NCBI GenBank assembly: GCA_034422075.1
Contig: DAOUJX010000060.1
Coordinates: 5,515 to 69,514, forward strand
Length of the DNA stretch: 64,000 nucleotides
Direction of reading: 5' to 3'
From: Dehalococcoidia bacterium
GTDB taxonomy: Bacteria; Chloroflexota; Dehalococcoidia; Lucifugimonadales; Australimonadaceae
The notes under the pieces are model-generated. The model had not been told where the DNA came from. It ran no database searches and saw only the letters and a list, made by a program, of their open reading frames with translations. Numbering within the stretch: the stretch's first letter is position 1; every line of letters starts with the position of its first letter. The position numbers were made by a program, and so were the translations under genes. This document shows, piece after piece, positions 1 through 64,000 of the stretch.

Positions 1-93
1 GCCATACGCTCCATCAGCGATAGGCCCGTGCAGCAGGAGACCGAGCCTGCGCCGCCCAATCCGCGCCTGCTGCGCTTACTCTAGCGGCTGCGC

Positions 94-729
94 TCAATCG
101 ACCCGGTACGTCCCCCACTCGAAACCGCCGTCCGTGGCGATCGCCGCCGCAGCCGCAACGGGGTGTTCAAAATCTGCGAACGCACCTCCCTCGACAGCGT
201 AGCGCGCTGCCTCGTGCGCCGAGGCTGCGTCGAACACTGACCTCTGTTCGGCGCGAACGTCGTTCGCCTCGTACGTCGCAAGGTAGTGCGCGGTGCCCGC
301 TTGAAGTTGCACCGCTGTTACCGCGAGCGCATCGTCGCGGACGATACCGAGCCAGGCCGTATCGCCCGCCCGTGGCAAGACTGCGGCGATGCGCGGCGTG
401 TTGAGCGCATCCTTTTCGTAGTCGAGCGTCTGCAATGCAAGGGCGAGCGCGTCGCGCGGCGCCATGCCGGACGCAATCTTCTCCGCGATGGGGTCGGTGT
501 GGCTGCCGTTGGTCGCGACGCACCAATCGCCGGCGGGGCGCATCGCGGCGTAGGCGATGTAGGGACTACGGCGCACGTCCGCCTCGGTCCCCTCGCGCGG
601 CACTATCGCGATCGCGCCGTTTGTCTCGACCGCCTCGCGGTTGGGAAAGGAGCGGCTAGAGACGCGGTAGAGCACGGCGTTGCGCCCCGCTCTCGTTCTC
701 CCTGCTGCGACGATGCGTCCGACGTACAC
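94..729 (-). CDS. purO: IMP cyclohydrolase, archaeal PurO-type
   Basis: Translation (M)YVGRIVAAGR...YRVSSRSFPNR...NGSHTDPIAEK...DYEKDALNTPRIAAV follows the PurO family pattern along its whole length. The GTG at 729 gives the family-typical MYVGRI N-terminus; the ORF track starts at a TTG at 741. Confidence 0.75.
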   Translation of the reverse strand: MYVGRIVAAGRTRAGRNAVLYRVSSRSFPNREAVETNGAIAIVPREGTEADVRRSPYIAYAAMRPAGDWCVATNGSHTDPIAEKIASGMAPRDALALALQTLDYEKDALNTPRIAAVLPRAGDTAWLGIVRDDALAVTAVQLQAGTAHYLATYEANDVRAEQRSVFDAASAHEAARYAVEGGAFADFEHPVAAAAAIATDGGFEWGTYRVD

Positions 730-733
730 GACG

Positions 734-1747
734 TCACGCAATGGCCAGTGACGGCGCTACGTCGAATGCGGCGTCGCTCGCGCCATCCTCAGTCAAACGA
801 AAGTAGCCTGCGGCGGCGATCATCGACCCGTTGTCGGTGCAGCGCTTGGGCGTGGGGATGAGAACGGGCGCATCGACGCGCTCCTTGCACGCCGCGCGCA
901 GCGGCCCGTTGGCGGAGACTCCGCCGCCCAGTATCAGCCCCCGCGCGCCGGTCCGCTCCACCGCAAGCGCCGCCTTGGCCGACACCACATCAACCACTGC
1001 CTCTTGGAAGGCGCGCGCCATCGTCGCAACCACCTCCGCGTCGTCCGGTGGCTCCAAGTGTATCCCTGCGTCCTGTGCGCGATGGAGCAGCGCCGTCTTG
1101 AGGCCGGAGAAGCTGAAGTCGAGCGCACCGTTGAGCCACGCGCGGGGCAACGGCGCGGACGCGGGTGCATCGACCGCCGCCGCCTGTATCGCGGGGCCCC
1201 CTGGGAAGCCCAACCCCAGGATGCGCGCCGCCTTGTCGAACGCCTCCCCTGAGGCGTCGTCGAGCGTCTGGCCGAGCAGCGTGTAGTCGCCGTGGCCGCG
1301 CATCAGGTAGAGGTGGGTGTGCGCCCCCGACGCGATCAAGGCCACAAGCGGAAAGCCTGGCTCCTCGGCCGGGTCGTCGAAGTCGAGCCAGGCGGCGTAG
1401 ATGTGCCCTTCGATGTGGTGCACGCCCGTGAGCGGCAGCCCGCGTGCCAGCGCGATGGCCTTGGCCGTGTTGACGCCGACCATCAGCGAGCCCGCAAGCC
1501 CCGGCCCGCGCGTCACCGCAACGGCGTCGATGCCGTCCAGCGTCGCATCCGCATCCGCCAGCGCTTGCTCGATGACGGGGATGATCTGGAGCAGGTGCTG
1601 GCGCGAGGCTACCTCGGGCACGATTCCGCCGTAGCGTGCGTGCACCTCGATCTGCGAGGCGACGACGTCGGAGAGGACGCGGCGCCCGTCTTCCACGACC
1701 GCCGCCGCCGTCTCATCGCACGACGTCTCGATGCCAAGGATGCGCAT
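734..1747 (-). CDS. tsaD: tRNA N6-adenosine threonylcarbamoyltransferase TsaD
   Basis: N-terminus MRILGIETSCDETAAAVV, metal-site motif VHHIEGH, and full-length Kae1/TsaD pattern. Confidence 0.95.
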   Translation of the reverse strand: MRILGIETSCDETAAAVVEDGRRVLSDVVASQIEVHARYGGIVPEVASRQHLLQIIPVIEQALADADATLDGIDAVAVTRGPGLAGSLMVGVNTAKAIALARGLPLTGVHHIEGHIYAAWLDFDDPAEEPGFPLVALIASGAHTHLYLMRGHGDYTLLGQTLDDASGEAFDKAARILGLGFPGGPAIQAAAVDAPASAPLPRAWLNGALDFSFSGLKTALLHRAQDAGIHLEPPDDAEVVATMARAFQEAVVDVVSAKAALAVERTGARGLILGGGVSANGPLRAACKERVDAPVLIPTPKRCTDNGSMIAAAGYFRLTEDGASDAAFDVAPSLAIA

Positions 1748-1868
1748 AGCAAGCTAATGGTAACACCGGGCCAATCGCCCTCACCGTCAAACCTTCGCGC
1801 GGGTCAGGCCGGGTCCCGGCCTAGCGGGAGTTCGGGGGCGTCCGCCCCTCGACAGCCCCTTCTTCCTT

Positions 1869-1889
1869 GTCATTTCCGGGAATGAAGAG
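1869..1889. repeat. REP-like hairpin, short variant (GTCATTTCCGGGAATGAAGAG)
   Basis: Intergenic palindrome TTCCGGGAA with a GAATGA-GAAG tail resembling the copies at 2211, 17689 and 36146. Confidence 0.35.
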
Positions 1890-2210
1890 AGGGTGCACAA
1901 AGGTGCGAGGGTGCCGTCGCACACCCCTTCCTTCCGCCCACTGCATGATGACGCCTCGTGCCCCTACGCTGTCACTGCGCGCCGCTGCGAGGCCAAACGC
2001 CCCTCTCCGTACCAAGTATGGATCAGGCGCCTGCTGCCGGCGAATTGGGACCATACGGGACACTTTCGAATGGTCTCCCTCATCGCCCAAGCGTAAATTG
2101 GCGTCGCTCACGCCCCAATGGCCGTGTTCCAAACACCTCGCTCGCCTCTGCCCCAGTAGCGGTTAGGAGTGGCGCGTTCCTCCGCCAGCGCACCCGTTAG
2201 CAATTGGTGC

Positions 2211-2245
2211 GTCAGATTCCTGCCTTCGCAGGAATGGCGAAGATG
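2211..2245. repeat. REP-like hairpin family copy (ATTCCTGC-CTTC-GCAGGAAT + GGCGAAG)
   Basis: Perfect 8-bp stem read directly. The tail GGAATGGCGAAG is shared with the copies at 17689 and 36146. Intergenic. Confidence 0.5.
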
Positions 2246-2306
2246 GCCGCGTGCTAATATCGCCGGACGGTATGGTGCGGCGCGACTTGGGCGCGAAGAG
2301 TGAACG

Positions 2307-3578
2307 ATGTCCGATGACGTTGGTCTTGTTAGCTACATCCTCGTAGGCGTGTTCGTCGTGCTTTCCGCCTTCTTCTCCGGCTCGGAGGCGGCCCTGCTGT
2401 CGGTGCAGCGCGTGCGGATTCAGGCGATGTTGGAGCACCGAGCGCCCGGCGCCCGGCGCGTAGCACGCCTCATCGAGCGGCCCGAGCGGCTGCTGCCGCC
2501 GATCTTGCTCGGCAACAACCTGGTCAACACCGCCGCCGCCGCCATCGCAACCACCATCGCCATCGCGCTCATCGACGATGAGAACACCGCAGTGCTGGTT
2601 GCCACCGTTGCCGTCACCGCCATCCTGCTGATCTTCGGCGAGACGATTCCCAAGACGGTCGGCGCACGCGCGCCGGAGCGCGCTTCCATCATCGTCGCCA
2701 TCCCTATCCAGGCAATCAGCTTCGTCCTGAAGCCCATCTCCGTCCTGCTCCAGTACGTCGGCACGCTCGTGGCGTCCGCCATCGGCGGTGAGCGCGCAGC
2801 CGTCACGGAGGCCGAAATCAAGGCGATGGTGAGCCTTGGCAGGCAGGAGGGCGAATTGGAGCATGGGGAAGCGGAGATGATCCACCGCGTGTTCGAGTTC
2901 GGCGACCGACGCGTGCGCGAGGTGATGACGCCGCGCCCTGAAATCGTCTGGGTCAACAACGACGCGACCGTCTCCGACTTCCTGCGTCTCTATGGCGAGC
3001 ACTCCCACACGCGCTTCCCCGTGCGCGATACGTCCAACGGCGACGTGCTCGGCCTGCTGTCGGTCAAAGACGTCGTACGGAGTATGGCGGCAGGGGCCGC
3101 GCTCGACGACCGCGCCGTCGGCGAGTTGCGGCAAGTCCACTTCGTGCCCGAGACCAAGCAGGTGCGCGACCTGCTCGGCGAGATGCAAGAGGCGCGCTAC
3201 CAGCTCGCGATGGTTGCCGACGAATTTGGCGACATTGCCGGCCTCGTCACGCTCAAGCGCCTCACCGAGGGCATCGTCGGCCCGACGACGGGAGATGACG
3301 AGCAGGCAGCCACGCAGGAAGTGATCGCCGTCATGGATGACACCTTCGAAATCGACGGCGGATTCGCCGTATCGGAGGCCAACGACCGGCTCGGCCTGCA
3401 ACTGCCCGAGGGTAACTACGAGACCATCGCGGGACTAGTGCTGGACTTGCTCGGCAGAGTGCCCAGGGAGGGCGATCAGGCAATCGTCGACGGCCACGCC
3501 CTGCAAGTCGTCGAGATGCGGGGCGTGCGCATCGCACGCGTCACCGTACGCCGCCCGCCACCCACGTCTGCGGAGTAG
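2307..3578 (+). CDS. CNNM/CorC-type membrane protein (DUF21 + CBS pair + CorC_HlyC; hemolysin-like)
   Basis: Hydrophobic N-terminal DUF21-like region. Typical GETIPK, REVMTPR and FPV motifs, followed by a CBS pair and a C-terminal transporter-associated domain. Confidence 0.9.
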   Translation: MSDDVGLVSYILVGVFVVLSAFFSGSEAALLSVQRVRIQAMLEHRAPGARRVARLIERPERLLPPILLGNNLVNTAAAAIATTIAIALIDDENTAVLVATVAVTAILLIFGETIPKTVGARAPERASIIVAIPIQAISFVLKPISVLLQYVGTLVASAIGGERAAVTEAEIKAMVSLGRQEGELEHGEAEMIHRVFEFGDRRVREVMTPRPEIVWVNNDATVSDFLRLYGEHSHTRFPVRDTSNGDVLGLLSVKDVVRSMAAGAALDDRAVGELRQVHFVPETKQVRDLLGEMQEARYQLAMVADEFGDIAGLVTLKRLTEGIVGPTTGDDEQAATQEVIAVMDDTFEIDGGFAVSEANDRLGLQLPEGNYETIAGLVLDLLGRVPREGDQAIVDGHALQVVEMRGVRIARVTVRRPPPTSAE

Positions 3579-3582
3579 CGCC

Positions 3583-5046
3583 GTGTCCCGCGACGACGCG
3601 CTGCGTCTCATCGTCGAGGCCGTCGGGTCCGCATTGCGCGCCTCCGGCAGCGGCTGGGAAGTAGGACGCCCGCTTGTCGTTGCCGTGTCGGGCGGAGCGG
3701 ACTCGGCGGCCCTGCTCCTCGGCGCAGCCGCGCTGCCCGACGACACTCGCCCCCCGCTGATTGCCGCGCACTTTCAGCACGGCCTCCGCAAACGCGCGCA
3801 GGCGCCAGAACGGCGCAAGGTCGAGGCGCTGGCCGCGCAGGCAGACGCGGGGTTTGAGGCGGGCATAGGCGACACCCGCGCCCACGCCGAGGCGAGCGGG
3901 CTTTCGCTGGAGGCGGCGGCGCGCGAGCTGCGCTACCGCTTCCTTGCCGAGGTTGCCGCGCGCCACGACGCCTTTGGCGTGGGCGTCGCCCACACGCGCG
4001 ACGACCAGGCGGAGACCGTGCTGCTGCGCCTTGCGCGGGGCGCAGGGCTGCGCGGCGCGAGCGCCATGGAGCAGATCTCAACGCGCCGCATCGAAGGACG
4101 ATCCTTGCGCTTGCTGCGTCCGCTGCTCGACCTCTCGCGCACCGATACTGTGCGGGCCTGCGCCGCTGCCGGATACGCACCCATCGCCGACCCCACGAAC
4201 CGCACAGTGGAGAACGCGCGCGGGCGGCTGCGGCTCGAAGTGCTGCCGGGGCTGAGCGCCATCAACCCTCGCGCCACCGCAGCGCTCGCTTCATTCGCGC
4301 AAAAGGCGGCCGAGGACGACGCGTTGCTTGAGCGCCTCTCTGCCGATGCCGTACGGGGCGCCGAGCGCCGCTCGCCGGGGCGCGTGTCGTGGGATACGGC
4401 GGTGCTCGCAGGCCTTGCGCCGCCGCTCTTTGCGCGCGTGCTGCAAGCGGCGTGGCGCTACCTTATTGCAGAAGGCGCGGCGCTGTCGGCGCGGCAGCTC
4501 GCGTCGGCGAAGGCGCTGCTTGCGGAGGGTGGCTCAATCGACCTTCGGCGAGGCGCACGGTTCGTCGTCGAGCAGCGCCGCTGCGCCATCGAGACGAACA
4601 CACCCGAAGGCGAATCGCTACCGGCCGAGCCCGTGCTGCTCGCCGTCCCCGGCAGCGTGCGCGCCGGCCGCTGGGTGCTCGACTCGAGTATCGGACTCCG
4701 CGCCAGCGTTCCAGAGTCACGCTGGCAAGTGGCAGTCGACGGCGAACGGCTGACAGGGCCGTTGCTTGTGCGACGCCGCGCCGGCGGTGATCGGATGCAG
4801 CCCTCGGGCTTCGATACGCCAGTGCGGGTGCAGGACATCCTGGTGAACGCCAGGGCGCCGAGGCGGCTCCGCGATGCGCTGCCCGTCGTCGAATCGCGCG
4901 AGGGCATCGCGTGGCTGTGCGGTGTGCGCGTGGCCGAGTGGGCGCGCGTGCGTGCGTCGACCAAGCGCATCATCACGCTCACCGCGCGCCGTGTTGACTG
5001 GCCGAACTACGGCAGGCCGGAGCCCGGCAGCGCCGACGATTGGTAG
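3583..5046 (+). CDS. tilS: tRNA(Ile)-lysidine synthase
   Basis: PP-loop VAVSGGADSAALL, HTRDDQAETVLLRLARG motif, and a C-terminal TilS domain. GTG start. Confidence 0.9.
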   Translation: MSRDDALRLIVEAVGSALRASGSGWEVGRPLVVAVSGGADSAALLLGAAALPDDTRPPLIAAHFQHGLRKRAQAPERRKVEALAAQADAGFEAGIGDTRAHAEASGLSLEAAARELRYRFLAEVAARHDAFGVGVAHTRDDQAETVLLRLARGAGLRGASAMEQISTRRIEGRSLRLLRPLLDLSRTDTVRACAAAGYAPIADPTNRTVENARGRLRLEVLPGLSAINPRATAALASFAQKAAEDDALLERLSADAVRGAERRSPGRVSWDTAVLAGLAPPLFARVLQAAWRYLIAEGAALSARQLASAKALLAEGGSIDLRRGARFVVEQRRCAIETNTPEGESLPAEPVLLAVPGSVRAGRWVLDSSIGLRASVPESRWQVAVDGERLTGPLLVRRRAGGDRMQPSGFDTPVRVQDILVNARAPRRLRDALPVVESREGIAWLCGVRVAEWARVRASTKRIITLTARRVDWPNYGRPEPGSADDW

Positions 5047-5083
5047 GTGGAAAGGGTACCAGCGGGTGGTATCATGGCGCGCA

Positions 5084-5590
5084 ATGGCCTCCACTATGCG
5101 GCGCGCTATAGAGGTGCAGGTCTTCCCCCGCTTTCGGGCGCAGGCGCAGCCTCGGTGGGTGCGCTCCGTCGCGGAGGCGGCGCTCGATACAGCCGACCCC
5201 GGCGGTAGTAGCGCGCTGTCGATCGTCATCGCCGACGACGAAACGGTGCGCGACCTCAACAACCGATTCCGAGGCGTCGACGAGGTGACGGACGTGCTAG
5301 CGTTCGGGGCGACGAGCGAGAACGCGCCAACACCGTCAGACGCCGCGTTTCCGCCTCTCCCCGGCGAGGAGTCGCTCGGCGAGGTGGTCGTCTCACAGCC
5401 GCAGGCGGCACGACAGGCGCCCGCCAACGGCGCCACCGTCGAACGGGAGACGGCACTGCTCATCGTTCACGGCGTCCTGCACCTGCTCGGCCACGAGCAC
5501 GCAGAGCCGGAGGGAGCTGCTGCGATGCGGCGTCTCGAGGAGCAGGCGCTCGGCGCCATCTCCAGCCAGAGGACGGAGGCGCGCACATGA
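5084..5590 (+). CDS. ybeY: rRNA maturation endoribonuclease YbeY
   Basis: Zinc motif HGVLHLLGHEH. Start taken at the internal ATG at 5084, because the longer ORF overlaps tilS. Confidence 0.9.
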   Translation: MASTMRRAIEVQVFPRFRAQAQPRWVRSVAEAALDTADPGGSSALSIVIADDETVRDLNNRFRGVDEVTDVLAFGATSENAPTPSDAAFPPLPGEESLGEVVVSQPQAARQAPANGATVERETALLIVHGVLHLLGHEHAEPEGAAAMRRLEEQALGAISSQRTEART

Positions 5591-7260
5591 CGACCTCCCA
5601 GGTGCTCTACCGCAAGTGGCGTCCGCCGCGCTTCAGCGACATCGTGGGGCAGGAGGCGGTGACGCAGACGCTGTGCCAGGCCATCAAGTCCGGCCGGATC
5701 GCGCACGCCTACCTCTTCTGCGGCCCGCGAGGCACGGGCAAGACCAGCACCGCACGCGTCGTCGCCAAGGCGCTCAACTGCACGGGGCGGGCCGAGGGAG
5801 AGTGCGACCCCGACGGCACGTGCGAGAACTGCCGCGCCGTCGATGAGGGGAACTTCGTCGATCTCATCGAGTTGGACGGCGCATCCAGCGGCGGAATCGA
5901 CCAGATACGCGACCTGATCGACCGCACGCGCTTTGCGCCGACGCTCGGGCGCTACAAGGTCTACATCATCGACGAAACGCACCGCATGACGGGCAACGCC
6001 GCCGATGCCTTCCTCAAGACGCTGGAAGAGCCGCCGCCCAACACCGTCTTCATCCTTGCAACGACCGAACCGCACCGGCTGCCGACGACCATCGTCTCGC
6101 GCTGCCAGCGCTTCGACTTTCGCCGCATCTCCACAGCTGACGTGGCACAGCAGCTGGTCCAAATCTCCGAGAGCGAAGGCGTGGATGCCGAGGCAGAGGT
6201 GATGCACACGCTCGCTCGCGCCGCCGGAGGCAGCCTGCGCGACGCCACCAACATGCTCGATCAGCTCATCACCTCCTACGGCGTCCACCTAGGCGTCGAG
6301 CAGGTGCGGGAGATGCTGGGGCTGACGGGCGAGGAGCGGGCGATAGCGTTCGTGAAGCACCTGCTCGGCGGCAACACCAACCAAGCGCTCGAAGTGCTCA
6401 ACATGGCCGCGGCCGAGGGACTGGACCTGCGCCCGCTGCACCGCATCAGCGTTGACTTGCTGCGCGCAGCGCTGCTGCTCAAGACGGGCGTGCGCGACGG
6501 CATCGAGCTGTCGAAGGAGGCGCATGCAGAGATCGGTGGCCTCGCCGCCCGCGTACCCCTTGAGCACATCATGCGCGCGCTACGGCTATTCGGCGCGGTC
6601 GACCTGCGGCGCGACCAGCCCTCGCCGCTGCCTCTCGAACTGGCGACGGTGGAGCTGAGCATCGAGCCGGCACCGCATACCGCACATACGCACGGAGCCG
6701 CTCCGTCATCCGAGCGTTCCACGCCGCCCTCAACCCGTGCCGCTGCGCCGCCGCAAGCGGCAACGGCGGGCGGCGGCTCGCCACTGCCGGTTGCCCCCAC
6801 GAGCAGACCTACGCCTGCGCCCCCGCGTCCACAGGCACCCGATAACGGCGCGGCGTCAACGCCAAGCCCGGATGCGCCGCAGAGCACGGAACTTGCTGTG
6901 CAGTGGCCTCACATCCTCAAGTCGCTCAGCCGCGTGCCGCGCAAGCGTTACGACGTTGGCGCGCTGCTGCGATCGTCCCGCGACCACTACATCGACGGCT
7001 CCTCGTTGGTCATCCGCTTCCCCCATCAGTCGAACAGCGAGCGGCTACAAGAAGAGTTGGACGACCCGCAGTGCCGCCTGGCCGTCGAGAAGGTGTTGAG
7101 CGACGCACTCGGCGGCGAGTACACGTTGCGCGTCGAGACGCTGGCGCAGGGCGGCCAATCAGCGCAAGCCGAGCCGCAGCAGGGCGGGCACCTCGTGCGC
7201 GCCGCTATGAGCCTCGGAGGCCAGGTCGTCGAGGACGAGCCGGACGCCGAACAACCGTAG
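5587..7260 (+). CDS. dnaX: DNA polymerase III subunit gamma/tau
   Basis: Walker A GPRGTGKTS, zinc module CxxC, IIDETHRM box, SRCQRF sensor, and a Pro/Ala-rich linker. Confidence 0.95.
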   Translation: MTTSQVLYRKWRPPRFSDIVGQEAVTQTLCQAIKSGRIAHAYLFCGPRGTGKTSTARVVAKALNCTGRAEGECDPDGTCENCRAVDEGNFVDLIELDGASSGGIDQIRDLIDRTRFAPTLGRYKVYIIDETHRMTGNAADAFLKTLEEPPPNTVFILATTEPHRLPTTIVSRCQRFDFRRISTADVAQQLVQISESEGVDAEAEVMHTLARAAGGSLRDATNMLDQLITSYGVHLGVEQVREMLGLTGEERAIAFVKHLLGGNTNQALEVLNMAAAEGLDLRPLHRISVDLLRAALLLKTGVRDGIELSKEAHAEIGGLAARVPLEHIMRALRLFGAVDLRRDQPSPLPLELATVELSIEPAPHTAHTHGAAPSSERSTPPSTRAAAPPQAATAGGGSPLPVAPTSRPTPAPPRPQAPDNGAASTPSPDAPQSTELAVQWPHILKSLSRVPRKRYDVGALLRSSRDHYIDGSSLVIRFPHQSNSERLQEELDDPQCRLAVEKVLSDALGGEYTLRVETLAQGGQSAQAEPQQGGHLVRAAMSLGGQVVEDEPDAEQP

Positions 7261-7299
7261 GGCAACAAACGATACACCGGTGACCAAGGAGGCGGGCGT

Positions 7300-7632
7300 A
7301 TGAAGTGGAAGCCGCCGGGCGGCCAATCCAGCAAGAACCTGCTCAGGCAGGCACAGAAACTGCAAGAGGCGCTCGCCAAGGCCCAAGACGAGCTGGACGA
7401 GGCGACGGTCGAGGCGTCGGCGGGAGGGGGCGCGGTCAGGGCCGTCGCCACCGGCAAGCAGACGCTCAAGTCGATCGTCATCGATCCCGATGCGGTCGAT
7501 CCCGCCGACGTAGAGATGCTGCAGGACCTCGTGCTGGCCGCCGCGAACGAGGCGCTGGAGAAGTCGCGGACGATGGCAAACGAGCGATTGGGCGCACTCA
7601 CCGGCGGCCTGAATATCCCCGGCCTGACGTAG
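7300..7632 (+). CDS. ybaB: Nucleoid-associated protein YbaB/EbfC
   Basis: 110 aa with a family-typical pattern (QKLQEAL...GGGAV...IDP...DxEMLQDLV). Sits in the conserved dnaX-ybaB-recR order. Confidence 0.9.
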   Translation: MKWKPPGGQSSKNLLRQAQKLQEALAKAQDELDEATVEASAGGGAVRAVATGKQTLKSIVIDPDAVDPADVEMLQDLVLAAANEALEKSRTMANERLGALTGGLNIPGLT

Positions 7633-7638
7633 GGTGCA

Positions 7639-8259
7639 ATGACGCAGGAGCATCCCTCGCTCGCAGCACCGGTTGCGCGCCTCATCGAGCAGTTTCACAA
7701 GTTGCCGGGCATCGGCCCCAAGTCGGCGCAGCGGCTCGCCTACTACCTCATCCGGATGCCACCAGAGGAGGCGCAGGCGCTTGCGCAGGCCATCGCGTCC
7801 GTCAAGGAGCGCACCACCTTCTGCTCGGAGTGCCAGAACATCACGGAGAGCGACCCATGCACGACGTGCGCCGACCCAGGGCGTGACCGAACGCGCATCT
7901 GCGTGGTGCAAGAGCCGCTGGACGTGCTTGCGATGGAGCGCACGGGCGCCTACCGCGGCCTCTACCACGTACTTCACGGCGTCCTAGACCCCATGTCGCA
8001 CATTACGCCCGATGACCTGCGCATCCGCGAACTGCTGCCGCGCTTGACCAACGGCGAAGTGCAAGAGGTCATCCTCGCCACCAATCCGAACGTGGAGGGG
8101 GAGGCAACGTCCATGTACGTGCAGCAGCTCATCGCGCCCCTGGTGCCGGAGGTGAGCCGTCTAGCGCGCGGGCTGCCCGTCGGCGCAGACCTCGAATATG
8201 CCGACGACCTCACGCTGGCTCGCGCGTTCGAGGGCAGGCAGCGGATGGGGAGTCCCTAG
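7639..8259 (+). CDS. recR: Recombination protein RecR
   Basis: HhH N-terminus (LPGIGPKSAQRLA), C4 zinc finger (CSECQN..CTTC), and a Toprim domain. Confidence 0.95.
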   Translation: MTQEHPSLAAPVARLIEQFHKLPGIGPKSAQRLAYYLIRMPPEEAQALAQAIASVKERTTFCSECQNITESDPCTTCADPGRDRTRICVVQEPLDVLAMERTGAYRGLYHVLHGVLDPMSHITPDDLRIRELLPRLTNGEVQEVILATNPNVEGEATSMYVQQLIAPLVPEVSRLARGLPVGADLEYADDLTLARAFEGRQRMGSP

Positions 8260-8279
8260 CAGCCGCGCGGCGGGGCGGC

Positions 8280-9590
8280 TTACGCTACCTCTAGGGCGGT
8301 GGTAATGGCGCGTTGGAGAGCGGAGTCAGTGTGAAGGCGCTCGGAGACCTTGCGGACCGAGTAGAGCACGGTCGCACGGTCGCGGCCACCGAAGAGACGC
8401 CCTATCGCAGCCGGCGAGAGCTTGAGGCGGTCGGCCAGCAGGTACATCGCCACCTGGCGCGCCGTCGAACTGGCGCGGTCGCGGCGCGCCCCGGCCAATT
8501 CCGAGGGCATCAGCCCGTAGTGCTTCGAGACGGCATCGATGATGGCCTCGGGGGTAGAGGGCGGTGACGGACGCGTTTCGCGCTCCATCACGCTCTCGAC
8601 CAGCGCCGCATCGAGCGGAGCGTTGGCGAGCTGCGCGTGGGCTGCTATGCGGTTGAACGCGCCTTCCAACTGGCGCACGTTGCGCACGGGGTGTTTGGCG
8701 AGGACGTCCAACACGTCGTCAGGGACATCAAGGCCGCGGCGGGCGGCGCACCGCGCAAGGATGCCGCGCCGCGTCTCCTCCGTCGGCTTGGTGATGTCCA
8801 CCTGCAACCCCCACTCAAGGCGCGAGCGCAGCCGCTCATCAAACAGCGGCAGACGGGTGGGGTCCTGGTCCGCGGTGACGACGATCTGGCGTCCTCGCTC
8901 GTGCAGGACGTTGAAGATATGGAAGAAGGTCTCCTGCGTGCTCGACTTGCCACCGAGAAACTGGATGTCATCGACCAAGAGCAGGTCCGCCCCGCGGTAG
9001 CGCTGGTTGAATTCCGCCACGCGCCGCTCGCGTATTGCCGACGTGTAGTCGTTGGTGAACTCTTCACTGGTGACGCACAAGGGCGAGCGTCCGGCGGCCT
9101 GCGCACCGTGCATGATGGCGCGCAACAGGTGCGTCTTGCCCAGCCCCGACGTCCCGTAGATGACGAGCGGGTTGTATGAGCCCCGCGCGTTATCGGCGAT
9201 GGCGCTTGCCGCTGCGAATGCGAGATGGTTGGACGGGCCGACAACAAATGAGTCGAAGGTGTAGCGCGCGTCGGGAAGCGGCGCAGCGGGTTCATCATCG
9301 TCTGGAGACGCGCCAGCGGCACCGGAAGAAGAGGGTGGACGGAAAGTGATCTCGTAGGGCGTGCGTGAGACGGCGACGACGGCGGCGCGGACTTGGCCGA
9401 GGAGCCGCTCACGCAGCCATTCGGCGGCCAAGGACGACGGCGTGCCGACGACGAGGGAGCCGTCCTCGATGGCGATGCCGGTGGTGCCCGACAGTAGCGT
9501 GTCGAACATGGGGCGCGGCACCTGGAGTTGGAGGCGGCCAAGCGCGGCCTCCCAGACCCGTGCAGCACGGCTGACTGTAGCGCTGGACAT
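8280..9590 (-). CDS. dnaA: Chromosomal replication initiator DnaA
   Basis: DnaA N-terminal pattern (VWEAALGRLQ...), Walker A GTSGLGKTHLL, box VII, and a C-terminal DNA-binding domain (GGRDRATVLYSVRKV). Internal ATG at 9590 chosen as the start. Confidence 0.9.
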   Translation of the reverse strand: MSSATVSRAARVWEAALGRLQLQVPRPMFDTLLSGTTGIAIEDGSLVVGTPSSLAAEWLRERLLGQVRAAVVAVSRTPYEITFRPPSSSGAAGASPDDDEPAAPLPDARYTFDSFVVGPSNHLAFAAASAIADNARGSYNPLVIYGTSGLGKTHLLRAIMHGAQAAGRSPLCVTSEEFTNDYTSAIRERRVAEFNQRYRGADLLLVDDIQFLGGKSSTQETFFHIFNVLHERGRQIVVTADQDPTRLPLFDERLRSRLEWGLQVDITKPTEETRRGILARCAARRGLDVPDDVLDVLAKHPVRNVRQLEGAFNRIAAHAQLANAPLDAALVESVMERETRPSPPSTPEAIIDAVSKHYGLMPSELAGARRDRASSTARQVAMYLLADRLKLSPAAIGRLFGGRDRATVLYSVRKVSERLHTDSALQRAITTALEVA

Positions 9591-9740
9591 CGAGCGCGGC
9601 TCCGAGCAGGTTAGTGAACAGGCCGCAGGCGGACCGGTGGGCGCCTCCCCAAACCACCGAATACGGCCATGGCACGGAACGCTACCATGCCCCAAGCGTC
9701 GCGGCGCAAGAGGGAAATTGCGGGATTTCGGGAGGGGATT

Positions 9741-9748
9741 CCCCCCCC
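9741..9748. repeat. C8 homopolymer inside the hairpin GGAGGGG-ATT-CCCCCCCCTCC
   Basis: Read directly. Lies in the intergenic region upstream of dnaA. Confidence 0.9.
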
Positions 9749-9786
9749 TCCGTACTCGGAGAGGAGCGCGGGGTCAGACAGGAGCC

Positions 9787-10314
9787 CTATCGCGCCTGGG
9801 CGGTCCTACGCGACTCCTTGTAGCGGCGGCCCCGGTCAGAAACAGTGCGCTCGGCGGCGAAGGCCATGACCGGGACGCCATACCCGCAGCTGGTGCTCGT
9901 GCGCTCGACGTGGACGGTCACCACCTGCCTCTCCGGCAGTGCGATGCTGGTGGCGGGCGACTCGCGCAAGAGCGGCGCAAGCGGCGATTCGCCGAGCGGG
10001 GCGACGTCGGCGCGCCCGTACAGGCGCACGATGCCCGCGTCCGAGCGCTCAAACGCGCACGCCATCACCGTAATGGGCCCGCCGGCGAGCGAGTGCCGCG
10101 CAGTCTCGTTGCCGCTGCCCACGTAGTCGAGGTAGGCGACACGATGCTCGTCGAGCACGTGGAGCGGCACGCCACCCTTGGGCGATAGGTTGATGGGCCC
10201 GGCACCTTCTGGCCCCTCAGCGAGGCCGGGATCTGCGGTAGCGACGAAGAAGACGCGCGCCTCCTTGATCAGCGCCTCCTGCTCCGGCGTTATGCGGTCG
10301 TAGAAGCTACCCAT
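9787..10314 (-). CDS. Pyridoxamine 5'-phosphate oxidase-like FMN-binding protein
   Basis: 175 aa with a split-barrel family pattern (ARVFFVATAD...INLSPKG...). Confidence 0.7.
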   Translation of the reverse strand: MGSFYDRITPEQEALIKEARVFFVATADPGLAEGPEGAGPINLSPKGGVPLHVLDEHRVAYLDYVGSGNETARHSLAGGPITVMACAFERSDAGIVRLYGRADVAPLGESPLAPLLRESPATSIALPERQVVTVHVERTSTSCGYGVPVMAFAAERTVSDRGRRYKESRRTAQAR

Positions 10315-10327
10315 GGCGCGCCGCAGG

Positions 10328-11650
10328 CTACCCTGCCGCCGAAGCCTCCTTCTCAGCAGCGTCCTCCGCCACTGGGGTGGAGGCAGGGGCGGCGCGGAGG
10401 GCGTCGTCGTCGGGCTCGACGTAGAGGGGGAGTTCCTCCATTCGCGCGCGCGGGGGCGGTGTGTTGTCGCTCACCTTCCACCCCTCCCCGCGTGCGTACT
10501 CGTTGCACATCTGTATCCACAGCCGCGGAAAGAGGTCGGGGCGAAAGAGCGGGGTGGGCCTATGCTGGCCCATGCGTTTCTCGAAGTCGGTGGCGTCGCG
10601 CACCATCGACTTGTCCTGGTCGTTGAAACGACCCTTGCGCATCGGCCCGCCCCATATGTTGTACCAGAGCGTTATCCATAGCCGCTCCACTATGTTCTTG
10701 GGGAAGTGCGCGCTCACCTGCATGTAGAGGTAGTGGTCGGCGTCGATGGCGATATACCACTCGTAATAGACCGCGCCATTCTTGGGGAAGTGGCGTACCC
10801 GCAGGTAGCCTGGCAGGGCGATCCCGATGTACTTGATGCCGTGGACGGAGGTAGAGGTACCCTTCCGCCCACGCCTGTTCGGTGGGGTGCTGAGACGCCA
10901 GGGGCGCCTGGGCGGCCAATGGCCGAGGCCAGGAAATTCCGTGTCCCAACTCAAGTCGCGCGAGGTCTCCAGCAGGTACATCCGCTCGTCGACGGGGCAC
11001 TTCTCCTGGAGCTCGGTCGTGTGCGTGCGATTACCCTGCGCAAGGCGGTGCAAGAGGAGCGCGATAGCGTCGCGGTGGAGCATGAAAAAGTGGGCGCCAG
11101 CGGAGCCCTCGGCATGGTGGCGCCAATTGCCGTAAACCTGGCGATAGCGCACCTTCACCTTGGCATCGGGGCGCAGCAGCAGTGCGGGGATGTCCTCCTC
11201 CAGCGGCACCGGAGCACCACGGCCCATCCAGACATAGACCAAACCGTTGCGCTGCTCCGTCGGGAAGACGCGCAGGCGCACCTTGCCGACAGCGGGCGAG
11301 TTCTCATCGGTCAGCACGGCAACGCACGAGCCGTTCTTGAGATCGAACGTCCAGCCGTGGAAACGGCATGAGAGGGTGTCGGTGCCCGGGAACTCGTCCT
11401 TGCCGAGCGACATGCGCGCGCCGCGATGCGGGCACTCGTCCTGCACGGCGAAGACCTTCTTGCCGCGCCTAACGAAGGCGATGGGCTCGCCCAGCAAAAT
11501 CATGCGCTTGGGCAGTCTGCCAATGACATGCTCGGGGACAGCGGGGTACCAGTAGTTCTTGAAGCCCAGGACAGCCTTGGCGTAAGGGGTTTGGCTGGTG
11601 TCTGTGGCCGCCGACGCAGTGTTCTCCTTGCTCTCGAAGACGGTCGTCAT
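10328..11650 (-). CDS. Rieske [2Fe-2S] domain oxygenase (alpha-subunit-like)
   Basis: Rieske motifs CPHRGARM and CRFHGWTF. The ATG at 11650 has GGGGAGGA 5-8 nt upstream. Confidence 0.8.
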   Translation of the reverse strand: MTTVFESKENTASAATDTSQTPYAKAVLGFKNYWYPAVPEHVIGRLPKRMILLGEPIAFVRRGKKVFAVQDECPHRGARMSLGKDEFPGTDTLSCRFHGWTFDLKNGSCVAVLTDENSPAVGKVRLRVFPTEQRNGLVYVWMGRGAPVPLEEDIPALLLRPDAKVKVRYRQVYGNWRHHAEGSAGAHFFMLHRDAIALLLHRLAQGNRTHTTELQEKCPVDERMYLLETSRDLSWDTEFPGLGHWPPRRPWRLSTPPNRRGRKGTSTSVHGIKYIGIALPGYLRVRHFPKNGAVYYEWYIAIDADHYLYMQVSAHFPKNIVERLWITLWYNIWGGPMRKGRFNDQDKSMVRDATDFEKRMGQHRPTPLFRPDLFPRLWIQMCNEYARGEGWKVSDNTPPPRARMEELPLYVEPDDDALRAAPASTPVAEDAAEKEASAAG

Positions 11651-11732
11651 CGCATCCTCCCCGTGATGCTCGTTGGTGCGTGGCGTCACAATAGTAGCGC
11701 CGCCGCGCATCGTCAAGCGCCGGAGGCGCGCC

Positions 11733-13016
11733 CTACGTCCTGTACCGCGCCGGCGCCGGGGGCCTGCGCGCGAGCAGGAAGAACAGGGTGCCCATACCCG
11801 TCAGCGTCCCCAACGTCAGGAAGGCGATGGTGTAGGCGCCGGTTGCGTCGAAGACGGCACCGGCAATCAGCGGGCCGCTCAGTGTGCCCAGCTGCACCAC
11901 CAGCGACGATGTGCCCATCACTTTGGCAAAGTTGCGGCGCCCGTAGTAGTCGGCGCGAATCGCCGTCATCAGCGGGCCGCGCGCACCCCAGGCAACCGCA
12001 TGCAGCACCACCGCCAGGAAGATCATCGGCGTTGCCTGGCTCAGTGCCAGCAGCACCATTCCCGAAGCGTGGCCCAGCATGCACGCCGCCGCGATCCCGC
12101 GCTTTGAGTAGCGGTCGCCCAGGAATCCCCCGCTCAGCTGTCCGATGGTGCTCACCAAGGTCATCACCGGCACCATCGCGCCCGCCGCCACTAGCGACCA
12201 GCCGATGTCCGTGAGGTGCGGGATGAGGTGAACCTGCATGCTGGAAACGACCAGGAGCGCGAAGCCATGGCCCAACGAAATCAGCCAGAACGACGGGTCG
12301 CGCATCGCCTCGCGCAGCGTGAAGTCGATGTCGCTGAACTCAACCCTTGACGCGTGCGACCCGAGCGCTGGCTTGTTCTGCTCGCTCGGGTCGCGGCCGT
12401 CGGGCAGTTGTCCGCGGTCCTCGGGTCGGTGAACGAACAGGCGCGATATCGGCACGCCGACACAGATGAGAACGATGCCGGCGACGATGAAGGTCCAGCG
12501 CCAGCCGGCAGAATCGAGCAGCCAGGCGATGCCGAGCGCGATGACGCCGCCGAAGCCGAGACCGGTCTGCGCGATACCCATCGCTTGGGCGCGCTTGCGG
12601 ATGAACCAGTTGGCCACCGACGTGTTCAGGGTCAGGAAGCCGCCAAGGCTCCCGCCGATCGCGACGATGAGGAAGGCGATGTAGAAGTGGACGATGTTCT
12701 GCATTGCCGCCATCATCAGGAAGCCAACGCCGGTGAGCAGCGAACCTATCCAGATGATGCGCATCGGCCCGTAGCGGTCGACCCAGTAGCCCTGCAGTGG
12801 CCCAAGCAGTCCGCTCTCGATGCGTGAGAGGGAGAACGCGCCCGCTATTGCCGTGCGCGACCAGCCGAAATGTATCTCGAGCCTATCGACGTACGCGCCA
12901 AATGAGAGAAAGACGAAGGAGGACTGGATGCTCATCTGCACCCACGTCCCCATGACGATCCACCAGCCGTGAAAGATGCGTTGCCGCACCGGCCTGGAGG
13001 AGGGGGAATGGCTCAT
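11733..13016 (-). CDS. MFS transporter
   Basis: About 12 hydrophobic segments. Start at the ATG at 13016 avoids overlap with rbsK. The longer ORF N-terminus is low-complexity. Confidence 0.8.
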   Translation of the reverse strand: MSHSPSSRPVRQRIFHGWWIVMGTWVQMSIQSSFVFLSFGAYVDRLEIHFGWSRTAIAGAFSLSRIESGLLGPLQGYWVDRYGPMRIIWIGSLLTGVGFLMMAAMQNIVHFYIAFLIVAIGGSLGGFLTLNTSVANWFIRKRAQAMGIAQTGLGFGGVIALGIAWLLDSAGWRWTFIVAGIVLICVGVPISRLFVHRPEDRGQLPDGRDPSEQNKPALGSHASRVEFSDIDFTLREAMRDPSFWLISLGHGFALLVVSSMQVHLIPHLTDIGWSLVAAGAMVPVMTLVSTIGQLSGGFLGDRYSKRGIAAACMLGHASGMVLLALSQATPMIFLAVVLHAVAWGARGPLMTAIRADYYGRRNFAKVMGTSSLVVQLGTLSGPLIAGAVFDATGAYTIAFLTLGTLTGMGTLFFLLARRPPAPARYRT

Positions 13017-13107
13017 AGGGAAAGCCCATGCTACCACGCGGCAGTTAGGGCGGACTCCATGACCCACACGCCTGATGGGCTCTGCCGCGCTGTCGTAGGA
13101 TTGCGGC

Positions 13108-14040
13108 ATGACAGCTTCGCCCTCCCCTCGAATCGCCGTGCTGGGCGCGGTAAACATGGACCTCGTCGTCTCGCTGGCGCGGCTGCCGGAGAGCGGTGAG
13201 ACGCTGCTCGGCGATACGTTCGTCACCACGCCGGGCGGCAAGGGCGCCAACCAGGCCGTTGCCGCCGCCCGCATGGGCGCGCACGCGGCGTTCGCGGGAC
13301 GCGTCGGCAGCGACCCCTACGGGCCCGAGCTGCGAACCGCGCTTCGCACCGAAGGCATCGACACCGCCTTGCTCTTCACCGACCGTGGCGCTGCATCAGG
13401 CGTCGCTCTCATCACCGTGGCCACGGGCGGTGCAAACACCATCATCGCCGTGCCCGGTGCCAACGAGCGATGCGATGCGTCTGACGTCGAGCGCCTTCGG
13501 CCCGCCCTAGCCGAGTCGGACATGTTGTTGCTGCAACTCGAGCTGCCGACGGCGACGAGCCTCGCCGCTGCACGCGTCGCGCGCGAGATGGGGGTGCCGG
13601 TGCTGCTTGACCCCGCGCCCGTACGTCCGCTCCCGCCGGAGGCGTACACGCTCGCCGACGTGATGACGCCCAACGAGACGGAGGCGTCCAGCCTGCTCGG
13701 TACCGAGGTGCACGACTCCGACTCAGGCGTCGCGGCAGCAGCGGCGCTGGTCGAGCGCGGCGTGCCAACGGCCATCGTCACGCTCGGAGAGCAGGGCGCG
13801 GCGTATGCGACGCTAGGCGGCGATTGCGTCCACCTCCCAGCGCACGCAATCGAGGCGGTGGACAGCGTAGCATCGGGCGACGCGTTTGCGGGTGCGCTCG
13901 CCGTTGCCCTCGCGGAAGGCCGTCCGCTGGATGAGGCGATGCGCTGGGGCATGGCCGCCGGCGCCCTCTGCGCCACCGTCCCCGGCGCTCAGGCCGCGAT
14001 GCCGCGCAGGGATGCGGTGCTGCAACTCGTGGAAGGCTAG
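13108..14040 (+). CDS. rbsK: Ribokinase
   Basis: PfkB family motifs GGKGANQAVAAARMG and DSVASGDAFAGAL. Confidence 0.85.
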   Translation: MTASPSPRIAVLGAVNMDLVVSLARLPESGETLLGDTFVTTPGGKGANQAVAAARMGAHAAFAGRVGSDPYGPELRTALRTEGIDTALLFTDRGAASGVALITVATGGANTIIAVPGANERCDASDVERLRPALAESDMLLLQLELPTATSLAAARVAREMGVPVLLDPAPVRPLPPEAYTLADVMTPNETEASSLLGTEVHDSDSGVAAAAALVERGVPTAIVTLGEQGAAYATLGGDCVHLPAHAIEAVDSVASGDAFAGALAVALAEGRPLDEAMRWGMAAGALCATVPGAQAAMPRRDAVLQLVEG

Positions 14041-14098
14041 GAACCGTGCGTACCTTGTACCGCGCACAAAGGCTGCGGTAGGCTGCGCCGAGAGCACC

Positions 14099-14734
14099 GT
14101 GACGAACGCCGCGCCCCAAACCCTTGCGCCAGGCATCGTTGCGCTCGACGGCGAGCGTTTCGAGGTGGCACTGGACGCACACAAGGGTTTGCTCGATCGC
14201 CCTGCGGGACCCGGCGGGCTCACGCTCACCACGCACCGCGCAATTCGCCCCAGTTCGAGCGGGCAGCGCACCATCGTCATGGCGCTTTCCCTCCACGACG
14301 TCGGTAGCGCCGAACTGATCGAGCGCTCCGACCTCGCCAAAGGTCTGGCGCAGGCCGGGGCGCTTTTCGCCGCTGCCGCAGTGCTCGGCGGCCTTTCGTG
14401 GCTGGTGTTCGAGGCGGCGCTCTTTACCGTGCCCCTCGCGGGCATCCCCATCTTCATGGCAATCTTCATCCTCTCCGAGCACCTGCTGGGGGGGTCGAAG
14501 AGCGAGCTGCTGCTTTACACGGCGGGTGCGGTCCTGCGTCAACCATTGTTGAGCGGCACGGCGCGGCGCGACGCCCCCGCCATGCTCCACCGGCTGTTCT
14601 CCCTGAAGCACGGCATCGAGCCGGAAGAGCCGCCCGCGGCGACGCCTGTGGCCGTCCTGCGCGATACGCCGGTTGCGACGGCGCCCTTCGGCTGGACGCC
14701 CGTCCCACCGCTAGAGCGCACGCTGCCGGCCTAG
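14099..14734 (+). CDS. Hypothetical membrane protein
   Basis: Open frame with two clear hydrophobic helices (ALFAAAAVLGGLSWLVF, VPLAGIPIFMAIFIL). The start (GTG at 14099) is uncertain. Confidence 0.4.
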   Translation: MTNAAPQTLAPGIVALDGERFEVALDAHKGLLDRPAGPGGLTLTTHRAIRPSSSGQRTIVMALSLHDVGSAELIERSDLAKGLAQAGALFAAAAVLGGLSWLVFEAALFTVPLAGIPIFMAIFILSEHLLGGSKSELLLYTAGAVLRQPLLSGTARRDAPAMLHRLFSLKHGIEPEEPPAATPVAVLRDTPVATAPFGWTPVPPLERTLPA

Positions 14735-16213
14735 CATCCGTCCCCGCAGCACAGCTGAGGGCAGGAGCGCGGCGAGCAGCAGCCCCAGCGATATTCGGAA
14801 GAAGTCCTGGAAGAGCGCGATGCTAGCGTGGGAGATCTCCGACTGGTAGACGTCGAGCCGCGCCTCGTAGTCCGATGCACTGAGGTCGGTCGAGGGCAGC
14901 GGCAGGTGCAGGCCGGCCGTCGCCTCCTCGAATTCACCGACTCCCCACGCTGCCAGCGTCGCCATGCCGAACGTCATCCCCACCATGCGCGCCGCCATCA
15001 CCAGCGAGGCCGACGTCGCCTGGTACTCCGCCGTCGCCGCGTCCATCGCCGTCACGAAGACGGGCGCTATCACCAGCCCGAAGCCTAGGCCCGCCGTCGC
15101 CAGGTGCAGCGTCATGACGGGGTCGGCGATATCGGCCGTCCACCCGCTCATCAAGAAGACGCCGGCGGCGGCGACCATCAACCCCACAATCGTGACCGGC
15201 CGCTCGCCGATGCGGGAGGCGAGATAGCCGCCGGCGAGCGCCCCTATCGGCATCGCGCCCGTCATCCGCATCAGCTGCAGGCCGCCCTCAAGCGGAGTAC
15301 GGCCCAGCGCCGTGTTCGCCATCAGCGGCACGGTCACCATTGCCATGATGAGCGACGCGCCGACCAAGAACTTCACCAGCAGAGCGGCCAGCGCCTGTCG
15401 CGAGCGGAAGAACGACGGCGGCAGCATGGGCTGCATGGCGCGCCGCTCCACCAGCACGAGCGCACCTGCAATCAGCGCCCCCACGCCCAAGAGCGCGAAC
15501 GGCAGCGGTGAAGAAGCGTCGAACACCGACTCCTGCGCCGTCGCGTAGACCAGCAGCGTCAAACCGGCGACGAGCAGTGCGCCCCCAGCGTAGTCCATGC
15601 GCGCGCCGGACACCCGCGCAGACGAAAAGCCGCGCAGCGCCCAGATGAGTAGGACCGCCTGCGGCACGTCGAGCCAGAAGACCCAGCGCCAGCCGAGCAA
15701 CTCTGTTATCACGCCGCCGTAGAGTGGGCCGAGCACCATGCCCGCCTCCGCGCACGCGCCGATAACGCCGACGGCGATGGCCCGTCGCGTGCCCGGGAAC
15801 GCCTGGACGGCCATCGCCATGCCCACGGGGATGGTCGCGCCGCCGCCGAGCGCCTGCACGACGCGCGCCCCAATCAGCCACGACAGGTCCGGCGCGAGCG
15901 CAGCCGCCAGCGAGCCTGCGCCAAAGATGAGCAGCGATATGCGGAAGAGCCGCGCGTGACCGTGGATGTCCGCCAGCCGCGCCGTGAGCGGTATGGCCGC
16001 CGTAAAGCCCAGCAGATATGCCGTAATGATCCACGCGGCGCGGTCCAGCTCGGTCGGAGCAACTTTCAGGCCGACCATCACCTCCGGCAGTACCGTGACG
16101 ACGACCGTCTGGTCGAGCGCCGCCGTCAGCACCGCCCCGCTGACGATGGCCAGCGGCGTCCACGCGCGCAGCGTGTCGCGTAGGGTGGGTGTAGCGCTCG
16201 GGACGCCGCCCAT
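14711..16213 (-). CDS. MFS drug/lipid efflux transporter, 14-TMS DHA2-like (P55/Rv1410c-like context)
   Basis: 500 aa with about 14 hydrophobic segments and DHA2-type N-terminal motifs. Lies immediately downstream of an LprG-like lipoprotein gene. Confidence 0.85.
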   Translation of the reverse strand: MGGVPSATPTLRDTLRAWTPLAIVSGAVLTAALDQTVVVTVLPEVMVGLKVAPTELDRAAWIITAYLLGFTAAIPLTARLADIHGHARLFRISLLIFGAGSLAAALAPDLSWLIGARVVQALGGGATIPVGMAMAVQAFPGTRRAIAVGVIGACAEAGMVLGPLYGGVITELLGWRWVFWLDVPQAVLLIWALRGFSSARVSGARMDYAGGALLVAGLTLLVYATAQESVFDASSPLPFALLGVGALIAGALVLVERRAMQPMLPPSFFRSRQALAALLVKFLVGASLIMAMVTVPLMANTALGRTPLEGGLQLMRMTGAMPIGALAGGYLASRIGERPVTIVGLMVAAAGVFLMSGWTADIADPVMTLHLATAGLGFGLVIAPVFVTAMDAATAEYQATSASLVMAARMVGMTFGMATLAAWGVGEFEEATAGLHLPLPSTDLSASDYEARLDVYQSEISHASIALFQDFFRISLGLLLAALLPSAVLRGRMLGRQRAL

Positions 16214-16219
16214 CGGTTG

Positions 16220-16921
16220 CTACTCCAACGGTTGCGCTTGGTCGAACGCCGTAAAGGTCAGGATGCGCACGACCGGCGAGGGATCGTTGGTCAGCACGCT
16301 CCCCTCGATGCGCACGCGGCGCACGAGGCTATCGCTGCCCACCCAGACCTCGATGCGGGGCGTCAACGCCGCATCCGCGCCCCGGATGAGCGGCTGTATC
16401 GCCTCGCCCCCGACGCTACCTGCGATGCCGCGGGAGGCGACGCCGTCGAGCGCGTGTGTATCGGTATATGCCGGCTCCTGAAGCGCGAGCAGGATGCCGC
16501 CAAGCGTGTCTCCCAGGTCGTGCAGGTTGAAGGGCAACTCGCTCGCCGCTACGGGCAATAGTACGCCGGAGAGCGGGTCGGTCATCGCCGCGTCGTCGCC
16601 ATCGACGCGGATCTCCATTTCGATGAAGGCGTTGATCGCGCTGACCCTCGCCTCCACCTGCACCGAAGCACGGTCGGGGAGATGGACGCTGCCTTCCGCT
16701 TGCTGCAGCTCGATGCCTGCAAAGAGCGGCGTATGCCCCTCCTCGTGCGTTAGCGTGAACTCGACGGAGGTGAGCTCGCTCATACGCGCCGCCGCGTCGG
16801 CAAGACGCTCCGACGGCGGCTGCTCCGCTGATTCTGTGGCGCTATCCTCTCCGCACGCCGCCGCAACGGCCGCGAGCACCAGAAGCAGCGGGGCGGCGGT
16901 GAGCGCCTGGACCATTCGCAT
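16220..16921 (-). CDS. LppX/LprAFG-family lipoprotein (LprG-like)
   Basis: Signal peptide plus lipobox (LAAVAAAC-G). About 230 aa. Overall pattern resembles the lipid-binding LprG family. 6 nt upstream of the MFS gene. Confidence 0.65.
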   Translation of the reverse strand: MRMVQALTAAPLLLVLAAVAAACGEDSATESAEQPPSERLADAAARMSELTSVEFTLTHEEGHTPLFAGIELQQAEGSVHLPDRASVQVEARVSAINAFIEMEIRVDGDDAAMTDPLSGVLLPVAASELPFNLHDLGDTLGGILLALQEPAYTDTHALDGVASRGIAGSVGGEAIQPLIRGADAALTPRIEVWVGSDSLVRRVRIEGSVLTNDPSPVVRILTFTAFDQAQPLE

Positions 16922-17243
16922 CGCGCGGCAACCCTACCAACGCTCCCCCCGCACCACAAGGCGGCTAGGCGGCGTTGGACGTGCGGGTCCTATGCCAGGA
17001 CCGTGCGGTAGGCGCGAAGCAGACCCTGCATCCGGCACGCACCTCGGCGGCGCCCCACTCGCAGTCGGTTGCGCACAGCGACGCTACAGGGAGTGCGGAG
17101 GCGAAGTGCGCCGCCGCGCCCCTATGGGCAGAGGGCCAGTGGGTCGCTCAGCAGGCGCTCTACGTGCGCCTGCTCGGGCGCTAGCGGCCTTCGCAGAGAA
17201 AAGCTCTCTTGATCCAAGAATCCCGCTGCTGTTGCAAGACGCC

Positions 17244-17256
17244 GGGGGGGGGGGGG
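17244..17256. repeat. G13 homopolymer tract
   Basis: 13 consecutive G counted directly, followed by AATTGCCCTC. Intergenic, 63 nt beyond the stop of the 74-aa gene. Confidence 0.95.
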
Positions 17257-17318
17257 AATTGCCCTCAGGTGCGCTGTCTATGGGCGGCGGAGTCGGCCGT
17301 CGAGTTCAGGCTTATGGG

Positions 17319-17543
17319 CTAGTACGTGAAGAAGTAGACATACCATGTGGCGACCTCAGGGCCGTCACCACCCTCACCCGATTCGCACCCATGTCTCGTG
17401 GCCGCTCGATTCTCGGCCCCTTGCGCCGCCGTCTTGGTGGAGTGCAGGCTTATGACCTGCCAGTCCTGCAACGTTGGGTGCTGGCTCTCCCAGTACCTCC
17501 TCCGCGCTTCCATGTCCGTAGTGATTCCAACTCGACATGCCAT
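17319..17543 (-). CDS. Small conserved hypothetical protein (74 aa)
   Basis: Compact ORF MACRVGITTD...RRRYWESQHP...TKTAAQGAENR...WYVYFFTY. Resembles a widespread small protein family of unknown function; the family is not named with certainty. Confidence 0.5.
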   Translation of the reverse strand: MACRVGITTDMEARRRYWESQHPTLQDWQVISLHSTKTAAQGAENRAATRHGCESGEGGDGPEVATWYVYFFTY

Positions 17544-17688
17544 TTGGCGTACCCCCTTACGGGTTGCGGGCCGCCCGCATTGCGGGCCCGCCTTGGATGG
17601 GCTTAGTGCAGGCTACTACCTTGGCAGTCGTTCCAACAAGGAATGGCCATTAGCGGGTGGGTAAAGGGGCTTGCACAAACCCATTCGG

Positions 17689-17716
17689 GTTCCGGCTTTC
17701 GCGGGAATGACGAAGG
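17689..17716. repeat. REP-like hairpin family copy (GTTCCGGC-TTTC-GCGGGAAT + GACGAAG)
   Basis: Imperfect stem-loop with the family tail GGAATGACGAAG. Intergenic. Confidence 0.5.
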
Positions 17717-17820
17717 AACACGCCCGGGTGACCAAGAGGCAGGCCATGCGGGGTGCTGCACGATTGCGTTCACGGGCGCGGCGAGGATGCGGCGGCAGCG
17801 CTCTGGGGCGCCGGAGAGCG

Positions 17821-18246
17821 CTAGTCGAGGCTGAGCCCCTCGGCGCCCTTGGCAAGGCGGTCGGCGTGCGTGCGTTCCGCGCGCGCCAGCGTCTCGAACC
17901 ACACCGCCAGCTCGTCGAAGCCCTCGTCGCGCGCTGTCTTGGCAAAGCCGGGGTACAACTCCGTGTACTCGTACGTCTCGCCCTCGATGGCCGACTTGAG
18001 GTTGGCCTCGGTGGTGCCGATCGGCCCGCCCGTGACCGGATCACCGGTCTCCCTCAGGAAGTCAAGGTGCCCAAAGGCGTGGTCCGTATCGGCCTCAGAG
18101 AGGTCGCGGAAGAGGGCGCCGATCTCCGGGTGGCCCTCGATGTCCGCGCGGCGCGCGAAGTAGAGGTATCGGCGGTTGGCCTCCGCCTCGCGCGCAAAGG
18201 CGCTCTTCAGGTTCTCGAAGCTCTGCGTCCCTTCTAGGCTTGCCAT
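17821..18246 (-). CDS. Rubrerythrin-family ferritin-like protein (no rubredoxin domain)
   Basis: Di-iron ExxH motifs ([30 protein letters not shown]). 141 aa. Confidence 0.85.
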
Positions 18247-18415
18247 CTCTCTGCCCTCTTTGGTCGCGATTGCGGAACATCCCCTACGCTGCCGCGACCG
18301 GCGCCGCGGCGCTCCGCGTCGGCGATGGGGTCATTGCGGGGAATCGTACCGCGTGAAGATAGGCGCAGCCGCGAATGGTGTCAATCGCGCGTGTATCGGC
18401 GCGCTTTGGGGCGCG

Positions 18416-19309
18416 CTAGAGTGCGGCGCGCAGCGCTTCCGCCAGCTCCGTTGCCGTCACGTAGCCCTCGAAACGGGCGGCAATACGGGCGTCGCGGCCT
18501 AGGAGGTACACCCACGACTCGTTCGTCCAGTGGGGGATGCCGGTGAAGCCCCAGCGCTCCACCAGCGGCGAGTAGACGGCGCGCGTAAGGTCGCCCTGGA
18601 TGTCGGCGGGATTGTCGTAAACCTCGACGTGGATGAAGTTGGCCTGCTCTCCGAACTCCTCGCGCACCTCCGACACGGTGTCGACCTGCGGGCCGCACGT
18701 CGGACTCGTGCAAAGGGCGGGCGTCGCGAAGACGATGAGCGACGGCTTGTCCGATATCACCGCATCGCCGATGGTCGTTGTGTAGAGTTGCGGGTCCGGC
18801 GTCGGGTCGCTGGTGAGCTCGGCGATGTCCTCGACGTCCTCCAACGTGCGGTTGTTGGCGAAGGGCGGGAGCGCGCCGACGTCGACGACGCTACTCTCTT
18901 CCGCGACCTCGACAACAGCGCGCGCAGGCGCCACGGCATCGTCCGCCGCAACGATATCGAGTTGCCAGCGCCCCGGCTGATCGAAGGCTATGTCGCCCGA
19001 GTAGGCCCCGCGCACGCCGAAGGGCCACCCGTGGAACGTCGTCTCGGCGGTGACCGTCTTGCCGTCGCCGTCGAGGTGGGTCGCCGTGACCGTCGCGCTG
19101 GGGGCGCGCACGATGTCCTGGCCGGTCACCAGCAAGAACGAAATGCGCTGCGATCCCTCGCGCAGGACGGTGGTGGCGAAGAGCGCCTCGGCGTCGGCGA
19201 TTTGGGGCGGCGGCGTTGACGTTGGGGTGGGCGGCGGCGCGGCGCACGCTCCCAGTAGCGCGGCAAGCGCGAGGAGCAGGGCAGCGGCGGTGGCGCAGCG
19301 GCCGCTCAT
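18416..19309 (-). CDS. Thioredoxin-fold lipoprotein (single CxxxxC: CTSPTC)
   Basis: Signal peptide plus lipobox (LLGAC), PT linker, and a C-terminal Trx-like region with FATPALCTSPTCGP. The ATG at 19309 abuts the stop of the upstream gene. Confidence 0.65.
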   Translation of the reverse strand: MSGRCATAAALLLALAALLGACAAPPPTPTSTPPPQIADAEALFATTVLREGSQRISFLLVTGQDIVRAPSATVTATHLDGDGKTVTAETTFHGWPFGVRGAYSGDIAFDQPGRWQLDIVAADDAVAPARAVVEVAEESSVVDVGALPPFANNRTLEDVEDIAELTSDPTPDPQLYTTTIGDAVISDKPSLIVFATPALCTSPTCGPQVDTVSEVREEFGEQANFIHVEVYDNPADIQGDLTRAVYSPLVERWGFTGIPHWTNESWVYLLGRDARIAARFEGYVTATELAEALRAAL

Positions 19310-19310
19310 G

Positions 19311-20519
19311 CTACGGCCCGTCGGGGTAGGCGCCGAAGGTGAAGGCGAACAGCGCGAACTGGTCGGAGTTGCTGGAGAGCTTGAGCACGTGGTTGCTGAA
19401 CTCCGGCAGTTCGACGATGGCATACATGCGCGGCTCGTTGACGACGAAGTAGGAGCGATCGTCTTCGACGACGAGGTCGCCGCCCGCCTCCTCCTCAGTA
19501 AGCGGCCTGCCGTCAATCTCCACCTGCACCTCGTAGGAGCCGACCTCGGCAGGGTCGAACACCGCGTTCACGCTCGTAGCGAGAAAGCGCAGGATCATGT
19601 AGTCCTCGAAGTCGCTGGTCGTGCGTGCGTGGCGGATGGACTCCAGCCCGTTCTCCCACGGGCCGTGGAGGTAGAGGAACTGGTTGATGTGGACGCCGGG
19701 GTCTTCGTAGTCGCGGACCACTTCGGCTTCGTCGTAATAGTCTTCGTGTGCGATGTAGATGCCACTGCTAGAGGCGTTGCGTAGGAAGCCCCCGTAGATT
19801 TCGCGCGTTATGCGCGCTACCGGGTCAGTCGATTGGTACGCTCGCGGGTCGAACCGTGGCGCCTCCGTATCGTTTACGGGGATGGCGGAGAGATCGCGTC
19901 CAATCTCCTCCAACAATCCCCGTATCTGCTCCTCCGTCTCCTGGTATGCGCCCTCGCCGATGTGGGAGTAACGGACCACGCCCTGAGCGTCGATCAGGTA
20001 CTTGGCTGGCCACGCGCGGTTGGAGTAGGCGCGCCACGTACGGAAGTCGTTGTCCTGCGCGATGGGGTAGGTCAGCTCGAATTCCTGCGCACTGCGGACC
20101 ACGTTCTCGGTCACCTTCTCGAACTCGAACTCCGGCGTATGCACGCCGATGATGACCAGCCCCTCGTCTGCGTACTTGGCGTGCCAGTCCTTGAGGTAAG
20201 GCAGGGTACGGATGCAGTTCACGCAGGTGTATGTCCAGAAGTCGATGAGCACCACCTGCCCGCGCAGTTCCTCCATGGTGAGCGGTTCGCTGTTTATCCA
20301 GTTGACGATGCCGGTGAACTCCGGCGCGATGTTGTCGACCGCACCGCCTACCTCGCGCTCGGACATGGTCAGAGTCGGAGTGGGGGTGGGGCCCGGAGTG
20401 GGCGTCGGGGTGGGCGTAGGAGTGGGGTCACTTCCGCATGCAGCGGCAAGCAGCAGCCCAAGGATGAGCAACGCAGCGATGGCGGGCAGCCCCTTCGTGA
20501 TGCGCCGTTGCTCCCCCAA
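19311..20519 (-). CDS. DipZ-C-terminal-like thioredoxin/redoxin lipoprotein
   Basis: Lipobox LLAAAC-G, PT linker, redoxin motif FWTYTCVNCIRTLP...GVHTPEFEFEK, plus a C-terminal beta-rich domain as in mycobacterial DipZ. Confidence 0.8.
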   Translation of the reverse strand: MGEQRRITKGLPAIAALLILGLLLAAACGSDPTPTPTPTPTPGPTPTPTLTMSEREVGGAVDNIAPEFTGIVNWINSEPLTMEELRGQVVLIDFWTYTCVNCIRTLPYLKDWHAKYADEGLVIIGVHTPEFEFEKVTENVVRSAQEFELTYPIAQDNDFRTWRAYSNRAWPAKYLIDAQGVVRYSHIGEGAYQETEEQIRGLLEEIGRDLSAIPVNDTEAPRFDPRAYQSTDPVARITREIYGGFLRNASSSGIYIAHEDYYDEAEVVRDYEDPGVHINQFLYLHGPWENGLESIRHARTTSDFEDYMILRFLATSVNAVFDPAEVGSYEVQVEIDGRPLTEEEAGGDLVVEDDRSYFVVNEPRMYAIVELPEFSNHVLKLSSNSDQFALFAFTFGAYPDGP

Positions 20520-20586
20520 TTACGGCTCTCTCCTCCCCTGCCCGCCGGGCGGCGCAGCTACATAGATATAGTACCATTTCCTACGC

Positions 20587-21504
20587 ATGGCTTCCAATCT
20601 GTTGACTATCGAGGACCTAGCGGACGCGGAGGTCGGCGGCATCGTGGAGACGGCGCTGGCCTACCGGTCGGCGGCACTTGCCGACAAGCCGCTCGCAGGC
20701 CGCAGCGTCGCGCTGCTGTTCGAGAAGCCGTCGCTACGAACGCGCGTATCGTTCGACATCGGCGTGTACGAATTGGGCGGCCACGCGGTCTACGTCGGGC
20801 GCGACGAGGTAATGCTAAACGTGCGCGAGCCGGCGGAGGACGTGGCGCGCGTCCTCGAACGGTGGTGCGCCCTTATCGTCGCCCGCGTCGACAGCCACAC
20901 CACGCTTCACCAGCTCGCCGACCCTGAGCGCGTGCCGGTCATCAACGCGCTCTCCGACGTCGAGCACCCCTGCCAGGCGCTGGCCGACGTGACGACCATC
21001 CACCAGCACTTCGGACGGTTGGAGGGCGTGGTGGTGGCCTATGTGGGCGACGCGAACAACGTGGCGAATAGCCTTGGCCTCGCGTGCGCCGCCGCAGGCG
21101 CGGCATTCCGCATCGCGTCGCCCGAGGGCTACGGCCTCAGCGACGAGTACGAGGCGCTCATCAGCTCCCGCTACGGCGGCAAGGGCTCCGTGGAGTGCTT
21201 TACAGATCCGCGTGAGGCGGTGTGCGGCGCGGACGTCGTCTACACCGACGTGTGGACGAGCATGGGGCAGGAGGGGGAGGCGGACGAGCGCCGCCGCGTG
21301 TTCGAGGGCTTCCAGGTGAACGAGGCGTTGCTCGCCATTGCAGGCCCGCGCGCGATCTTCATGCACGACATGCCTGCGCACTATGGTGAAGAGGTGCCGG
21401 AGGGGATGCTGCTCCATCCGCAGTCGGTCGCCTTTGACCAGGCCGAGAACCGCCTGCACGCCCAGAAGGCGGTCATGCGCCACCTCTCCGCGGGCAACCT
21501 GTAG
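20587..21504 (+). CDS. argF: Ornithine carbamoyltransferase
   Basis: SLRTRVSFD carbamoyl-phosphate motif, HPCQALAD, DVWTSMG and FMHDMP. Confidence 0.9.
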   Translation: MASNLLTIEDLADAEVGGIVETALAYRSAALADKPLAGRSVALLFEKPSLRTRVSFDIGVYELGGHAVYVGRDEVMLNVREPAEDVARVLERWCALIVARVDSHTTLHQLADPERVPVINALSDVEHPCQALADVTTIHQHFGRLEGVVVAYVGDANNVANSLGLACAAAGAAFRIASPEGYGLSDEYEALISSRYGGKGSVECFTDPREAVCGADVVYTDVWTSMGQEGEADERRRVFEGFQVNEALLAIAGPRAIFMHDMPAHYGEEVPEGMLLHPQSVAFDQAENRLHAQKAVMRHLSAGNL

Positions 21505-21515
21505 GAGCACACTCC

Positions 21516-22937
21516 ATGGCCACCGCCGCGCGCACGCGCACCAGGCTCACCACGCCGCTTGTCGCCATCGTCGGGCGGCCCAACGTGGGCAAGTCCAGCC
21601 TCTTCAACGCGATGGTGGGCCGGCGCGAGGCGATAACGTCCGACATCGCCGGCACGACGCGCGACCGCGTCACGGACGCCGTCGAGTACAGAGAGCGGCG
21701 GCTGCTGCTCGTCGACACCGGTGGCCTCGTGCCGGAGCCGGACGAGGAGATGGAGGCGCAGGTCGCTTCGCAGGTGGGAGCAGCACTTGCGGAGGCGGAC
21801 GCCGTCGTCTTCGTCGTCGACGTAGTCGCAGGCGCCACACATGCTGACCGCGCCATAGCCCAGCGCCTACGCGAGACGTCCATCCCCGTCATCCTCGCTG
21901 CCAACAAGGTGGACGGGCAGCGCCAAGAAGCGTTCGCCCTCGAGATGCACGAGTTGGCGATGGGCCCGCCCATCCTGGTAAGCGCCATTCACCGCACCGG
22001 CATCGACGACCTGTTCGAGCGCGTCGTAGACACGCTGCCGCCGTCGAGCGATGAAGCGCAGACCGGGCGGCTGCCGCGCTTCGCCATCGTCGGGCGCCCC
22101 AACGTAGGCAAGTCGTCCATTGCGAACGCCATCCTGGGAGAAGAGCGCGCCATTGTCAGCGCCGTGCCTGGGACGACGCGCGACGCCGTCGACGGCGAGC
22201 TGAGGTTCGAGGGGCGCGAGGCGGTCATCGTCGATACCGCCGGCCTGCGCAAGCGCGGGGCCGTGGCGCCTGGCATCGAGCGCTACAGCGTCCTGCGTGC
22301 CATCCGCGCCATCGACGACTGCGACGTCGCCATTCTCGTGCTCGATGCGACAGAGCCCGCCACGGCGCAGGACCTGCACATCGCCGGCCAGGTCATGGAG
22401 GCGTTCAAGGGCGTCGTCGTTGCCGTCAACAAGGCCGATTTGCTCGAGGGCGAGGGAGAGGAGGTCGACCCGCGCAGCGCCCGCCGCACCGTGCTCTCGC
22501 GCCTCCATTTCATGGAGTACGCGCCTGTGGTCGTCACCTCGGCCACGCAGGGACGAGGCATCGACCATTTGCTGCGGACGGCGTTCGCGGTGTATGAGGA
22601 GAGGATGGCGTGGACGCCCCCGTCGCGGCTGATGCGCGTGGTGATGGATGCCGTCGGGCGTCATCTGCCGCCAAAGCAGGGACGACGCGCGCTCAAGATC
22701 TACCGCGTCAAGCAGGAGGCCGTCGGCCCGCCCACCTTCGTCTTCTACTGCAACAACCCCTCGCTGATGCACTTCTCCTACGAGCGCTACCTGGAGAACG
22801 CGCTGCGCGATGCGTTCGGGTTCGAGGGCAACCACCTGCGCCTGGAATTCCGGGGCAAGGGCAAGCTGCACGTCATCGGCGGCCACCGGACGGGGCGCGA
22901 CGCCGCGCGCAATCCGCCGCCGCAAAAAAGGGGATGA
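21516..22937 (+). CDS. der: Ribosome-associated GTPase Der/EngA
   Basis: Two tandem G domains (GRPNVGKSS twice) plus a KH-like C-terminus. Confidence 0.95.
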   Translation: MATAARTRTRLTTPLVAIVGRPNVGKSSLFNAMVGRREAITSDIAGTTRDRVTDAVEYRERRLLLVDTGGLVPEPDEEMEAQVASQVGAALAEADAVVFVVDVVAGATHADRAIAQRLRETSIPVILAANKVDGQRQEAFALEMHELAMGPPILVSAIHRTGIDDLFERVVDTLPPSSDEAQTGRLPRFAIVGRPNVGKSSIANAILGEERAIVSAVPGTTRDAVDGELRFEGREAVIVDTAGLRKRGAVAPGIERYSVLRAIRAIDDCDVAILVLDATEPATAQDLHIAGQVMEAFKGVVVAVNKADLLEGEGEEVDPRSARRTVLSRLHFMEYAPVVVTSATQGRGIDHLLRTAFAVYEERMAWTPPSRLMRVVMDAVGRHLPPKQGRRALKIYRVKQEAVGPPTFVFYCNNPSLMHFSYERYLENALRDAFGFEGNHLRLEFRGKGKLHVIGGHRTGRDAARNPPPQKRG

Positions 22938-22938
22938 C

Positions 22939-23544
22939 GTGGACTACTGGTGGCTGATACCCATCGCGTACGGCGCGGGGAGCGCGCAATGGGGGCTCGT
23001 GGTGGTCCGCCTCCTGCGCGGCGTCGATGTCCGCGACTACGGCAGCGGCAAGACGGGCGTGACCAACGTGCTGCGCGCGGCCGGCTGGCCCGCCGCTGCC
23101 GGAGTGCTCATCGCCGACGCGGGCAAGGGCGTACTGCCCGTCGTCGCCGCGCGCCTCCTCTCCGACGACCCGTGGTTGCACGCCAGCGTGGCGTTCGGGG
23201 TGATAGTCGGCCACATCCTGCCGCTCTTCTCCGGCTTTCGCGGCGGCCGGGGGATTGCGACAGGCGTGGGGACGGCGTCGGCGCTCGACCCGTGGATGGC
23301 GCTGGTGGGTTTGGGCGTCTTCCTGCCCGTCGTCGGCATCTCGCGCTACGTCTCGCTCGGCTCCGTGCTATCGGTCGCCGCCGTGGTCATCGCCTTCGCC
23401 GTGACGATAGCCACCGGAGTCCACCCCACACCCTACCTCTGGTATGCCATAGGGGGCGGCGTCACGATCATCTGGATGCACCGCGAGAACATCCAGCGCA
23501 TCGTGCAGGGGACGGAGCGTAAGCTGGGACAGCGAGTGATGTAA
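22939..23544 (+). CDS. plsY: Glycerol-3-phosphate acyltransferase PlsY
   Basis: GSGKTGVTNV motif and a multi-TM 201-aa protein. The GTG at 22939 lies directly after the der stop and is preceded by AAAAAAGGGGA. Confidence 0.9.
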   Translation: MDYWWLIPIAYGAGSAQWGLVVVRLLRGVDVRDYGSGKTGVTNVLRAAGWPAAAGVLIADAGKGVLPVVAARLLSDDPWLHASVAFGVIVGHILPLFSGFRGGRGIATGVGTASALDPWMALVGLGVFLPVVGISRYVSLGSVLSVAAVVIAFAVTIATGVHPTPYLWYAIGGGVTIIWMHRENIQRIVQGTERKLGQRVM

Positions 23545-23554
23545 AAGGGGGCCG

Positions 23555-24538
23555 CTAGGGCTTCCTATACACCGCCGTTACCCAGTCACCGTCCGTGTGG
23601 GTCTCTTCAAGGCGCAGGTGGGCGCGGGCGAACGCCGCCTCCACCTCTTCCCGGCGTGAGGCGAGAATGCCGGAGCCGATGAGGACGCCGCTCGGCCGCA
23701 GAGCGTCGCGCAACGGTTCGGCGAGCGCGACAAGCACCGCACCGCTAATGTTTGCCACCACGACATCAGCCGCCCCAGCGGCGGCGCGCTCGTGTGGAAG
23801 CGTCCCCAGGTGGACTCGCACGACCGTGCCGACGGCGTTGGCACGGACGTTGCGGCGCGCAGCGCGCACGGCGACGGCGTCGAGCTCAAGGGCAACGACG
23901 GTCCCCGCACCGAGCCGGGCAGCGGCAATCGACAGTATCCCCGACCCGGCGCCAATGTCAGCGACGTGCGCGCCCTGCGCCACCCTCTGCTCCATGCACT
24001 CCAACACGCGCCGCGTCGTCGGGTGATGGCCCGTGCCGAACGCAAGGCCGGGGTCGATTTCGACGGTGAGGTCTCCGCCGTGCTGCTCGTGCCTTGCCCA
24101 CGGAGGGGTAACGACGATGCGCCGCCCAACCCGCAGCGGCATGAAGTGCGCCTTCCATGCCTCTTCCCACTCTTCTTGGCGTACCTCGCGCTCTTGGAGC
24201 GGCTCCGTGCCTGCCAGTTGGGAGACGAGGTTGACACCGATGTGGAGCAGCTCTCGGCTGCGCCGGTAGCGCGGCGATTGGGGCAGGTAGGTGCGCAGTG
24301 TCGCCTCTTCGGGCGTCGGGCGAGGTTCGCCTTCGTCAGGGCTGTAGGAGGCGGCCTCCTCAATTACCGCGCCTCCCTTGCCATGGCGCTGGAAGAGGGC
24401 GGCGATAGGCTCGACGTACTCGAAGGGAACAGTGACGAAGAGCTCGAGCCAGGGCTGCTTGCGGCGCGCGCCCTGGGATAAGCCGGCGCTAGCCGTCGTG
24501 CGCGCCGTTCTTCTTGAAGGAGGCCTGGAGCTGCTCAA
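23555..24538 (-). CDS. prmA: Ribosomal protein L11 methyltransferase
   Basis: WLELFVTVP... N-domain and SAM motif [11 protein letters not shown]. About 27 aa of Arg/Ser-rich N-terminal extension overlaps the dnaJ 3' end, so the start is uncertain. Confidence 0.85.
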
Positions 24539-25568
24539 TGAGTCGGCGCTGCTCCTTGCTGAGCTTGGTAGGGGTCTGAACGCGAACGGTCACGACCTGT
24601 TCGCCGCGCTTCTGCGACCGGATGTTCGGCACGCCCAGCCCCCTCAGCCGGAATTCGTGCCCGTGCTGCGTCCCCGCCGGCACCCTTAGCCGGTGCGTTC
24701 CTCCGAGCGTCGGCACCTCGACTTCGTCCCCCAAAGCCGCCTGCGGGAAGGTTAGGTCAAGCTGGTAGTGGATTTCTGTGCCGTAGCGTCCGAACACCTT
24801 GTGCCGCTGCACACCCACCTCGACGAGCAGGTCCCCGTCGGGTCCCCCATTCTCGCCGACGTCGCCTTGTCCGGGGAGCTTGAGAACGGTGCCGTCGTCG
24901 ACGCCGGCGGGCACGTCGACCTGCAGCGTGCGAGTGGCGCGGATGCTTCCGGCGCCCCTGCAGTTCGAGCAGGGCAAGGTGACGACGTCGCCGAGGCCGT
25001 GGCAGACGGAGCAGGCGCCCTCGGTGACGTACTGACCGAAGAAGGCGCGCTGAGCGCGGCGCACCCGTCCCGTACCGTTGCAGGCGGTGCAGCGCGCGGG
25101 CGGATGGCCGGGCTCGCTGCGCGATCCGCCGCAATGGCTGCAGCGGTCGATGCGCGTGACCTGCACCTCCTTGGTCGTGCCGAACACGGCCTCTTCGAAG
25201 GTGATGGTGGCGTGCGCCTCCAGCGTGCGGCCCCTGCGCTGGCGCGTCGCCTGCGACGCTGCGCCGCCTCCGAAGAAGGCGTCGAAGATGTCGCCGAATC
25301 CGCCGAAGACATCGCCAAAGCCGTCGAAGCCGCCAGCCCCGGAGCCCGTGCCGGCGTGGCCGAAGCGGTCGTACTGGCGGCGCCGCTCTGGGTCGCTGAG
25401 CACCTGGTAGGCCTCGTTAACCTCGCGGAAGTGCTCAGCAGCATCGGGCGACTTGTTGCGGTCGGGGTGAAACTCGAGCGCCTTGCGCCGAAACGCCTTG
25501 CGTACTTCCTCTTCGCTGGCGTCGCGCACTACGCCGAGCACCTTGTAGTAGTCGAGTTTGGTGGTCAT
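24489..25568 (-). CDS. dnaJ: Chaperone DnaJ
   Basis: J domain with HPD, G/F region, and four CxxCxGxG zinc motifs. Confidence 0.95.
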
Positions 25569-25595
25569 CGATTGCTCAACCTGCGAGCACGGGTC

Positions 25596-26651
25596 CTACG
25601 CCCCTGTCTCGTCTAGCGCCAGCGCCAACTCGCCCATGACGTCGGCCAGGAGGCGGACGGACGCAATGGCGGTGGCGTAGTCCATCCGCGTCGGGCCAAT
25701 GACGGCGACGGCGCCCGACTCGCTGCCCGTTCCGCCGTAGCGTGAGAGCACAAGGCTGTATGGGTGAAGGTGCTTGTTGGCGTTCTCGGAGCCGATGATG
25801 ACCCGCACCTCGCCCGGGCGGAGTTGCTCCGCTACTAGGTCGCGCAGGGTCGCCTCGTCCTCCAGCACGGCGACTGCCTCACGCGCGTGGCTGCCCTCGA
25901 CGAACTCCGGCTGGCTGAGCATGTGGCGCAGGCCGGCGACGAAAGGGTGCTCGGCCGCGGCCGAGGCATGCACGCGCATCACGCGGCTTGCCTCGTCCAC
26001 CGCCGCATCGGCGAAGTCGTTGGCGCCCCGCTGCGATGCCCACACCGTCTGCACATCATCGGTTGCTGCGCCTCGTAGGCTATCGGTCAACAGGCTGGAG
26101 AGCTGCGCCAGTTCCTCCGGTGTGACGTCGTCGGGAGCCTGGATGGTGTGCTGCAGCACGTGGCCTTCGTGCAGCACCAACACGAGCAGAACGTGGCTGC
26201 CGTAGAGGTGGACGAGGTGAAGTTGCCTGATTCGCGCATCGCGCAGGCCGGGCGGCGCGGCGACGGCGACATTGTGCAGCGCCCCGGAGAGCACGGTGGC
26301 CGCCGTGCGTGCGGCGCCCTCGAAGTCGGCGGCGTCGAGGTGCGCCATTTCATCGCGTACGCGCCGCTCGAACGCAGGCGAGGGCTGCGCCGCCTCGGTC
26401 GAGCGCTCGACGTAGAATCGGTAGCCGCGGTCGGCAGGTACACCGCCGGCGGAGGTGTGGGGGCGGACGATGAAGCCACGCTCCTCCAACTCCGCCATGT
26501 CGTTGCGGATGGTGGCGGGGCTGACCTTAAGCGAGTGGCGTTTGACGATCTGCTGCGATGCGACGGGCGCAGCGGTGCGTATGTAGTCGTGGACAAGCAA
26601 CCGTAGAATCGCCTGTCGGCGCTGATTCAGGGTGATGGCGTCCGTTGCCAT
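25596..26651 (-). CDS. hrcA: Heat-inducible transcription repressor HrcA
   Basis: N-terminal wHTH (LNQRRQAILRLLVHDYI..APVASQ) and full-length HrcA pattern. Upstream of dnaJ. Confidence 0.9.
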   Translation of the reverse strand: MATDAITLNQRRQAILRLLVHDYIRTAAPVASQQIVKRHSLKVSPATIRNDMAELEERGFIVRPHTSAGGVPADRGYRFYVERSTEAAQPSPAFERRVRDEMAHLDAADFEGAARTAATVLSGALHNVAVAAPPGLRDARIRQLHLVHLYGSHVLLVLVLHEGHVLQHTIQAPDDVTPEELAQLSSLLTDSLRGAATDDVQTVWASQRGANDFADAAVDEASRVMRVHASAAAEHPFVAGLRHMLSQPEFVEGSHAREAVAVLEDEATLRDLVAEQLRPGEVRVIIGSENANKHLHPYSLVLSRYGGTGSESGAVAVIGPTRMDYATAIASVRLLADVMGELALALDETGA

Positions 26652-26738
26652 GAGCGCGCTGCCGTCTTCGTAGCGTAGTTTTCTGACTTTATCGCGGTGT
26701 GCGCATGAGGGTCAACAGAGCGAATCGGCCTGCGCCGA

Positions 26739-26748
26739 CACCCTAACT
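26739..26748. repeat. Target-site duplication, left copy (CACCCTAACT)
   Basis: Identical 10-mer immediately outside both terminal inverted repeats. Confidence 0.85.
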
Positions 26749-26765
26749 GGCTTTGCACAGAAACC
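26749..26765. repeat. Terminal inverted repeat, left (GGCTTTGCACAGAAACC)
   Basis: Exact reverse complement of 34750-34766. Confidence 0.9.
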
Positions 26766-26805
26766 CCCGCCCGCGCGCGAGTTTTTGTGCATGCCGCTTG
26801 GGATT

Positions 26806-28107
26806 TTATGCAGATGCGGTTTGCCGAGGGATGAGCAGGTCCATCATGCCCAGCTCGTAGGATGCGTGAATCAGCACGCTGATGTTGTGGCAGAGGAACT
26901 TGAGCAGGACTTCGTTGACCTGGGCGACGGGCGTCCGTGACCGGACGGATGCCCCGTACTTGTTCTTGACCATGCTGAAGGTGCTCTCGACGTTGGAGCG
27001 CTTGTGGTAGTGCGCACTGAACTCTTCGCTGTTGAACTTGACGTAGTGATAGTACCGCTCCCACTGGCTGTCCCGTGGCAGGTCTGGTGACACAGGGCGG
27101 GACTTGGCTTTCAGCGGGATGTACGCCCTCGCGCCGACTGCCTCGACCGCACGCACGTTCGCCCTGCTCAGGTAGGCTTTGTCGGCGGAGACCTCTTCGA
27201 TGTTGAAATGCCGCGCCGTCGCCTCCACGAAGGGCGCCAGGTAGCGGGTATCGTTGGTCGGGGTTGCTGTCGCCTCTGCCTGGGTGATGATGTTCGTCTT
27301 CACACCGCAGATCGCGTGAGCCTTGACCCATAGGATGTTGCGGATTGGTCTCCCCCACTTGTGGTCAAAGTAGCGGCCGTAGACCGACGTGCCGAACCCC
27401 GTGGAGTCAATGGCGAAATCGTGCTCTACCGCAGCCAGGGGGATGGCGCTCTGCTCGATGAGCTGCTTCAGTACGGGAGTCAGCGCTGGGTCTTCCATGT
27501 ACTTCCACAGCGACGCCACCGAGGGGGCCTTGGCAATGAGGCCGTCCGTGTTGGCGCTCCGAATGCCCGTCATGGCCCGCCTGGTCGAGAATCCCCCGTA
27601 GACCTTGAGGCTTGCCGCAAATACCACATCGGACAACGGCAGGCGGGGCCGCCCCGTTCCGCTGGCTGGAGGCTGCTCGATGGTGCTGCAAAGGTCGCGG
27701 AGCAGGGTCGCAAAGTGCTCTTGCTCGTGCTCCTGCGCTGCGTTGTAGAGCGCCCAGGGCTGGCCATAGGTGGTGCCGGTTGGGAGCGTTTCCAGGTCGG
27801 CTCCCAGCCCCAACTGTCCGTCCCGTCGTTTGACGACCATTTGGACAGCGTAGATGTGCTTGCAGAGGCCCGGCCGTTCCTCAAAGTCTGGGCAACTGCA
27901 ATAGGGCTCGGCGCGGTCGACGAGGACATAGTAGGTGCCTTTGCCGGACTGGCTGGGCACCTTGTAGCCCCTTCCGGACTCCCTGATGGGCGCGAGCGCT
28001 GCTATGGCCATTCCGCGCTGCTTGCGGCCCGCGTCTCCGTCGTCGGGTGCTCCGGGGCCCAAAGCAGTGATGAGGTTGGGGTCAAAGTCGAGTCGCTGAT
28101 TCTTCAT
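26806..28107 (-). CDS. DDE transposase (IS4/IS5 superfamily) with N-terminal SWIM-type zinc finger
   Basis: SWIM signature CSCPDF...CKH and a perfect Y(2)R(3)E(6)K signature (YHKRSNVESTFSMVK). The ATG at 28107 has AGGTGA upstream. An alternative GTG lies at 28131. Confidence 0.85.
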   Translation of the reverse strand: MKNQRLDFDPNLITALGPGAPDDGDAGRKQRGMAIAALAPIRESGRGYKVPSQSGKGTYYVLVDRAEPYCSCPDFEERPGLCKHIYAVQMVVKRRDGQLGLGADLETLPTGTTYGQPWALYNAAQEHEQEHFATLLRDLCSTIEQPPASGTGRPRLPLSDVVFAASLKVYGGFSTRRAMTGIRSANTDGLIAKAPSVASLWKYMEDPALTPVLKQLIEQSAIPLAAVEHDFAIDSTGFGTSVYGRYFDHKWGRPIRNILWVKAHAICGVKTNIITQAEATATPTNDTRYLAPFVEATARHFNIEEVSADKAYLSRANVRAVEAVGARAYIPLKAKSRPVSPDLPRDSQWERYYHYVKFNSEEFSAHYHKRSNVESTFSMVKNKYGASVRSRTPVAQVNEVLLKFLCHNISVLIHASYELGMMDLLIPRQTASA

Positions 28108-28142
28108 CTGTTCACCTATGGCGAGCACCACAATCTAGGCAC

Positions 28143-28224
28143 ACAGTACTATACATTGTATGGTATTGTCAATTTCTAGCCGGAATCTGTTGCGTTGACA
28201 GTCCTATACACTGTCTCTTACTGT
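28143..28224. promoter_or_regulatory. Back-to-back promoters (both TTGACA-N18-TACTGT) with a 19-bp palindromic candidate operator
   Basis: Minus strand: TTGACA (28167-28172), TACTGT (28143-28148). Plus strand: TTGACA (28195-28200), TACTGT (28219-28224). The palindrome TACTATACATTGTATGGTA (28147-28165) lies in the minus-promoter spacer. Confidence 0.4.
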
Positions 28225-28230
28225 CCTGTC

Positions 28231-28470
28231 ATGAACGACGTGCAGCGGAAGATTGCGGCTCTACAAGAGCGGGGTTGGACCTTGGCCGCCATCGCCGATG
28301 AGCTTGGCGTGACGCCTAATGCCGTCGAGAAGTGGAAGGCCGGCGTCCGCAACGCTACCAACCTCAAGTCCATTCTGGAGCACTTGGAGCGGCTGCAGCA
28401 CCGGCAACGTATCCCGAAGCAGCGCCGATACCAACTGGGGCGTTCACACAGAGCCGTGAGGAGTCGTTGA
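28231..28470 (+). CDS. Small helix-turn-helix DNA-binding protein (80 aa)
   Basis: HTH segment WTLAAIADELGVTPNAVEKW. The ATG lies 6 nt after the putative -10, so the transcript may be leaderless. Confidence 0.65.
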   Translation: MNDVQRKIAALQERGWTLAAIADELGVTPNAVEKWKAGVRNATNLKSILEHLERLQHRQRIPKQRRYQLGRSHRAVRSR

Positions 28471-28538
28471 TGGCTAAAGGCAAGAGCTTCAATTGGGATC
28501 GGCCCAAGCGCTGGGAGCGCAAGGTAGTGGAGGCCTAG
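28470..28538 (+). CDS. Possible 22-aa micro-ORF (MAKGKSFNWDRPKRWERKVVEA)
   Basis: The ATG overlaps the HTH stop (TGATG) and has GAGGAG upstream. Very short, so speculative. Confidence 0.25.
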   Translation: MAKGKSFNWDRPKRWERKVVEA

Positions 28539-28542
28539 CGTT

Positions 28543-30109
28543 ATGGGCGCTAAAGAACGCCGTGCTTCTCGCGCGCGCGTGACGAGTCCGCGCCTGCGGC
28601 CCCCCCCCGAGTCCATACCTAGGGGGACATGCCCTCGTCTGCGCGGACAACCTCGACATACTCAAGGGACTGCCCCCCGAGTGCGTTGACCTCATCTACT
28701 TAGACCCCCCCTTTCAGAGCAATCAGTTCTATGTTGCCGCCTTCGGCGACAAGGGGATGGTGGCGCGGCAGTTGCGCGACATATGGCGCTGGACTGCAGG
28801 GACGCAGACAGCGTTCGACAGCCTGCCACACGGCCAGTTGCTTGACACTCTACAGGGTATTCGCTTGCAAGTAGGGGAGAAGTCGCCAATGGCCGCGTAT
28901 GCGGTGTTCATGGGGCGGCGGCTTGCTGAGATGAGAAGGGTGCTCAAGCCGACGGGGAGCATCTATCTACATTGCGACTGGCACGCGAACGCCTACCTAC
29001 GGCTGCTCATGGATGCAGTGTTTGGGGCAGGCAACTTCAGGAATGAGATCGCGTGGTGCTATGACACGGCTGGGCGGACGCAACGCTACTGGAACCGCAA
29101 GCACGATTCCATTTTCTTCTACTCAAAGATGCAAGGGTGGACGTTCAACCCATTACGCATCCCTCGGCGCAACCTAACGGAAGGTTGGGAATCGTGGTAT
29201 TCGCTTACTGATGAGGATGGGCGCCGGTATCAAATAGACGGCAAGGGGTACAAGTACTACGCAGATGAAGGGCGCTTGGCAAATGACTGGTGGGATGATC
29301 TTCCCGCCCTGCACGCCCATAGGGATGAAGAACGAATAGGCTACCCCACACAGAAGCCGGTTGCCCTGCTGGAGCGCATCATCAAGGCCAGCAGCAACGC
29401 AGGTGACCTAGTGCTCGACCCATTTTGTGGGTGCGGTTCTGCGGCGGATGCAGCATACGCCAATGGCAGGCGCTACCTCGGTATCGACATCAGCGGGATC
29501 GCGGTACGTGTTATGCAGCAGCGAATGGAGTCGCGCGGCGATTCCCCATCGGTCTATGGGCTGACGTGGGATGAGATGGAATGGGAGGAGTTCGAGTATC
29601 GAGCACTCGCGCAGCGCGACGACGTGGAGGACGGTATACCAGGCTGGGCATGGGCAGAGGACAGGGTAGCAGCGCTGCTAAACGCGGTGCCGAACGAACG
29701 CAAGGTGGGCGACGGCGGCGTGGACGCGCGCTACTACGGCGCGATGGACATCGAACAACAGCAGGGAATCGTGATTCCCATACAGGTGAAGATGCACCGC
29801 ACGGCCTCGGTTGGGCGCCCCGACATGGATCGGCTGTTGGGCACGCAGACTGCGATGCAGAACCGAGGCGTGCACGCGCCGATGTCCCTCATGGTGAGTC
29901 TCTACCCGCCGCCGGAGTCCCTGCGTGTGTTTGCGATGGAGCAGGGGCGGGTGGCGCTGACGACACACGAAGGTGGGCATGAGGAATACCCGCGTATGCA
30001 GGTATTGAGCGTGGAGGAGATGTTGAGGCACGGAGAACGTCCGAAGTTGCCACCAGTGGACCCTCGCTCACTCGTCGGCGATACACAAACCCGAACCTCA
30101 TTGGTCTAG
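28543..30109 (+). CDS. Beta-class N6A/N4C DNA methyltransferase fused to a C-terminal Mrr-type (PD-(D/E)xK) nuclease domain; frame broken at a C9 tract
   Basis: Motif IV DLIYLDPPF comes before motif I VLDPFCGCGSA. C-terminal GDGGVDARYYG...VIPIQVK matches the Mrr catalytic pattern. The ATG at 28543 (GGAGG upstream) is +1 out of frame with the body. One fewer C at 28600-28608 restores a single ORF. Confidence 0.8.
28600..28608. repeat. C9 homopolymer at the frameshift point of the methyltransferase-nuclease gene
   Basis: Nine consecutive C counted directly. Confidence 0.95.
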
Positions 30110-30289
30110 ATGCGCCGACGGCGTAAGAGCATCCTCACCTTGGCCACAGACAATTGAAGTCTTCCACCGGCTCGCATCGACGTTTTGTCCCTCTCGACAT
30201 CGGACAAAAGGGTGGACGCTCGACATCTGATTGACGCCCCACAAACCGTGATGAGACCATCCATGGCGAGGATACGTTTCCATCATTGT

Positions 30290-30318
30290 TTGTTATTGTT
30301 AGTCAGTTAGTGTAAAAT
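30290..30318 (+). promoter_or_regulatory. Sigma70-type promoter TTGTTA-N17-TAAAAT
   Basis: AT-rich island 43 nt upstream of the AAA+ ATPase ATG, with hexamers at canonical spacing. Confidence 0.5.
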
Positions 30319-30360
30319 CCATCACATGACCGATCGGGCGCACGAGAGAGGCAGAGCCAT

Positions 30361-31632
30361 ATGAGCAAGAGGCGCAGGGCGAGCAAGAGCAGCCGGGAAA
30401 AGTTGATTAACCGGGAAATCCAGCTAGGTGAGGTGTTTACGCCGGCGGCGCCCATTGACCAACTGAGCCTTTTCGCTGGGCGTATTTCACAGAGGCGCTC
30501 GGTCGTCGACGCGATCTTTCAGCGCGGCCGCCACGCAATATTGTTTGGGGAGCGTGGTGTTGGCAAGACTTCGCTCGCCAGCGTCTTGCGCGAGTACCTT
30601 GAGAGCCTCGGACAGATCATCGTTGCTCCTCGTGTGAACTGCGACGACGGCGATGACTACTCAACGATCTGGTTCAAGGCTTTCGGTGACCTGCAGGTCA
30701 TTGAGAGCCGTCGAGGTATGGGCTTTACACCGGAGGTGCAGGCGATCGTTCGCTCAGCGAGCGACTCAATCGGAAACCTAGAATCTGTCACCCCTCACTA
30801 CGTACGGCAGTTACTAGAACAGCTCGGCGAGCAAACGATTCTAATTGTGATTGTCGACGAATTCGACCGTGTGGCCAGCCGGGTAGGGACGCAATTCGCT
30901 GACACCATCAAGATGCTCTCCGATCAGTCAGTGCCCGTGACACTGGTGCTCGTCGGGGTCGGCGAGACAGTCAGCTCGCTCATCAGCGAGCACGCTTCGA
31001 TTGAGCGCGCACTCGCTCAGGTGCGCCTACCCCGTATGTCTACATCCGAACTGCAAGAAATCGTCGACGGCGGGCTCTCAGAAGTCGGGATGTCCGCCGA
31101 GACAGTCGCACGGGACCGGATCGCTGCACTGTCGCAGGGGCTCCCGCACTACACTCACCTCATAGCGCTTTATGCGGCTCGTGATGCGAACGATGCCGGA
31201 TTGGACGTGGTAGGGGTCGAGAACGTCGCCGCAGGAATCCGCGAGGCGGTAGAGAACGCTCAGGAAACGATTACAACGACGCACCATCGGGCCGTGATGA
31301 GCACTCGGTCTGACTCACTCTACCGCCACGTTGCGCTCGCCTGCGCGCTTACTGAGACCGATGAGCGGGGCTACTTCACAGCAGGCGCGGTGCGGGAGCC
31401 GATGGCGGCAATTATGGGCAAGCCGTACGCGATTCCCGCGTTCGCAAAACACATGAACGAATTCTGCGGTGACCTGCGCGGCCCTATCCTTGAGAAGTTC
31501 GGAACGCAGCGGAACTACCGGTTCAGATTCCATAACCCCCTGCACCCACCCTACATAATCATGAGCGGAATCGCCCAGGGGCTGATCGCTGAGGACACGG
31601 CAGTTAGCATCCAGAACGGCGCGAGTGGCTAG
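30361..31632 (+). CDS. AAA+ ATPase, ORC/Cdc6-like (archaeal-ATPase type) with C-terminal winged-helix-like region
   Basis: Walker A GERGVGKTS, Walker B ILIVIVDEFDRV, a sensor-like region, and a basic N-terminus (KRRRASKSSREK). Confidence 0.8.
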   Translation: MSKRRRASKSSREKLINREIQLGEVFTPAAPIDQLSLFAGRISQRRSVVDAIFQRGRHAILFGERGVGKTSLASVLREYLESLGQIIVAPRVNCDDGDDYSTIWFKAFGDLQVIESRRGMGFTPEVQAIVRSASDSIGNLESVTPHYVRQLLEQLGEQTILIVIVDEFDRVASRVGTQFADTIKMLSDQSVPVTLVLVGVGETVSSLISEHASIERALAQVRLPRMSTSELQEIVDGGLSEVGMSAETVARDRIAALSQGLPHYTHLIALYAARDANDAGLDVVGVENVAAGIREAVENAQETITTTHHRAVMSTRSDSLYRHVALACALTETDERGYFTAGAVREPMAAIMGKPYAIPAFAKHMNEFCGDLRGPILEKFGTQRNYRFRFHNPLHPPYIIMSGIAQGLIAEDTAVSIQNGASG

Positions 31633-31689
31633 GGAAATCCCGCGGTTATCGCGCGCGCGAGTCTTGAGGCACCTAGGGGGAGTCCCAAT

Positions 31690-31749
31690 TTTCAGAACCG
31701 CACGCTCTTCCACGGTGACAACCTAGCCATTCTGCGTGGGATGAACTCC
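31690..31749 (+). pseudogene. Remnant of a second DNA methyltransferase N-terminus (FQNRTLFHGDNLAILRGMNS)
   Basis: Paralogous at the protein level to ALVCADNLDILKGLP of the intact gene. No start codon and no DPPF follow. Runs into the 3' end of the Fic gene. Confidence 0.45.
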
Positions 31750-31794
31750 GCGTGGGAAGACCCGGGCACCGCATCGGGCGATTATTGGCAGGCC

Positions 31795-32400
31795 CTAGGG
31801 CTCACCAATTTGTTGGCGAACCAGTTCCCCGATGAGCGACATGAGTGGGATGAGGTCGCCGCGATCCGCCCACTCTAATGCTTGCACGTAACGCGAATGG
31901 TGCGCACCTTCGAGTAACTCAGGCAAGAGTGGGCGGCCTGGTAGCAATCCCCCGACCTTAAGGCAGAGAGTAAGGTAGCACACAGCCCGTGCAGTGCGCC
32001 CATTGCCGTTCACGAAGGGGTGGACAGAGTTGATGCGCCACAGCGCGTAAGCCGCCAACCGCAACTCCGACCAATCCGCCCAAGCATCATTCACTTGGCG
32101 GACGAATTGGCTCATCAGGTCAGGTACGCATGTGTGGTCGGGCGGGCGATAGCGTACCACCCCCTGATCATCCATCACCGTAACGTTCGTTGTGCGGTAT
32201 TGGCCTGCCGTCGAGTGGAGCAAGACGACAGCCTGATAGTTTATTGCCTTGATACGCCAGTCGCTCAACTGGGGCGACTGCGTTTGCAGAGCAACCTTGA
32301 TGAGGGTCTGAAGGAAGTGGTAGTAGCGCTCAGAGTTTTCAGCTTCGACGGCTCGATAGAGTGGGTTCTCTTCGCCGCCCTTGAGCTGGGCGAGGTTCAA
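31795..32400 (-). CDS. Fic-domain protein (putative AMPylase/toxin)
   Basis: Fic motif HPFVNGNGRTAR (31987-32022). 201 aa. Last gene of a four-gene operon. Confidence 0.9.
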   Translation of the reverse strand: MNLAQLKGGEENPLYRAVEAENSERYYHFLQTLIKVALQTQSPQLSDWRIKAINYQAVVLLHSTAGQYRTTNVTVMDDQGVVRYRPPDHTCVPDLMSQFVRQVNDAWADWSELRLAAYALWRINSVHPFVNGNGRTARAVCYLTLCLKVGGLLPGRPLLPELLEGAHHSRYVQALEWADRGDLIPLMSLIGELVRQQIGEP

Positions 32401-32405
32401 GACAC

Positions 32406-32618
32406 TTACTCTGTGATCGGCCCGTAGCGGTCATCGAGCATCTGCATGACCTCCTCGCGAGACATCGTGCTCCTTCTGCCACTGAAGCCCATGACTGCGG
32501 AGACGAGTTGCTCCCGCTTCTCTTTCGGAGTCATCAGAGGGTAGCGTTTCGTGGCCTCTGCTAGCAGATCACTGGTTTCTTTGAACCACGCTTCGTCCTT
32601 CCCGAATTTTGCTGCCAT
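32406..32618 (-). CDS. 70-aa helical protein, candidate Fic partner/antitoxin
   Basis: Stop lies 5 nt before the Fic start. Charged and helical. No canonical (S/T)xxxE(G/N) motif; the closest is TMSREE. Confidence 0.45.
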   Translation of the reverse strand: MAAKFGKDEAWFKETSDLLAEATKRYPLMTPKEKREQLVSAVMGFSGRRSTMSREEVMQMLDDRYGPITE

Positions 32619-32650
32619 CGCTACTCTCCTTTGCAGTTACGGTAAGGGCA

Positions 32651-32920
32651 TCAGCGGCTGACGGCGAGGCGCCTGAGATGTACTTGCCCTTCATCGTCAT
32701 CTATATCGAAGTAGAGGCGGAGGGGCAGTTGCGCCCCCCTGATGTGTATCACATGAAACCGAGTCCCAGGGACCATCGGGGCCAAGTGGGGAGTAAGAGC
32801 AAGGTCGCGGTAGTACCCTGCGAGAATCTCATCCCAACGCATGAAGGAGCCGACAATGCTCTCAACTTGGGCTTGGAACTGTGCCGACTCGACCATTGTG
32901 TAGGAGGGCCTACCGTCCAA
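32651..32920 (-). CDS. Small RelE/ParE-like toxin candidate (81-89 aa)
   Basis: C-terminal pattern LRLYFDIDDDEGQVHLRRL resembles the RelE/ParE fold. Overlaps the stop of the upstream DUF4065 gene. Start is the TTG at 32920 or the ATG at 32896. Confidence 0.4.
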   Translation of the reverse strand: MDGRPSYTMVESAQFQAQVESIVGSFMRWDEILAGYYRDLALTPHLAPMVPGTRFHVIHIRGAQLPLRLYFDIDDDEGQVHLRRLAVSR

Positions 32921-33473
32921 GACCGAGTTCTTCAGTGAGCGCTAGGCTATGCTCAATGTCTTCCTCGTCAATATACTCCAATGAAAGCCATGCGGACGAA
33001 TAGGGGATGTCCTCCATTGGCTTTGCGGCCAGCCAGCCCCATTCTAGATGAGACAGCTCCGACGCCTCTCTTGCCGTCATGTGCCAAAGCTCTCCAATGA
33101 CCTCATCGAGGATTTCCACTTCCTCTGGACGTAGGATGCCTTCCGTCGGTTCGTCCAAGGCGACGATGCGGTGTTGGACGCCAGTAAAATAAGGGCGAGG
33201 CTCAATGCGGATGGCCTCCTTGCGTATCAGCCTTCGCCTTGCCTCAAGCATTTGCTTCGGCGCAGGGCCTTGATCTAACCGATAGTACGTCGCTCCGGTG
33301 ATAGGCTCACCCAGCCTCCGGTATGCCTCAAAGTCGGCGAAGTAGAGGATCTTATTGAGCTTGACGGCTCCGAAGCGCTCATCCCCCTCGCTGTGCTTGG
33401 CGATATAGATGATGGCCTCATCGAATTTGCGTTCGTCGAATGTTTCTATGTAGGGGCGGCCCACTTCCGCCAT
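32910..33473 (-). CDS. Panacea/DUF4065 (SocA/GepA-like) antitoxin-domain protein
   Basis: Core pattern AVKLNKILYFADFEAYRRLGEPITGATYYRLDQGPAP. 187 aa. SD CAGGAGG upstream. Confidence 0.75.
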   Translation of the reverse strand: MAEVGRPYIETFDERKFDEAIIYIAKHSEGDERFGAVKLNKILYFADFEAYRRLGEPITGATYYRLDQGPAPKQMLEARRRLIRKEAIRIEPRPYFTGVQHRIVALDEPTEGILRPEEVEILDEVIGELWHMTAREASELSHLEWGWLAAKPMEDIPYSSAWLSLEYIDEEDIEHSLALTEELGLGR

Positions 33474-33532
33474 GACGCCTCCTGACTAGTTTGAGCCTCG
33501 ACTAATCCTAGCCTCCTTGAGGCTGACAGGCC

Positions 33533-33561
33533 CATATAATACAAATATACACAATTGTCAA
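33533..33561 (-). promoter_or_regulatory. Sigma70-type promoter TTGACA-N17-TATATG for the DUF4065...Fic operon
   Basis: Read on the minus strand in an AT-rich island 60-88 nt upstream of the ATG at 33473. Confidence 0.55.
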
Positions 33562-33644
33562 CACCACCCTCAACCTCTTAGTGTCACGAGATCTTATCCT
33601 GCGGCGGGCTGACTGCCCTCCAGCCCCATCGCTAGACTGGATGG

Positions 33645-33661
33645 GGTTCTTGTGCAAAGCC
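33645..33661. repeat. Internal copy of the right terminal repeat (GGTTCTTGTGCAAAGCC, 15/17 identical)
   Basis: Same orientation as the IR-R at 34750-34766. Confidence 0.6.
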
Positions 33662-34109
33662 AAGGCACCCCAGGAGTCTCGGTTGGTTGAGGAATGCCTC
33701 GCGGTGCTCCTCGTAGATCTGCTCTTTGTCCATGCCCTCGTATACAGAGCCTGAATCCATGTGGCGCGACCTTCTCCCTAGTCCTCGCCCTCGTCCTTGT
33801 CGTTGTCTTGTGCTTGCCGTTCCCTGTACAGCATGTCTAGGGGCAGCGACCGCCAAGGGCAGTCGGGCTCGACACAGAGCGTGTCCGCCCTAGCGGTCTC
33901 GATCCCGCACGTGCATATGCCCATGGGGCCTCCCAGGGAAGATCCCGGCCGTCATGGCCAAGAACCGCCGACCACTTGCGGCCTGTAGTAAAATACGCTC
34001 ACGCGGCATACAGCAAAACAGGGGCATTAGGCGTGCCCCTGGATGCTCAGCGTAGGCTGGAATGCACTAACGTCGTAAAGCGCATTCTACTTCCTGCTCA
34101 AAGGATGTC

Positions 34110-34146
34110 AAGCCCGCGCGGAGACAACTCGCGCGGGCTTTTGCTT
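34110..34146 (+). terminator. Intrinsic-terminator-like hairpin (AAGCCCGCGCG-9nt-CGCGCGGGCTT + TTGCTT)
   Basis: 11-bp GC-rich stem followed by a T-rich tail on the plus strand only. No annotated plus-strand CDS lies upstream. Confidence 0.5.
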
Positions 34147-34349
34147 GGCCCTCGCGGAGAAAGGAAGTGCGCCTATGCCTACCCGAAAAATAGGCATCCG
34201 CCGGACAGTGCGCGTGGGAACACGCGTAACGGTCAAACGGAAGGTAACCGTTAGAACCACCCGGCGACGATAGCCCAAGGACAGGCACCCTGATCTTTGG
34301 TCAGGGTGCCCATCCTACACACCTCACACCACTAGGTAGGAGGAAAGGC

Positions 34350-34688
34350 GTGGCTAGGAATGTCGTCAGGTCAGGGCTGCACCACAGAAAAAGCAGGAGG
34401 AGCCTGGTGTCCCAAGATGAGGTGCTGATATGTGTCGAATGTAGAGTCGAAGCCCAAGTTGAAGGTGTCGACGGTCAGATTGACCGAATAACCTGTCCAT
34501 CGTGTGCCGTGTCGGTCGAAGGCGATAGCGGTCTCGAGATGGCACTCAAACAATTGAGCCATGACACTATCCGTGAATTCCAGGAGCGCCTCAAGCGCAC
34601 ATTTGGAAAAGGCGGCCCGGTCAGCTATAGCCCCGGCCGCCTCAATAACCCTAGAAGCCCATTCATCGTCGGTATACCTGACTCGTAG
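34350..34688 (+). CDS. Small zinc-ribbon protein (CxxC...CxxC), hypothetical
   Basis: CVEC and CPSC pairs. GTG start with AGGAGG 9 nt upstream. Confidence 0.5.
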   Translation: MARNVVRSGLHHRKSRRSLVSQDEVLICVECRVEAQVEGVDGQIDRITCPSCAVSVEGDSGLEMALKQLSHDTIREFQERLKRTFGKGGPVSYSPGRLNNPRSPFIVGIPDS

Positions 34689-34711
34689 GGGCTAGTCTTC
34701 TCTGGGAACGG

Positions 34712-34743
34712 GGTTGATGTGCAAAGAGCCGAGTTTTTGTGCA
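34712..34743. repeat. Subterminal repeat boxes (GGTTGATGTGCAAAGAGCC + CGAGTTTTTGTGCA)
   Basis: The first box resembles the IR. The 14-mer CGAGTTTTTGTGCA also occurs at 26778-26791 in the same orientation. Confidence 0.55.
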
Positions 34744-34749
34744 GGAGGC

Positions 34750-34766
34750 GGTTTCTGTGCAAAGCC
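34750..34766. repeat. Terminal inverted repeat, right (GGTTTCTGTGCAAAGCC)
   Basis: Exact reverse complement of 26749-26765. Confidence 0.9.
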
Positions 34767-34776
34767 CACCCTAACT
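34767..34776. repeat. Target-site duplication, right copy (CACCCTAACT)
   Basis: Identical to 26739-26748. Confidence 0.85.
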
Positions 34777-34904
34777 ACAACATGTTGTGGATTCGTTTCG
34801 TACAGACCCCAATTTGTGCTAACGAGGCTTCCATTGCCACACTTGACGTTTTTTTGCGCAGAGTGTTAGCGTGGCTCAATACACCTTGATGCGGAGGGGG
34901 CGCC

Positions 34905-36059
34905 GTGATTTCACCGGCTCGTATCCAGGTCACTGAACTGCGCAGGACATACGGGTTCGAGGAGGTGGCGATAGTCCCGGGCGACGTTACGACCAACCCC
35001 GAGCTCTCGATCACTATCCTCGAAATCGGCCCCTTCCAATTCACCACGCCCGTCATCGCCTCGGCGATGGACGCCATCGTCGATGCCAACTTTGCCGGCC
35101 TAATGGCCAAGGCGGGCGGCCTTGGCGTCATGAACCTCGAAGGCGTCTACTCCCGCTACGAGGACCCCGCCGAGGCGCTTGAGGCCATCACCTCCGCCCC
35201 CCGCGAGAGCGTGACGGAGGTGATGCAGAGCGTGTACTCGCAGCCGTTGCGCGATGACCTCGTTGCGCAGCGTGTCGCCGACATCAAGGCGACGGGCGCG
35301 GTTGCCGCCGTCTCCGTCACTCCGCAGAGCGCCAAGCGGCTGGCTCAGGTCGCGGTCGAGGCAGGCGCCGACATCATCGTCGTCCAATCCACCGTCACCA
35401 CGGCGCGGCACATCTCCAACTCCTACCACGGGCTGCGCTTCTCCGAACTTATCCCGCTCATCAGAGTTCCGGTCGTTGTCGGCAACTGCGTAACCTACAG
35501 CGCGGCGCTCGAACTGATGGAGCAGGGCATCGACGGGTTGTTGGTCGGCGTTGGACCGGGCGCGGCCTGCACGACGCGCGACGTTACGGGCGTCGGCGTA
35601 CCGCAGGTGAGCGCAACGCTCGACTGCGCGGCAGCGCGAGACGAGTACTTCGCGCGATCCGGCAAGCACGTTGCGGTTATCACCGACGGCGGGATTCGCA
35701 CGGGCGGCGACCTATGCAAGGCCATCGCAGCGGGCGCCGACGGCGTCATGATTGGCACACCGTTCGCGCAGACGCTGGAGGCGCCGGGCCGCGGCTTCAA
35801 CTGGGGCATGGCGAGCCCGCATCCGGCGCTGCCGCGCGGCACGCGCATCAACGTCGGCGTGGAGGCATCTCTCGAGCAGGTTCTCTTCGGGCCGAGCCAC
35901 CGCACCGACGGGACGCACAACCTGATGGGCGCACTCAAGGTCTGCATGTCGATGGTCGGCGCGCAGACTATAGAGGAGTTCCACGAGCGCGCCGAGCTAG
36001 TGGTAGCGCCCACCATCGCAACGGAGGGCAAGGTCTTCCAGCGCGCGGGGCGGATCTAA
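34905..36059 (+). CDS. IMP dehydrogenase-family protein lacking a CBS insert (GuaB3-like)
   Basis: TIM-barrel IMPDH/GMPR pattern (TTPVIASAMD, GVGPGAACTTR, ITDGGIRTGGD). 384 aa. Confidence 0.85.
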   Translation: MISPARIQVTELRRTYGFEEVAIVPGDVTTNPELSITILEIGPFQFTTPVIASAMDAIVDANFAGLMAKAGGLGVMNLEGVYSRYEDPAEALEAITSAPRESVTEVMQSVYSQPLRDDLVAQRVADIKATGAVAAVSVTPQSAKRLAQVAVEAGADIIVVQSTVTTARHISNSYHGLRFSELIPLIRVPVVVGNCVTYSAALELMEQGIDGLLVGVGPGAACTTRDVTGVGVPQVSATLDCAAARDEYFARSGKHVAVITDGGIRTGGDLCKAIAAGADGVMIGTPFAQTLEAPGRGFNWGMASPHPALPRGTRINVGVEASLEQVLFGPSHRTDGTHNLMGALKVCMSMVGAQTIEEFHERAELVVAPTIATEGKVFQRAGRI

Positions 36060-36119
36060 GCGGCTATACCCCATAGGCGCCCCCGCCCTCTCCCAGCGGA
36101 AAGGGTTTTCGCGCGGGGA

Positions 36120-36467
36120 TTACAGACTTGCGTCTGGATGGCCCTCATCCCTGCTTTCGCAGGAACGACGAATCCCCCTCATCCCAACTCTCTCCCGGTA
36201 CGAGAGGTCGGGGAGAGAGGCCGTAAGGACTTCCGCACCGGCGATGTTGCACCGAAGCGCGGTGTGCGGCGCGGCCGAGCGCAGGATGCCCTTGCGGTAC
36301 AGGAGCTCCACGTCGTGTGCGAACGCCGTCGGAGCGAGCACTACCGAGGTGAAGGACCGCCCGTCCTCGACGCCGCTCCATATGCTGCGGCCCACCGATA
36401 TACACGCATAGTCGCGCGCTGACTGCTCCTGCTCCGAGTGGTCGATTGCGATGGTTGAGGTGTTCAT
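36120..36467 (-). CDS. Hypothetical protein (115 aa)
   Basis: ATG with GGAGGG upstream. The C-terminal third runs through REP-like repeats, so the real extent is doubtful. Confidence 0.3.
   Translation of the reverse strand: MNTSTIAIDHSEQEQSARDYACISVGRSIWSGVEDGRSFTSVVLAPTAFAHDVELLYRKGILRSAAPHTALRCNIAGAEVLTASLPDLSYRERVGMRGIRRSCESRDEGHPDASL
36146..36226. repeat. REP-like hairpin cluster (TCCCTGC-TTTC-GCAGGAA + CGACGAAT; CTCTCTCCCG-N12-CGGGGAGAGAG)
   Basis: Two adjacent palindromes read directly. The first belongs to the family seen at 2211 and 17689. Confidence 0.5.
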
Positions 36468-36668
36468 GGCCCTCCGTGCGCCTGCATGCCGGGTCGGCGG
36501 ACATACAAGGAGCCCCGGCTGCCGTCCCACTTCGGGACCTTGCCGGGGCTCCAATAACCGCGCTACGCCGGTCGGGGGGTAGCGGCGTCGCTGCGTGTGG
36601 CCATGCTAGGTCGCTCGCGCCCCGTCGCACAACGGCCAGATGTCACAAATGGGACGTACGCCGCGCGG

Positions 36669-37190
36669 CTAGTATGTTATCGCCGCCGTGAGTGGGTGCT
36701 CGCCGAGGCGGGAGCGGCCTTGAAGGGCGCCCAACTCGATGAGAACGGCGATGCCGGCTATTTGGGCGCCGGTCTGGCACACGAGGTCGATGGTCGCCGC
36801 CAGCGTGCCCCCGGTGGCCAGGACGTCGTCGACGAGGAGCGCACGGTGGCTGGCAAGCAGGCCATCACGGTGCATTTCGATGGTCTCCTCGCCGTACTCA
36901 AGGACGTACTCGACCCTGTAGGTCTCGTGGGGTAGTTTGCCCGCCTTGCGCACGGGGACGAATCCCGCTCCCAGCGCTAGGGCAAGCGGGACGCCCAGCA
37001 GGTAGCCGCGCGCCTCGATGCCGACCACCCTGTCGATACCGGCATTGCGGTAGGGCGCAGCCAAGTCATCGATGGCGCGCTGCAACGCCTCAGCGTCACC
37101 CAATAGCGGAGTTATGTCACGGAACAGGACGCCCGGCTGCGGGAAGTCGGGGATGCCGCGTACGAGGTCAGCGTAGTCGGGGTTGGGCAT
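36669..37190 (-). CDS. apt: Adenine phosphoribosyltransferase
   Basis: FRDITPLL and PRPP motif LLVDDVLATGGT. The ATG at 37190 has AGGAG upstream. Confidence 0.9.
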   Translation of the reverse strand: MPNPDYADLVRGIPDFPQPGVLFRDITPLLGDAEALQRAIDDLAAPYRNAGIDRVVGIEARGYLLGVPLALALGAGFVPVRKAGKLPHETYRVEYVLEYGEETIEMHRDGLLASHRALLVDDVLATGGTLAATIDLVCQTGAQIAGIAVLIELGALQGRSRLGEHPLTAAITY

Positions 37191-37282
37191 GGCCGACTCC
37201 TGAGGCGGAAGGATGCGCGGCACGCACGGCGGACGCCCTCTGGGTAGAGAGCCGCCCGCCGCGCGCGTTGCCGAATCGTCGT

Positions 37283-38227
37283 CTAGCCGAGGATGAAGTC
37301 GATGAGCACCTGGTCGTGCTCTTCGGGCTTCTCCCACTGAGGCCAGTGGGCGGCGTCGAGCATGTTGTAGTACTTGACGCCGCGAATCTTGCTGGCCGCA
37401 TACTCGCCGAAGGCCGGACCCTGGCCCGGGTTCTTGTCCGTCCAGAAGACCAGCCCGTCCGGCTTGAAATTCTGCAGGTCCTCTTCCTCGTAGGCGAACG
37501 CCCGCGTCCAGTCGCGAACGGCACCATCTACGCGGTAGACGCGCTTGATCGACTCGTAAACGTCAGGGAATGAGTAGAGGCGCAACCGGATGTTGACCAT
37601 CTCGTCGGTCATACGCGAAGGCTCGGCCACGAGCCACTCCATGCGCGCCCGCACCGTCTCGAAAGTAGGGGTGAGGATGGAGGCGCGGGAGAGTTCGGCC
37701 AGCGTGTCGCCGCCGCCGGGGTTCTGAGGGAAGTCGGTCTTCTTCCAGTTGATGCCGCCGACGCCGGTGTTCATGACCAGCTTGCCGGCGCGCTCGGGGA
37801 ACCTCATGCCGAACTCGAACGTAATCGCGCCGCCCATCGATTCGCCCTCAACGTGGGCATACGGGTAGCCGAGCGCGTCGATGAGGTCGACCAGCGCCTC
37901 GGCCTGGCGTTGCGTGCGGTTCTCGTCGTCATAGGGCAGGTGCGTCGAGAAGCCGTGGTACAGCGCGTCAATGGCGTAGACGTGGAAGCCGTTGGCGGCG
38001 AGGTTGTGTAGGTTGCGAGCGTAGGTCTCGGCGTGGCCGCCGATTCCGTGGATAAGGATGAGGGGCTCGCCGGAATCGCCGCACTCGATGACGCGATGCC
38101 GGTACTGCTTGCCCTGGACGATGCGCGTCTGGGTGCCAAGCAACTCGGCTGATACGGGCGGCCACTCGTCCAAGGGGCGCGCCACCACTTCCTTCGATAG
38201 CTGAAGTACGTTAGAGGTCGTGGTCAT
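37283..38227 (-). CDS. Alpha/beta hydrolase (meta-cleavage-product hydrolase-like)
   Basis: HGIGGH oxyanion region and nucleophile elbow GESMGG. The ATG at 38227 has GGAGGTG upstream. Confidence 0.8.
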   Translation of the reverse strand: MTTTSNVLQLSKEVVARPLDEWPPVSAELLGTQTRIVQGKQYRHRVIECGDSGEPLILIHGIGGHAETYARNLHNLAANGFHVYAIDALYHGFSTHLPYDDENRTQRQAEALVDLIDALGYPYAHVEGESMGGAITFEFGMRFPERAGKLVMNTGVGGINWKKTDFPQNPGGGDTLAELSRASILTPTFETVRARMEWLVAEPSRMTDEMVNIRLRLYSFPDVYESIKRVYRVDGAVRDWTRAFAYEEEDLQNFKPDGLVFWTDKNPGQGPAFGEYAASKIRGVKYYNMLDAAHWPQWEKPEEHDQVLIDFILG

Positions 38228-38296
38228 TAGCCACCTCCGCAGGTCGGGTAATGCCGCACTTATACCACCTGCGGGGCACACTGGCTAGGGCGGCGT

Positions 38297-39814
<1,518 letters not shown>

Positions 39815-39841
39815 AGTGCCGTCCTTTCGCTCTGGGGCGCG

Positions 39842-41659
39842 CTATGGCGTCGCGGCGCCCGATGTGAAGAGGGCGCGCAACCGCTCGTTCGTTTCGATGA
39901 CCTGCCTGTGCAGTGCCTCAGCCACTTCGGGGGAGGCGGGGTCATCGGCGAGCATTGCGCGCTCTTGCGCTTTCAATTCCCGCAAGTGCCGCTCCTCCAA
40001 TCGGCGCAAGCACGCCTCGAAGTCGGCAGTACGCTGCTTGAAATCCATCGGAGGGAGCGGGTGCTCCATCAGCCGGTCGAGGTGCTGCGCCAAGTCATCG
40101 TCCAGTCGCTGACGGATATCGTCGATTATACCACCCTCGTGCAGGGCGCTCAACAGCGCGCGGCTCTCCGGCCGCCGCAAGCGGTCGACCTCGACCTGCG
40201 CGGAGCGCTCCATGATATCGGGGTGCTGGAGCAGCAGCGCGAGCGTCTGCTCATCGAGCGGGTCGCCGTCGAGGCGGTGGAAGACCGCTTCAACCTCTGC
40301 CTGCTCGTCAGTCGCAGCGGCGGGCACGGACCGAGCGCGGCGCGGAGGTGCGCTGGAGCGTCCGATGCGTGCGCTCAGCACCGCGGGCTCGACGTCCAGC
40401 AGGCGCGCTAGGCGCTGGAGGTAGCGGTCCTGCTCCGTCCATTCGACACCGTAGAGGATGGGGCGCAGCGCCTCGGCGGCCGCAGCCTTCCCCGCAGGTG
40501 TCGATACGTCCATCTGGTCCGGTGCCGCATCGAGCAGGAAGTCGCCAAGAGGCACGGCGCCGTCGACTGCCTGCCTCCATAGCGTCGGGTCGGAACGTAT
40601 CAGCTCGTCCGGGTCCTTGCCGCTTGGGATCGAAGCGACGCGGAAGGCGTCGAAGGGCGACGCGCTCCGGCGCGAAGATGCTCGCTGCAGGGATGCATCG
40701 GCGGAGCGCTGGGCCAATTCCAGCAGGCTGCGGAACATCGCTCCCTGCCCGGCGGGGTCGGCGTCGAGTGCAAGCACGACGACATCGGCGCGGCGCGTCA
40801 GCAACGCGATTTGGGCCGGCGTGAGCGCCGTGCCCATTGAGGCAACGACGTTGGTGAAGTCGTGCTGGTGCGCGGCGATGACATCCATATAGCCCTCGAC
40901 GACCACCGCACGGCGCTCACGGGCGATGGCCGCTGCTGCGCGGTCGTAGGCATAGAGCATCCGCCCCTTGTCGAAGACGGCGGTTTGGGGCGTGTTGAGG
41001 TACTTGGGCTGCGCATCGTCCATCGCGCGTCCTGCAAAACCCGCCACCTCGCCCGCGTCGTTTCGCAGGGGGTAGATGAGGCGGCCGCGGAACATGTCGC
41101 GCGCGCCGTCGTCATACGGGGTGGCCAGTCCGGCGCTCAGCAGCAAGTCACGTGCAAAGCCCAGGCTCTCGATATGCTTGAGCAGCGCGTCGCCGGTGGT
41201 AGGCGAGTAGCCAAGGCCGAAGGTGACGATCGCCTCGTCGCTGACCCCCCGCGCGCGCAGGTATTCTCGGGCAAGCGCGCCCCGGTCTGCGTCGAGAGAT
41301 TGGCGGAAGAAGCGCTGCGCCGCGTCATTCAGCTCGAACAGCGGGTTGCGCGGCGCATCGGCTGCGGGACGGCGCTCGGGCAGAGCCACTCCCGCCTGAT
41401 GGGCGAGCGAACGCATGGCCTGGGAGAAGTCGGTGTTGTCGGCGCGCATGATGAAGGAGAAGACGTCGCCTCCCGTCGCGCACGCGCCAAAGCAGCGCCA
41501 CGTCTGCCGGTCGGGGAAGACCACGAAGGAGGGCGTGTTCTCCTGGTGGAAAGGGCAGCGCGCCTTCCACGTTCGGCCCGACTGGCGCAGCTCGGGGACG
41601 TACTTGCCTACAACGTCGACGATGTCGAGGCGCGCTTTGATGTCGTCCGCTACGGTCAT
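39842..41659 (-). CDS. dnaG: DNA primase
   Basis: Zinc finger CPFHQENTPSF and a Toprim domain (EGYMDV, DADPAG). Upstream of rpoD. Confidence 0.95.
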   Translation of the reverse strand: MTVADDIKARLDIVDVVGKYVPELRQSGRTWKARCPFHQENTPSFVVFPDRQTWRCFGACATGGDVFSFIMRADNTDFSQAMRSLAHQAGVALPERRPAADAPRNPLFELNDAAQRFFRQSLDADRGALAREYLRARGVSDEAIVTFGLGYSPTTGDALLKHIESLGFARDLLLSAGLATPYDDGARDMFRGRLIYPLRNDAGEVAGFAGRAMDDAQPKYLNTPQTAVFDKGRMLYAYDRAAAAIARERRAVVVEGYMDVIAAHQHDFTNVVASMGTALTPAQIALLTRRADVVVLALDADPAGQGAMFRSLLELAQRSADASLQRASSRRSASPFDAFRVASIPSGKDPDELIRSDPTLWRQAVDGAVPLGDFLLDAAPDQMDVSTPAGKAAAAEALRPILYGVEWTEQDRYLQRLARLLDVEPAVLSARIGRSSAPPRRARSVPAAATDEQAEVEAVFHRLDGDPLDEQTLALLLQHPDIMERSAQVEVDRLRRPESRALLSALHEGGIIDDIRQRLDDDLAQHLDRLMEHPLPPMDFKQRTADFEACLRRLEERHLRELKAQERAMLADDPASPEVAEALHRQVIETNERLRALFTSGAATP

Positions 41660-41893
41660 CGCTTCCTCGGGATAGGTGCCAGTGCTTCGTGTCCGTACAA
41701 GGCTATGCGCAGCGAGGACGCAAGTAGCAAGTGGCAGCATCGCTCTTGGGAGGATGCGTCAGCAGAGTGGCGCCGTAGGAAGTCCACCGGAGCGCGCCTC
41801 TCACGACGAGCTGCCTGCCGCGGAAGCTCAGGTGCGCGGCTCATCGGCCACGTTGTAGCAGGATTGCGCGCTGTGCTAGTGTGGTATGCGTGC

Positions 41894-41970
41894 CGGGGTG
41901 TGGCGCAGCTCGGAAGCGCGCCTGCATGGGGTGCAGGAGGTCGTTGGTTCAAATCCAATCACCCCGACCA
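41894..41970 (+). tRNA. tRNA-Pro (anticodon GGG), CCA encoded
   Basis: Cloverleaf folded by hand. Acceptor CGGGGTG/CACCCCG, D stem GCGC/GCGC, anticodon stem CCTGC/GCAGG with loop AT-GGG-GT, T loop TTCAAAT. 77 nt. Confidence 0.9.
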
Positions 41971-41981
41971 ACCGACAGCTT

Positions 41982-42020
41982 GGGGGCCTGCTCAATGCAC
42001 GAGTGGGCCCCCGCTGTTTG
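41982..42020 (+). terminator. Hairpin after the tRNA (GGGGGCC-N17-GGCCCCC + GCTGTTTG)
   Basis: 7-bp GC stem followed by a weak T tail. Confidence 0.35.
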
Positions 42021-42065
42021 CGCCGATGCGGTCTGGCGGAAGGTTGAAAGCGTCGCGCGGGCTCC

Positions 42066-42377
42066 CTACGCAGCGGCCGCCGCCGGCTGACGCAGCCGCG
42101 CAAGCGCGCGGTGGATGGTCCGCGTGCTCACATCGAAGCGGTGGGCGACCTCGAAGATGGTCAACCCCTGCGTGTAGGCCTCGCAAATCTGCTCGTCGCG
42201 GCCCCGCTTCCGGTACTTCTGATACCACGCGGGGTTGTCGAACTTGCACTGCGGTAGTGGACAGTCCAAGCATGAGGGCGACGCCTCGCAGCCCGTGTCT
42301 CTGTAGTGCTGATGCTCCGGCAGCCCATCAATTGCCGGTTCGTGCCTTCGTCTGCTGGTCGTGCCATAAGTGCGCAT
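42066..42377 (-). CDS. Cys-rich HTH protein (103 aa), possibly terminase-small-subunit/regulator-like
   Basis: CEASPSCLDCPLPQC cluster followed by the HTH GLTIFEVAHRFDVSTRTIHRAL. Confidence 0.55.
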   Translation of the reverse strand: MRTYGTTSRRRHEPAIDGLPEHQHYRDTGCEASPSCLDCPLPQCKFDNPAWYQKYRKRGRDEQICEAYTQGLTIFEVAHRFDVSTRTIHRALARLRQPAAAAA

Positions 42378-42481
42378 CTCTGTCTCCTCTTCTAGGTCCT
42401 TGCGGCTCTGCTATCCATCGAGCAATCGGCAGTCCTGAGCGTCCTCCATCTTTCTGCCTTTCAGAAAGGGCTGGGGCGCGG

Positions 42482-43834
42482 TCACGAGGCAAGCGGGGCA
42501 AGGTGGCGGGCGGCCCACGGCTGTACGGCGGGGTGCGCCCCGGAACCGTCTTGTGCTAGAGCGCCGGCGAGCAGCAAGCCCTTCAAGAAGCCCGCGCTCT
42601 GGCCAGGCAAGTGGATGCGGGGCGCGTCGGCACCGCTCCAATCGACGCGGGCCTCCCGCATCTCGTGGGCAAGCGCACGGCGTTCGACGGAACCGTCGGT
42701 GGCGTAGACGCTCAGCGCACCCGTGCCAAGTGCGGCGACGAGCGCGCTAAGTTGCGCTCCGTCGAGCGCACGGAGCATGGCAACGCGCCCATGCCCTATC
42801 GCTTGATCCAACAAGTGTGTGAATTCGGCGGCGCCTGGGCCGTCGTCGACCGAGACACCTACCTGCTCGCAGTGCCACGTGCCGCGCAGCACCTTGGCAA
42901 CATCCCACGCAAGTCGCACGGAGTCCCGCGCCTCCAGCCAGCGGTGCTCGACGACCTTCGTCGTGCCGCGCGGGTAGACCGCAGCGATGGTCACGACGGC
43001 GGTTGCCGCACTGTTGAGCATGACGGGCATTGCCGTGTCGCGCGGTGCGGCGTGCAGGTGTGAAACGACGACGGAGGCGGCGTAGCGGGCGCCGGGGGAT
43101 GCCGCGTGCTGGCGGTGATGCGCCCCCGTTGCCACCTCGCGCTGGCGCTCCGACAACAGGGGTGCAAGTGCGTGAACGGCGCGCAATTCGTAGGCGCGGA
43201 CGAAGTCTGGATGGTCGGCGCTCAGGCGAGCCCGTGCGGCTTCGATGGTATCGGCGTAGTGAGGCAGCTCCGCCGTCGCGCGCGTCGAATCGACGCGGAA
43301 GTGGCGCGGAGTGCCGCCGGCCTCCGCCGTACGGTTGCGTTCGGCGGCCCGCTCGAACCACGAGCGGCCGTTGCGCGGACGCCCGTAGAGGACGAGCGTC
43401 GCTCCAGACGCCTGCGCCTTGGGAAGGATGACGCTGTCGAACACGTGGTCGTCAAGCGTCTCGGCGTCGGTCACCTCGATGAGGCTGAGGGCGCCGGTGA
43501 GAGAGGCGAGCTCGTTGGGAGCCACGAAGCGCTGCTCGGCGCGGCCCAATCGGACAGTCCGGCCGCGTGGGGCCCACCTGTCGGTGGACGCGCCCTCTCC
43601 GATGCGCTCGACGAGGCGGCGTGCATGGCTGGGGTCGTGCTGCGGCATCACCTTGGCCAGGCGGATGCCAGCGTGGATGCTGAGTGTAAGGAGCAGCAGC
43701 TCCAGTTGCGCCGACAGCTCGCGCAGGCCGGCTCCCTTGGCCAACTCGACAGTGAAGGTCTCGCCACGCTCCTTGAGGACGCTGCCGAGGATGGCTCTGG
43801 CGATGTGCGTCTGGTAGCTCGTAAGTCTGTGCAT
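42482..43834 (-). CDS. Hypothetical protein, weakly terminase-large-subunit-like with a degenerate Walker A
   Basis: The order of elements (YQ...I; [10 protein letters not shown] in place of GxGKS/T; LIEVTDAE Walker-B-like; LYGRP in place of S/T-T-P) resembles TerL ATPases. Similarity was judged by eye only. Confidence 0.3.
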
Positions 43835-43845
43835 TGTGCTTTCCG

Positions 43846-43857
43846 GAACTTAAGTTC
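43846..43857. promoter_or_regulatory. Perfect 12-bp palindrome GAACTTAAGTTC in a divergent intergenic region
   Basis: Read directly in a relatively AT-rich spacer upstream of pdxS. Direct repeats GTTCTAT(C)GCTTG lie nearby. Confidence 0.3.
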
Positions 43858-43986
43858 TATCGCTTGGCGCACAATTTAGGATATCTGTTCTATGCTTGTC
43901 AAGCGACCTTGCGGCGGGAACCGTCGAATTTGCCAGGCATGACGAATCGCGCCGCCGCACCGTATACTGTGGACGGGAGGAGCGGT

Positions 43987-44883
43987 ATGAGCACGAACGG
44001 CAGAGAGACGGGCACCTTTCAGGTCAAGTCGGGGCTCGCGCAAATGCTGAAGGGCGGTGTCATCATGGACGTGGTGACGCCAGAACACGCGCGCATCGCA
44101 GAGGACGCGGGCGCCTGCGCAGTCATGGCGCTCGAGCGCGTGCCTGCCGACATTCGTGCGCAGGGCGGTGTCGCTCGCATGTCCGACCCCACGCTCATCG
44201 ACGCCATCATCGGCGCGGTTAGCATCCCTGTCATGGCCAAGTGCCGCATCGGCCATTTCGTCGAGGCGCAGGTGCTCCAATCGCTGGGCGTCGACTTTAT
44301 CGACGAGTCGGAAGTGCTCACACCCGCCGACGAGGACTACCACATCTGGAAGCATGACTTCACCGTGCCCTTCGTGTGCGGCTGCCGCGACTTGGGCGAG
44401 GCGCTGCGGCGCGTTGGCGAGGGCGCCGCAATGATTCGCACCAAGGGCGAAGCCGGCACGGGCGACGTGGTCGAGGCTGTCCGCCACATGCGCACCGTTC
44501 AGAGCCAAATCAAACTGGTCTTCGGCATGCCCGACGACCAGCTGACGACGTTCGCCAAGGAGATTGGCGCGTCGCTGGACCTTGTCCGTGCGGTCAAAGA
44601 GCAGGGGTGCATGCCCGTGGTCAACTTTGCCGCTGGCGGCGTGGCGACACCCGCCGACGCCGCGCTCATGATGCAACTAGGCGCTGACGGCGTCTTCGTC
44701 GGCTCCGGCATCTTCAAGTCGGGCGATCCGTCGGCGCGCGCCAAGGCGGTCGTGAAGGCGGTGACGCACTACGGCGACCCTGGGGTCATCGCCGAGGCAT
44801 CGCGCGGGCTGGGAGAGGCGATGGTGGGCATCAGCGCGCGCTCCATCGAGTCCAAGGAGTTGCTGGCGACGCGAGGCTGGTAG
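43987..44883 (+). CDS. pdxS: Pyridoxal 5'-phosphate synthase subunit PdxS
   Basis: [13 protein letters not shown], the active-site lysine context, and full-length PdxS pattern. GGGAGGA upstream of the ATG at 43987. Confidence 0.95.
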
Positions 44884-44886
44884 CAG

Positions 44887-45474
44887 GTGACGCGAGCGCG
44901 CACGGTCGGCATACTGGCGCTGCAGGGCGATTTCGCCGAACACGCGGCTATGCTCCGTTCGCTCGACGCCGCCCATCGCGAGGTGCGCCTGCCCGCCCAC
45001 TTGGCAGGCATCGACGCGCTCATCATTCCCGGCGGCGAGAGCACGACGATGGCAAAGCTCATGGACGCCTATGCGCTCCGCGAGCCCCTGAGGGCCTTCG
45101 CGCACTCCGGGAAGCCCATCTGGGGCACCTGCGCCGGCATGGTACTGCTCGCTAACCGCCTTATCGAGGCGGCCCCCGAGCCGCTGGGGCTGCTGGACGT
45201 CACCGTCCACCGCAACGCGTTTGGGCGGCAGGTCGACTCGTTCGAGGCCGACCTCCATGTAGCGGGGATGGGCGATCCGTTCCACGCCATCTTCATCCGA
45301 GCTCCGACTGTCACCGCGGTCGGCGACGGCGTCCACACGCTCGCATCGCTAGACGACGGAGTCGTGGTAGCCGTACGCCGCGACAACCTGCTCGCGACGG
45401 CGTTCCACCCCGAGTTGACGCCCGACCCGCGCTTTCACCAACTCTTCTTGTCGATGATGGAAGCAGCCGCATGA
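44887..45474 (+). CDS. pdxT: Pyridoxal 5'-phosphate synthase glutaminase subunit PdxT
   Basis: GILALQGDF, GTCAGM (Cys nucleophile) and FHPE motifs. Confidence 0.95.
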   Translation: MTRARTVGILALQGDFAEHAAMLRSLDAAHREVRLPAHLAGIDALIIPGGESTTMAKLMDAYALREPLRAFAHSGKPIWGTCAGMVLLANRLIEAAPEPLGLLDVTVHRNAFGRQVDSFEADLHVAGMGDPFHAIFIRAPTVTAVGDGVHTLASLDDGVVVAVRRDNLLATAFHPELTPDPRFHQLFLSMMEAAA

Positions 45475-46385
45475 GCGTGCGAGGGCTGCGCCTGCTGGAC
45501 GCGCCACGTCAAGCATTGCCGGGGCGGCTGCCAAGCCGCGACCTCGCACGCACACTTGACTACCTCGCGCACGGCCCCGATCCGATATCGTCTGGCAGCA
45601 TCGCGCGCTGGAGCATGGCGCCGGTGGCACGGCGGACCGTCGTCCTCACGCACGGCGCAGCCATCGACGCTGTCGCCGTCCTGCGGCCGCGCTCAGGCGT
45701 CCGCTCATGGGAGGTAGCGCACCTGTACGCCAACGACCGCGGCCTAGCGTCGGCTTCCGAACTGATGGACGCCTGTGCAGCCAGAGTCGCAGTGGCGGGA
45801 GGGGAGCGCCTGTTCTTGCGCACCGACGCCGATGGCGCGTTGGCGCGCGTTGCGCATGCCGCCGGCTTCGTGCCACTCTATGCGGAGGACATCTACCGCA
45901 CGACGCACCCCCTAGCGCGCGGGCTGGGCGGGACGCTGCTGCGCCCCACCGCCAAGGGCGACGCGCACGGCCTCTTCCGCCTCTACAATGCCGTCGTCCC
46001 CACGCCGGTGCGCGCGGCGGAAGGGATGACGTTCGAGCAATGGCGCGACTCTGTGTCCACGCCCATTGGCAGGGCGCGAGCGTACGTGCGCGACGGCCTC
46101 GAGGCACTCAGCGCATGGCTGCGGCTCGCACACAGCGGCGAGACGCTCGTCGTTGAGGCGCTGCTTGGCACGGCAGACATAGCCGCCTCGGGCGCACTCA
46201 TTGCAGACGCGGGACGCTTGGCATGGGGCCACGCGCAAGCGGCGTGGCTCGTGCCCTCGTATCAACCGCATCTCGGCTCGGCGCTCCGCAACTACGGCGC
46301 CGCGCCACGTGAGCGATTCGCCGTTTCCGCGCGCTCGACCGCCAAGACGGCCGCCGAGCCTGCGCTGGCGATGGCCAAGGCATAG
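45471..46385 (+). CDS. Hypothetical protein (possible GNAT-fold acetyltransferase)
   Basis: 304 aa, translationally coupled to pdxT. Weak GNAT-like segments (LFLRTDADG..AGF). Family not certain. Confidence 0.4.
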   Translation: MSVRGLRLLDAPRQALPGRLPSRDLARTLDYLAHGPDPISSGSIARWSMAPVARRTVVLTHGAAIDAVAVLRPRSGVRSWEVAHLYANDRGLASASELMDACAARVAVAGGERLFLRTDADGALARVAHAAGFVPLYAEDIYRTTHPLARGLGGTLLRPTAKGDAHGLFRLYNAVVPTPVRAAEGMTFEQWRDSVSTPIGRARAYVRDGLEALSAWLRLAHSGETLVVEALLGTADIAASGALIADAGRLAWGHAQAAWLVPSYQPHLGSALRNYGAAPRERFAVSARSTAKTAAEPALAMAKA

Positions 46386-46405
46386 CGCAGAAAGGAGGAC
46401 CATAG

Positions 46406-47968
46406 GTGACAGCGCGGCAGGATTCCTCAGACGAGGACAGCGTGGCCGATTTCGAGCGTGAGCTAGCGATGCTGCTCGATTGCCTCCCTCAGCGCCTTGC
46501 CGACGCGGTCGCACGCGAGCAAGGCGACGACGACTTGCTCGAGGTAGTCCTCGACCTGGGTCGCCTGCCGGAGGCGCGCTTTGCTGGACGAGCGGTCGCG
46601 CTGGCCGATGATGAGGTGACGGAGGCCGACCTAGAGCACGTGACGGTGCTCGTGGGGGAGTTTGGCGGCGACAACCGCGCCGGGCTTGAGCGCACGCTCC
46701 ACCGCATCTCAGCCATCCGCAACCGCAGCGGCGCCGTTGTCGGCCTCACCTGCCGCGTCGGGCGCGCCGTCCATGGCTCCGCCGGAGCCATCGAGGACAT
46801 CATCCTCTCCGGCAAGAGCGTGCTGCTCGTCGGGCGTCCCGGAGTTGGCAAGACGACGATGTTGCGCGAGACGGCGAGGGTCCTCGCCGACAAGCGCGTC
46901 ATCATCGTCGATACGTCTAACGAGATTGCGGGTGACGGCGACATCCCGCATCCCGCCATCGGGCGTGCCCGCCGCCTGCAGGTGGCCATGCCGTCGCGCC
47001 AGCACGCCGTGATGATCGAGGCGGTGGAAAACCACATGCCTGAGGTCATCATCATCGACGAGATGGGGACGGAGGCGGAGGCACTAGCAGCGCGAACCAT
47101 CGCCGAACGGGGGGTGCAACTCATCGCCACAGCGCACGGCAACACCCTCGAGAACCTGCTCGCCAACCCCACGCTCTCCGACCTCGTCGGCGGCGTCCAC
47201 ACCGTCACGCTGAGCGACGAGGAAGCGCGGCGGCGGCGCACGCAAAAGACGGTGTTGGAGCGCCGCGCCCCGCCTACGTTCGACGCGCTGGCCGAGATTC
47301 AGAGCTGGGCGCGCGTTGCCGTCCACCACGACGTCGCCCAGACCGTCGACCGCGTGCTGCGGGGGCAGACGGCGATGCCAGAGATACGCACACTCATGCC
47401 CGACGGGGCCATCGAACGCAGCCACGCCGCTGCTCCGAAGAACGCGCCACCTGCTTCCGCTATGCAGGTGCGTGAGCCGAACGGCGACACACCGGGGCAG
47501 GCGAGTCGCACGCTGCGCGTCTTCCCCTTTGGCGTCAGCACCGATCGCCTAGCATCGGAGGGGCGCATGTCCGGCTTGAGCGTCGTGACCGTGGATGCGC
47601 CGGATAGTGCGGACGTGGTCGTCACCACGAAGGCGCACTACCGGCGGCGGCCCCGGCCCATTCTCGCTGCCGAAGGGTTGGGCAAGCCCGTCTACGTGCT
47701 ACGGCGCAACACCCTCGACCAGATTCGCTACTTCCTGCGCAGCCTCGCCGACCTGGACACGACCACCGACGATGCGACGGTCGCCGAGGCAGTTTCGGAA
47801 GCAGAGGCAGGCATTGAGCGCATCTCAAGGGGTGAGCACTCGGTCGAACTCGCCCCGCAAAGCGCGTTCGTGCGGCGCATTCAGCATCGTGTGGCGGAAC
47901 GCGCGCGGCGGCGCTCCGTCAGCGTCGGGCGCGAGCCGGAGCGTCGCGTTACCATCCTGGAAAGCTGA
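46406..47968 (+). CDS. AAA ATPase with C-terminal R3H-like region (Ycf45/SpoIIIAA-like)
   Basis: Walker A GRPGVGKTT, Walker B IIIDEMG and ATAHG. AAGGAGG upstream of the GTG start. Confidence 0.75.
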   Translation: MTARQDSSDEDSVADFERELAMLLDCLPQRLADAVAREQGDDDLLEVVLDLGRLPEARFAGRAVALADDEVTEADLEHVTVLVGEFGGDNRAGLERTLHRISAIRNRSGAVVGLTCRVGRAVHGSAGAIEDIILSGKSVLLVGRPGVGKTTMLRETARVLADKRVIIVDTSNEIAGDGDIPHPAIGRARRLQVAMPSRQHAVMIEAVENHMPEVIIIDEMGTEAEALAARTIAERGVQLIATAHGNTLENLLANPTLSDLVGGVHTVTLSDEEARRRRTQKTVLERRAPPTFDALAEIQSWARVAVHHDVAQTVDRVLRGQTAMPEIRTLMPDGAIERSHAAAPKNAPPASAMQVREPNGDTPGQASRTLRVFPFGVSTDRLASEGRMSGLSVVTVDAPDSADVVVTTKAHYRRRPRPILAAEGLGKPVYVLRRNTLDQIRYFLRSLADLDTTTDDATVAEAVSEAEAGIERISRGEHSVELAPQSAFVRRIQHRVAERARRRSVSVGREPERRVTILES

Positions 47969-47976
47969 GCGGCCCC

Positions 47977-48597
47977 CTGTTCATCTCCTTTGAAGGCGGC
48001 GACGGCGTTGGCAAGAGCACTCAAGTCGAGTTGCTCGCCGCCCGGCTGCGCGCCCAGGGGCGCCGCATCGTCGTCGTCCACGAGCCGGGCGGCACGGAGC
48101 TGGGCGAATATCTGCGCGCCTGGCTGAAGGACGGGGCTCGCCCGCTGACGCCAGAGGCGGAGTTGCTGCTCTTTGCGGCTGCGCGCACAGAGGTGGTGCG
48201 CCGCGTCATCGCCCCCGCGCTAGCCGACGGCACCACCGTCATCGCCGACCGCTACGCCGATTCGACCCGCGTCTACCAAGGTAGCGGACGCGGTATCGCC
48301 ACCCGCCACGTCAAAGCTGCGCTCCGCATCGCCACGGGCGGTCTCGAGCCCTCGCTTACCATCCTGCTTGATCTCGACCCTCGTGAGGCGCAAGCCCGCG
48401 CCGCTACCCGCGATGCATCGATCGTGCGCCGTAGATTCGAGGATGCGGGGCTGGGTTTCCATCGCCGCATCCGGCGCGCCTTTCTGCGCCTCGCTGCCGC
48501 CGACCCTGTACGCTGGCGCGTCGTCTCTGCCGAGCTCCCCGAGTCAGAGGTGGCGGAGGCCGTGTGGAACGCTGTGCGGGAGCGGCTCACGCCCTAG
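47977..48597 (+). CDS. tmk: Thymidylate kinase
   Basis: P-loop FISFEGGDGVGKST lies upstream of the first ATG/GTG/TTG (48031). A CTG start at 47977 (or 47965) is inferred. Confidence 0.8.
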   Translation: MFISFEGGDGVGKSTQVELLAARLRAQGRRIVVVHEPGGTELGEYLRAWLKDGARPLTPEAELLLFAAARTEVVRRVIAPALADGTTVIADRYADSTRVYQGSGRGIATRHVKAALRIATGGLEPSLTILLDLDPREAQARAATRDASIVRRRFEDAGLGFHRRIRRAFLRLAAADPVRWRVVSAELPESEVAEAVWNAVRERLTP

Positions 48598-49276
48598 CGC
48601 CCAGCGGGGATTTGGCCGGCATGCCGGCACGCCTCGGGTACGCAGTCGGCGTTGCGCGGGCCTTCTCTACCAGCACGAGGTGGCGGGCGCGGAGACCAGG
48701 GACGAGAGCACGCTCTACGCTAAGTAGGCGGCCGCCCAGCCGCTCCAGCGCAACCCCAGCGTCCTGCGACGCCCGTGCGTCTGCGCCGCGGTAGGCAATG
48801 GCCAGCCCGCCCACTCGCACGAACGGCAGCGTCAACTCCAGCACCGTAGGCAGTGGACCGAGGGCGCGCGCCGTCGCAACGTCGAACCGTTCGCGGTAGG
48901 CATCGCGGTGCGCCACGGCCTCTGCACGCTCAGCCAGCACATCGGCGCCCGCCAGCGCGAGTGCGCCCAACGCCTCGACTAGGAACGCGGCCTTCTTGGC
49001 CGTAGCCTCGACAAGCGTGAGCGTCCAGGCGGGACACGCGATCTTCAGCGCCAGCCCCGGCAGCCCGGCGCCTGAGCCCACGTCAATGATGCGCGAGGCA
49101 TCCGGCACCCGCCGCTCGATGGCGGGCAGTGCGGCGAGCGAGTCGAGCACGTGTGAGCGCCAGAAATCGTCCAAGGCGGCACGCGAGGTCAGGTTGAGGC
49201 GCGCGTTCCATTCGGTAAGTTGGTCATGAAACGCCGCAAACTCCCCTACCTGCGCATTGCTCAACTGCACCCCCAT
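48587..49276 (-). CDS. rsmG: 16S rRNA (guanine527-N7)-methyltransferase RsmG
   Basis: LTEWNARLNLTS and SAM motif IDVGSGAGLPGL. Start at the internal ATG at 49276. Confidence 0.85.
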   Translation of the reverse strand: MGVQLSNAQVGEFAAFHDQLTEWNARLNLTSRAALDDFWRSHVLDSLAALPAIERRVPDASRIIDVGSGAGLPGLALKIACPAWTLTLVEATAKKAAFLVEALGALALAGADVLAERAEAVAHRDAYRERFDVATARALGPLPTVLELTLPFVRVGGLAIAYRGADARASQDAGVALERLGGRLLSVERALVPGLRARHLVLVEKARATPTAYPRRAGMPAKSPLGARA

Positions 49277-49408
49277 ACGGGCGGCATCGGAGGCGAATGA
49301 GGAAGGAGGCGTGCTCACAAGCGCGCATCCTAGCAATGGCAGCCACCCGTTGGTATCATCTCGACGGCCGTCGCACCGGAAGAAGTATCGCCGCGACGCG
49401 GAGGGGTT

Positions 49409-49654
49409 ATGGCGAACACACGCGCATTCCTGCTTATCGAAACGCAGGTTGGCAAGACCAAGGATGTTGTTGCCGGCCTCTCTGGCATAGACGAAGTCGT
49501 CTCGGTTGACGTCGTAACCGGCCCGTACGATGTCATCGCCACGATCGAGGCGCCCGACCTCAGCTCCATAGGCGATGTCGTCACCAGCCGCGTCCACGGC
49601 ATCGGCGGCATTGGGCGCACGGTCACCTGCCTCGCCGTCGGCGACGGCGCGTAG
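49409..49654 (+). CDS. Stand-alone Lrp/AsnC ligand-binding (RAM) domain protein
   Basis: 81 aa: AFLLIETQVGK...VTGPYDVIATIEA pattern. Confidence 0.7.
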   Translation: MANTRAFLLIETQVGKTKDVVAGLSGIDEVVSVDVVTGPYDVIATIEAPDLSSIGDVVTSRVHGIGGIGRTVTCLAVGDGA

Positions 49655-49658
49655 CACT

Positions 49659-50006
49659 GTGCCGGAGGACGACTGCATCTTCTGCAAGATCGCCGCTGGC
49701 CACGTGCCCTCCCAGAAGGTCTACGAGGACGGCGAGGTGGTCGCCTTTCCCGATATCCATCCCTTAGCGCCCGTCCATCTGCTCGTCATCCCACGGCGGC
49801 ATGTCGGCGCGCTTGCCGACGCCGATGGCGATTCGCGCGCCCTTGCGGGACGCTGCTTTGCTGCGGCGGTCGAGGTTGCATACGCCGCTGGTCTTGCCGA
49901 GGGCGGCTACCGCCTCGTTGCCAACCAGGGCGCCAATGCAGGACAAGAGGTAGCACACCTCCACATTCACGTCCTCGGCGGTCGGTCACTCGGCAGTCTC
50001 GGCTAG
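49659..50006 (+). CDS. HIT-family nucleotide hydrolase
   Basis: CIFCKI zinc-like motif and histidine triad HLHIHVLGG. GTG start at 49659. Confidence 0.9.
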   Translation: MPEDDCIFCKIAAGHVPSQKVYEDGEVVAFPDIHPLAPVHLLVIPRRHVGALADADGDSRALAGRCFAAAVEVAYAAGLAEGGYRLVANQGANAGQEVAHLHIHVLGGRSLGSLG

Positions 50007-50008
50007 TC

Positions 50009-50596
50009 ATGGCGCTCAGCAGCGGCCTGCCCGCTCCCCTTCAATCCCGTCTTGCCGCACTTCCCGCCGGGCTGCGCGACCATATCGAACGCGTGCGCTC
50101 AATCGCCCGCTCACTCGCCGCAACGCACGGCGCCGATGCGGTAGTTGCCGACCTGACGGCAGCCGCCCACGACGTTGCGCGCCACCTGCCGGGCGCGCAC
50201 CTGGTCGAGGAGGCAGAGCGGTTGGGGCTGGCTGTGAGCGACTTGGAGCGCCGGCACCCCGTCCTGCTTCACGGTCCCGTCGGCGCAGCATGGCTGCGCA
50301 ACGACGGCGCTATCGATGACCCCGAGGTGTTGGAGGGCGTCCACTGGCACACCACCGGCCATCCCGCTCTTGCACCGGTAGGCCGGGTCGTCTTCCTCGC
50401 AGACAAACTCGACCCCGCGAAGGCGCAAGCCTACCCCTATCAGGAAGAGGTACGCGAGCGCGCATTCGCCAGTCTTGAAGAAGGCATGCTCGCCTTCCTC
50501 GAGGGAGCGCTGCGCCAACACCTAGAGGACGGGGGCGTCGTCCACCCCGCCGCCAACGACACGCGCAACGCCCTGCTACTGGGCATGGCGTGCTAG
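50009..50596 (+). CDS. yqeK: HD-domain phosphohydrolase YqeK-like
   Basis: HxxRV...HD...H..TG...ADKL pattern typical of YqeK. Confidence 0.75.
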   Translation: MALSSGLPAPLQSRLAALPAGLRDHIERVRSIARSLAATHGADAVVADLTAAAHDVARHLPGAHLVEEAERLGLAVSDLERRHPVLLHGPVGAAWLRNDGAIDDPEVLEGVHWHTTGHPALAPVGRVVFLADKLDPAKAQAYPYQEEVRERAFASLEEGMLAFLEGALRQHLEDGGVVHPAANDTRNALLLGMAC

Positions 50597-50615
50597 GCGC
50601 GGTAGCCGATAGCCG

Positions 50616-51245
50616 CTACTCCTTGTGCGCCCCCCAGCGGTTCCAGTGCGCCACTTCTGACACCGGACGCCGCGTCGTCGAGCCATAGCGCTCCTTGTCC
50701 GGGTAGCCCACCGGCAGCGTCGCCATCAAGTCGACGTTGTCGGGCACGCCGAGCAACTCTCGTATCTCATCTTCGTGGCTGAGGCCGAGCATCGTGAGCA
50801 CGGAGCCGATGCCGAGACCGCGTGCGGCAAGCAGCATGTTCTGCACCGCCGGGTAGATGGACGACCCTGCCATAGGGCTGGTCGGCTTGGGCGAACCCTC
50901 CGGGCGGACGTTGCACGGGAAGATGATGGCCGGCACCTTTTCGAACGTCTCAACGAGCGGCTTGAGGCGCGGGAAGGGCATCTCATCGCCCGGCTGCATA
51001 CGCGCCAGCGCCTGCTCGTACATGTGACCGAACTGCTCCTTGGCCAACTCGGCGATGCGGCCGATCAAGGCGGGGTCGGTAACGACGATGAACGACCACA
51101 TCTGGCGGTTGCCGCCACTGGGCGCCTTGGTGCCCGCCTCGACGATGCGGCGCAGCACGTCGTCCGGCACCGGATCCGGTTTTAGCGAGCGAATCGCCCG
51201 CTGGGAGTAGAGCGCCTCAAAAAGCCCTATCTCTTGCTCAGCCAC
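50616..51245 (-). CDS. Nitroreductase-family protein
   Basis: QRAIRSL...APSGGNRQMW motif. The GTG at 51245 has AGGAGG 6 nt upstream. Confidence 0.85.
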   Translation of the reverse strand: MAEQEIGLFEALYSQRAIRSLKPDPVPDDVLRRIVEAGTKAPSGGNRQMWSFIVVTDPALIGRIAELAKEQFGHMYEQALARMQPGDEMPFPRLKPLVETFEKVPAIIFPCNVRPEGSPKPTSPMAGSSIYPAVQNMLLAARGLGIGSVLTMLGLSHEDEIRELLGVPDNVDLMATLPVGYPDKERYGSTTRRPVSEVAHWNRWGAHKE

Positions 51246-51306
51246 GTAAAGCCTCCTAGGGAATACCAGCCTCTGCGCACAGTTTAGCGCGCGGGGCGAA
51301 AAGGGG

Positions 51307-52998
51307 TTAGGGCACCATCGCACGCACCAGCTCCGCCACATCGTCCGGAGCGGCGGTTTGGGTGGCACCGTCAAGACGGTGGCGCAGCTCGACGACGCCA
51401 TCGCGCAGGTTGCGCGGGCTGACGACTAAGCGCACGGGCAGGCCGATGAGATCGGCGTCGTTGAACTTGACTCCTGGCGACTCCTCGCGGTCATCGTAGA
51501 GCACGTCGAGACCGGCATCGCGCAATCGGGCGTACAAGTGCTCGGCGGCCTCGCGCACCTGCGGCTGTTCGACGTTCAGCGCGACGAGGTGCGCGTCGTA
51601 AGGCGCGATGGGCGCTGGGAAGACGATGCCGCGCTCATCGTGGTTCTGCTCAATTGCGGCGGCAAGGACGCGCGAGACGCCAATGCCGTAGCAGCCCATG
51701 ACGACGGGCTGAAGCGCACCCCGCTCGTCGGTGAAATCGGCGCCGAGCGCCTCAGAGTAGAAGGTGCCGAGCTTGAAGACATGGCCGACCTCGATGCCGC
51801 GCACGGCCTTGAGCGTGCCGCCGCCTGGCGCGCCGTGCCCCTCTTGCGCCGTCGCGATGTCAACGACCTCGTCCACGCTGAAGTCGCGCGGGTAGTTGGC
51901 GTTGCGATAGTGCTTGCCCTTGACATTGGCGCCGACTGCAAAGTTTGCCCCTTGGAGCACCGACCTATCGCCGAGCGTGCGCACGCCGCTCAGGCCTATG
52001 GGCGAGCAGTAGCCTGCAAGCAGCCCCGCCTCGCGCGATTCCTCCTCCGTCGCCAAGCGCAACTCGTTGGCGCGCAAATGGTTCTTGAGCTTGACCTCAT
52101 TCACCTCCAGGTCGCCGCGGATGGTCACGAGGAGCGTGGTATCGTCAGCACGGTAGAACACGGCCTTGAGCGTCTGTGCCTGCGAGATGTGCAGGAATTC
52201 TGCGAGTGCGGCGATGGTCTGCACACCCGGCGTGTCGACCACTTCGAGCACCAGCGGCTCGCCCTCCGGCGCCTTGGGCGGTACGGACACCGCGCGCTCC
52301 ACGTTGGCCGCATAGCCCGTTTCCTCGCATACCAGCACGACGTCCTCGCCGTTTTCGGCAGGCATGATGAACTCGTGGGAGTCCTTGCCGCCGATGGCGC
52401 CGCTGTCGGCCTCGACCGCAATCGTCGGCAGCCCGCAGCGGCGGAAGATGTTGCGGTAGGCCTCGGCAACACGGTCGTAGGAGGCGTCCAGACCCTCGGT
52501 GTCGGCGTCGAAGGAGTAGGCGTCCTTCATGTCGAACTCGCGCCCCCGCAGCAAACCCGCGCGGGGGCGCGGCTCGTCGCGGAACTTCGTCTGTATCTGG
52601 TAGATGAGCAACGGGAGGTCGCGGTAGGAGGAGGCGTTGACCTTGACGATGCTGCTCACCACCTCTTCGTGCGTCGGAGCGAGGACGAGGGGCCGCTCGC
52701 GCCTGTCGTAGAGGCGAAAGAGGATGGGGCCAACGGATGCGTCGCGCCCTGTCGCTTGCCAGAGTTCGAGGGGTTGGAGCGCCGGCATGCGCACCTCTTG
52801 GCCGCCCGCGGCGTCCATCTCCTCGCGGATGATGCGCTCTATCTTGTGGAGCGAGCGAAGGGCGAGGGGAAGGTACGAGTACACACCGGTGGCGACCTGC
52901 TGCATCATGCCCGCGCGCAGCATCAGGCGATGGCTGATGGTCTCTGCCTCGCCCGGCTCCTCGCGCAGCGTCTTGGAGAGCAGCCGCGATACGCGCAT
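51307..52998 (-). CDS. proS: Prolyl-tRNA synthetase (bacterial type with editing insertion)
   Basis: Class II motifs, an INS domain and a C-terminal anticodon-binding domain. 563 aa. Confidence 0.95.
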   Translation of the reverse strand: MRVSRLLSKTLREEPGEAETISHRLMLRAGMMQQVATGVYSYLPLALRSLHKIERIIREEMDAAGGQEVRMPALQPLELWQATGRDASVGPILFRLYDRRERPLVLAPTHEEVVSSIVKVNASSYRDLPLLIYQIQTKFRDEPRPRAGLLRGREFDMKDAYSFDADTEGLDASYDRVAEAYRNIFRRCGLPTIAVEADSGAIGGKDSHEFIMPAENGEDVVLVCEETGYAANVERAVSVPPKAPEGEPLVLEVVDTPGVQTIAALAEFLHISQAQTLKAVFYRADDTTLLVTIRGDLEVNEVKLKNHLRANELRLATEEESREAGLLAGYCSPIGLSGVRTLGDRSVLQGANFAVGANVKGKHYRNANYPRDFSVDEVVDIATAQEGHGAPGGGTLKAVRGIEVGHVFKLGTFYSEALGADFTDERGALQPVVMGCYGIGVSRVLAAAIEQNHDERGIVFPAPIAPYDAHLVALNVEQPQVREAAEHLYARLRDAGLDVLYDDREESPGVKFNDADLIGLPVRLVVSPRNLRDGVVELRHRLDGATQTAAPDDVAELVRAMVP

Positions 52999-53001
52999 TG
53001 G

Positions 53002-53631
53002 CTAGTGCATCGGTGAGAACTCGGCGGGAATCAGCACCTTGTTCTCCTGGCGCAGCATCCATCCAGTGGTCGAGGGCTGCGGAGGCCAGTGCTCCTCCTT
53101 CGCCGCCGAATCCGCCCGCAAGCGGGTACGCTCGTCCAGGCTGTCGTAGGGCCACATGTGGTAGAGCTTGTTGAGATTGGAGGCGTTGGTCCACAGACCG
53201 GCGAGCGGCGAGTACTTCTCGCGCGCTTCCGCTGCCTTCTCCCACCGCTTGACCACCTCGCCGATGGTGCCGGGCATGTAGGTGTAGGTGCGCAACTCGT
53301 AGTAGTTGCCGAGCTTCTGCGGCCCTGTCCATTCGCGCATCCACGGGGTCGACGCGAGCAGCTCCGACTCCATGGAGAGGATCATGTCGCCCCCCCCGGG
53401 AGGCCACTTGCCCGACGTGTCGGCGGCGAGCGCCTTGCGCGTGCTTTCGATGTGGGCAAGGCTGTCGTAGGGCCAAATGTGGATGACCTGGTTCAGGATG
53501 CCAACCTCGGTGTGCCAGAAGCCGCCGAGGCGCGAGTACTGCTCGCGCACCGCGAGCGCCTCGCCGAAGAACTTCTCGTACTCAGGCACGGAGCCCGGCT
53601 TGAGCGTATAGGTGCGCAGGTCGTAGATCAT
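53002..53631 (-). CDS. NIPSNAP-domain protein (two repeats)
   Basis: Duplicated YELRTYT...WPY(D)SL pattern. Start at the ATG at 53631. Confidence 0.8.
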   Translation of the reverse strand: MIYDLRTYTLKPGSVPEYEKFFGEALAVREQYSRLGGFWHTEVGILNQVIHIWPYDSLAHIESTRKALAADTSGKWPPGGGDMILSMESELLASTPWMREWTGPQKLGNYYELRTYTYMPGTIGEVVKRWEKAAEAREKYSPLAGLWTNASNLNKLYHMWPYDSLDERTRLRADSAAKEEHWPPQPSTTGWMLRQENKVLIPAEFSPMH

Positions 53632-53700
53632 GGCGCGCTCCAGCGGAAGGGTCGGGGCGTAGGCTAGTGCGCGGACGCGCATGCGTCAAACGTACGAGCC

Positions 53701-54414
53701 CTAGCCGCCGTCCGCGCTGAGCGAGAGAAGAACCTCCGTATGCACCTCGTCGGCGAGGCTGACGACGATGCGGGCGCTGGGGACGGGCAAGCTAAGTTGT
53801 GCCCACGTCCACGTCGTGCGGCCCACCACGAATACCACCTTGCCGTCGTCCCGCGCCTCAACGTCGAAGGTCAGCGGCGTCTCTATGCCCTTGATCGTTA
53901 GCGTGCCCTCCACCTGCGCCGTCACCTCTTCGCCCTCCCCAAAGCCTGCGGGCAACGGTGTCAAGTCGCCGAAGCTTATCGTCGCGTAGCGATCGCTGGG
54001 GAACATGACGGAGCGAATGTAGCGGTCGCGATTCGTCTGGTCGCTCGTCATGCTGTGCAGGTCGATGGTGATCTCCGAGGCGGCCCCATCGAGCCGCACC
54101 TCGCCGCTGAGGCCCTCCGTACGGATGACAGCGTCGAATGGCAGCGGCACCGTCGTCAACTCTTCACGAACGGTGAAGGTGGCCTCCGAGCCATCGCCGA
54201 CATTGAAAACAACACCCTCGACCTGCCCCATTGTGCGGGGCGCAGGGGGCGCGGCGGTAGGCGTATCGGCGGGCACGAGGCGCGTGGGGGTCGGGGTGGG
54301 CGCGGGGGCGGTTGGCGTCGGCGTGGGGTCGCCGCCACATGCCGCCACGGCCAGCAATATGGCTGAGACGACGGCAGCGCTGAACAGGCACGCGATCCTC
54401 GGCAGTGGTCGCAT
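53701..54414 (-). CDS. YceI-like lipoprotein
   Basis: Lipobox LLAVAAC-G, PT linker, and YceI pattern (SDQTNRDRYI, GTLTIKGIETPLTF). Confidence 0.8.
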   Translation of the reverse strand: MRPLPRIACLFSAAVVSAILLAVAACGGDPTPTPTAPAPTPTPTRLVPADTPTAAPPAPRTMGQVEGVVFNVGDGSEATFTVREELTTVPLPFDAVIRTEGLSGEVRLDGAASEITIDLHSMTSDQTNRDRYIRSVMFPSDRYATISFGDLTPLPAGFGEGEEVTAQVEGTLTIKGIETPLTFDVEARDDGKVVFVVGRTTWTWAQLSLPVPSARIVVSLADEVHTEVLLSLSADGG

Positions 54415-54426
54415 CGATTCGCTCCC

Positions 54427-54912
54427 TTACGCCTGTCCCGCGAGCGTAACGCTCGAGCGGGGAGGCAGTTCCAATCGTCCGCTCTCGGTGTCGCCGTGCC
54501 GTGCCAAGCCTGTTCCGACAGCAACTGCGACGAGCAGCGCCGCGAGCACCACCAGCCTGCGCTCGGCGACGGCGGCGCCCGACACGTAGGGCGTCAGCAG
54601 CGCCAGCGAGCCAAATGCGAGCGCGGCGATGGGAACGGTAAACGAAATCATACGCTCCAACTGGCCCTCCAGGGCAACTGCAATGAGCACCCAGACGATG
54701 AAGCCGAGCAGATGGCCGCCGGCAAACCAGCGCAGCGAGTGGGGGCGCGCCCAAGCCCACTGCCTCCACGCGCCGCTGGCGACGGAAAGCGCAAGCACTC
54801 CTGCAACGACACTGGCAGTGTTGAAGAGCGCGTCTGAGGGCGAGCGCAAGGGGAGCGACAGCAAGGCCGCCGCCACCGCCACAAGCCCGCCTACCAAGAG
54901 AGACGCATTCAT
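54427..54912 (-). CDS. Hypothetical integral membrane protein
   Basis: 161 aa with about 5 hydrophobic helices. Confidence 0.5.
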   Translation of the reverse strand: MNASLLVGGLVAVAAALLSLPLRSPSDALFNTASVVAGVLALSVASGAWRQWAWARPHSLRWFAGGHLLGFIVWVLIAVALEGQLERMISFTVPIAALAFGSLALLTPYVSGAAVAERRLVVLAALLVAVAVGTGLARHGDTESGRLELPPRSSVTLAGQA

Positions 54913-54964
54913 CCGCGCGCTACCCCATGTTGACAGGCCAGTGCAGCGGAGGACGGAGGGATGG

Positions 54965-55213
54965 CTACTGCGCCTTGTCCAGGCGCTTCATGAGCCGCGA
55001 CTTGCGGCGTGCCGCGTTGTTGCGGTGGACGATGCCCTTGCTCGCAGCGCGGTCAAGAGCGGAAGACGCTGCCTGCACGACGGTGGATGCGGCCTCGTTG
55101 CCGGCCTCGATCGCGGCCAGCGCCTTCTTGACCGCCGTGCGCGTGCCGGAGCGGAACTTTCGATTGACGAGGCGCTTGCGCTCTTGCACACGCGCCGCCT
55201 TTCTTGCGGGCAC
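54965..55213 (-). CDS. rpsT: 30S ribosomal protein S20
   Basis: Basic 82-aa protein with KRLVNRKFRSGTRTAVKK...HRNNAARRKSRL. The GTG at 55213 has AGGAGA upstream. Confidence 0.9.
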   Translation of the reverse strand: MPARKAARVQERKRLVNRKFRSGTRTAVKKALAAIEAGNEAASTVVQAASSALDRAASKGIVHRNNAARRKSRLMKRLDKAQ

Positions 55214-55310
55214 TGCTGATTTCTCCTTGCCGAATGTGCAACGCCCATTATAGGGCATATGGAAGGGCCCCCGCGCCAACCCCCTCCAAGAGCGGAGGCT
55301 GCACTCTTGC

Positions 55311-57494
55311 CTAGCGGCCGTTGCGCTTGGCGTTGGTGCGGGGAGGGGGGCGGTGGGCGACGCGCTGGACGGCCGTTACGCTCTTCACCGCCTCGATGCG
55401 CGAGAAGATGCGGCTCAGCTGTTCGATGCTGGAGACGTGCAGGCTGAAGGCAATCGTGACCGTGCCGTCGTCGCCCACGGTGGTCTGCGAACCGCTAATG
55501 TTCACACCCTCGCCTGCGACAGTGCCGGTGATGTCGTGCAAGAGCCCGACGCGGTCGAGCGCCGTTACCTCGATGCGGGTGGGGTGGGACGCAGGCGATG
55601 CGCCCCACGAGACGGGGATGAGGCGGTCGTCGTCGACACCGGCGCGCAGATTGGGGCAGTCTTGGCGGTGCACGGTGACGCCGCGATTGCGCGTGATGAA
55701 GCCGGCTATCTCGTCGCCGGGCAGCGGGTTGCAGCATGCGCCCATGCGCGAGAGCAAGCCGCCCAGACCAAGGACGGACACGCCCGCCGAGGGCTGTTCG
55801 GGGGAGGAAGGCAGCGTAGTGGCGGCGCGCTTGTCTTCCTGGCTTGCCGACAGGCGCGCCGCTATCTGCGCGATGGAGACGACGCCGCTGCCGATGGAGA
55901 CGTGCAGCTCCTCGACGCTGTCAAGGCCGAATAGCTTGGCGACCTCCTCCTCACCTGCAGGGACGTTGAGGCGGCGCAGTTCCTTCTTGAGCAGTTCGCG
56001 TCCGCGCTCGGCGTTTTCGCCTCGGCGCTGCTTGCGGTACCAAGAGCGAATAGCCTGGCGCGCGGTCGCGGTGTGGACGAAGCCGAGGTGGGTGTTTAGC
56101 CAATCGAGGCTGGGGCCGCGGGCGGCCTTGCTGGTGAGTATCTCGATGGTATCGCCGCTGTGCAGCGGCGTGTCGAGCGAAACGAGTTTGCCGTTGACCT
56201 TCGCACCGATGCAGCGATGGCCCAGCTCCGTGTGGATGCGGTAGGCAAAGTCGATGGGCGTCGAGCCCGCCGGTAACTCCTTGATCTCGTTCTTGGGGGT
56301 GTAGACAAATACCTGGTCCTTGAAGATATCGGTGCGGACGGACTCCAGGAACTCCTCCGTGCCGGGCAGGTCTTGCTGCCACTCGAGGAGCTGGCGCAGC
56401 CACGTCATGCGCTCCTCGAAGCGCCCATCGGTGGAGCTGCCCTCCTTGTAGCGCCAGTGGGACGCCACGCCGTATTCGGCAAGCTGGTGCATCTTGTGGG
56501 TGCGCACTTGCACCTCGATAGGCACACCGCCAATGGCGCGCACGCTCGTGTGGAGCGACTGGTAGAGATTCTCCTTCGGATTGGCGATGTAATCGTCGAA
56601 CTCGCCCGGCACGGGACGCCAGAGCGCATGGACGACGCCGAGCGCGGCGTAGCAGTCGGCGACGGTAGGAACGAGGATGCGGACAGCAAAGAGGTCATAG
56701 ATATCGCCGAACTCCTTGCCCTGCGCTCTGTATGCCTGCGCCTTGCGATGGACGCTGTAGATGTGCTTGGGGCGTCCGGTGACCTCTGCATCCAGGTTTG
56801 CGCTGGCCAGCTCGCGCTTGAGGATGTCGGTCAGCTGGCGCACATAGTCCTCGCGCTCGCCGCGCCTCGCGGCAAGCAGCTTCGATATCGCGCGGTACTG
56901 GTTGGGCTGAATGTAGCGGAAGGCGAAGTCTTCGAGCTGCCACTTGATTTCGCCCATGCCGAGGCGGTGCGCAAGCGGCGCGTAGATGTCGAGTGTTTCC
57001 TGCGCAATCGCGACGCGGCGGTCGGCGTCGAGCGCGTGGAGCGTCTCCATATTGTGCAAGCGGTCGGCAAGCTTGATGAGGACCACGCGGATGTCCTCCG
57101 CCATCGACACGAGCATCTTTCGCAGGCTCTCGGCCTGGTGATGGTCGGCGACGAGCCGCGCATCAGCACCATCGGCAAGCAGATCAAGGCGCTGCAGCTT
57201 GGTCACGCCGTCAACGAGCGTTGCGACGCCGTCGCCGAACTCGCGGCGTATCTCGTCGAGTGAGATACCGCAGTCCTCGACCACATCGTGGAGCAGGGCG
57301 GCGGCAAGGGTGGTGGCATCGAGCGACAGGCCGGCGAGGTAGGAGGCCACGGCGACGGGATGCTCGATGTAGGGACCGCCGGAGCGCCGGAGTTGGCCAT
57401 CGTGCATGCGGTCGGCGTACTCGAGGGCGCGCGCGACGAGGTCCGCCTTGTCGTCCGGCAGGTACTCGCGTACTCGTTCTAGCAGCGGCTGCAT
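55311..57494 (-). CDS. relA: Bifunctional (p)ppGpp synthetase/hydrolase (RelA/SpoT homologue)
   Basis: HD hydrolase (HPVAVA...HDVVED), synthetase (YRSLHT-type region), and TGS and ACT domains. Confidence 0.95.
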   Translation of the reverse strand: MQPLLERVREYLPDDKADLVARALEYADRMHDGQLRRSGGPYIEHPVAVASYLAGLSLDATTLAAALLHDVVEDCGISLDEIRREFGDGVATLVDGVTKLQRLDLLADGADARLVADHHQAESLRKMLVSMAEDIRVVLIKLADRLHNMETLHALDADRRVAIAQETLDIYAPLAHRLGMGEIKWQLEDFAFRYIQPNQYRAISKLLAARRGEREDYVRQLTDILKRELASANLDAEVTGRPKHIYSVHRKAQAYRAQGKEFGDIYDLFAVRILVPTVADCYAALGVVHALWRPVPGEFDDYIANPKENLYQSLHTSVRAIGGVPIEVQVRTHKMHQLAEYGVASHWRYKEGSSTDGRFEERMTWLRQLLEWQQDLPGTEEFLESVRTDIFKDQVFVYTPKNEIKELPAGSTPIDFAYRIHTELGHRCIGAKVNGKLVSLDTPLHSGDTIEILTSKAARGPSLDWLNTHLGFVHTATARQAIRSWYRKQRRGENAERGRELLKKELRRLNVPAGEEEVAKLFGLDSVEELHVSIGSGVVSIAQIAARLSASQEDKRAATTLPSSPEQPSAGVSVLGLGGLLSRMGACCNPLPGDEIAGFITRNRGVTVHRQDCPNLRAGVDDDRLIPVSWGASPASHPTRIEVTALDRVGLLHDITGTVAGEGVNISGSQTTVGDDGTVTIAFSLHVSSIEQLSRIFSRIEAVKSVTAVQRVAHRPPPRTNAKRNGR

Positions 57495-57578
57495 AGCTAT
57501 CGGGCCGACCTTTGACGCCCATTATAATCTGAGTGGCGGCGGCCTGGTGAATGCGAGCAAGGCCGCGCCACTGCCTCC

Positions 57579-58835
57579 ATGTACCGAGCACCTCGCGGCA
57601 CCTACGACATCCTCCCCGAGCGCCAGCCCTACTGGCGATTCGTCGAACGCGCCTTTGCGGAGCGCGCCCGCGTATTCGGCTACCAGCGCATCGACACCCC
57701 ACTGTTCGAGGACGTAGACGTCTTTCTGCGCGCTGTAGGGGAGGAGACGGACATCGCGGCCAAGGAGATGTACGTATTTGCCGACAAGGGTGGCCAGTCG
57801 CTCGCGCTGCGCCCGGAGGGGACGGCGGCGGTATGCCGCGCCTTCGTGGAGCATGGGTTGCATAACCAAGCGTTGCCAGTCCGCCTCTACTACCACGCGC
57901 CGATGTTCCGATACGACCGACCGCAGGCGGGACGCTACCGCCAGTTGCACCAGTTTGGCGCAGAAGCCATCGGCGATTCCGATCCCACCGTCGACCTCGA
58001 GATCATCCAGCTGGCGATGTCGTCCATCGAGGCGCTAGGGCTGGGCGGAATGACGCTGGTGCTGAACAGCATCGGCGACGCTGCCGACCGCGCGCCGTAC
58101 TTGGAGGCGCTGCGTGAACACTTTGGCCCATCAGTCGATAGGCTGAGCGCGGACGACAGGCGCCGTTTCGACACCAACCCGCTGCGCATGCTCGACTCCA
58201 AGGACGCGCGCATTCAGCCGCTCTTGGAAGATGCGCCGCGCAGCGCCGACTACCTGGGCGACGACGCGCAGGCGCACTGGGACGCGCTGCGAGCGTTGTT
58301 GGCCGTTGCCGGCGTCGACTACCGCACTGACCCGCGATTGGTGCGCGGGCTCGACTACTACACGCGCACCGTGTTCGAGGTACATCCCGCGGTGGAGGGA
58401 GCGCAGAGCGCGGTGTGCGCAGGGGGACGCTACGACGGCCTCATCGAGCAACTGGGTGGTCCCCCGACGCCGGGCATCGGGTTCGCCGCGGGCATCGATC
58501 GGCTGATACTGAACATGGAGCGCGAAGGCGTCGACCCCGGTGCGGCACCGCCACCAACAGTTGTCGTCCACGTAGGCGCGCGCGCAAAGGCGGAGGCTGT
58601 GCGCCTTGCCGCCGAGCTGCGCGCAGCGGGCGTCGCCACCGTCGTTGCGCCGGTGCGCAGCATGCGCGCGCAGTTGCGCTATGCGTCGGCCTTAGGTGCG
58701 GTGCACGCTGCCATCATTGGCGAGCACGAACTGGAAGCGGGAATCGTGACGGTGCGCGATCTAGCGCACGCCTCGCAAGTGGAGGTCGCGCGCGACGACG
58801 TCGCGGGTGCTATCGCGCGAGGGTTGTCCAGCTAG
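57579..58835 (+). CDS. hisS: Histidyl-tRNA synthetase
   Basis: Class II motifs (PRGTYD, FRYDRPQAGRYRQ, GGGRYDGL) and an anticodon-binding domain. Confidence 0.95.
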   Translation: MYRAPRGTYDILPERQPYWRFVERAFAERARVFGYQRIDTPLFEDVDVFLRAVGEETDIAAKEMYVFADKGGQSLALRPEGTAAVCRAFVEHGLHNQALPVRLYYHAPMFRYDRPQAGRYRQLHQFGAEAIGDSDPTVDLEIIQLAMSSIEALGLGGMTLVLNSIGDAADRAPYLEALREHFGPSVDRLSADDRRRFDTNPLRMLDSKDARIQPLLEDAPRSADYLGDDAQAHWDALRALLAVAGVDYRTDPRLVRGLDYYTRTVFEVHPAVEGAQSAVCAGGRYDGLIEQLGGPPTPGIGFAAGIDRLILNMEREGVDPGAAPPPTVVVHVGARAKAEAVRLAAELRAAGVATVVAPVRSMRAQLRYASALGAVHAAIIGEHELEAGIVTVRDLAHASQVEVARDDVAGAIARGLSS

Positions 58836-59977
58836 CGCGGGAAGGTCAGGTCGTAGGAGATCTGCTTGAAGCCCGTCGTGAAGGTCTGGGTTTGCGCGGA
58901 CTTCACCCTGTTGCCCCAGAACTCGATGGACGCGTTGTTGTAGGTGCTGGTGGCGGAAACCAGCAGGTGGTATCTGCCGTTCGCCCCTATATCCGCCCTG
59001 ACCCAGATGTCCGGCTGACCAGGCTTGCTGATCCGTGCATAGACGGGGAACTGCCCCGCTTGCGCGATGCCGCTGCCTACCCGCACTGTCCCCGAGAAAA
59101 TCGTGGGCAGCGGCGGCGGCGCCGCATCGTTACCGAGGGCAGGTGGCGGCCCAAGGTTGACGAGGCCGCCCAACAACTGCGGTAGCACCAGCGTCTGCAG
59201 CGAGTCGATGCCGACGCCGAACGACTCCCCGGTGCTCCCGATGCCGATTTCCTCCATGAACCTATCGCTCATGCGAACGCCTAGGAGCTGGCCGTTCCGG
59301 CTGAAGATGGAGCCTCCTTCAACCCCTGCAGGAATGGGCACTGGTATCTGGAAGTAGTTGATGCCCGTGTTGAGGTCGGATTCGCCGCCGAGTACGTTCG
59401 CCTGGCGCTGGTCGAGCGCCGAACCCTCGGTCGCCGGGTAGCCGAACACGAGGACGTCGTCTCCTATGCCGGGCGTGGTCGACCCGAACCGGTCTGAGAG
59501 GTTGAACCCGGCTCCGCCGCTAATGACCTCCAGTAGTGCCAGGTCCCACGTGTCATTACGCCCAATAGTCCACGCCTGGCCGGACTGCCCACTGTCGGTC
59601 TCGTAGTCGACGAGGGGCGATTGGCCCATGTTGCTCGAGGTGGTGAGGATGTAGCCGCGCGAGTCGATGAGCACGCCGGACCAGCGTCTCTCGCCAAGCG
59701 ACAGGCGGACGGCTGACATAGTGGCGTACATCTGGGCATCTCTGACGGTGGGCGTCGGCGTAGCAGTCGGTGTGGCCGTTGGCGTTGGCGTTGGCGGTAT
59801 CGGCGTCGCTGTGGGAGTTGCGGTGGGGGTCGGCGAGGGAGTCGGTGTCGCCGTGGGCGTAGGAGACGGCGTTGGAGGCGCCGGCGTCGGGGTGGGCTGC
59901 GGGGGGGCGCCGCCGCGGCAAGCGGCAAGGGTTATCAACAACGCTGTAAGTGCGGCAAGGAGGATTCGAGACTTCAT
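58832..59977 (-). CDS. Trypsin-fold lipoprotein with a degenerate catalytic triad (likely pseudoprotease)
   Basis: Lipobox LAAC-R and a 60-aa PT linker. Alignment to the neighbouring HtrA gives TTSSNM versus TNNHVV (His lost), DLALLE (Asp kept), and GVEGGS versus GNSGGP (Ser replaced by Glu). Confidence 0.65.
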   Translation of the reverse strand: MKSRILLAALTALLITLAACRGGAPPQPTPTPAPPTPSPTPTATPTPSPTPTATPTATPIPPTPTPTATPTATPTPTVRDAQMYATMSAVRLSLGERRWSGVLIDSRGYILTTSSNMGQSPLVDYETDSGQSGQAWTIGRNDTWDLALLEVISGGAGFNLSDRFGSTTPGIGDDVLVFGYPATEGSALDQRQANVLGGESDLNTGINYFQIPVPIPAGVEGGSIFSRNGQLLGVRMSDRFMEEIGIGSTGESFGVGIDSLQTLVLPQLLGGLVNLGPPPALGNDAAPPPLPTIFSGTVRVGSGIAQAGQFPVYARISKPGQPDIWVRADIGANGRYHLLVSATSTYNNASIEFWGNRVKSAQTQTFTTGFKQISYDLTFPR

Positions 59978-60197
59978 GCGTTAGCAATAAGCGCCACCAG
60001 TGGCACTGCACCCTAAACCCAGCATAGGGCGCAGCCGTAGCACTATCAATACAACGCGCGTGCAATCTTGCACGATACGCCGGCCCGCGCACGCTCCACA
60101 ATTTCTCGATATCTGGCATGCATGTATGAGCTAGCCCTACCGGCGCGGTCGGGGGGCGCTCTGATACCATCGATGGGCTGATCCTAGGAGCCTGACG

Positions 60198-60914
60198 ATG
60201 GCACGAATCGATGGCCGCGCGCCGAACGACATGCGCCCTGTATCCATTCATCCCTCATACCTCGAATTCGCCGAAGGCTCCGTCCTCATCGAGGTGGGCA
60301 AGACGCGGGTGGTGTGCGCCGTCAGCATCGAAGAGCGCGTCCCGCAGTTCCTGCGCGGCTCCGGCAAGGGGTGGGTAACGGCGGAGTACGGCATGCTGCC
60401 TCGCTCCACCCTCACCCGCACCAGCCGCGAACGTTCCTCCGGCGGCGGCAGAACACACGAAATCCAGCGCCTCATTGGGCGATCCCTGCGTTCCGTCGCG
60501 CAACTGGACAAGCTGGGGGAGCGCACCTTTACAGTGGACTGCGACGTGTTGCAGGCCGACGGCGGAACGCGGACAGCTGCGATCACGGGAGCGTACGTCG
60601 CGCTGCACCAGGCCATGCTCGGGCTGGTGCGCCAGCGCGTGCTGCATCACGTCCCCCTCAGCGCCTCCATCGCGGCGACAAGCGTCGGCATGGTTGGCAG
60701 CGAGCTTCTGCTCGACCTGTGCTACGAGGAGGACTCGGACGCGACCGTCGACTTCAACGTCGTTATGTCCGCCAAGGGAGAATTCGTGGAGGTGCAGGGA
60801 ACAGGCGAGGAACAGCCCTTCTCGCGCGCACAGATGGAGCAGATGCTGGCGCTGGCGGAGGGCGGATTGGCGCACCTCTTCGAGAAGCAGCGGGAGGCCT
60901 TGAACCAGCTCTAG
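60198..60914 (+). CDS. rph: Ribonuclease PH
   Basis: RxDGR N-terminus, [30 protein letters not shown]. Confidence 0.95.
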
Positions 60915-60957
60915 CGCCAGCGCCCAGCCCTACCGGAAAGATGCACAGGACGACGCC

Positions 60958-62097
60958 TTGATACGCCGACCGACAGCCTCCACGCTTGCCGCAGCCGCGC
61001 TCGTGCTCGTCGCACTCGTCGCGAGCGCGTGCATCTCGACACAGCCCACGGTGGTGGAGCAGGGTGCAACGCCTTCGCCCGAAACGCCGCTGCACCCGGA
61101 CGGGGGTACGCTCCCCTTGCCGTCCACGGAGGTCATCGCCGGGTTGCACAACATCCCCGCCGTCGCCGAGCGCGTGTCACCGAGCGTCGTCCTAGTACGC
61201 GCATTCGTCGAACGAACCGACGCAGACGGGGAGACGGCGGAAGGGTTCTCCTCCGGTTCCGGCGTGGTCTTCGACTCGGAAGGCCATGTGATGACCAATA
61301 ACCACGTCGTCGAGGGCGCCACCACCGTCGACATCGTCTTCCCGTCGGGACAGGAGGTGGACGTGGAGGTCGTTGGCGCAGATCCCTCGACCGATATCGC
61401 CGTGCTGGAGTTCGACCCGAGGGTTGTGGAGGACCTTGCCGTGACACCGCTGGTGCTGTCGACGGACGTGCGCATCGGCGATTGGGTGATCGCAATCGGC
61501 AACCCGCTCGGCTTCGAGGGCACGCTGACCGTGGGGGTCATTAGCGCGAAGGACCGCTCACTCCAGGTGAGCCCGAGGGTGGTGCTGCACGACCTCTTGC
61601 AGACGGACGCGGTCATCAACCCAGGCAACTCGGGCGGGCCGCTGCTCAACCTCGAGGGCGAGGTCATCGGCATCAACACGGCCATCATTCGCGGACAGCT
61701 GGCGAGCGGCCAAGAGGCTGAGGGCATCGGCTTTGCCGTCGCGACGACGACCGCCATCCCCGTGGCCGCGCAACTGATACAGAATGGGCGCGTTATCTGG
61801 CCGCGCATCGGCGTGAGCATCGACGACGTGACGCCCGTGACCGCCGCAGAAGAGGACTTGTCGGTCGACAAGGGGTTGCTGGTGCGCGGCCTCGCCCCAG
61901 GCGGCCCGGCTGAGACGGCGGGCATCGAGGTGGGCGACGTCATCATCGCCATCGACGGTCATCCTGTGGAGAAGTTCAGCGACCTTCGGCGACTGATGCT
62001 GTTCCACTACAAGGTCGGCGACTCGGTACTCATCACCGTCGTCCGCGGCGCCGTCACCCTAGACTACGGCCTCACCTTGGACGAGTTGGTGCTGTAG
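60958..62097 (+). CDS. htrA: HtrA/DegP-family serine protease with PDZ domain
   Basis: Catalytic His (TNNHVV), Asp (DIAVLE), Ser (GNSGGPL) and a C-terminal PDZ domain. TTG start. Confidence 0.9.
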   Translation: MIRRPTASTLAAAALVLVALVASACISTQPTVVEQGATPSPETPLHPDGGTLPLPSTEVIAGLHNIPAVAERVSPSVVLVRAFVERTDADGETAEGFSSGSGVVFDSEGHVMTNNHVVEGATTVDIVFPSGQEVDVEVVGADPSTDIAVLEFDPRVVEDLAVTPLVLSTDVRIGDWVIAIGNPLGFEGTLTVGVISAKDRSLQVSPRVVLHDLLQTDAVINPGNSGGPLLNLEGEVIGINTAIIRGQLASGQEAEGIGFAVATTTAIPVAAQLIQNGRVIWPRIGVSIDDVTPVTAAEEDLSVDKGLLVRGLAPGGPAETAGIEVGDVIIAIDGHPVEKFSDLRRLMLFHYKVGDSVLITVVRGAVTLDYGLTLDELVL

Positions 62098-62169
62098 GGA
62101 CGGTGCGCCTGCCCCTACCCCATTGCCCGCGCATGCGCTAGCCTCTGCGTAGACCCGAGGAGGTTACGG

Positions 62170-62592
62170 ATGCTTAGTGCGGCGGAACTGGACTACGTCA
62201 GGAACACCTCACTCTACCGGCTAGCGGTTGCGACGCCGAACGGCGCGCCGCATTGCGTGCCGATGCGGACGCGGCTGGACGGTGAGCGCATCATCGTCGG
62301 CGGCTTCAACTTCGACATCTCATACAAGAAGAGCGTTATCGACCGCAACCCACGCGTGGCCTGCGTGTGGGACACGGAGGAGGGGATCGGCGACGAAAGC
62401 GGCCCCGGCAACATAAGGGGCGTCGAGGTGCGCGGCACGCTGATCCCAACCGGCACCATCGTCGACGGCAGCGGCGCCTACTACCTCGAACCCTCCAAGG
62501 TGTTCTCGTGGGGTGTCGAGGAGCCAGCCTCCGAGTCGTTCGCCAAGAAGATGACTTTCGACGTCGACCACCTCACGCGGCGCGGCTCCTAG
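62170..62592 (+). CDS. Pyridoxamine 5'-phosphate oxidase-family flavoprotein
   Basis: 140-aa split-barrel pattern. Confidence 0.65.
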   Translation: MLSAAELDYVRNTSLYRLAVATPNGAPHCVPMRTRLDGERIIVGGFNFDISYKKSVIDRNPRVACVWDTEEGIGDESGPGNIRGVEVRGTLIPTGTIVDGSGAYYLEPSKVFSWGVEEPASESFAKKMTFDVDHLTRRGS

Positions 62593-63011
62593 GGGGCGTT
62601 CATCGACACGAGTCGCCCCGGCCGCAGCAACACGACCGCGCGGCCCTCGTCGCGCATTACGCGGTCGTACTCGTCCCAATTGGGGTGCTCCTTGCCGGCG
62701 GCGGAGCGGTAGACCTCGCGCAGTTCGATGCGCAACTCCTCGGCGTCGGTGTTGTCGGCGCTGCGCACCTCTGCGTCGCCGTCGAGTACCGCGTACCCGC
62801 GCCATCCGGGCCGCACCAGCATGAGCGCGAAACGCGTGTCGCGGTCGAGGTTGCGCGCCTTGGCTCGACTGGTAGTGGTGGTAAAGGCTAGCCCGCCGTC
62901 GTACTTGCCAACGGTGACCAGGCTCTGCTGCGGGCGTCCGTCGCGCCGGAACGTCGTGGCGACGGCGATGTTGTTTTCGGCCAGTATCCCGTCCAACTCC
63001 TCAAGGGCCAT
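62589..63011 (-). CDS. PPOX-class probable F420-dependent enzyme
   Basis: Pattern IAVATTFRRDGRPQQSLV...RNLDRDTRFAL typical of the F420-dependent PPOX class. Confidence 0.7.
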   Translation of the reverse strand: MALEELDGILAENNIAVATTFRRDGRPQQSLVTVGKYDGGLAFTTTTSRAKARNLDRDTRFALMLVRPGWRGYAVLDGDAEVRSADNTDAEELRIELREVYRSAAGKEHPNWDEYDRVMRDEGRAVVLLRPGRLVSMNAP

Positions 63012-63157
63012 GCTCTCCTCCTGCGTGTCGTAGGGCGAGGGTAGGCGAGCGCCCCTATTGCGTCAACGCAGCCCCGCTTCTAGCCGGCCCTCCACTGGAG
63101 CGGTGCAGTCGGCCCGGTTTGACACTCCTCGCGGGGCGGTGGGAATATCGGCGAGCA

Positions 63158-63853
63158 ATGCAGAATGGACAGGAACAGCCGCAGCTTGCGGCGGGAGTCG
63201 TCAGGGTCGACGTGCGCGATTCCGCGGGACGTTGGGCGGACGCCGTACGCGCCGCAGGCGACGACGAACGCTGCCGCGTTGTGGTGCTCGAGGGCGGCCT
63301 CCCGGAGAACGCAGGGGATGGCGCGCAGCGCGGCGCAGTGGCGGCGGCTGCAGCGATCACCAAGCCCGTCATTGCAGCTGTCGCCGGCCCGTGCCACGAC
63401 TGGGGGCTAGAGCTTGCCCTTGCGTGCGACTTGCGGCTCGCGGATGAGCGCGCAACGTTCGCCATGCGCCAACCGCACCACGGCACGCTTCCCACGAACG
63501 GTGGCACGCAGCGCCTCCCGCGCATCGTCGGGCGCGCTAACGCCCTGAGGCTAGTGCTGACCGGTGAAGTCGTCGATGCGCTTGCGGCCCAGGCCATGGG
63601 CCTCGTCCATAGGGTCGCGCCTCACGGCACCCTTGACGCGCTTGTCGACGAGGTCGCGGCTGCGATTGCCGCTGCTGCGCCGCTGGCCGTTGCCTACGCC
63701 AAGGATGCCGTCGGCATGGCGCGCGACTTGCCGCTCGCTCAAGGCCTCGCGGCGGAGCACGACCTGGGCGTCCTCCTCCAATCGACGCGCGATCGCGCCG
63801 AAGGACTGGCCGCGTGGCGCGAGCACCGTCCGCCGCTATTCGAGGGACGATGA
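63158..63853 (+). CDS. Enoyl-CoA hydratase/isomerase (crotonase) family protein
   Basis: KPVIAAVAGPCHDWGLELALACDLR oxyanion-hole region. Shorter than usual at the N-terminus. Confidence 0.75.
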   Translation: MQNGQEQPQLAAGVVRVDVRDSAGRWADAVRAAGDDERCRVVVLEGGLPENAGDGAQRGAVAAAAAITKPVIAAVAGPCHDWGLELALACDLRLADERATFAMRQPHHGTLPTNGGTQRLPRIVGRANALRLVLTGEVVDALAAQAMGLVHRVAPHGTLDALVDEVAAAIAAAAPLAVAYAKDAVGMARDLPLAQGLAAEHDLGVLLQSTRDRAEGLAAWREHRPPLFEGR

Positions 63854-64000
63854 GCGCGTTCAGCACCATTAGTTTCGAGGTACAGGGCGGCGCCGCGGTG
63901 CTCACGCTAGACCGCTCCCATGTCGTCAATGCGTTCGATACTGCGATGCGCGACGATCTCTATGAGGCTCTCTGTGCGGCGCGCGACGACCCAGACATCG
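63850..64000 (+). CDS. Enoyl-CoA hydratase/isomerase family protein (5' part, runs off the window)
   Basis: The ATGA overlaps the previous stop. N-terminus FEVQGGAAVLTLDRSHVVNAF is crotonase-typical. Confidence 0.65.
   Translation, partial: MSAFSTISFEVQGGAAVLTLDRSHVVNAFDTAMRDDLYEALCAARDDPDI

Follow-up and report, generated by a model that had tools for sequence, protein, structure and literature searches.

A Panacea Protein Gene Pair and a Fic Enzyme Gene Pair Lie Head-to-Tail in a Low-GC Island of a Dehalococcoidia Bacterium

Organization of the Locus

The window, by which is meant the whole stretch of 64,000 nucleotides that was analysed (contig DAOUJX010000060.1 of a Dehalococcoidia bacterium), contains an island of ∼8 kb that sits between hrcA and an IMPDH-family gene and is set apart from its flanks by a low GC content (56–60% versus 67–69%). 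Direct reading of the sequence confirmed that the four minus-strand open reading frames described in the initial annotation are present in this island (Table 1). The identities proposed for their products were also upheld. The DUF4065 protein, hereafter PanA, matched Pfam SocA_Panacea PF13274 well above the cut-off (68.1 bits against 25.7, E 1.6e-18), as the Fic protein did PF02661 (54.5 bits against 24, E 2.2e-14). The RelE/ParE-like 89-aa protein had no match in Pfam, and its assignment was instead secured by a confident fold from AlphaFold and Foldseek, while an AF2 model of the 70-aa protein comprised the expected helices, three in number (pLDDT 79). The island also encodes an IS DDE transposase, an N6_N4 methylase (DNA methylase) and a STAND/AAA-like ATPase; nothing credible was returned by an Rfam scan of the island.

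Table 1. Features of the four-gene locus, with positions in the window
Feature	Position	Strand	Remarks
AT-rich promoter-like patch 5′ of PanA	33533..33573	minus	candidate; direct reading and consensus scan
PanA	33473–32910	minus	187 aa; ATG start; AGGAGG 6 nt upstream
89-aa RelE/ParE-fold gene	32920–32651	minus	TTG start; 11-nt overlap with PanA 3′ end
Intermodule spacer	32619–32650	minus	32 nt; contains AAGGAG, the RBS of the 70-aa gene
70-aa three-helix protein gene	32618–32406	minus	after 32-nt spacer
Fic gene	32400–31795	minus	201 aa; TTG start; 5 nt past 70-aa stop

The Fic Enzyme and Its 70-aa Partner

Inspection of the Fic polypeptide reveals a Fic motif, HPFVNGNGRTAR, that extends from His127 to Arg138. 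In an alignment of 35 family members the motif H-P-F-x-N-G-N-G-(R/H)-T-A-R was invariant, with H127, N133, G134 and R138 present throughout and R135 mostly Arg, being His in two members. The fifth position of the motif, canonically Asp or Glu, is Asn in 35/35 members, and this Asn aligns with the Asp of the FICD motif IHPFIDGNGRTSR. The canonical adenylylation motif, HxFx[D/E]GNGRxxR, is not found in the family. The Doc motif, which contains Lys (HxFx[D/N][A/G]NKR), is likewise absent, the Fic protein carrying GNGR and not (A/G)NKR, and the score obtained with TIGR01550 DOC_P1 was 17.2 bits, below the cut-off of 38.65. The closest solved core is that of FICD (E 6e-21), with VbhT matching at E 5e-4, and partial matches were obtained to the PADLOC models SoFic (2e-17) and PDC-S04 (3e-11). 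A possible cis inhibitory motif, PELLEG, in the window protein was rejected because the family consensus at that point is PELLR.

The Fic family is large (223 protein clusters and >500 metagenome matches), and the pair that it forms with the 70-aa family is found in diverse metagenomes and on alphaproteobacterial plasmids; relatives of the pair also adjoin restriction-modification genes or integrases. Among the best 80 Fic-centred metagenome loci, the 70-aa family was encoded directly upstream of Fic in 73; in the remaining 7 the absent gene falls at a contig end. Most often the two genes are spaced by a 4-nt overlap. The pair is also present at five further loci (L002–L006) and on two RefSeq plasmids, from Phaeobacter and Rhizobium.

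Comparison of the 70-aa family with Pfam, NCBIfam and the PDB, by profile and by fold, yielded no VbhA, FicA, Fic_N or other curated family, and Foldseek with the 70-aa model gave no match under E = 1. The inhibitory motif [S/T]xxxE[G/N] is absent from both the window protein and the family consensus: the invariant Ser40 precedes xxxG rather than xxxE, and the C-terminal ‘EG’ of distant family members is replaced by ‘YG’ or ‘FG’ in the clade of the window protein. A short match (‘ElreQrVSF’) to 4eqq, a phage TP-J34-type Ltp lipoprotein repeat, had a whole-sequence E of 6e-4 but a per-domain E of 0.25 and was not trusted.

The arrangement of a 70-aa gene immediately 5′ of a 201-aa Fic enzyme would constitute a class I-like Fic module. 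Such systems (VbhT/VbhA and FicT/FicA; PMC5033356) similarly comprise a single-domain Fic protein of ∼200 aa, with no conserved cis inhibitory motif in the Fic chain, and a helical protein of ∼60–70 aa encoded immediately upstream, the stop and start codons often overlapping. The 70-aa protein may keep Fic inactive by binding, and Fic, once freed, would modify an essential target and so bring about growth arrest, with addiction or abortive infection as the possible function. The module nevertheless differs from class I systems in that its small partner has neither the [S/T]xxxE[G/N] motif nor detectable VbhA/FicA homology, in that Asn replaces Asp/Glu in HPFxNGNGRTAR and in that the Fic core is nearer to FICD-like enzymes than to VbhT. 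Given the invariant Asn motif and an obligate partner that lacks the canonical inhibitory glutamate, the chemistry or the mode of inhibition may differ from that of VbhTA and FicTA. The Fic domain match and the setting in a defence or mobile island are shared with SoFic and PDC-S04 of PADLOC. SoFic, however, is a class II protein of 361–374 aa with its own inhibitory helix, and no small partner is included in the PADLOC definitions of either system, as far as the library shows.

These same differences leave room for another reading, in which the pair is not a toxin-antitoxin (TA) module at all, the 70-aa protein being a DNA-binding or adaptor regulator and Fic a regulated, non-lethal modifier that is possibly inactive in AMPylation. 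Besides a partner that resembles neither VbhA nor FicA and the loss of the metal-binding Asp/Glu, a few weak HTH-type matches in single 70-aa family members and the homeodomain/HTH proteins in the Foldseek tail of the 70-aa model, at non-significant E-values, point in this direction. A precedent is EcFicT, a class I Fic protein whose motif is degenerate and for which no activity is known (PMC5033356). Against it stand the invariant catalytic His, Asn and second Arg (the first, usually Arg, gives way to His in two members), the strict pairing of the 70-aa and Fic genes, often with start/stop overlap, the patchy distribution of the pair, its carriage on plasmids and its position beside restriction-modification genes, integrases and IS elements, and the matches to the defence-associated SoFic and PDC-S04 models. 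On balance, a function other than TA is a credible but unlikely alternative for this pair.

PanA and the 89-aa RelE/ParE-Fold Protein

PanA is a stand-alone Panacea/DUF4065 protein in which the domain spans residues 39–147. An alignment of the PanA family showed that the domain is followed by a conserved segment, W147...IPY(156–158), and then by an acidic C-terminal tail. The family comprised 88 homologues. When genomes were scanned with the single sequence no locus was confirmed, and the family alignment was the query that worked.

In the best 80 PanA-centred genome loci so obtained, the 89-aa family was encoded directly downstream of PanA in 50 at E ≤ 1e-3, and a relaxed threshold added 9 (59/80). 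The loci with this pair represent mostly different MAG species, and the pair is found mostly in Dehalococcoidia/Chloroflexota MAGs. The 11-nt overlap of the two genes was also present at two other loci (L008 and L169), and the closest homologue of the 89-aa protein follows a 187-aa PanA with this overlap. This homologue is 53% identical across residues 1–89, a span that speaks for the TTG start. Initiation at an alternative in-frame ATG (32896) would give a product of 81 aa.

No matches to the 89-aa protein were returned by a word-indexed search, and exhaustive HMMER was required to recover its ∼25 full-length homologues of 81–108 aa. The AlphaFold model (pLDDT 87.8) has a beta-alpha-alpha-beta-beta-beta topology, and in a Foldseek search of the PDB the top ∼40 matches were all RelE, HigB2, YoeB or ParE toxins (probability 0.87–1.00, TM up to 0.77). 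By contrast, no significant sequence-profile match to ParE_toxin, RelE, YoeB or HigB was found for the protein. ParE_toxin was matched by 4/25 homologues, with a best E of 0.021 that is sub-threshold, and a profile search of the PDB gave YoeB at E 0.056; the YoeB match and one to HigB-2 were also sub-threshold. The family is acidic (pI 4.2–6.6 in 24/25 members), and its conserved positions are F15, W29, P44, GSxxRWDEI, PGT and YFxID; across the alignment, neither the sheet nor the C-terminus has a conserved Lys, Arg, His or Tyr.

Relative to the RelE/ParE superfamily (RelE, HigB2, YoeB, ParE and PfiT), the 89-aa protein therefore shares the fold, the size of ∼85–95 aa and TM scores of 0.6–0.77 to solved toxins, but it is only 10–23% identical in sequence with no significant profile match, it has an acidic rather than basic pI, and it lacks both the conserved RelE/YoeB-type catalytic residues and a C-terminal helix after beta4. 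The acidic pI and the absence of conserved basic, His or Tyr residues, unlike in the RelE/HigB/YoeB RNases, make the activity of the protein, and even its toxicity, uncertain. The basic surface and catalytic residues of the ribosome-dependent RNases are missing, and a ParE-like (gyrase) or other activity would be compatible with what is seen.

PanA proteins are known to neutralise toxins through direct binding (PMC8832971; Ernits et al. 2023, PMC10440598), and their described partners include ParE-like, mRNA-interferase and Fic/Doc toxins (Kurata et al. 2022, PMC8832971). By analogy with these validated PanAT systems, the translational coupling of a stand-alone PanA to the 89-aa protein through the overlap would form a module in which PanA directly binds and neutralises its partner, which may be freed on some trigger. 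The tight coupling of a stand-alone Panacea protein to a small partner with a toxin fold is common to both, as is a two-gene architecture conserved in many genomes, and ParE-like and mRNA-interferase partners have been reported for PanA-PanT. The pair described here, a candidate known from sequence and predicted fold, differs in that its partner family is acidic and goes undetected by Pfam or CDD-type models and in that its subfamily occurs chiefly in MAGs of Dehalococcoidia/Chloroflexota.

It might be argued from the acidity of the 89-aa family, its want of conserved catalytic-type residues and its sub-threshold ParE_toxin, YoeB and HigB-2 matches that the protein is not toxic and serves PanA as an accessory, adaptor or decoy. 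However, its confident structural neighbours are all TA toxins, its gene is located beside, and coupled to, that of a Panacea antitoxin, in keeping with the PanAT pattern, and ParE-type members of the fold work without RNase residues (PMC10440598). A non-toxic role is accordingly held to be decidedly unlikely, and the 89-aa family is put forward as a candidate for a new PanT family that is centred on Dehalococcoidia and escapes standard models.

Linkage of the Two Pairs

The initial annotation had left undecided whether the four genes form two stacked modules or a single four-component system in which the Panacea protein controls Fic. To assess linkage, counts were made over the best 80 PanA-centred genomic loci and the best 80 Fic-centred metagenomic loci. 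The 70-aa/Fic pair was near PanA in 0/80 of the former, 79 of which had >1.2 kb of sequence downstream, and neither PanA nor the 89-aa family was near Fic in any of the latter (0/80), 39 of which had >900 nt of sequence 5′ of the small gene. For each half, the nearest relatives (80–81% protein identity) are unlinked. L169 and L170 lie on separate contigs of the same sample, and no PanA is present in the 1.9 kb upstream at L170.

The same division was apparent at the nucleotide level. In blastn comparisons, relatives of the PanA pair aligned to 33483–32650 only, ending one base past the 89-aa stop codon, while relatives of the Fic pair aligned to 32602–31804 only, beginning 16 nt into the 70-aa gene. 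That homology ends at 32650 on one side and at 32602 on the other places the junction between the modules in the 32-nt spacer. A search for repeats that might mark cassette boundaries or attC-like sites, both around the modules and between them, found only short ones at chance level.

The four-gene order did not recur among the 160 loci and is, on that count, unique to this locus; the pairs occur independently elsewhere, and many genomes carry one or the other as two tightly packed genes. The two pairs also differ in taxonomic range, that of PanA being mostly from Dehalococcoidia/Chloroflexota MAGs and that of Fic from varied metagenomes and alphaproteobacterial plasmids. These observations bear out the stacked reading and count against the single system offered as its alternative; a four-gene order confined to this locus, with the pairs independent elsewhere, is the outcome that the initial annotation had itself named as refuting its proposal.

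Promoter-Like Sequences and Transcription

A single promoter had also been proposed for the four genes. The sequence TTGACA-N17-TATATG was indeed read directly on the minus strand at 33561–33533, but its description as near-consensus is overstated, given that the −10 hexamer ends in G where T is conserved. The consensus scan of the patch gave a 9/12 match, and the candidate that it listed was a second, overlapping one, TTGAGG-N18-TATATT (33573–33544). The TTGACA hexamer also shares bases with a palindrome of 8 bp, ACAATTGT. Across the region, the number of promoter-like sites did not exceed that in shuffled sequences (2 found versus 1.4 ± 1.3 expected). In scans of the region, neither the four genes nor the gaps between them contained a terminator-like site, and no internal promoter-like site lay within the 89-aa gene or elsewhere 5′ of the 70-aa gene. 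Given the absence of both, co-transcription of all four genes from a single promoter stays plausible at this locus, as judged from the sequence, and would, if it occurs, be a by-product of juxtaposition. It could allow some regulatory cross-talk between the modules at this locus alone.

Interpretation of the Locus

Taken together, the separate recurrence of the pairs and the homology breakpoint make it very likely that the locus consists of two independent, horizontally mobile two-gene modules placed head-to-tail in a small mobile/defence island. TA modules commonly pile up next to one another in mobile or defence islands, and the locus would thus be one such case, with the four-gene system as such of little import. 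No promoter belonging to the Fic module itself can be recognised at this locus, so its transcription probably depends on read-through from that of PanA, and such read-through would reflect an accident of insertion rather than a designed coupling.

A bolder possibility is that the juxtaposition has created a working two-effector unit here, the 70-aa/Fic genes having lost their promoter and being transcribed only from that of PanA, such that the Panacea trigger or autoregulation gates an unrelated Fic enzyme of an uncharacterised but widespread Asn-motif class; this is considered very improbable. A genuine four-component system, in which PanA as sensor or antitoxin controls Fic via the RelE-like and 70-aa proteins from one promoter, has still less to recommend it. 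The tight packing of the genes on one strand with no terminator-like or internal promoter-like site would suit it, and PanA-Fic/Doc pairs are known elsewhere (PMC8832971), but the absence of co-occurrence in 160 related loci, the unlinked closest relatives of each half, the breakpoint inside the spacer and the conserved coupling geometry that each pair has of its own largely refute it as a conserved arrangement.

With two independent modules as the preferred reading, the interest of the locus shifts to its constituent families. The Fic family is common but uncharacterised, occurring on plasmids and beside restriction-modification genes, and the 89-aa family would add a candidate PanT family that the source annotation mis-called on the wrong strand. 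In place of the 89-aa gene, the gene caller of the public source assembly selected an 86-aa ORF on the plus strand (32678–32938). That this ORF, and not a spurious 89-aa ORF, is what is actually encoded between PanA and the 70-aa gene is hardly conceivable in view of the ∼25 homologues of the same length, the confident RelE-fold model, the retained synteny with PanA and the annotation of the 89-aa ORF as a gene in other assemblies, and the 86-aa ORF was judged a mis-call.

Gene Pairs and Their Relatives

All four head-to-tail minus-strand ORFs claimed by the initial annotation were found in the sequence, and its domain assignments held in HMM searches and structure prediction, with Pfam matches for Panacea and Fic, a RelE/ParE fold for the 89-aa protein, and three helices for the 70-aa protein. 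It had offered two readings, either two stacked toxin-antitoxin (TA) modules (PanA with the 89-aa protein, and the 70-aa protein with Fic) or a single four-component system. The best 80 genome loci with PanA relatives and the best 80 metagenome loci with Fic relatives were collected, and their ORFs were classed by the four family HMMs. Among the PanA-centered loci, the 89-aa family was present in 50, and in 9 more at a relaxed threshold; 70-aa/Fic genes were present in none, and 79 of the 80 offer >1.2 kb of downstream sequence in which to see them. Both 70-aa and Fic genes were present in 73 of the Fic-centered loci, the remaining 7 losing one gene at a contig end, and PanA/89-aa genes in none; in 39 of these 80, >900 nt of sequence precedes the small gene.

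The closest relatives are likewise unlinked. An 81%-identical Fic (locus L002) and a 57%-identical Fic (L003/L004) are each preceded, at 5–10 nt, by a homologous 69–72-aa gene and lack a Panacea gene within 5 kb; the small gene-Fic pair recurs in relatives at ∼50% identity (L005-L007). In L008 and L169, the gene for the best 89-aa homologue overlaps that of a preceding 187-aa PanA by the same 11 nt. L169 (80%-identical PanA pair) and L170 (80%-identical Fic pair, without PanA in the 1.9 kb upstream of Fic) come from one metagenome sample on separate contigs. By blastn, L169 aligned only with 33483-32650, ending one base past the 89-aa stop codon, and L008 only with 33483-32826; past their alignments, the two differ from the window and from one another. 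L002 and L170 aligned only with 32602-31804, starting 16 nt into the 70-aa gene. The breakpoints at 32650 and 32602 therefore identify the 32-nt spacer as the junction.

The four genes are not one system; the outcome is the one that the initial annotation had specified as refuting coupling. The four-gene order as a coupled unit was not borne out, the other pair being absent from both sets of loci and homology breaking at the spacer, and a four-component system is not supported, given that the pairs recur apart. The reading as two stacked TA modules is supported by the occurrence of each pair alone as a two-gene unit in relatives. By analogy, each module would belong to a known kind of TA pair, with toxicity and neutralization predicted. 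The arrangement as posed is of little interest; the Fic family retains a modest interest, as does the acidic RelE-fold family of candidate PanT toxins that includes the 89-aa protein.

Features of the four-gene locus and its surroundings (window coordinates)
Feature	Coordinates	Strand	Remarks
hrcA	25596-26651		flanks island
IS DDE transposase	26806-28131	-	SWIM finger; in island
N6_N4 DNA methylase	28757-30109	+	in island
STAND/AAA ATPase	30361-31632	+	in island; weak PADLOC mad8 match; converges on Fic gene
14-nt imperfect tandem repeat	31731-31760		TCTGCGTGGGATGA / TCCGCGTGGGAAGA
Fic ORF	32400-31795	-	201 aa; TTG start, 5 nt beyond 70-aa ORF
70-aa ORF	32618-32406	-	after spacer
Spacer, 89-aa ORF to 70-aa ORF		-	32 nt; contains AAGGAG
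89-aa ORF	32920-32651	-	TTG start inside last 11 nt of PanA
86-aa ORF	32678-32938	+	public assembly's gene caller
PanA	33473-32910	-	187 aa; ATG start; AGGAGG upstream
TTGACA-N17-TATATG	33561-33533	-	promoter string
TTGAGG-N18-TATATT	33573-33544	-	consensus scanner
8-bp palindrome	33548-33559		ACAATTGT
GC-rich hairpin + T-run	34041-34019	-
Promoter-like site to hairpin	34019-34111	-	TTGACA-N16-TAGAAT; predicted ∼65-nt transcript
IMPDH-family gene	34905-36059		flanks island

Transcription Signals

The promoter string TTGACA-N17-TATATG reported upstream of PanA is present, with the conserved final T missing from its −10 hexamer; the consensus scanner picks the overlapping TTGAGG-N18-TATATT instead. 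Promoter-like sites in the region were not above shuffled sequence (2 versus 1.4 ± 1.3). No terminator-like site was found inside or between the four genes, and a lenient scan (≥8/12) of the 89-aa gene, ahead of the 70-aa start, found no σ70-like site. Upstream of PanA, the TTGACA hexamer shares bases with the palindrome; the tandem repeat lies in the spacer separating the Fic stop from the convergent ATPase gene. Each may be an operator or may mean nothing.

PanA and the 89-aa Protein

PanA matched Pfam SocA_Panacea at 68.1 bits (E 1.6e-18), well over threshold; NCBIfam gave sub-threshold matches only, for PanA and for Fic. It is a stand-alone Panacea protein without an HTH domain, in which a W147...IPY segment is conserved and the tail is acidic. 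Relatives of the pair lie overwhelmingly in Dehalococcoidia/Chloroflexota MAGs (80 genome loci), which makes a Chloroflexota genome the probable source of the window. Dozens of unrelated toxins (ParE-like, mRNA interferases, MqsR, toxSAS, and Fic/Doc) are partnered by Panacea antitoxins, which form complexes with them, and stand-alone Panacea can neutralize directly (PMC8832971, PMC10440598). PanA would accordingly be expected to resemble these, neutralizing the predicted 89-aa toxin directly.

The 89-aa ORF had no match in Pfam, NCBIfam, PADLOC, or PHROG, and a word-index search returned no homologue. Exhaustive HMMER searching gave 33 matches, ∼25 of them 81–108-aa proteins aligned over their full length. 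The closest (53% identity) aligns across residues 1–89, which supports the TTG start; starting at the in-frame ATG at 32896 instead would shorten the protein to 81 aa. Conserved segments of the family alignment are GSxxRWDEI, PGT, and YFxID, the first being the most conserved surface motif, at the start of helix 2. The AlphaFold model from this alignment (pLDDT 87.8, pTM 0.73) has β-α-α-β-β-β topology, and a Foldseek search of the PDB with it returned only RelE, HigB2, YoeB, YafQ, ParE, or PfiT toxins among the top ∼40 matches (TM ≤0.77). At the sequence level, links were no more than suggestive, with matches to ParE_toxin in 4 of 25 members (best E 0.021) and to YoeB (E 0.056). The 86-aa plus-strand ORF called opposite this gene was judged a mis-call because the 89-aa ORF has homologues, fold, and synteny; annotation of Chloroflexota MAGs probably misses members of this small-toxin family.

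The family is acidic (pI 4.2–6.6 in 24 of 25 members), which is unusual because known toxins of the RelE/ParE fold are typically basic, and its alignment has no conserved basic, His, or Tyr residues at the RelE/YoeB catalytic places. Both features make it unlikely that the 89-aa protein is a classical ribosome-dependent RNase; this predicted toxin may have a ParE-like or some other activity.

Fic and the 70-aa Protein

The Fic ORF matched Pfam Fic at 54.5 bits (E 2.2e-14), and its family is large, with 223 clusters at E ≤1e-5; in metagenomes, at least 503 matches were confirmed. His127, Asn133, Gly134, and Arg138 are invariant in the family alignment, and residue 135 is mostly Arg, with His in two members (P0004 and P0017). 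Whereas the canonical adenylylation motif is HxFx[D/E]GNGRxxR (PMC5033356), the invariant family motif, HPFxNGNG(R/H)TAR, always has Asn at position 5 (residue 131 of the window Fic), the place of the metal-coordinating Asp/Glu. The Asp of the FICD motif IHPFIDGNGRTSR aligns to this Asn, FICD being the nearest solved core (E 6e-21); VbhT was a distant match (E 5e-4). A link to defense comes from the PADLOC models SoFic (2e-17) and PDC-S04 (3e-11), both matched by the window Fic. No conserved cis inhibitory motif was found in the family alignment. [quoted passage not shown]

The 70-aa model consists of three helices (residues 2–23, 31–45, and 54–65; pLDDT 79). Ser40 is invariant and Glu33, Gln37, Thr53, and Gly66 near-invariant in its family (consensus ...T..E...QRVSFxxG.....S..TR..V...L...EG), from which the [S/T]xxxE[G/N] inhibitory motif is absent; where distant members have EG near the C-terminus, the window's clade has YG or FG. 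No match was found in Pfam, NCBIfam, PDB sequences, or PDB folds. The family profile gave a marginal match to PDB 4eqq (whole-sequence E 6e-4, per-domain E 0.25), the “...T..ElreQrVSF” segment aligning with both repeats of this phage Ltp-type surface lipoprotein; the similarity is probably chance or a shared short helix motif.

In the Fic module, two of the features tested differ from the class I definition: the motif has Asn, and the partner carries no inhibitory-Glu motif. We interpret the module as a class-I-like Fic toxin/effector whose partner is non-canonical. The partner may block the ATP site, block target docking, or act on DNA.

On Phaeobacter and Rhizobium plasmids, where RefSeq labels the 70-aa family “hypothetical protein,” the pair adjoins an integrase or a type I restriction enzyme, and further relatives lie beside or within restriction-modification loci. 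In L005 (ENA ERZ25067264 contig, 789-8633), the pair and an IS1595 transposase lie between hsdM and hsdS/hsdR, a position within a type I restriction-modification locus that is consistent with module insertion into defense loci.

Island Context

The four genes lie within an ∼8-kb island (∼26000-35000) of 56–60% GC, against a 67–69% background, between hrcA and the IMPDH-family gene. The methylase and STAND/AAA ATPase might form a defense system of their own. The top promoter-like site of the region, TTGACA-N16-TAGAAT (11/12), precedes the hairpin and T-run by ∼40 nt, predicting a ∼65-nt transcript in the ORF-poor stretch at 33.6–34.9 kb. The fold z-score is −2.1, and no Rfam match was found. 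This transcript could be a small RNA or leader.
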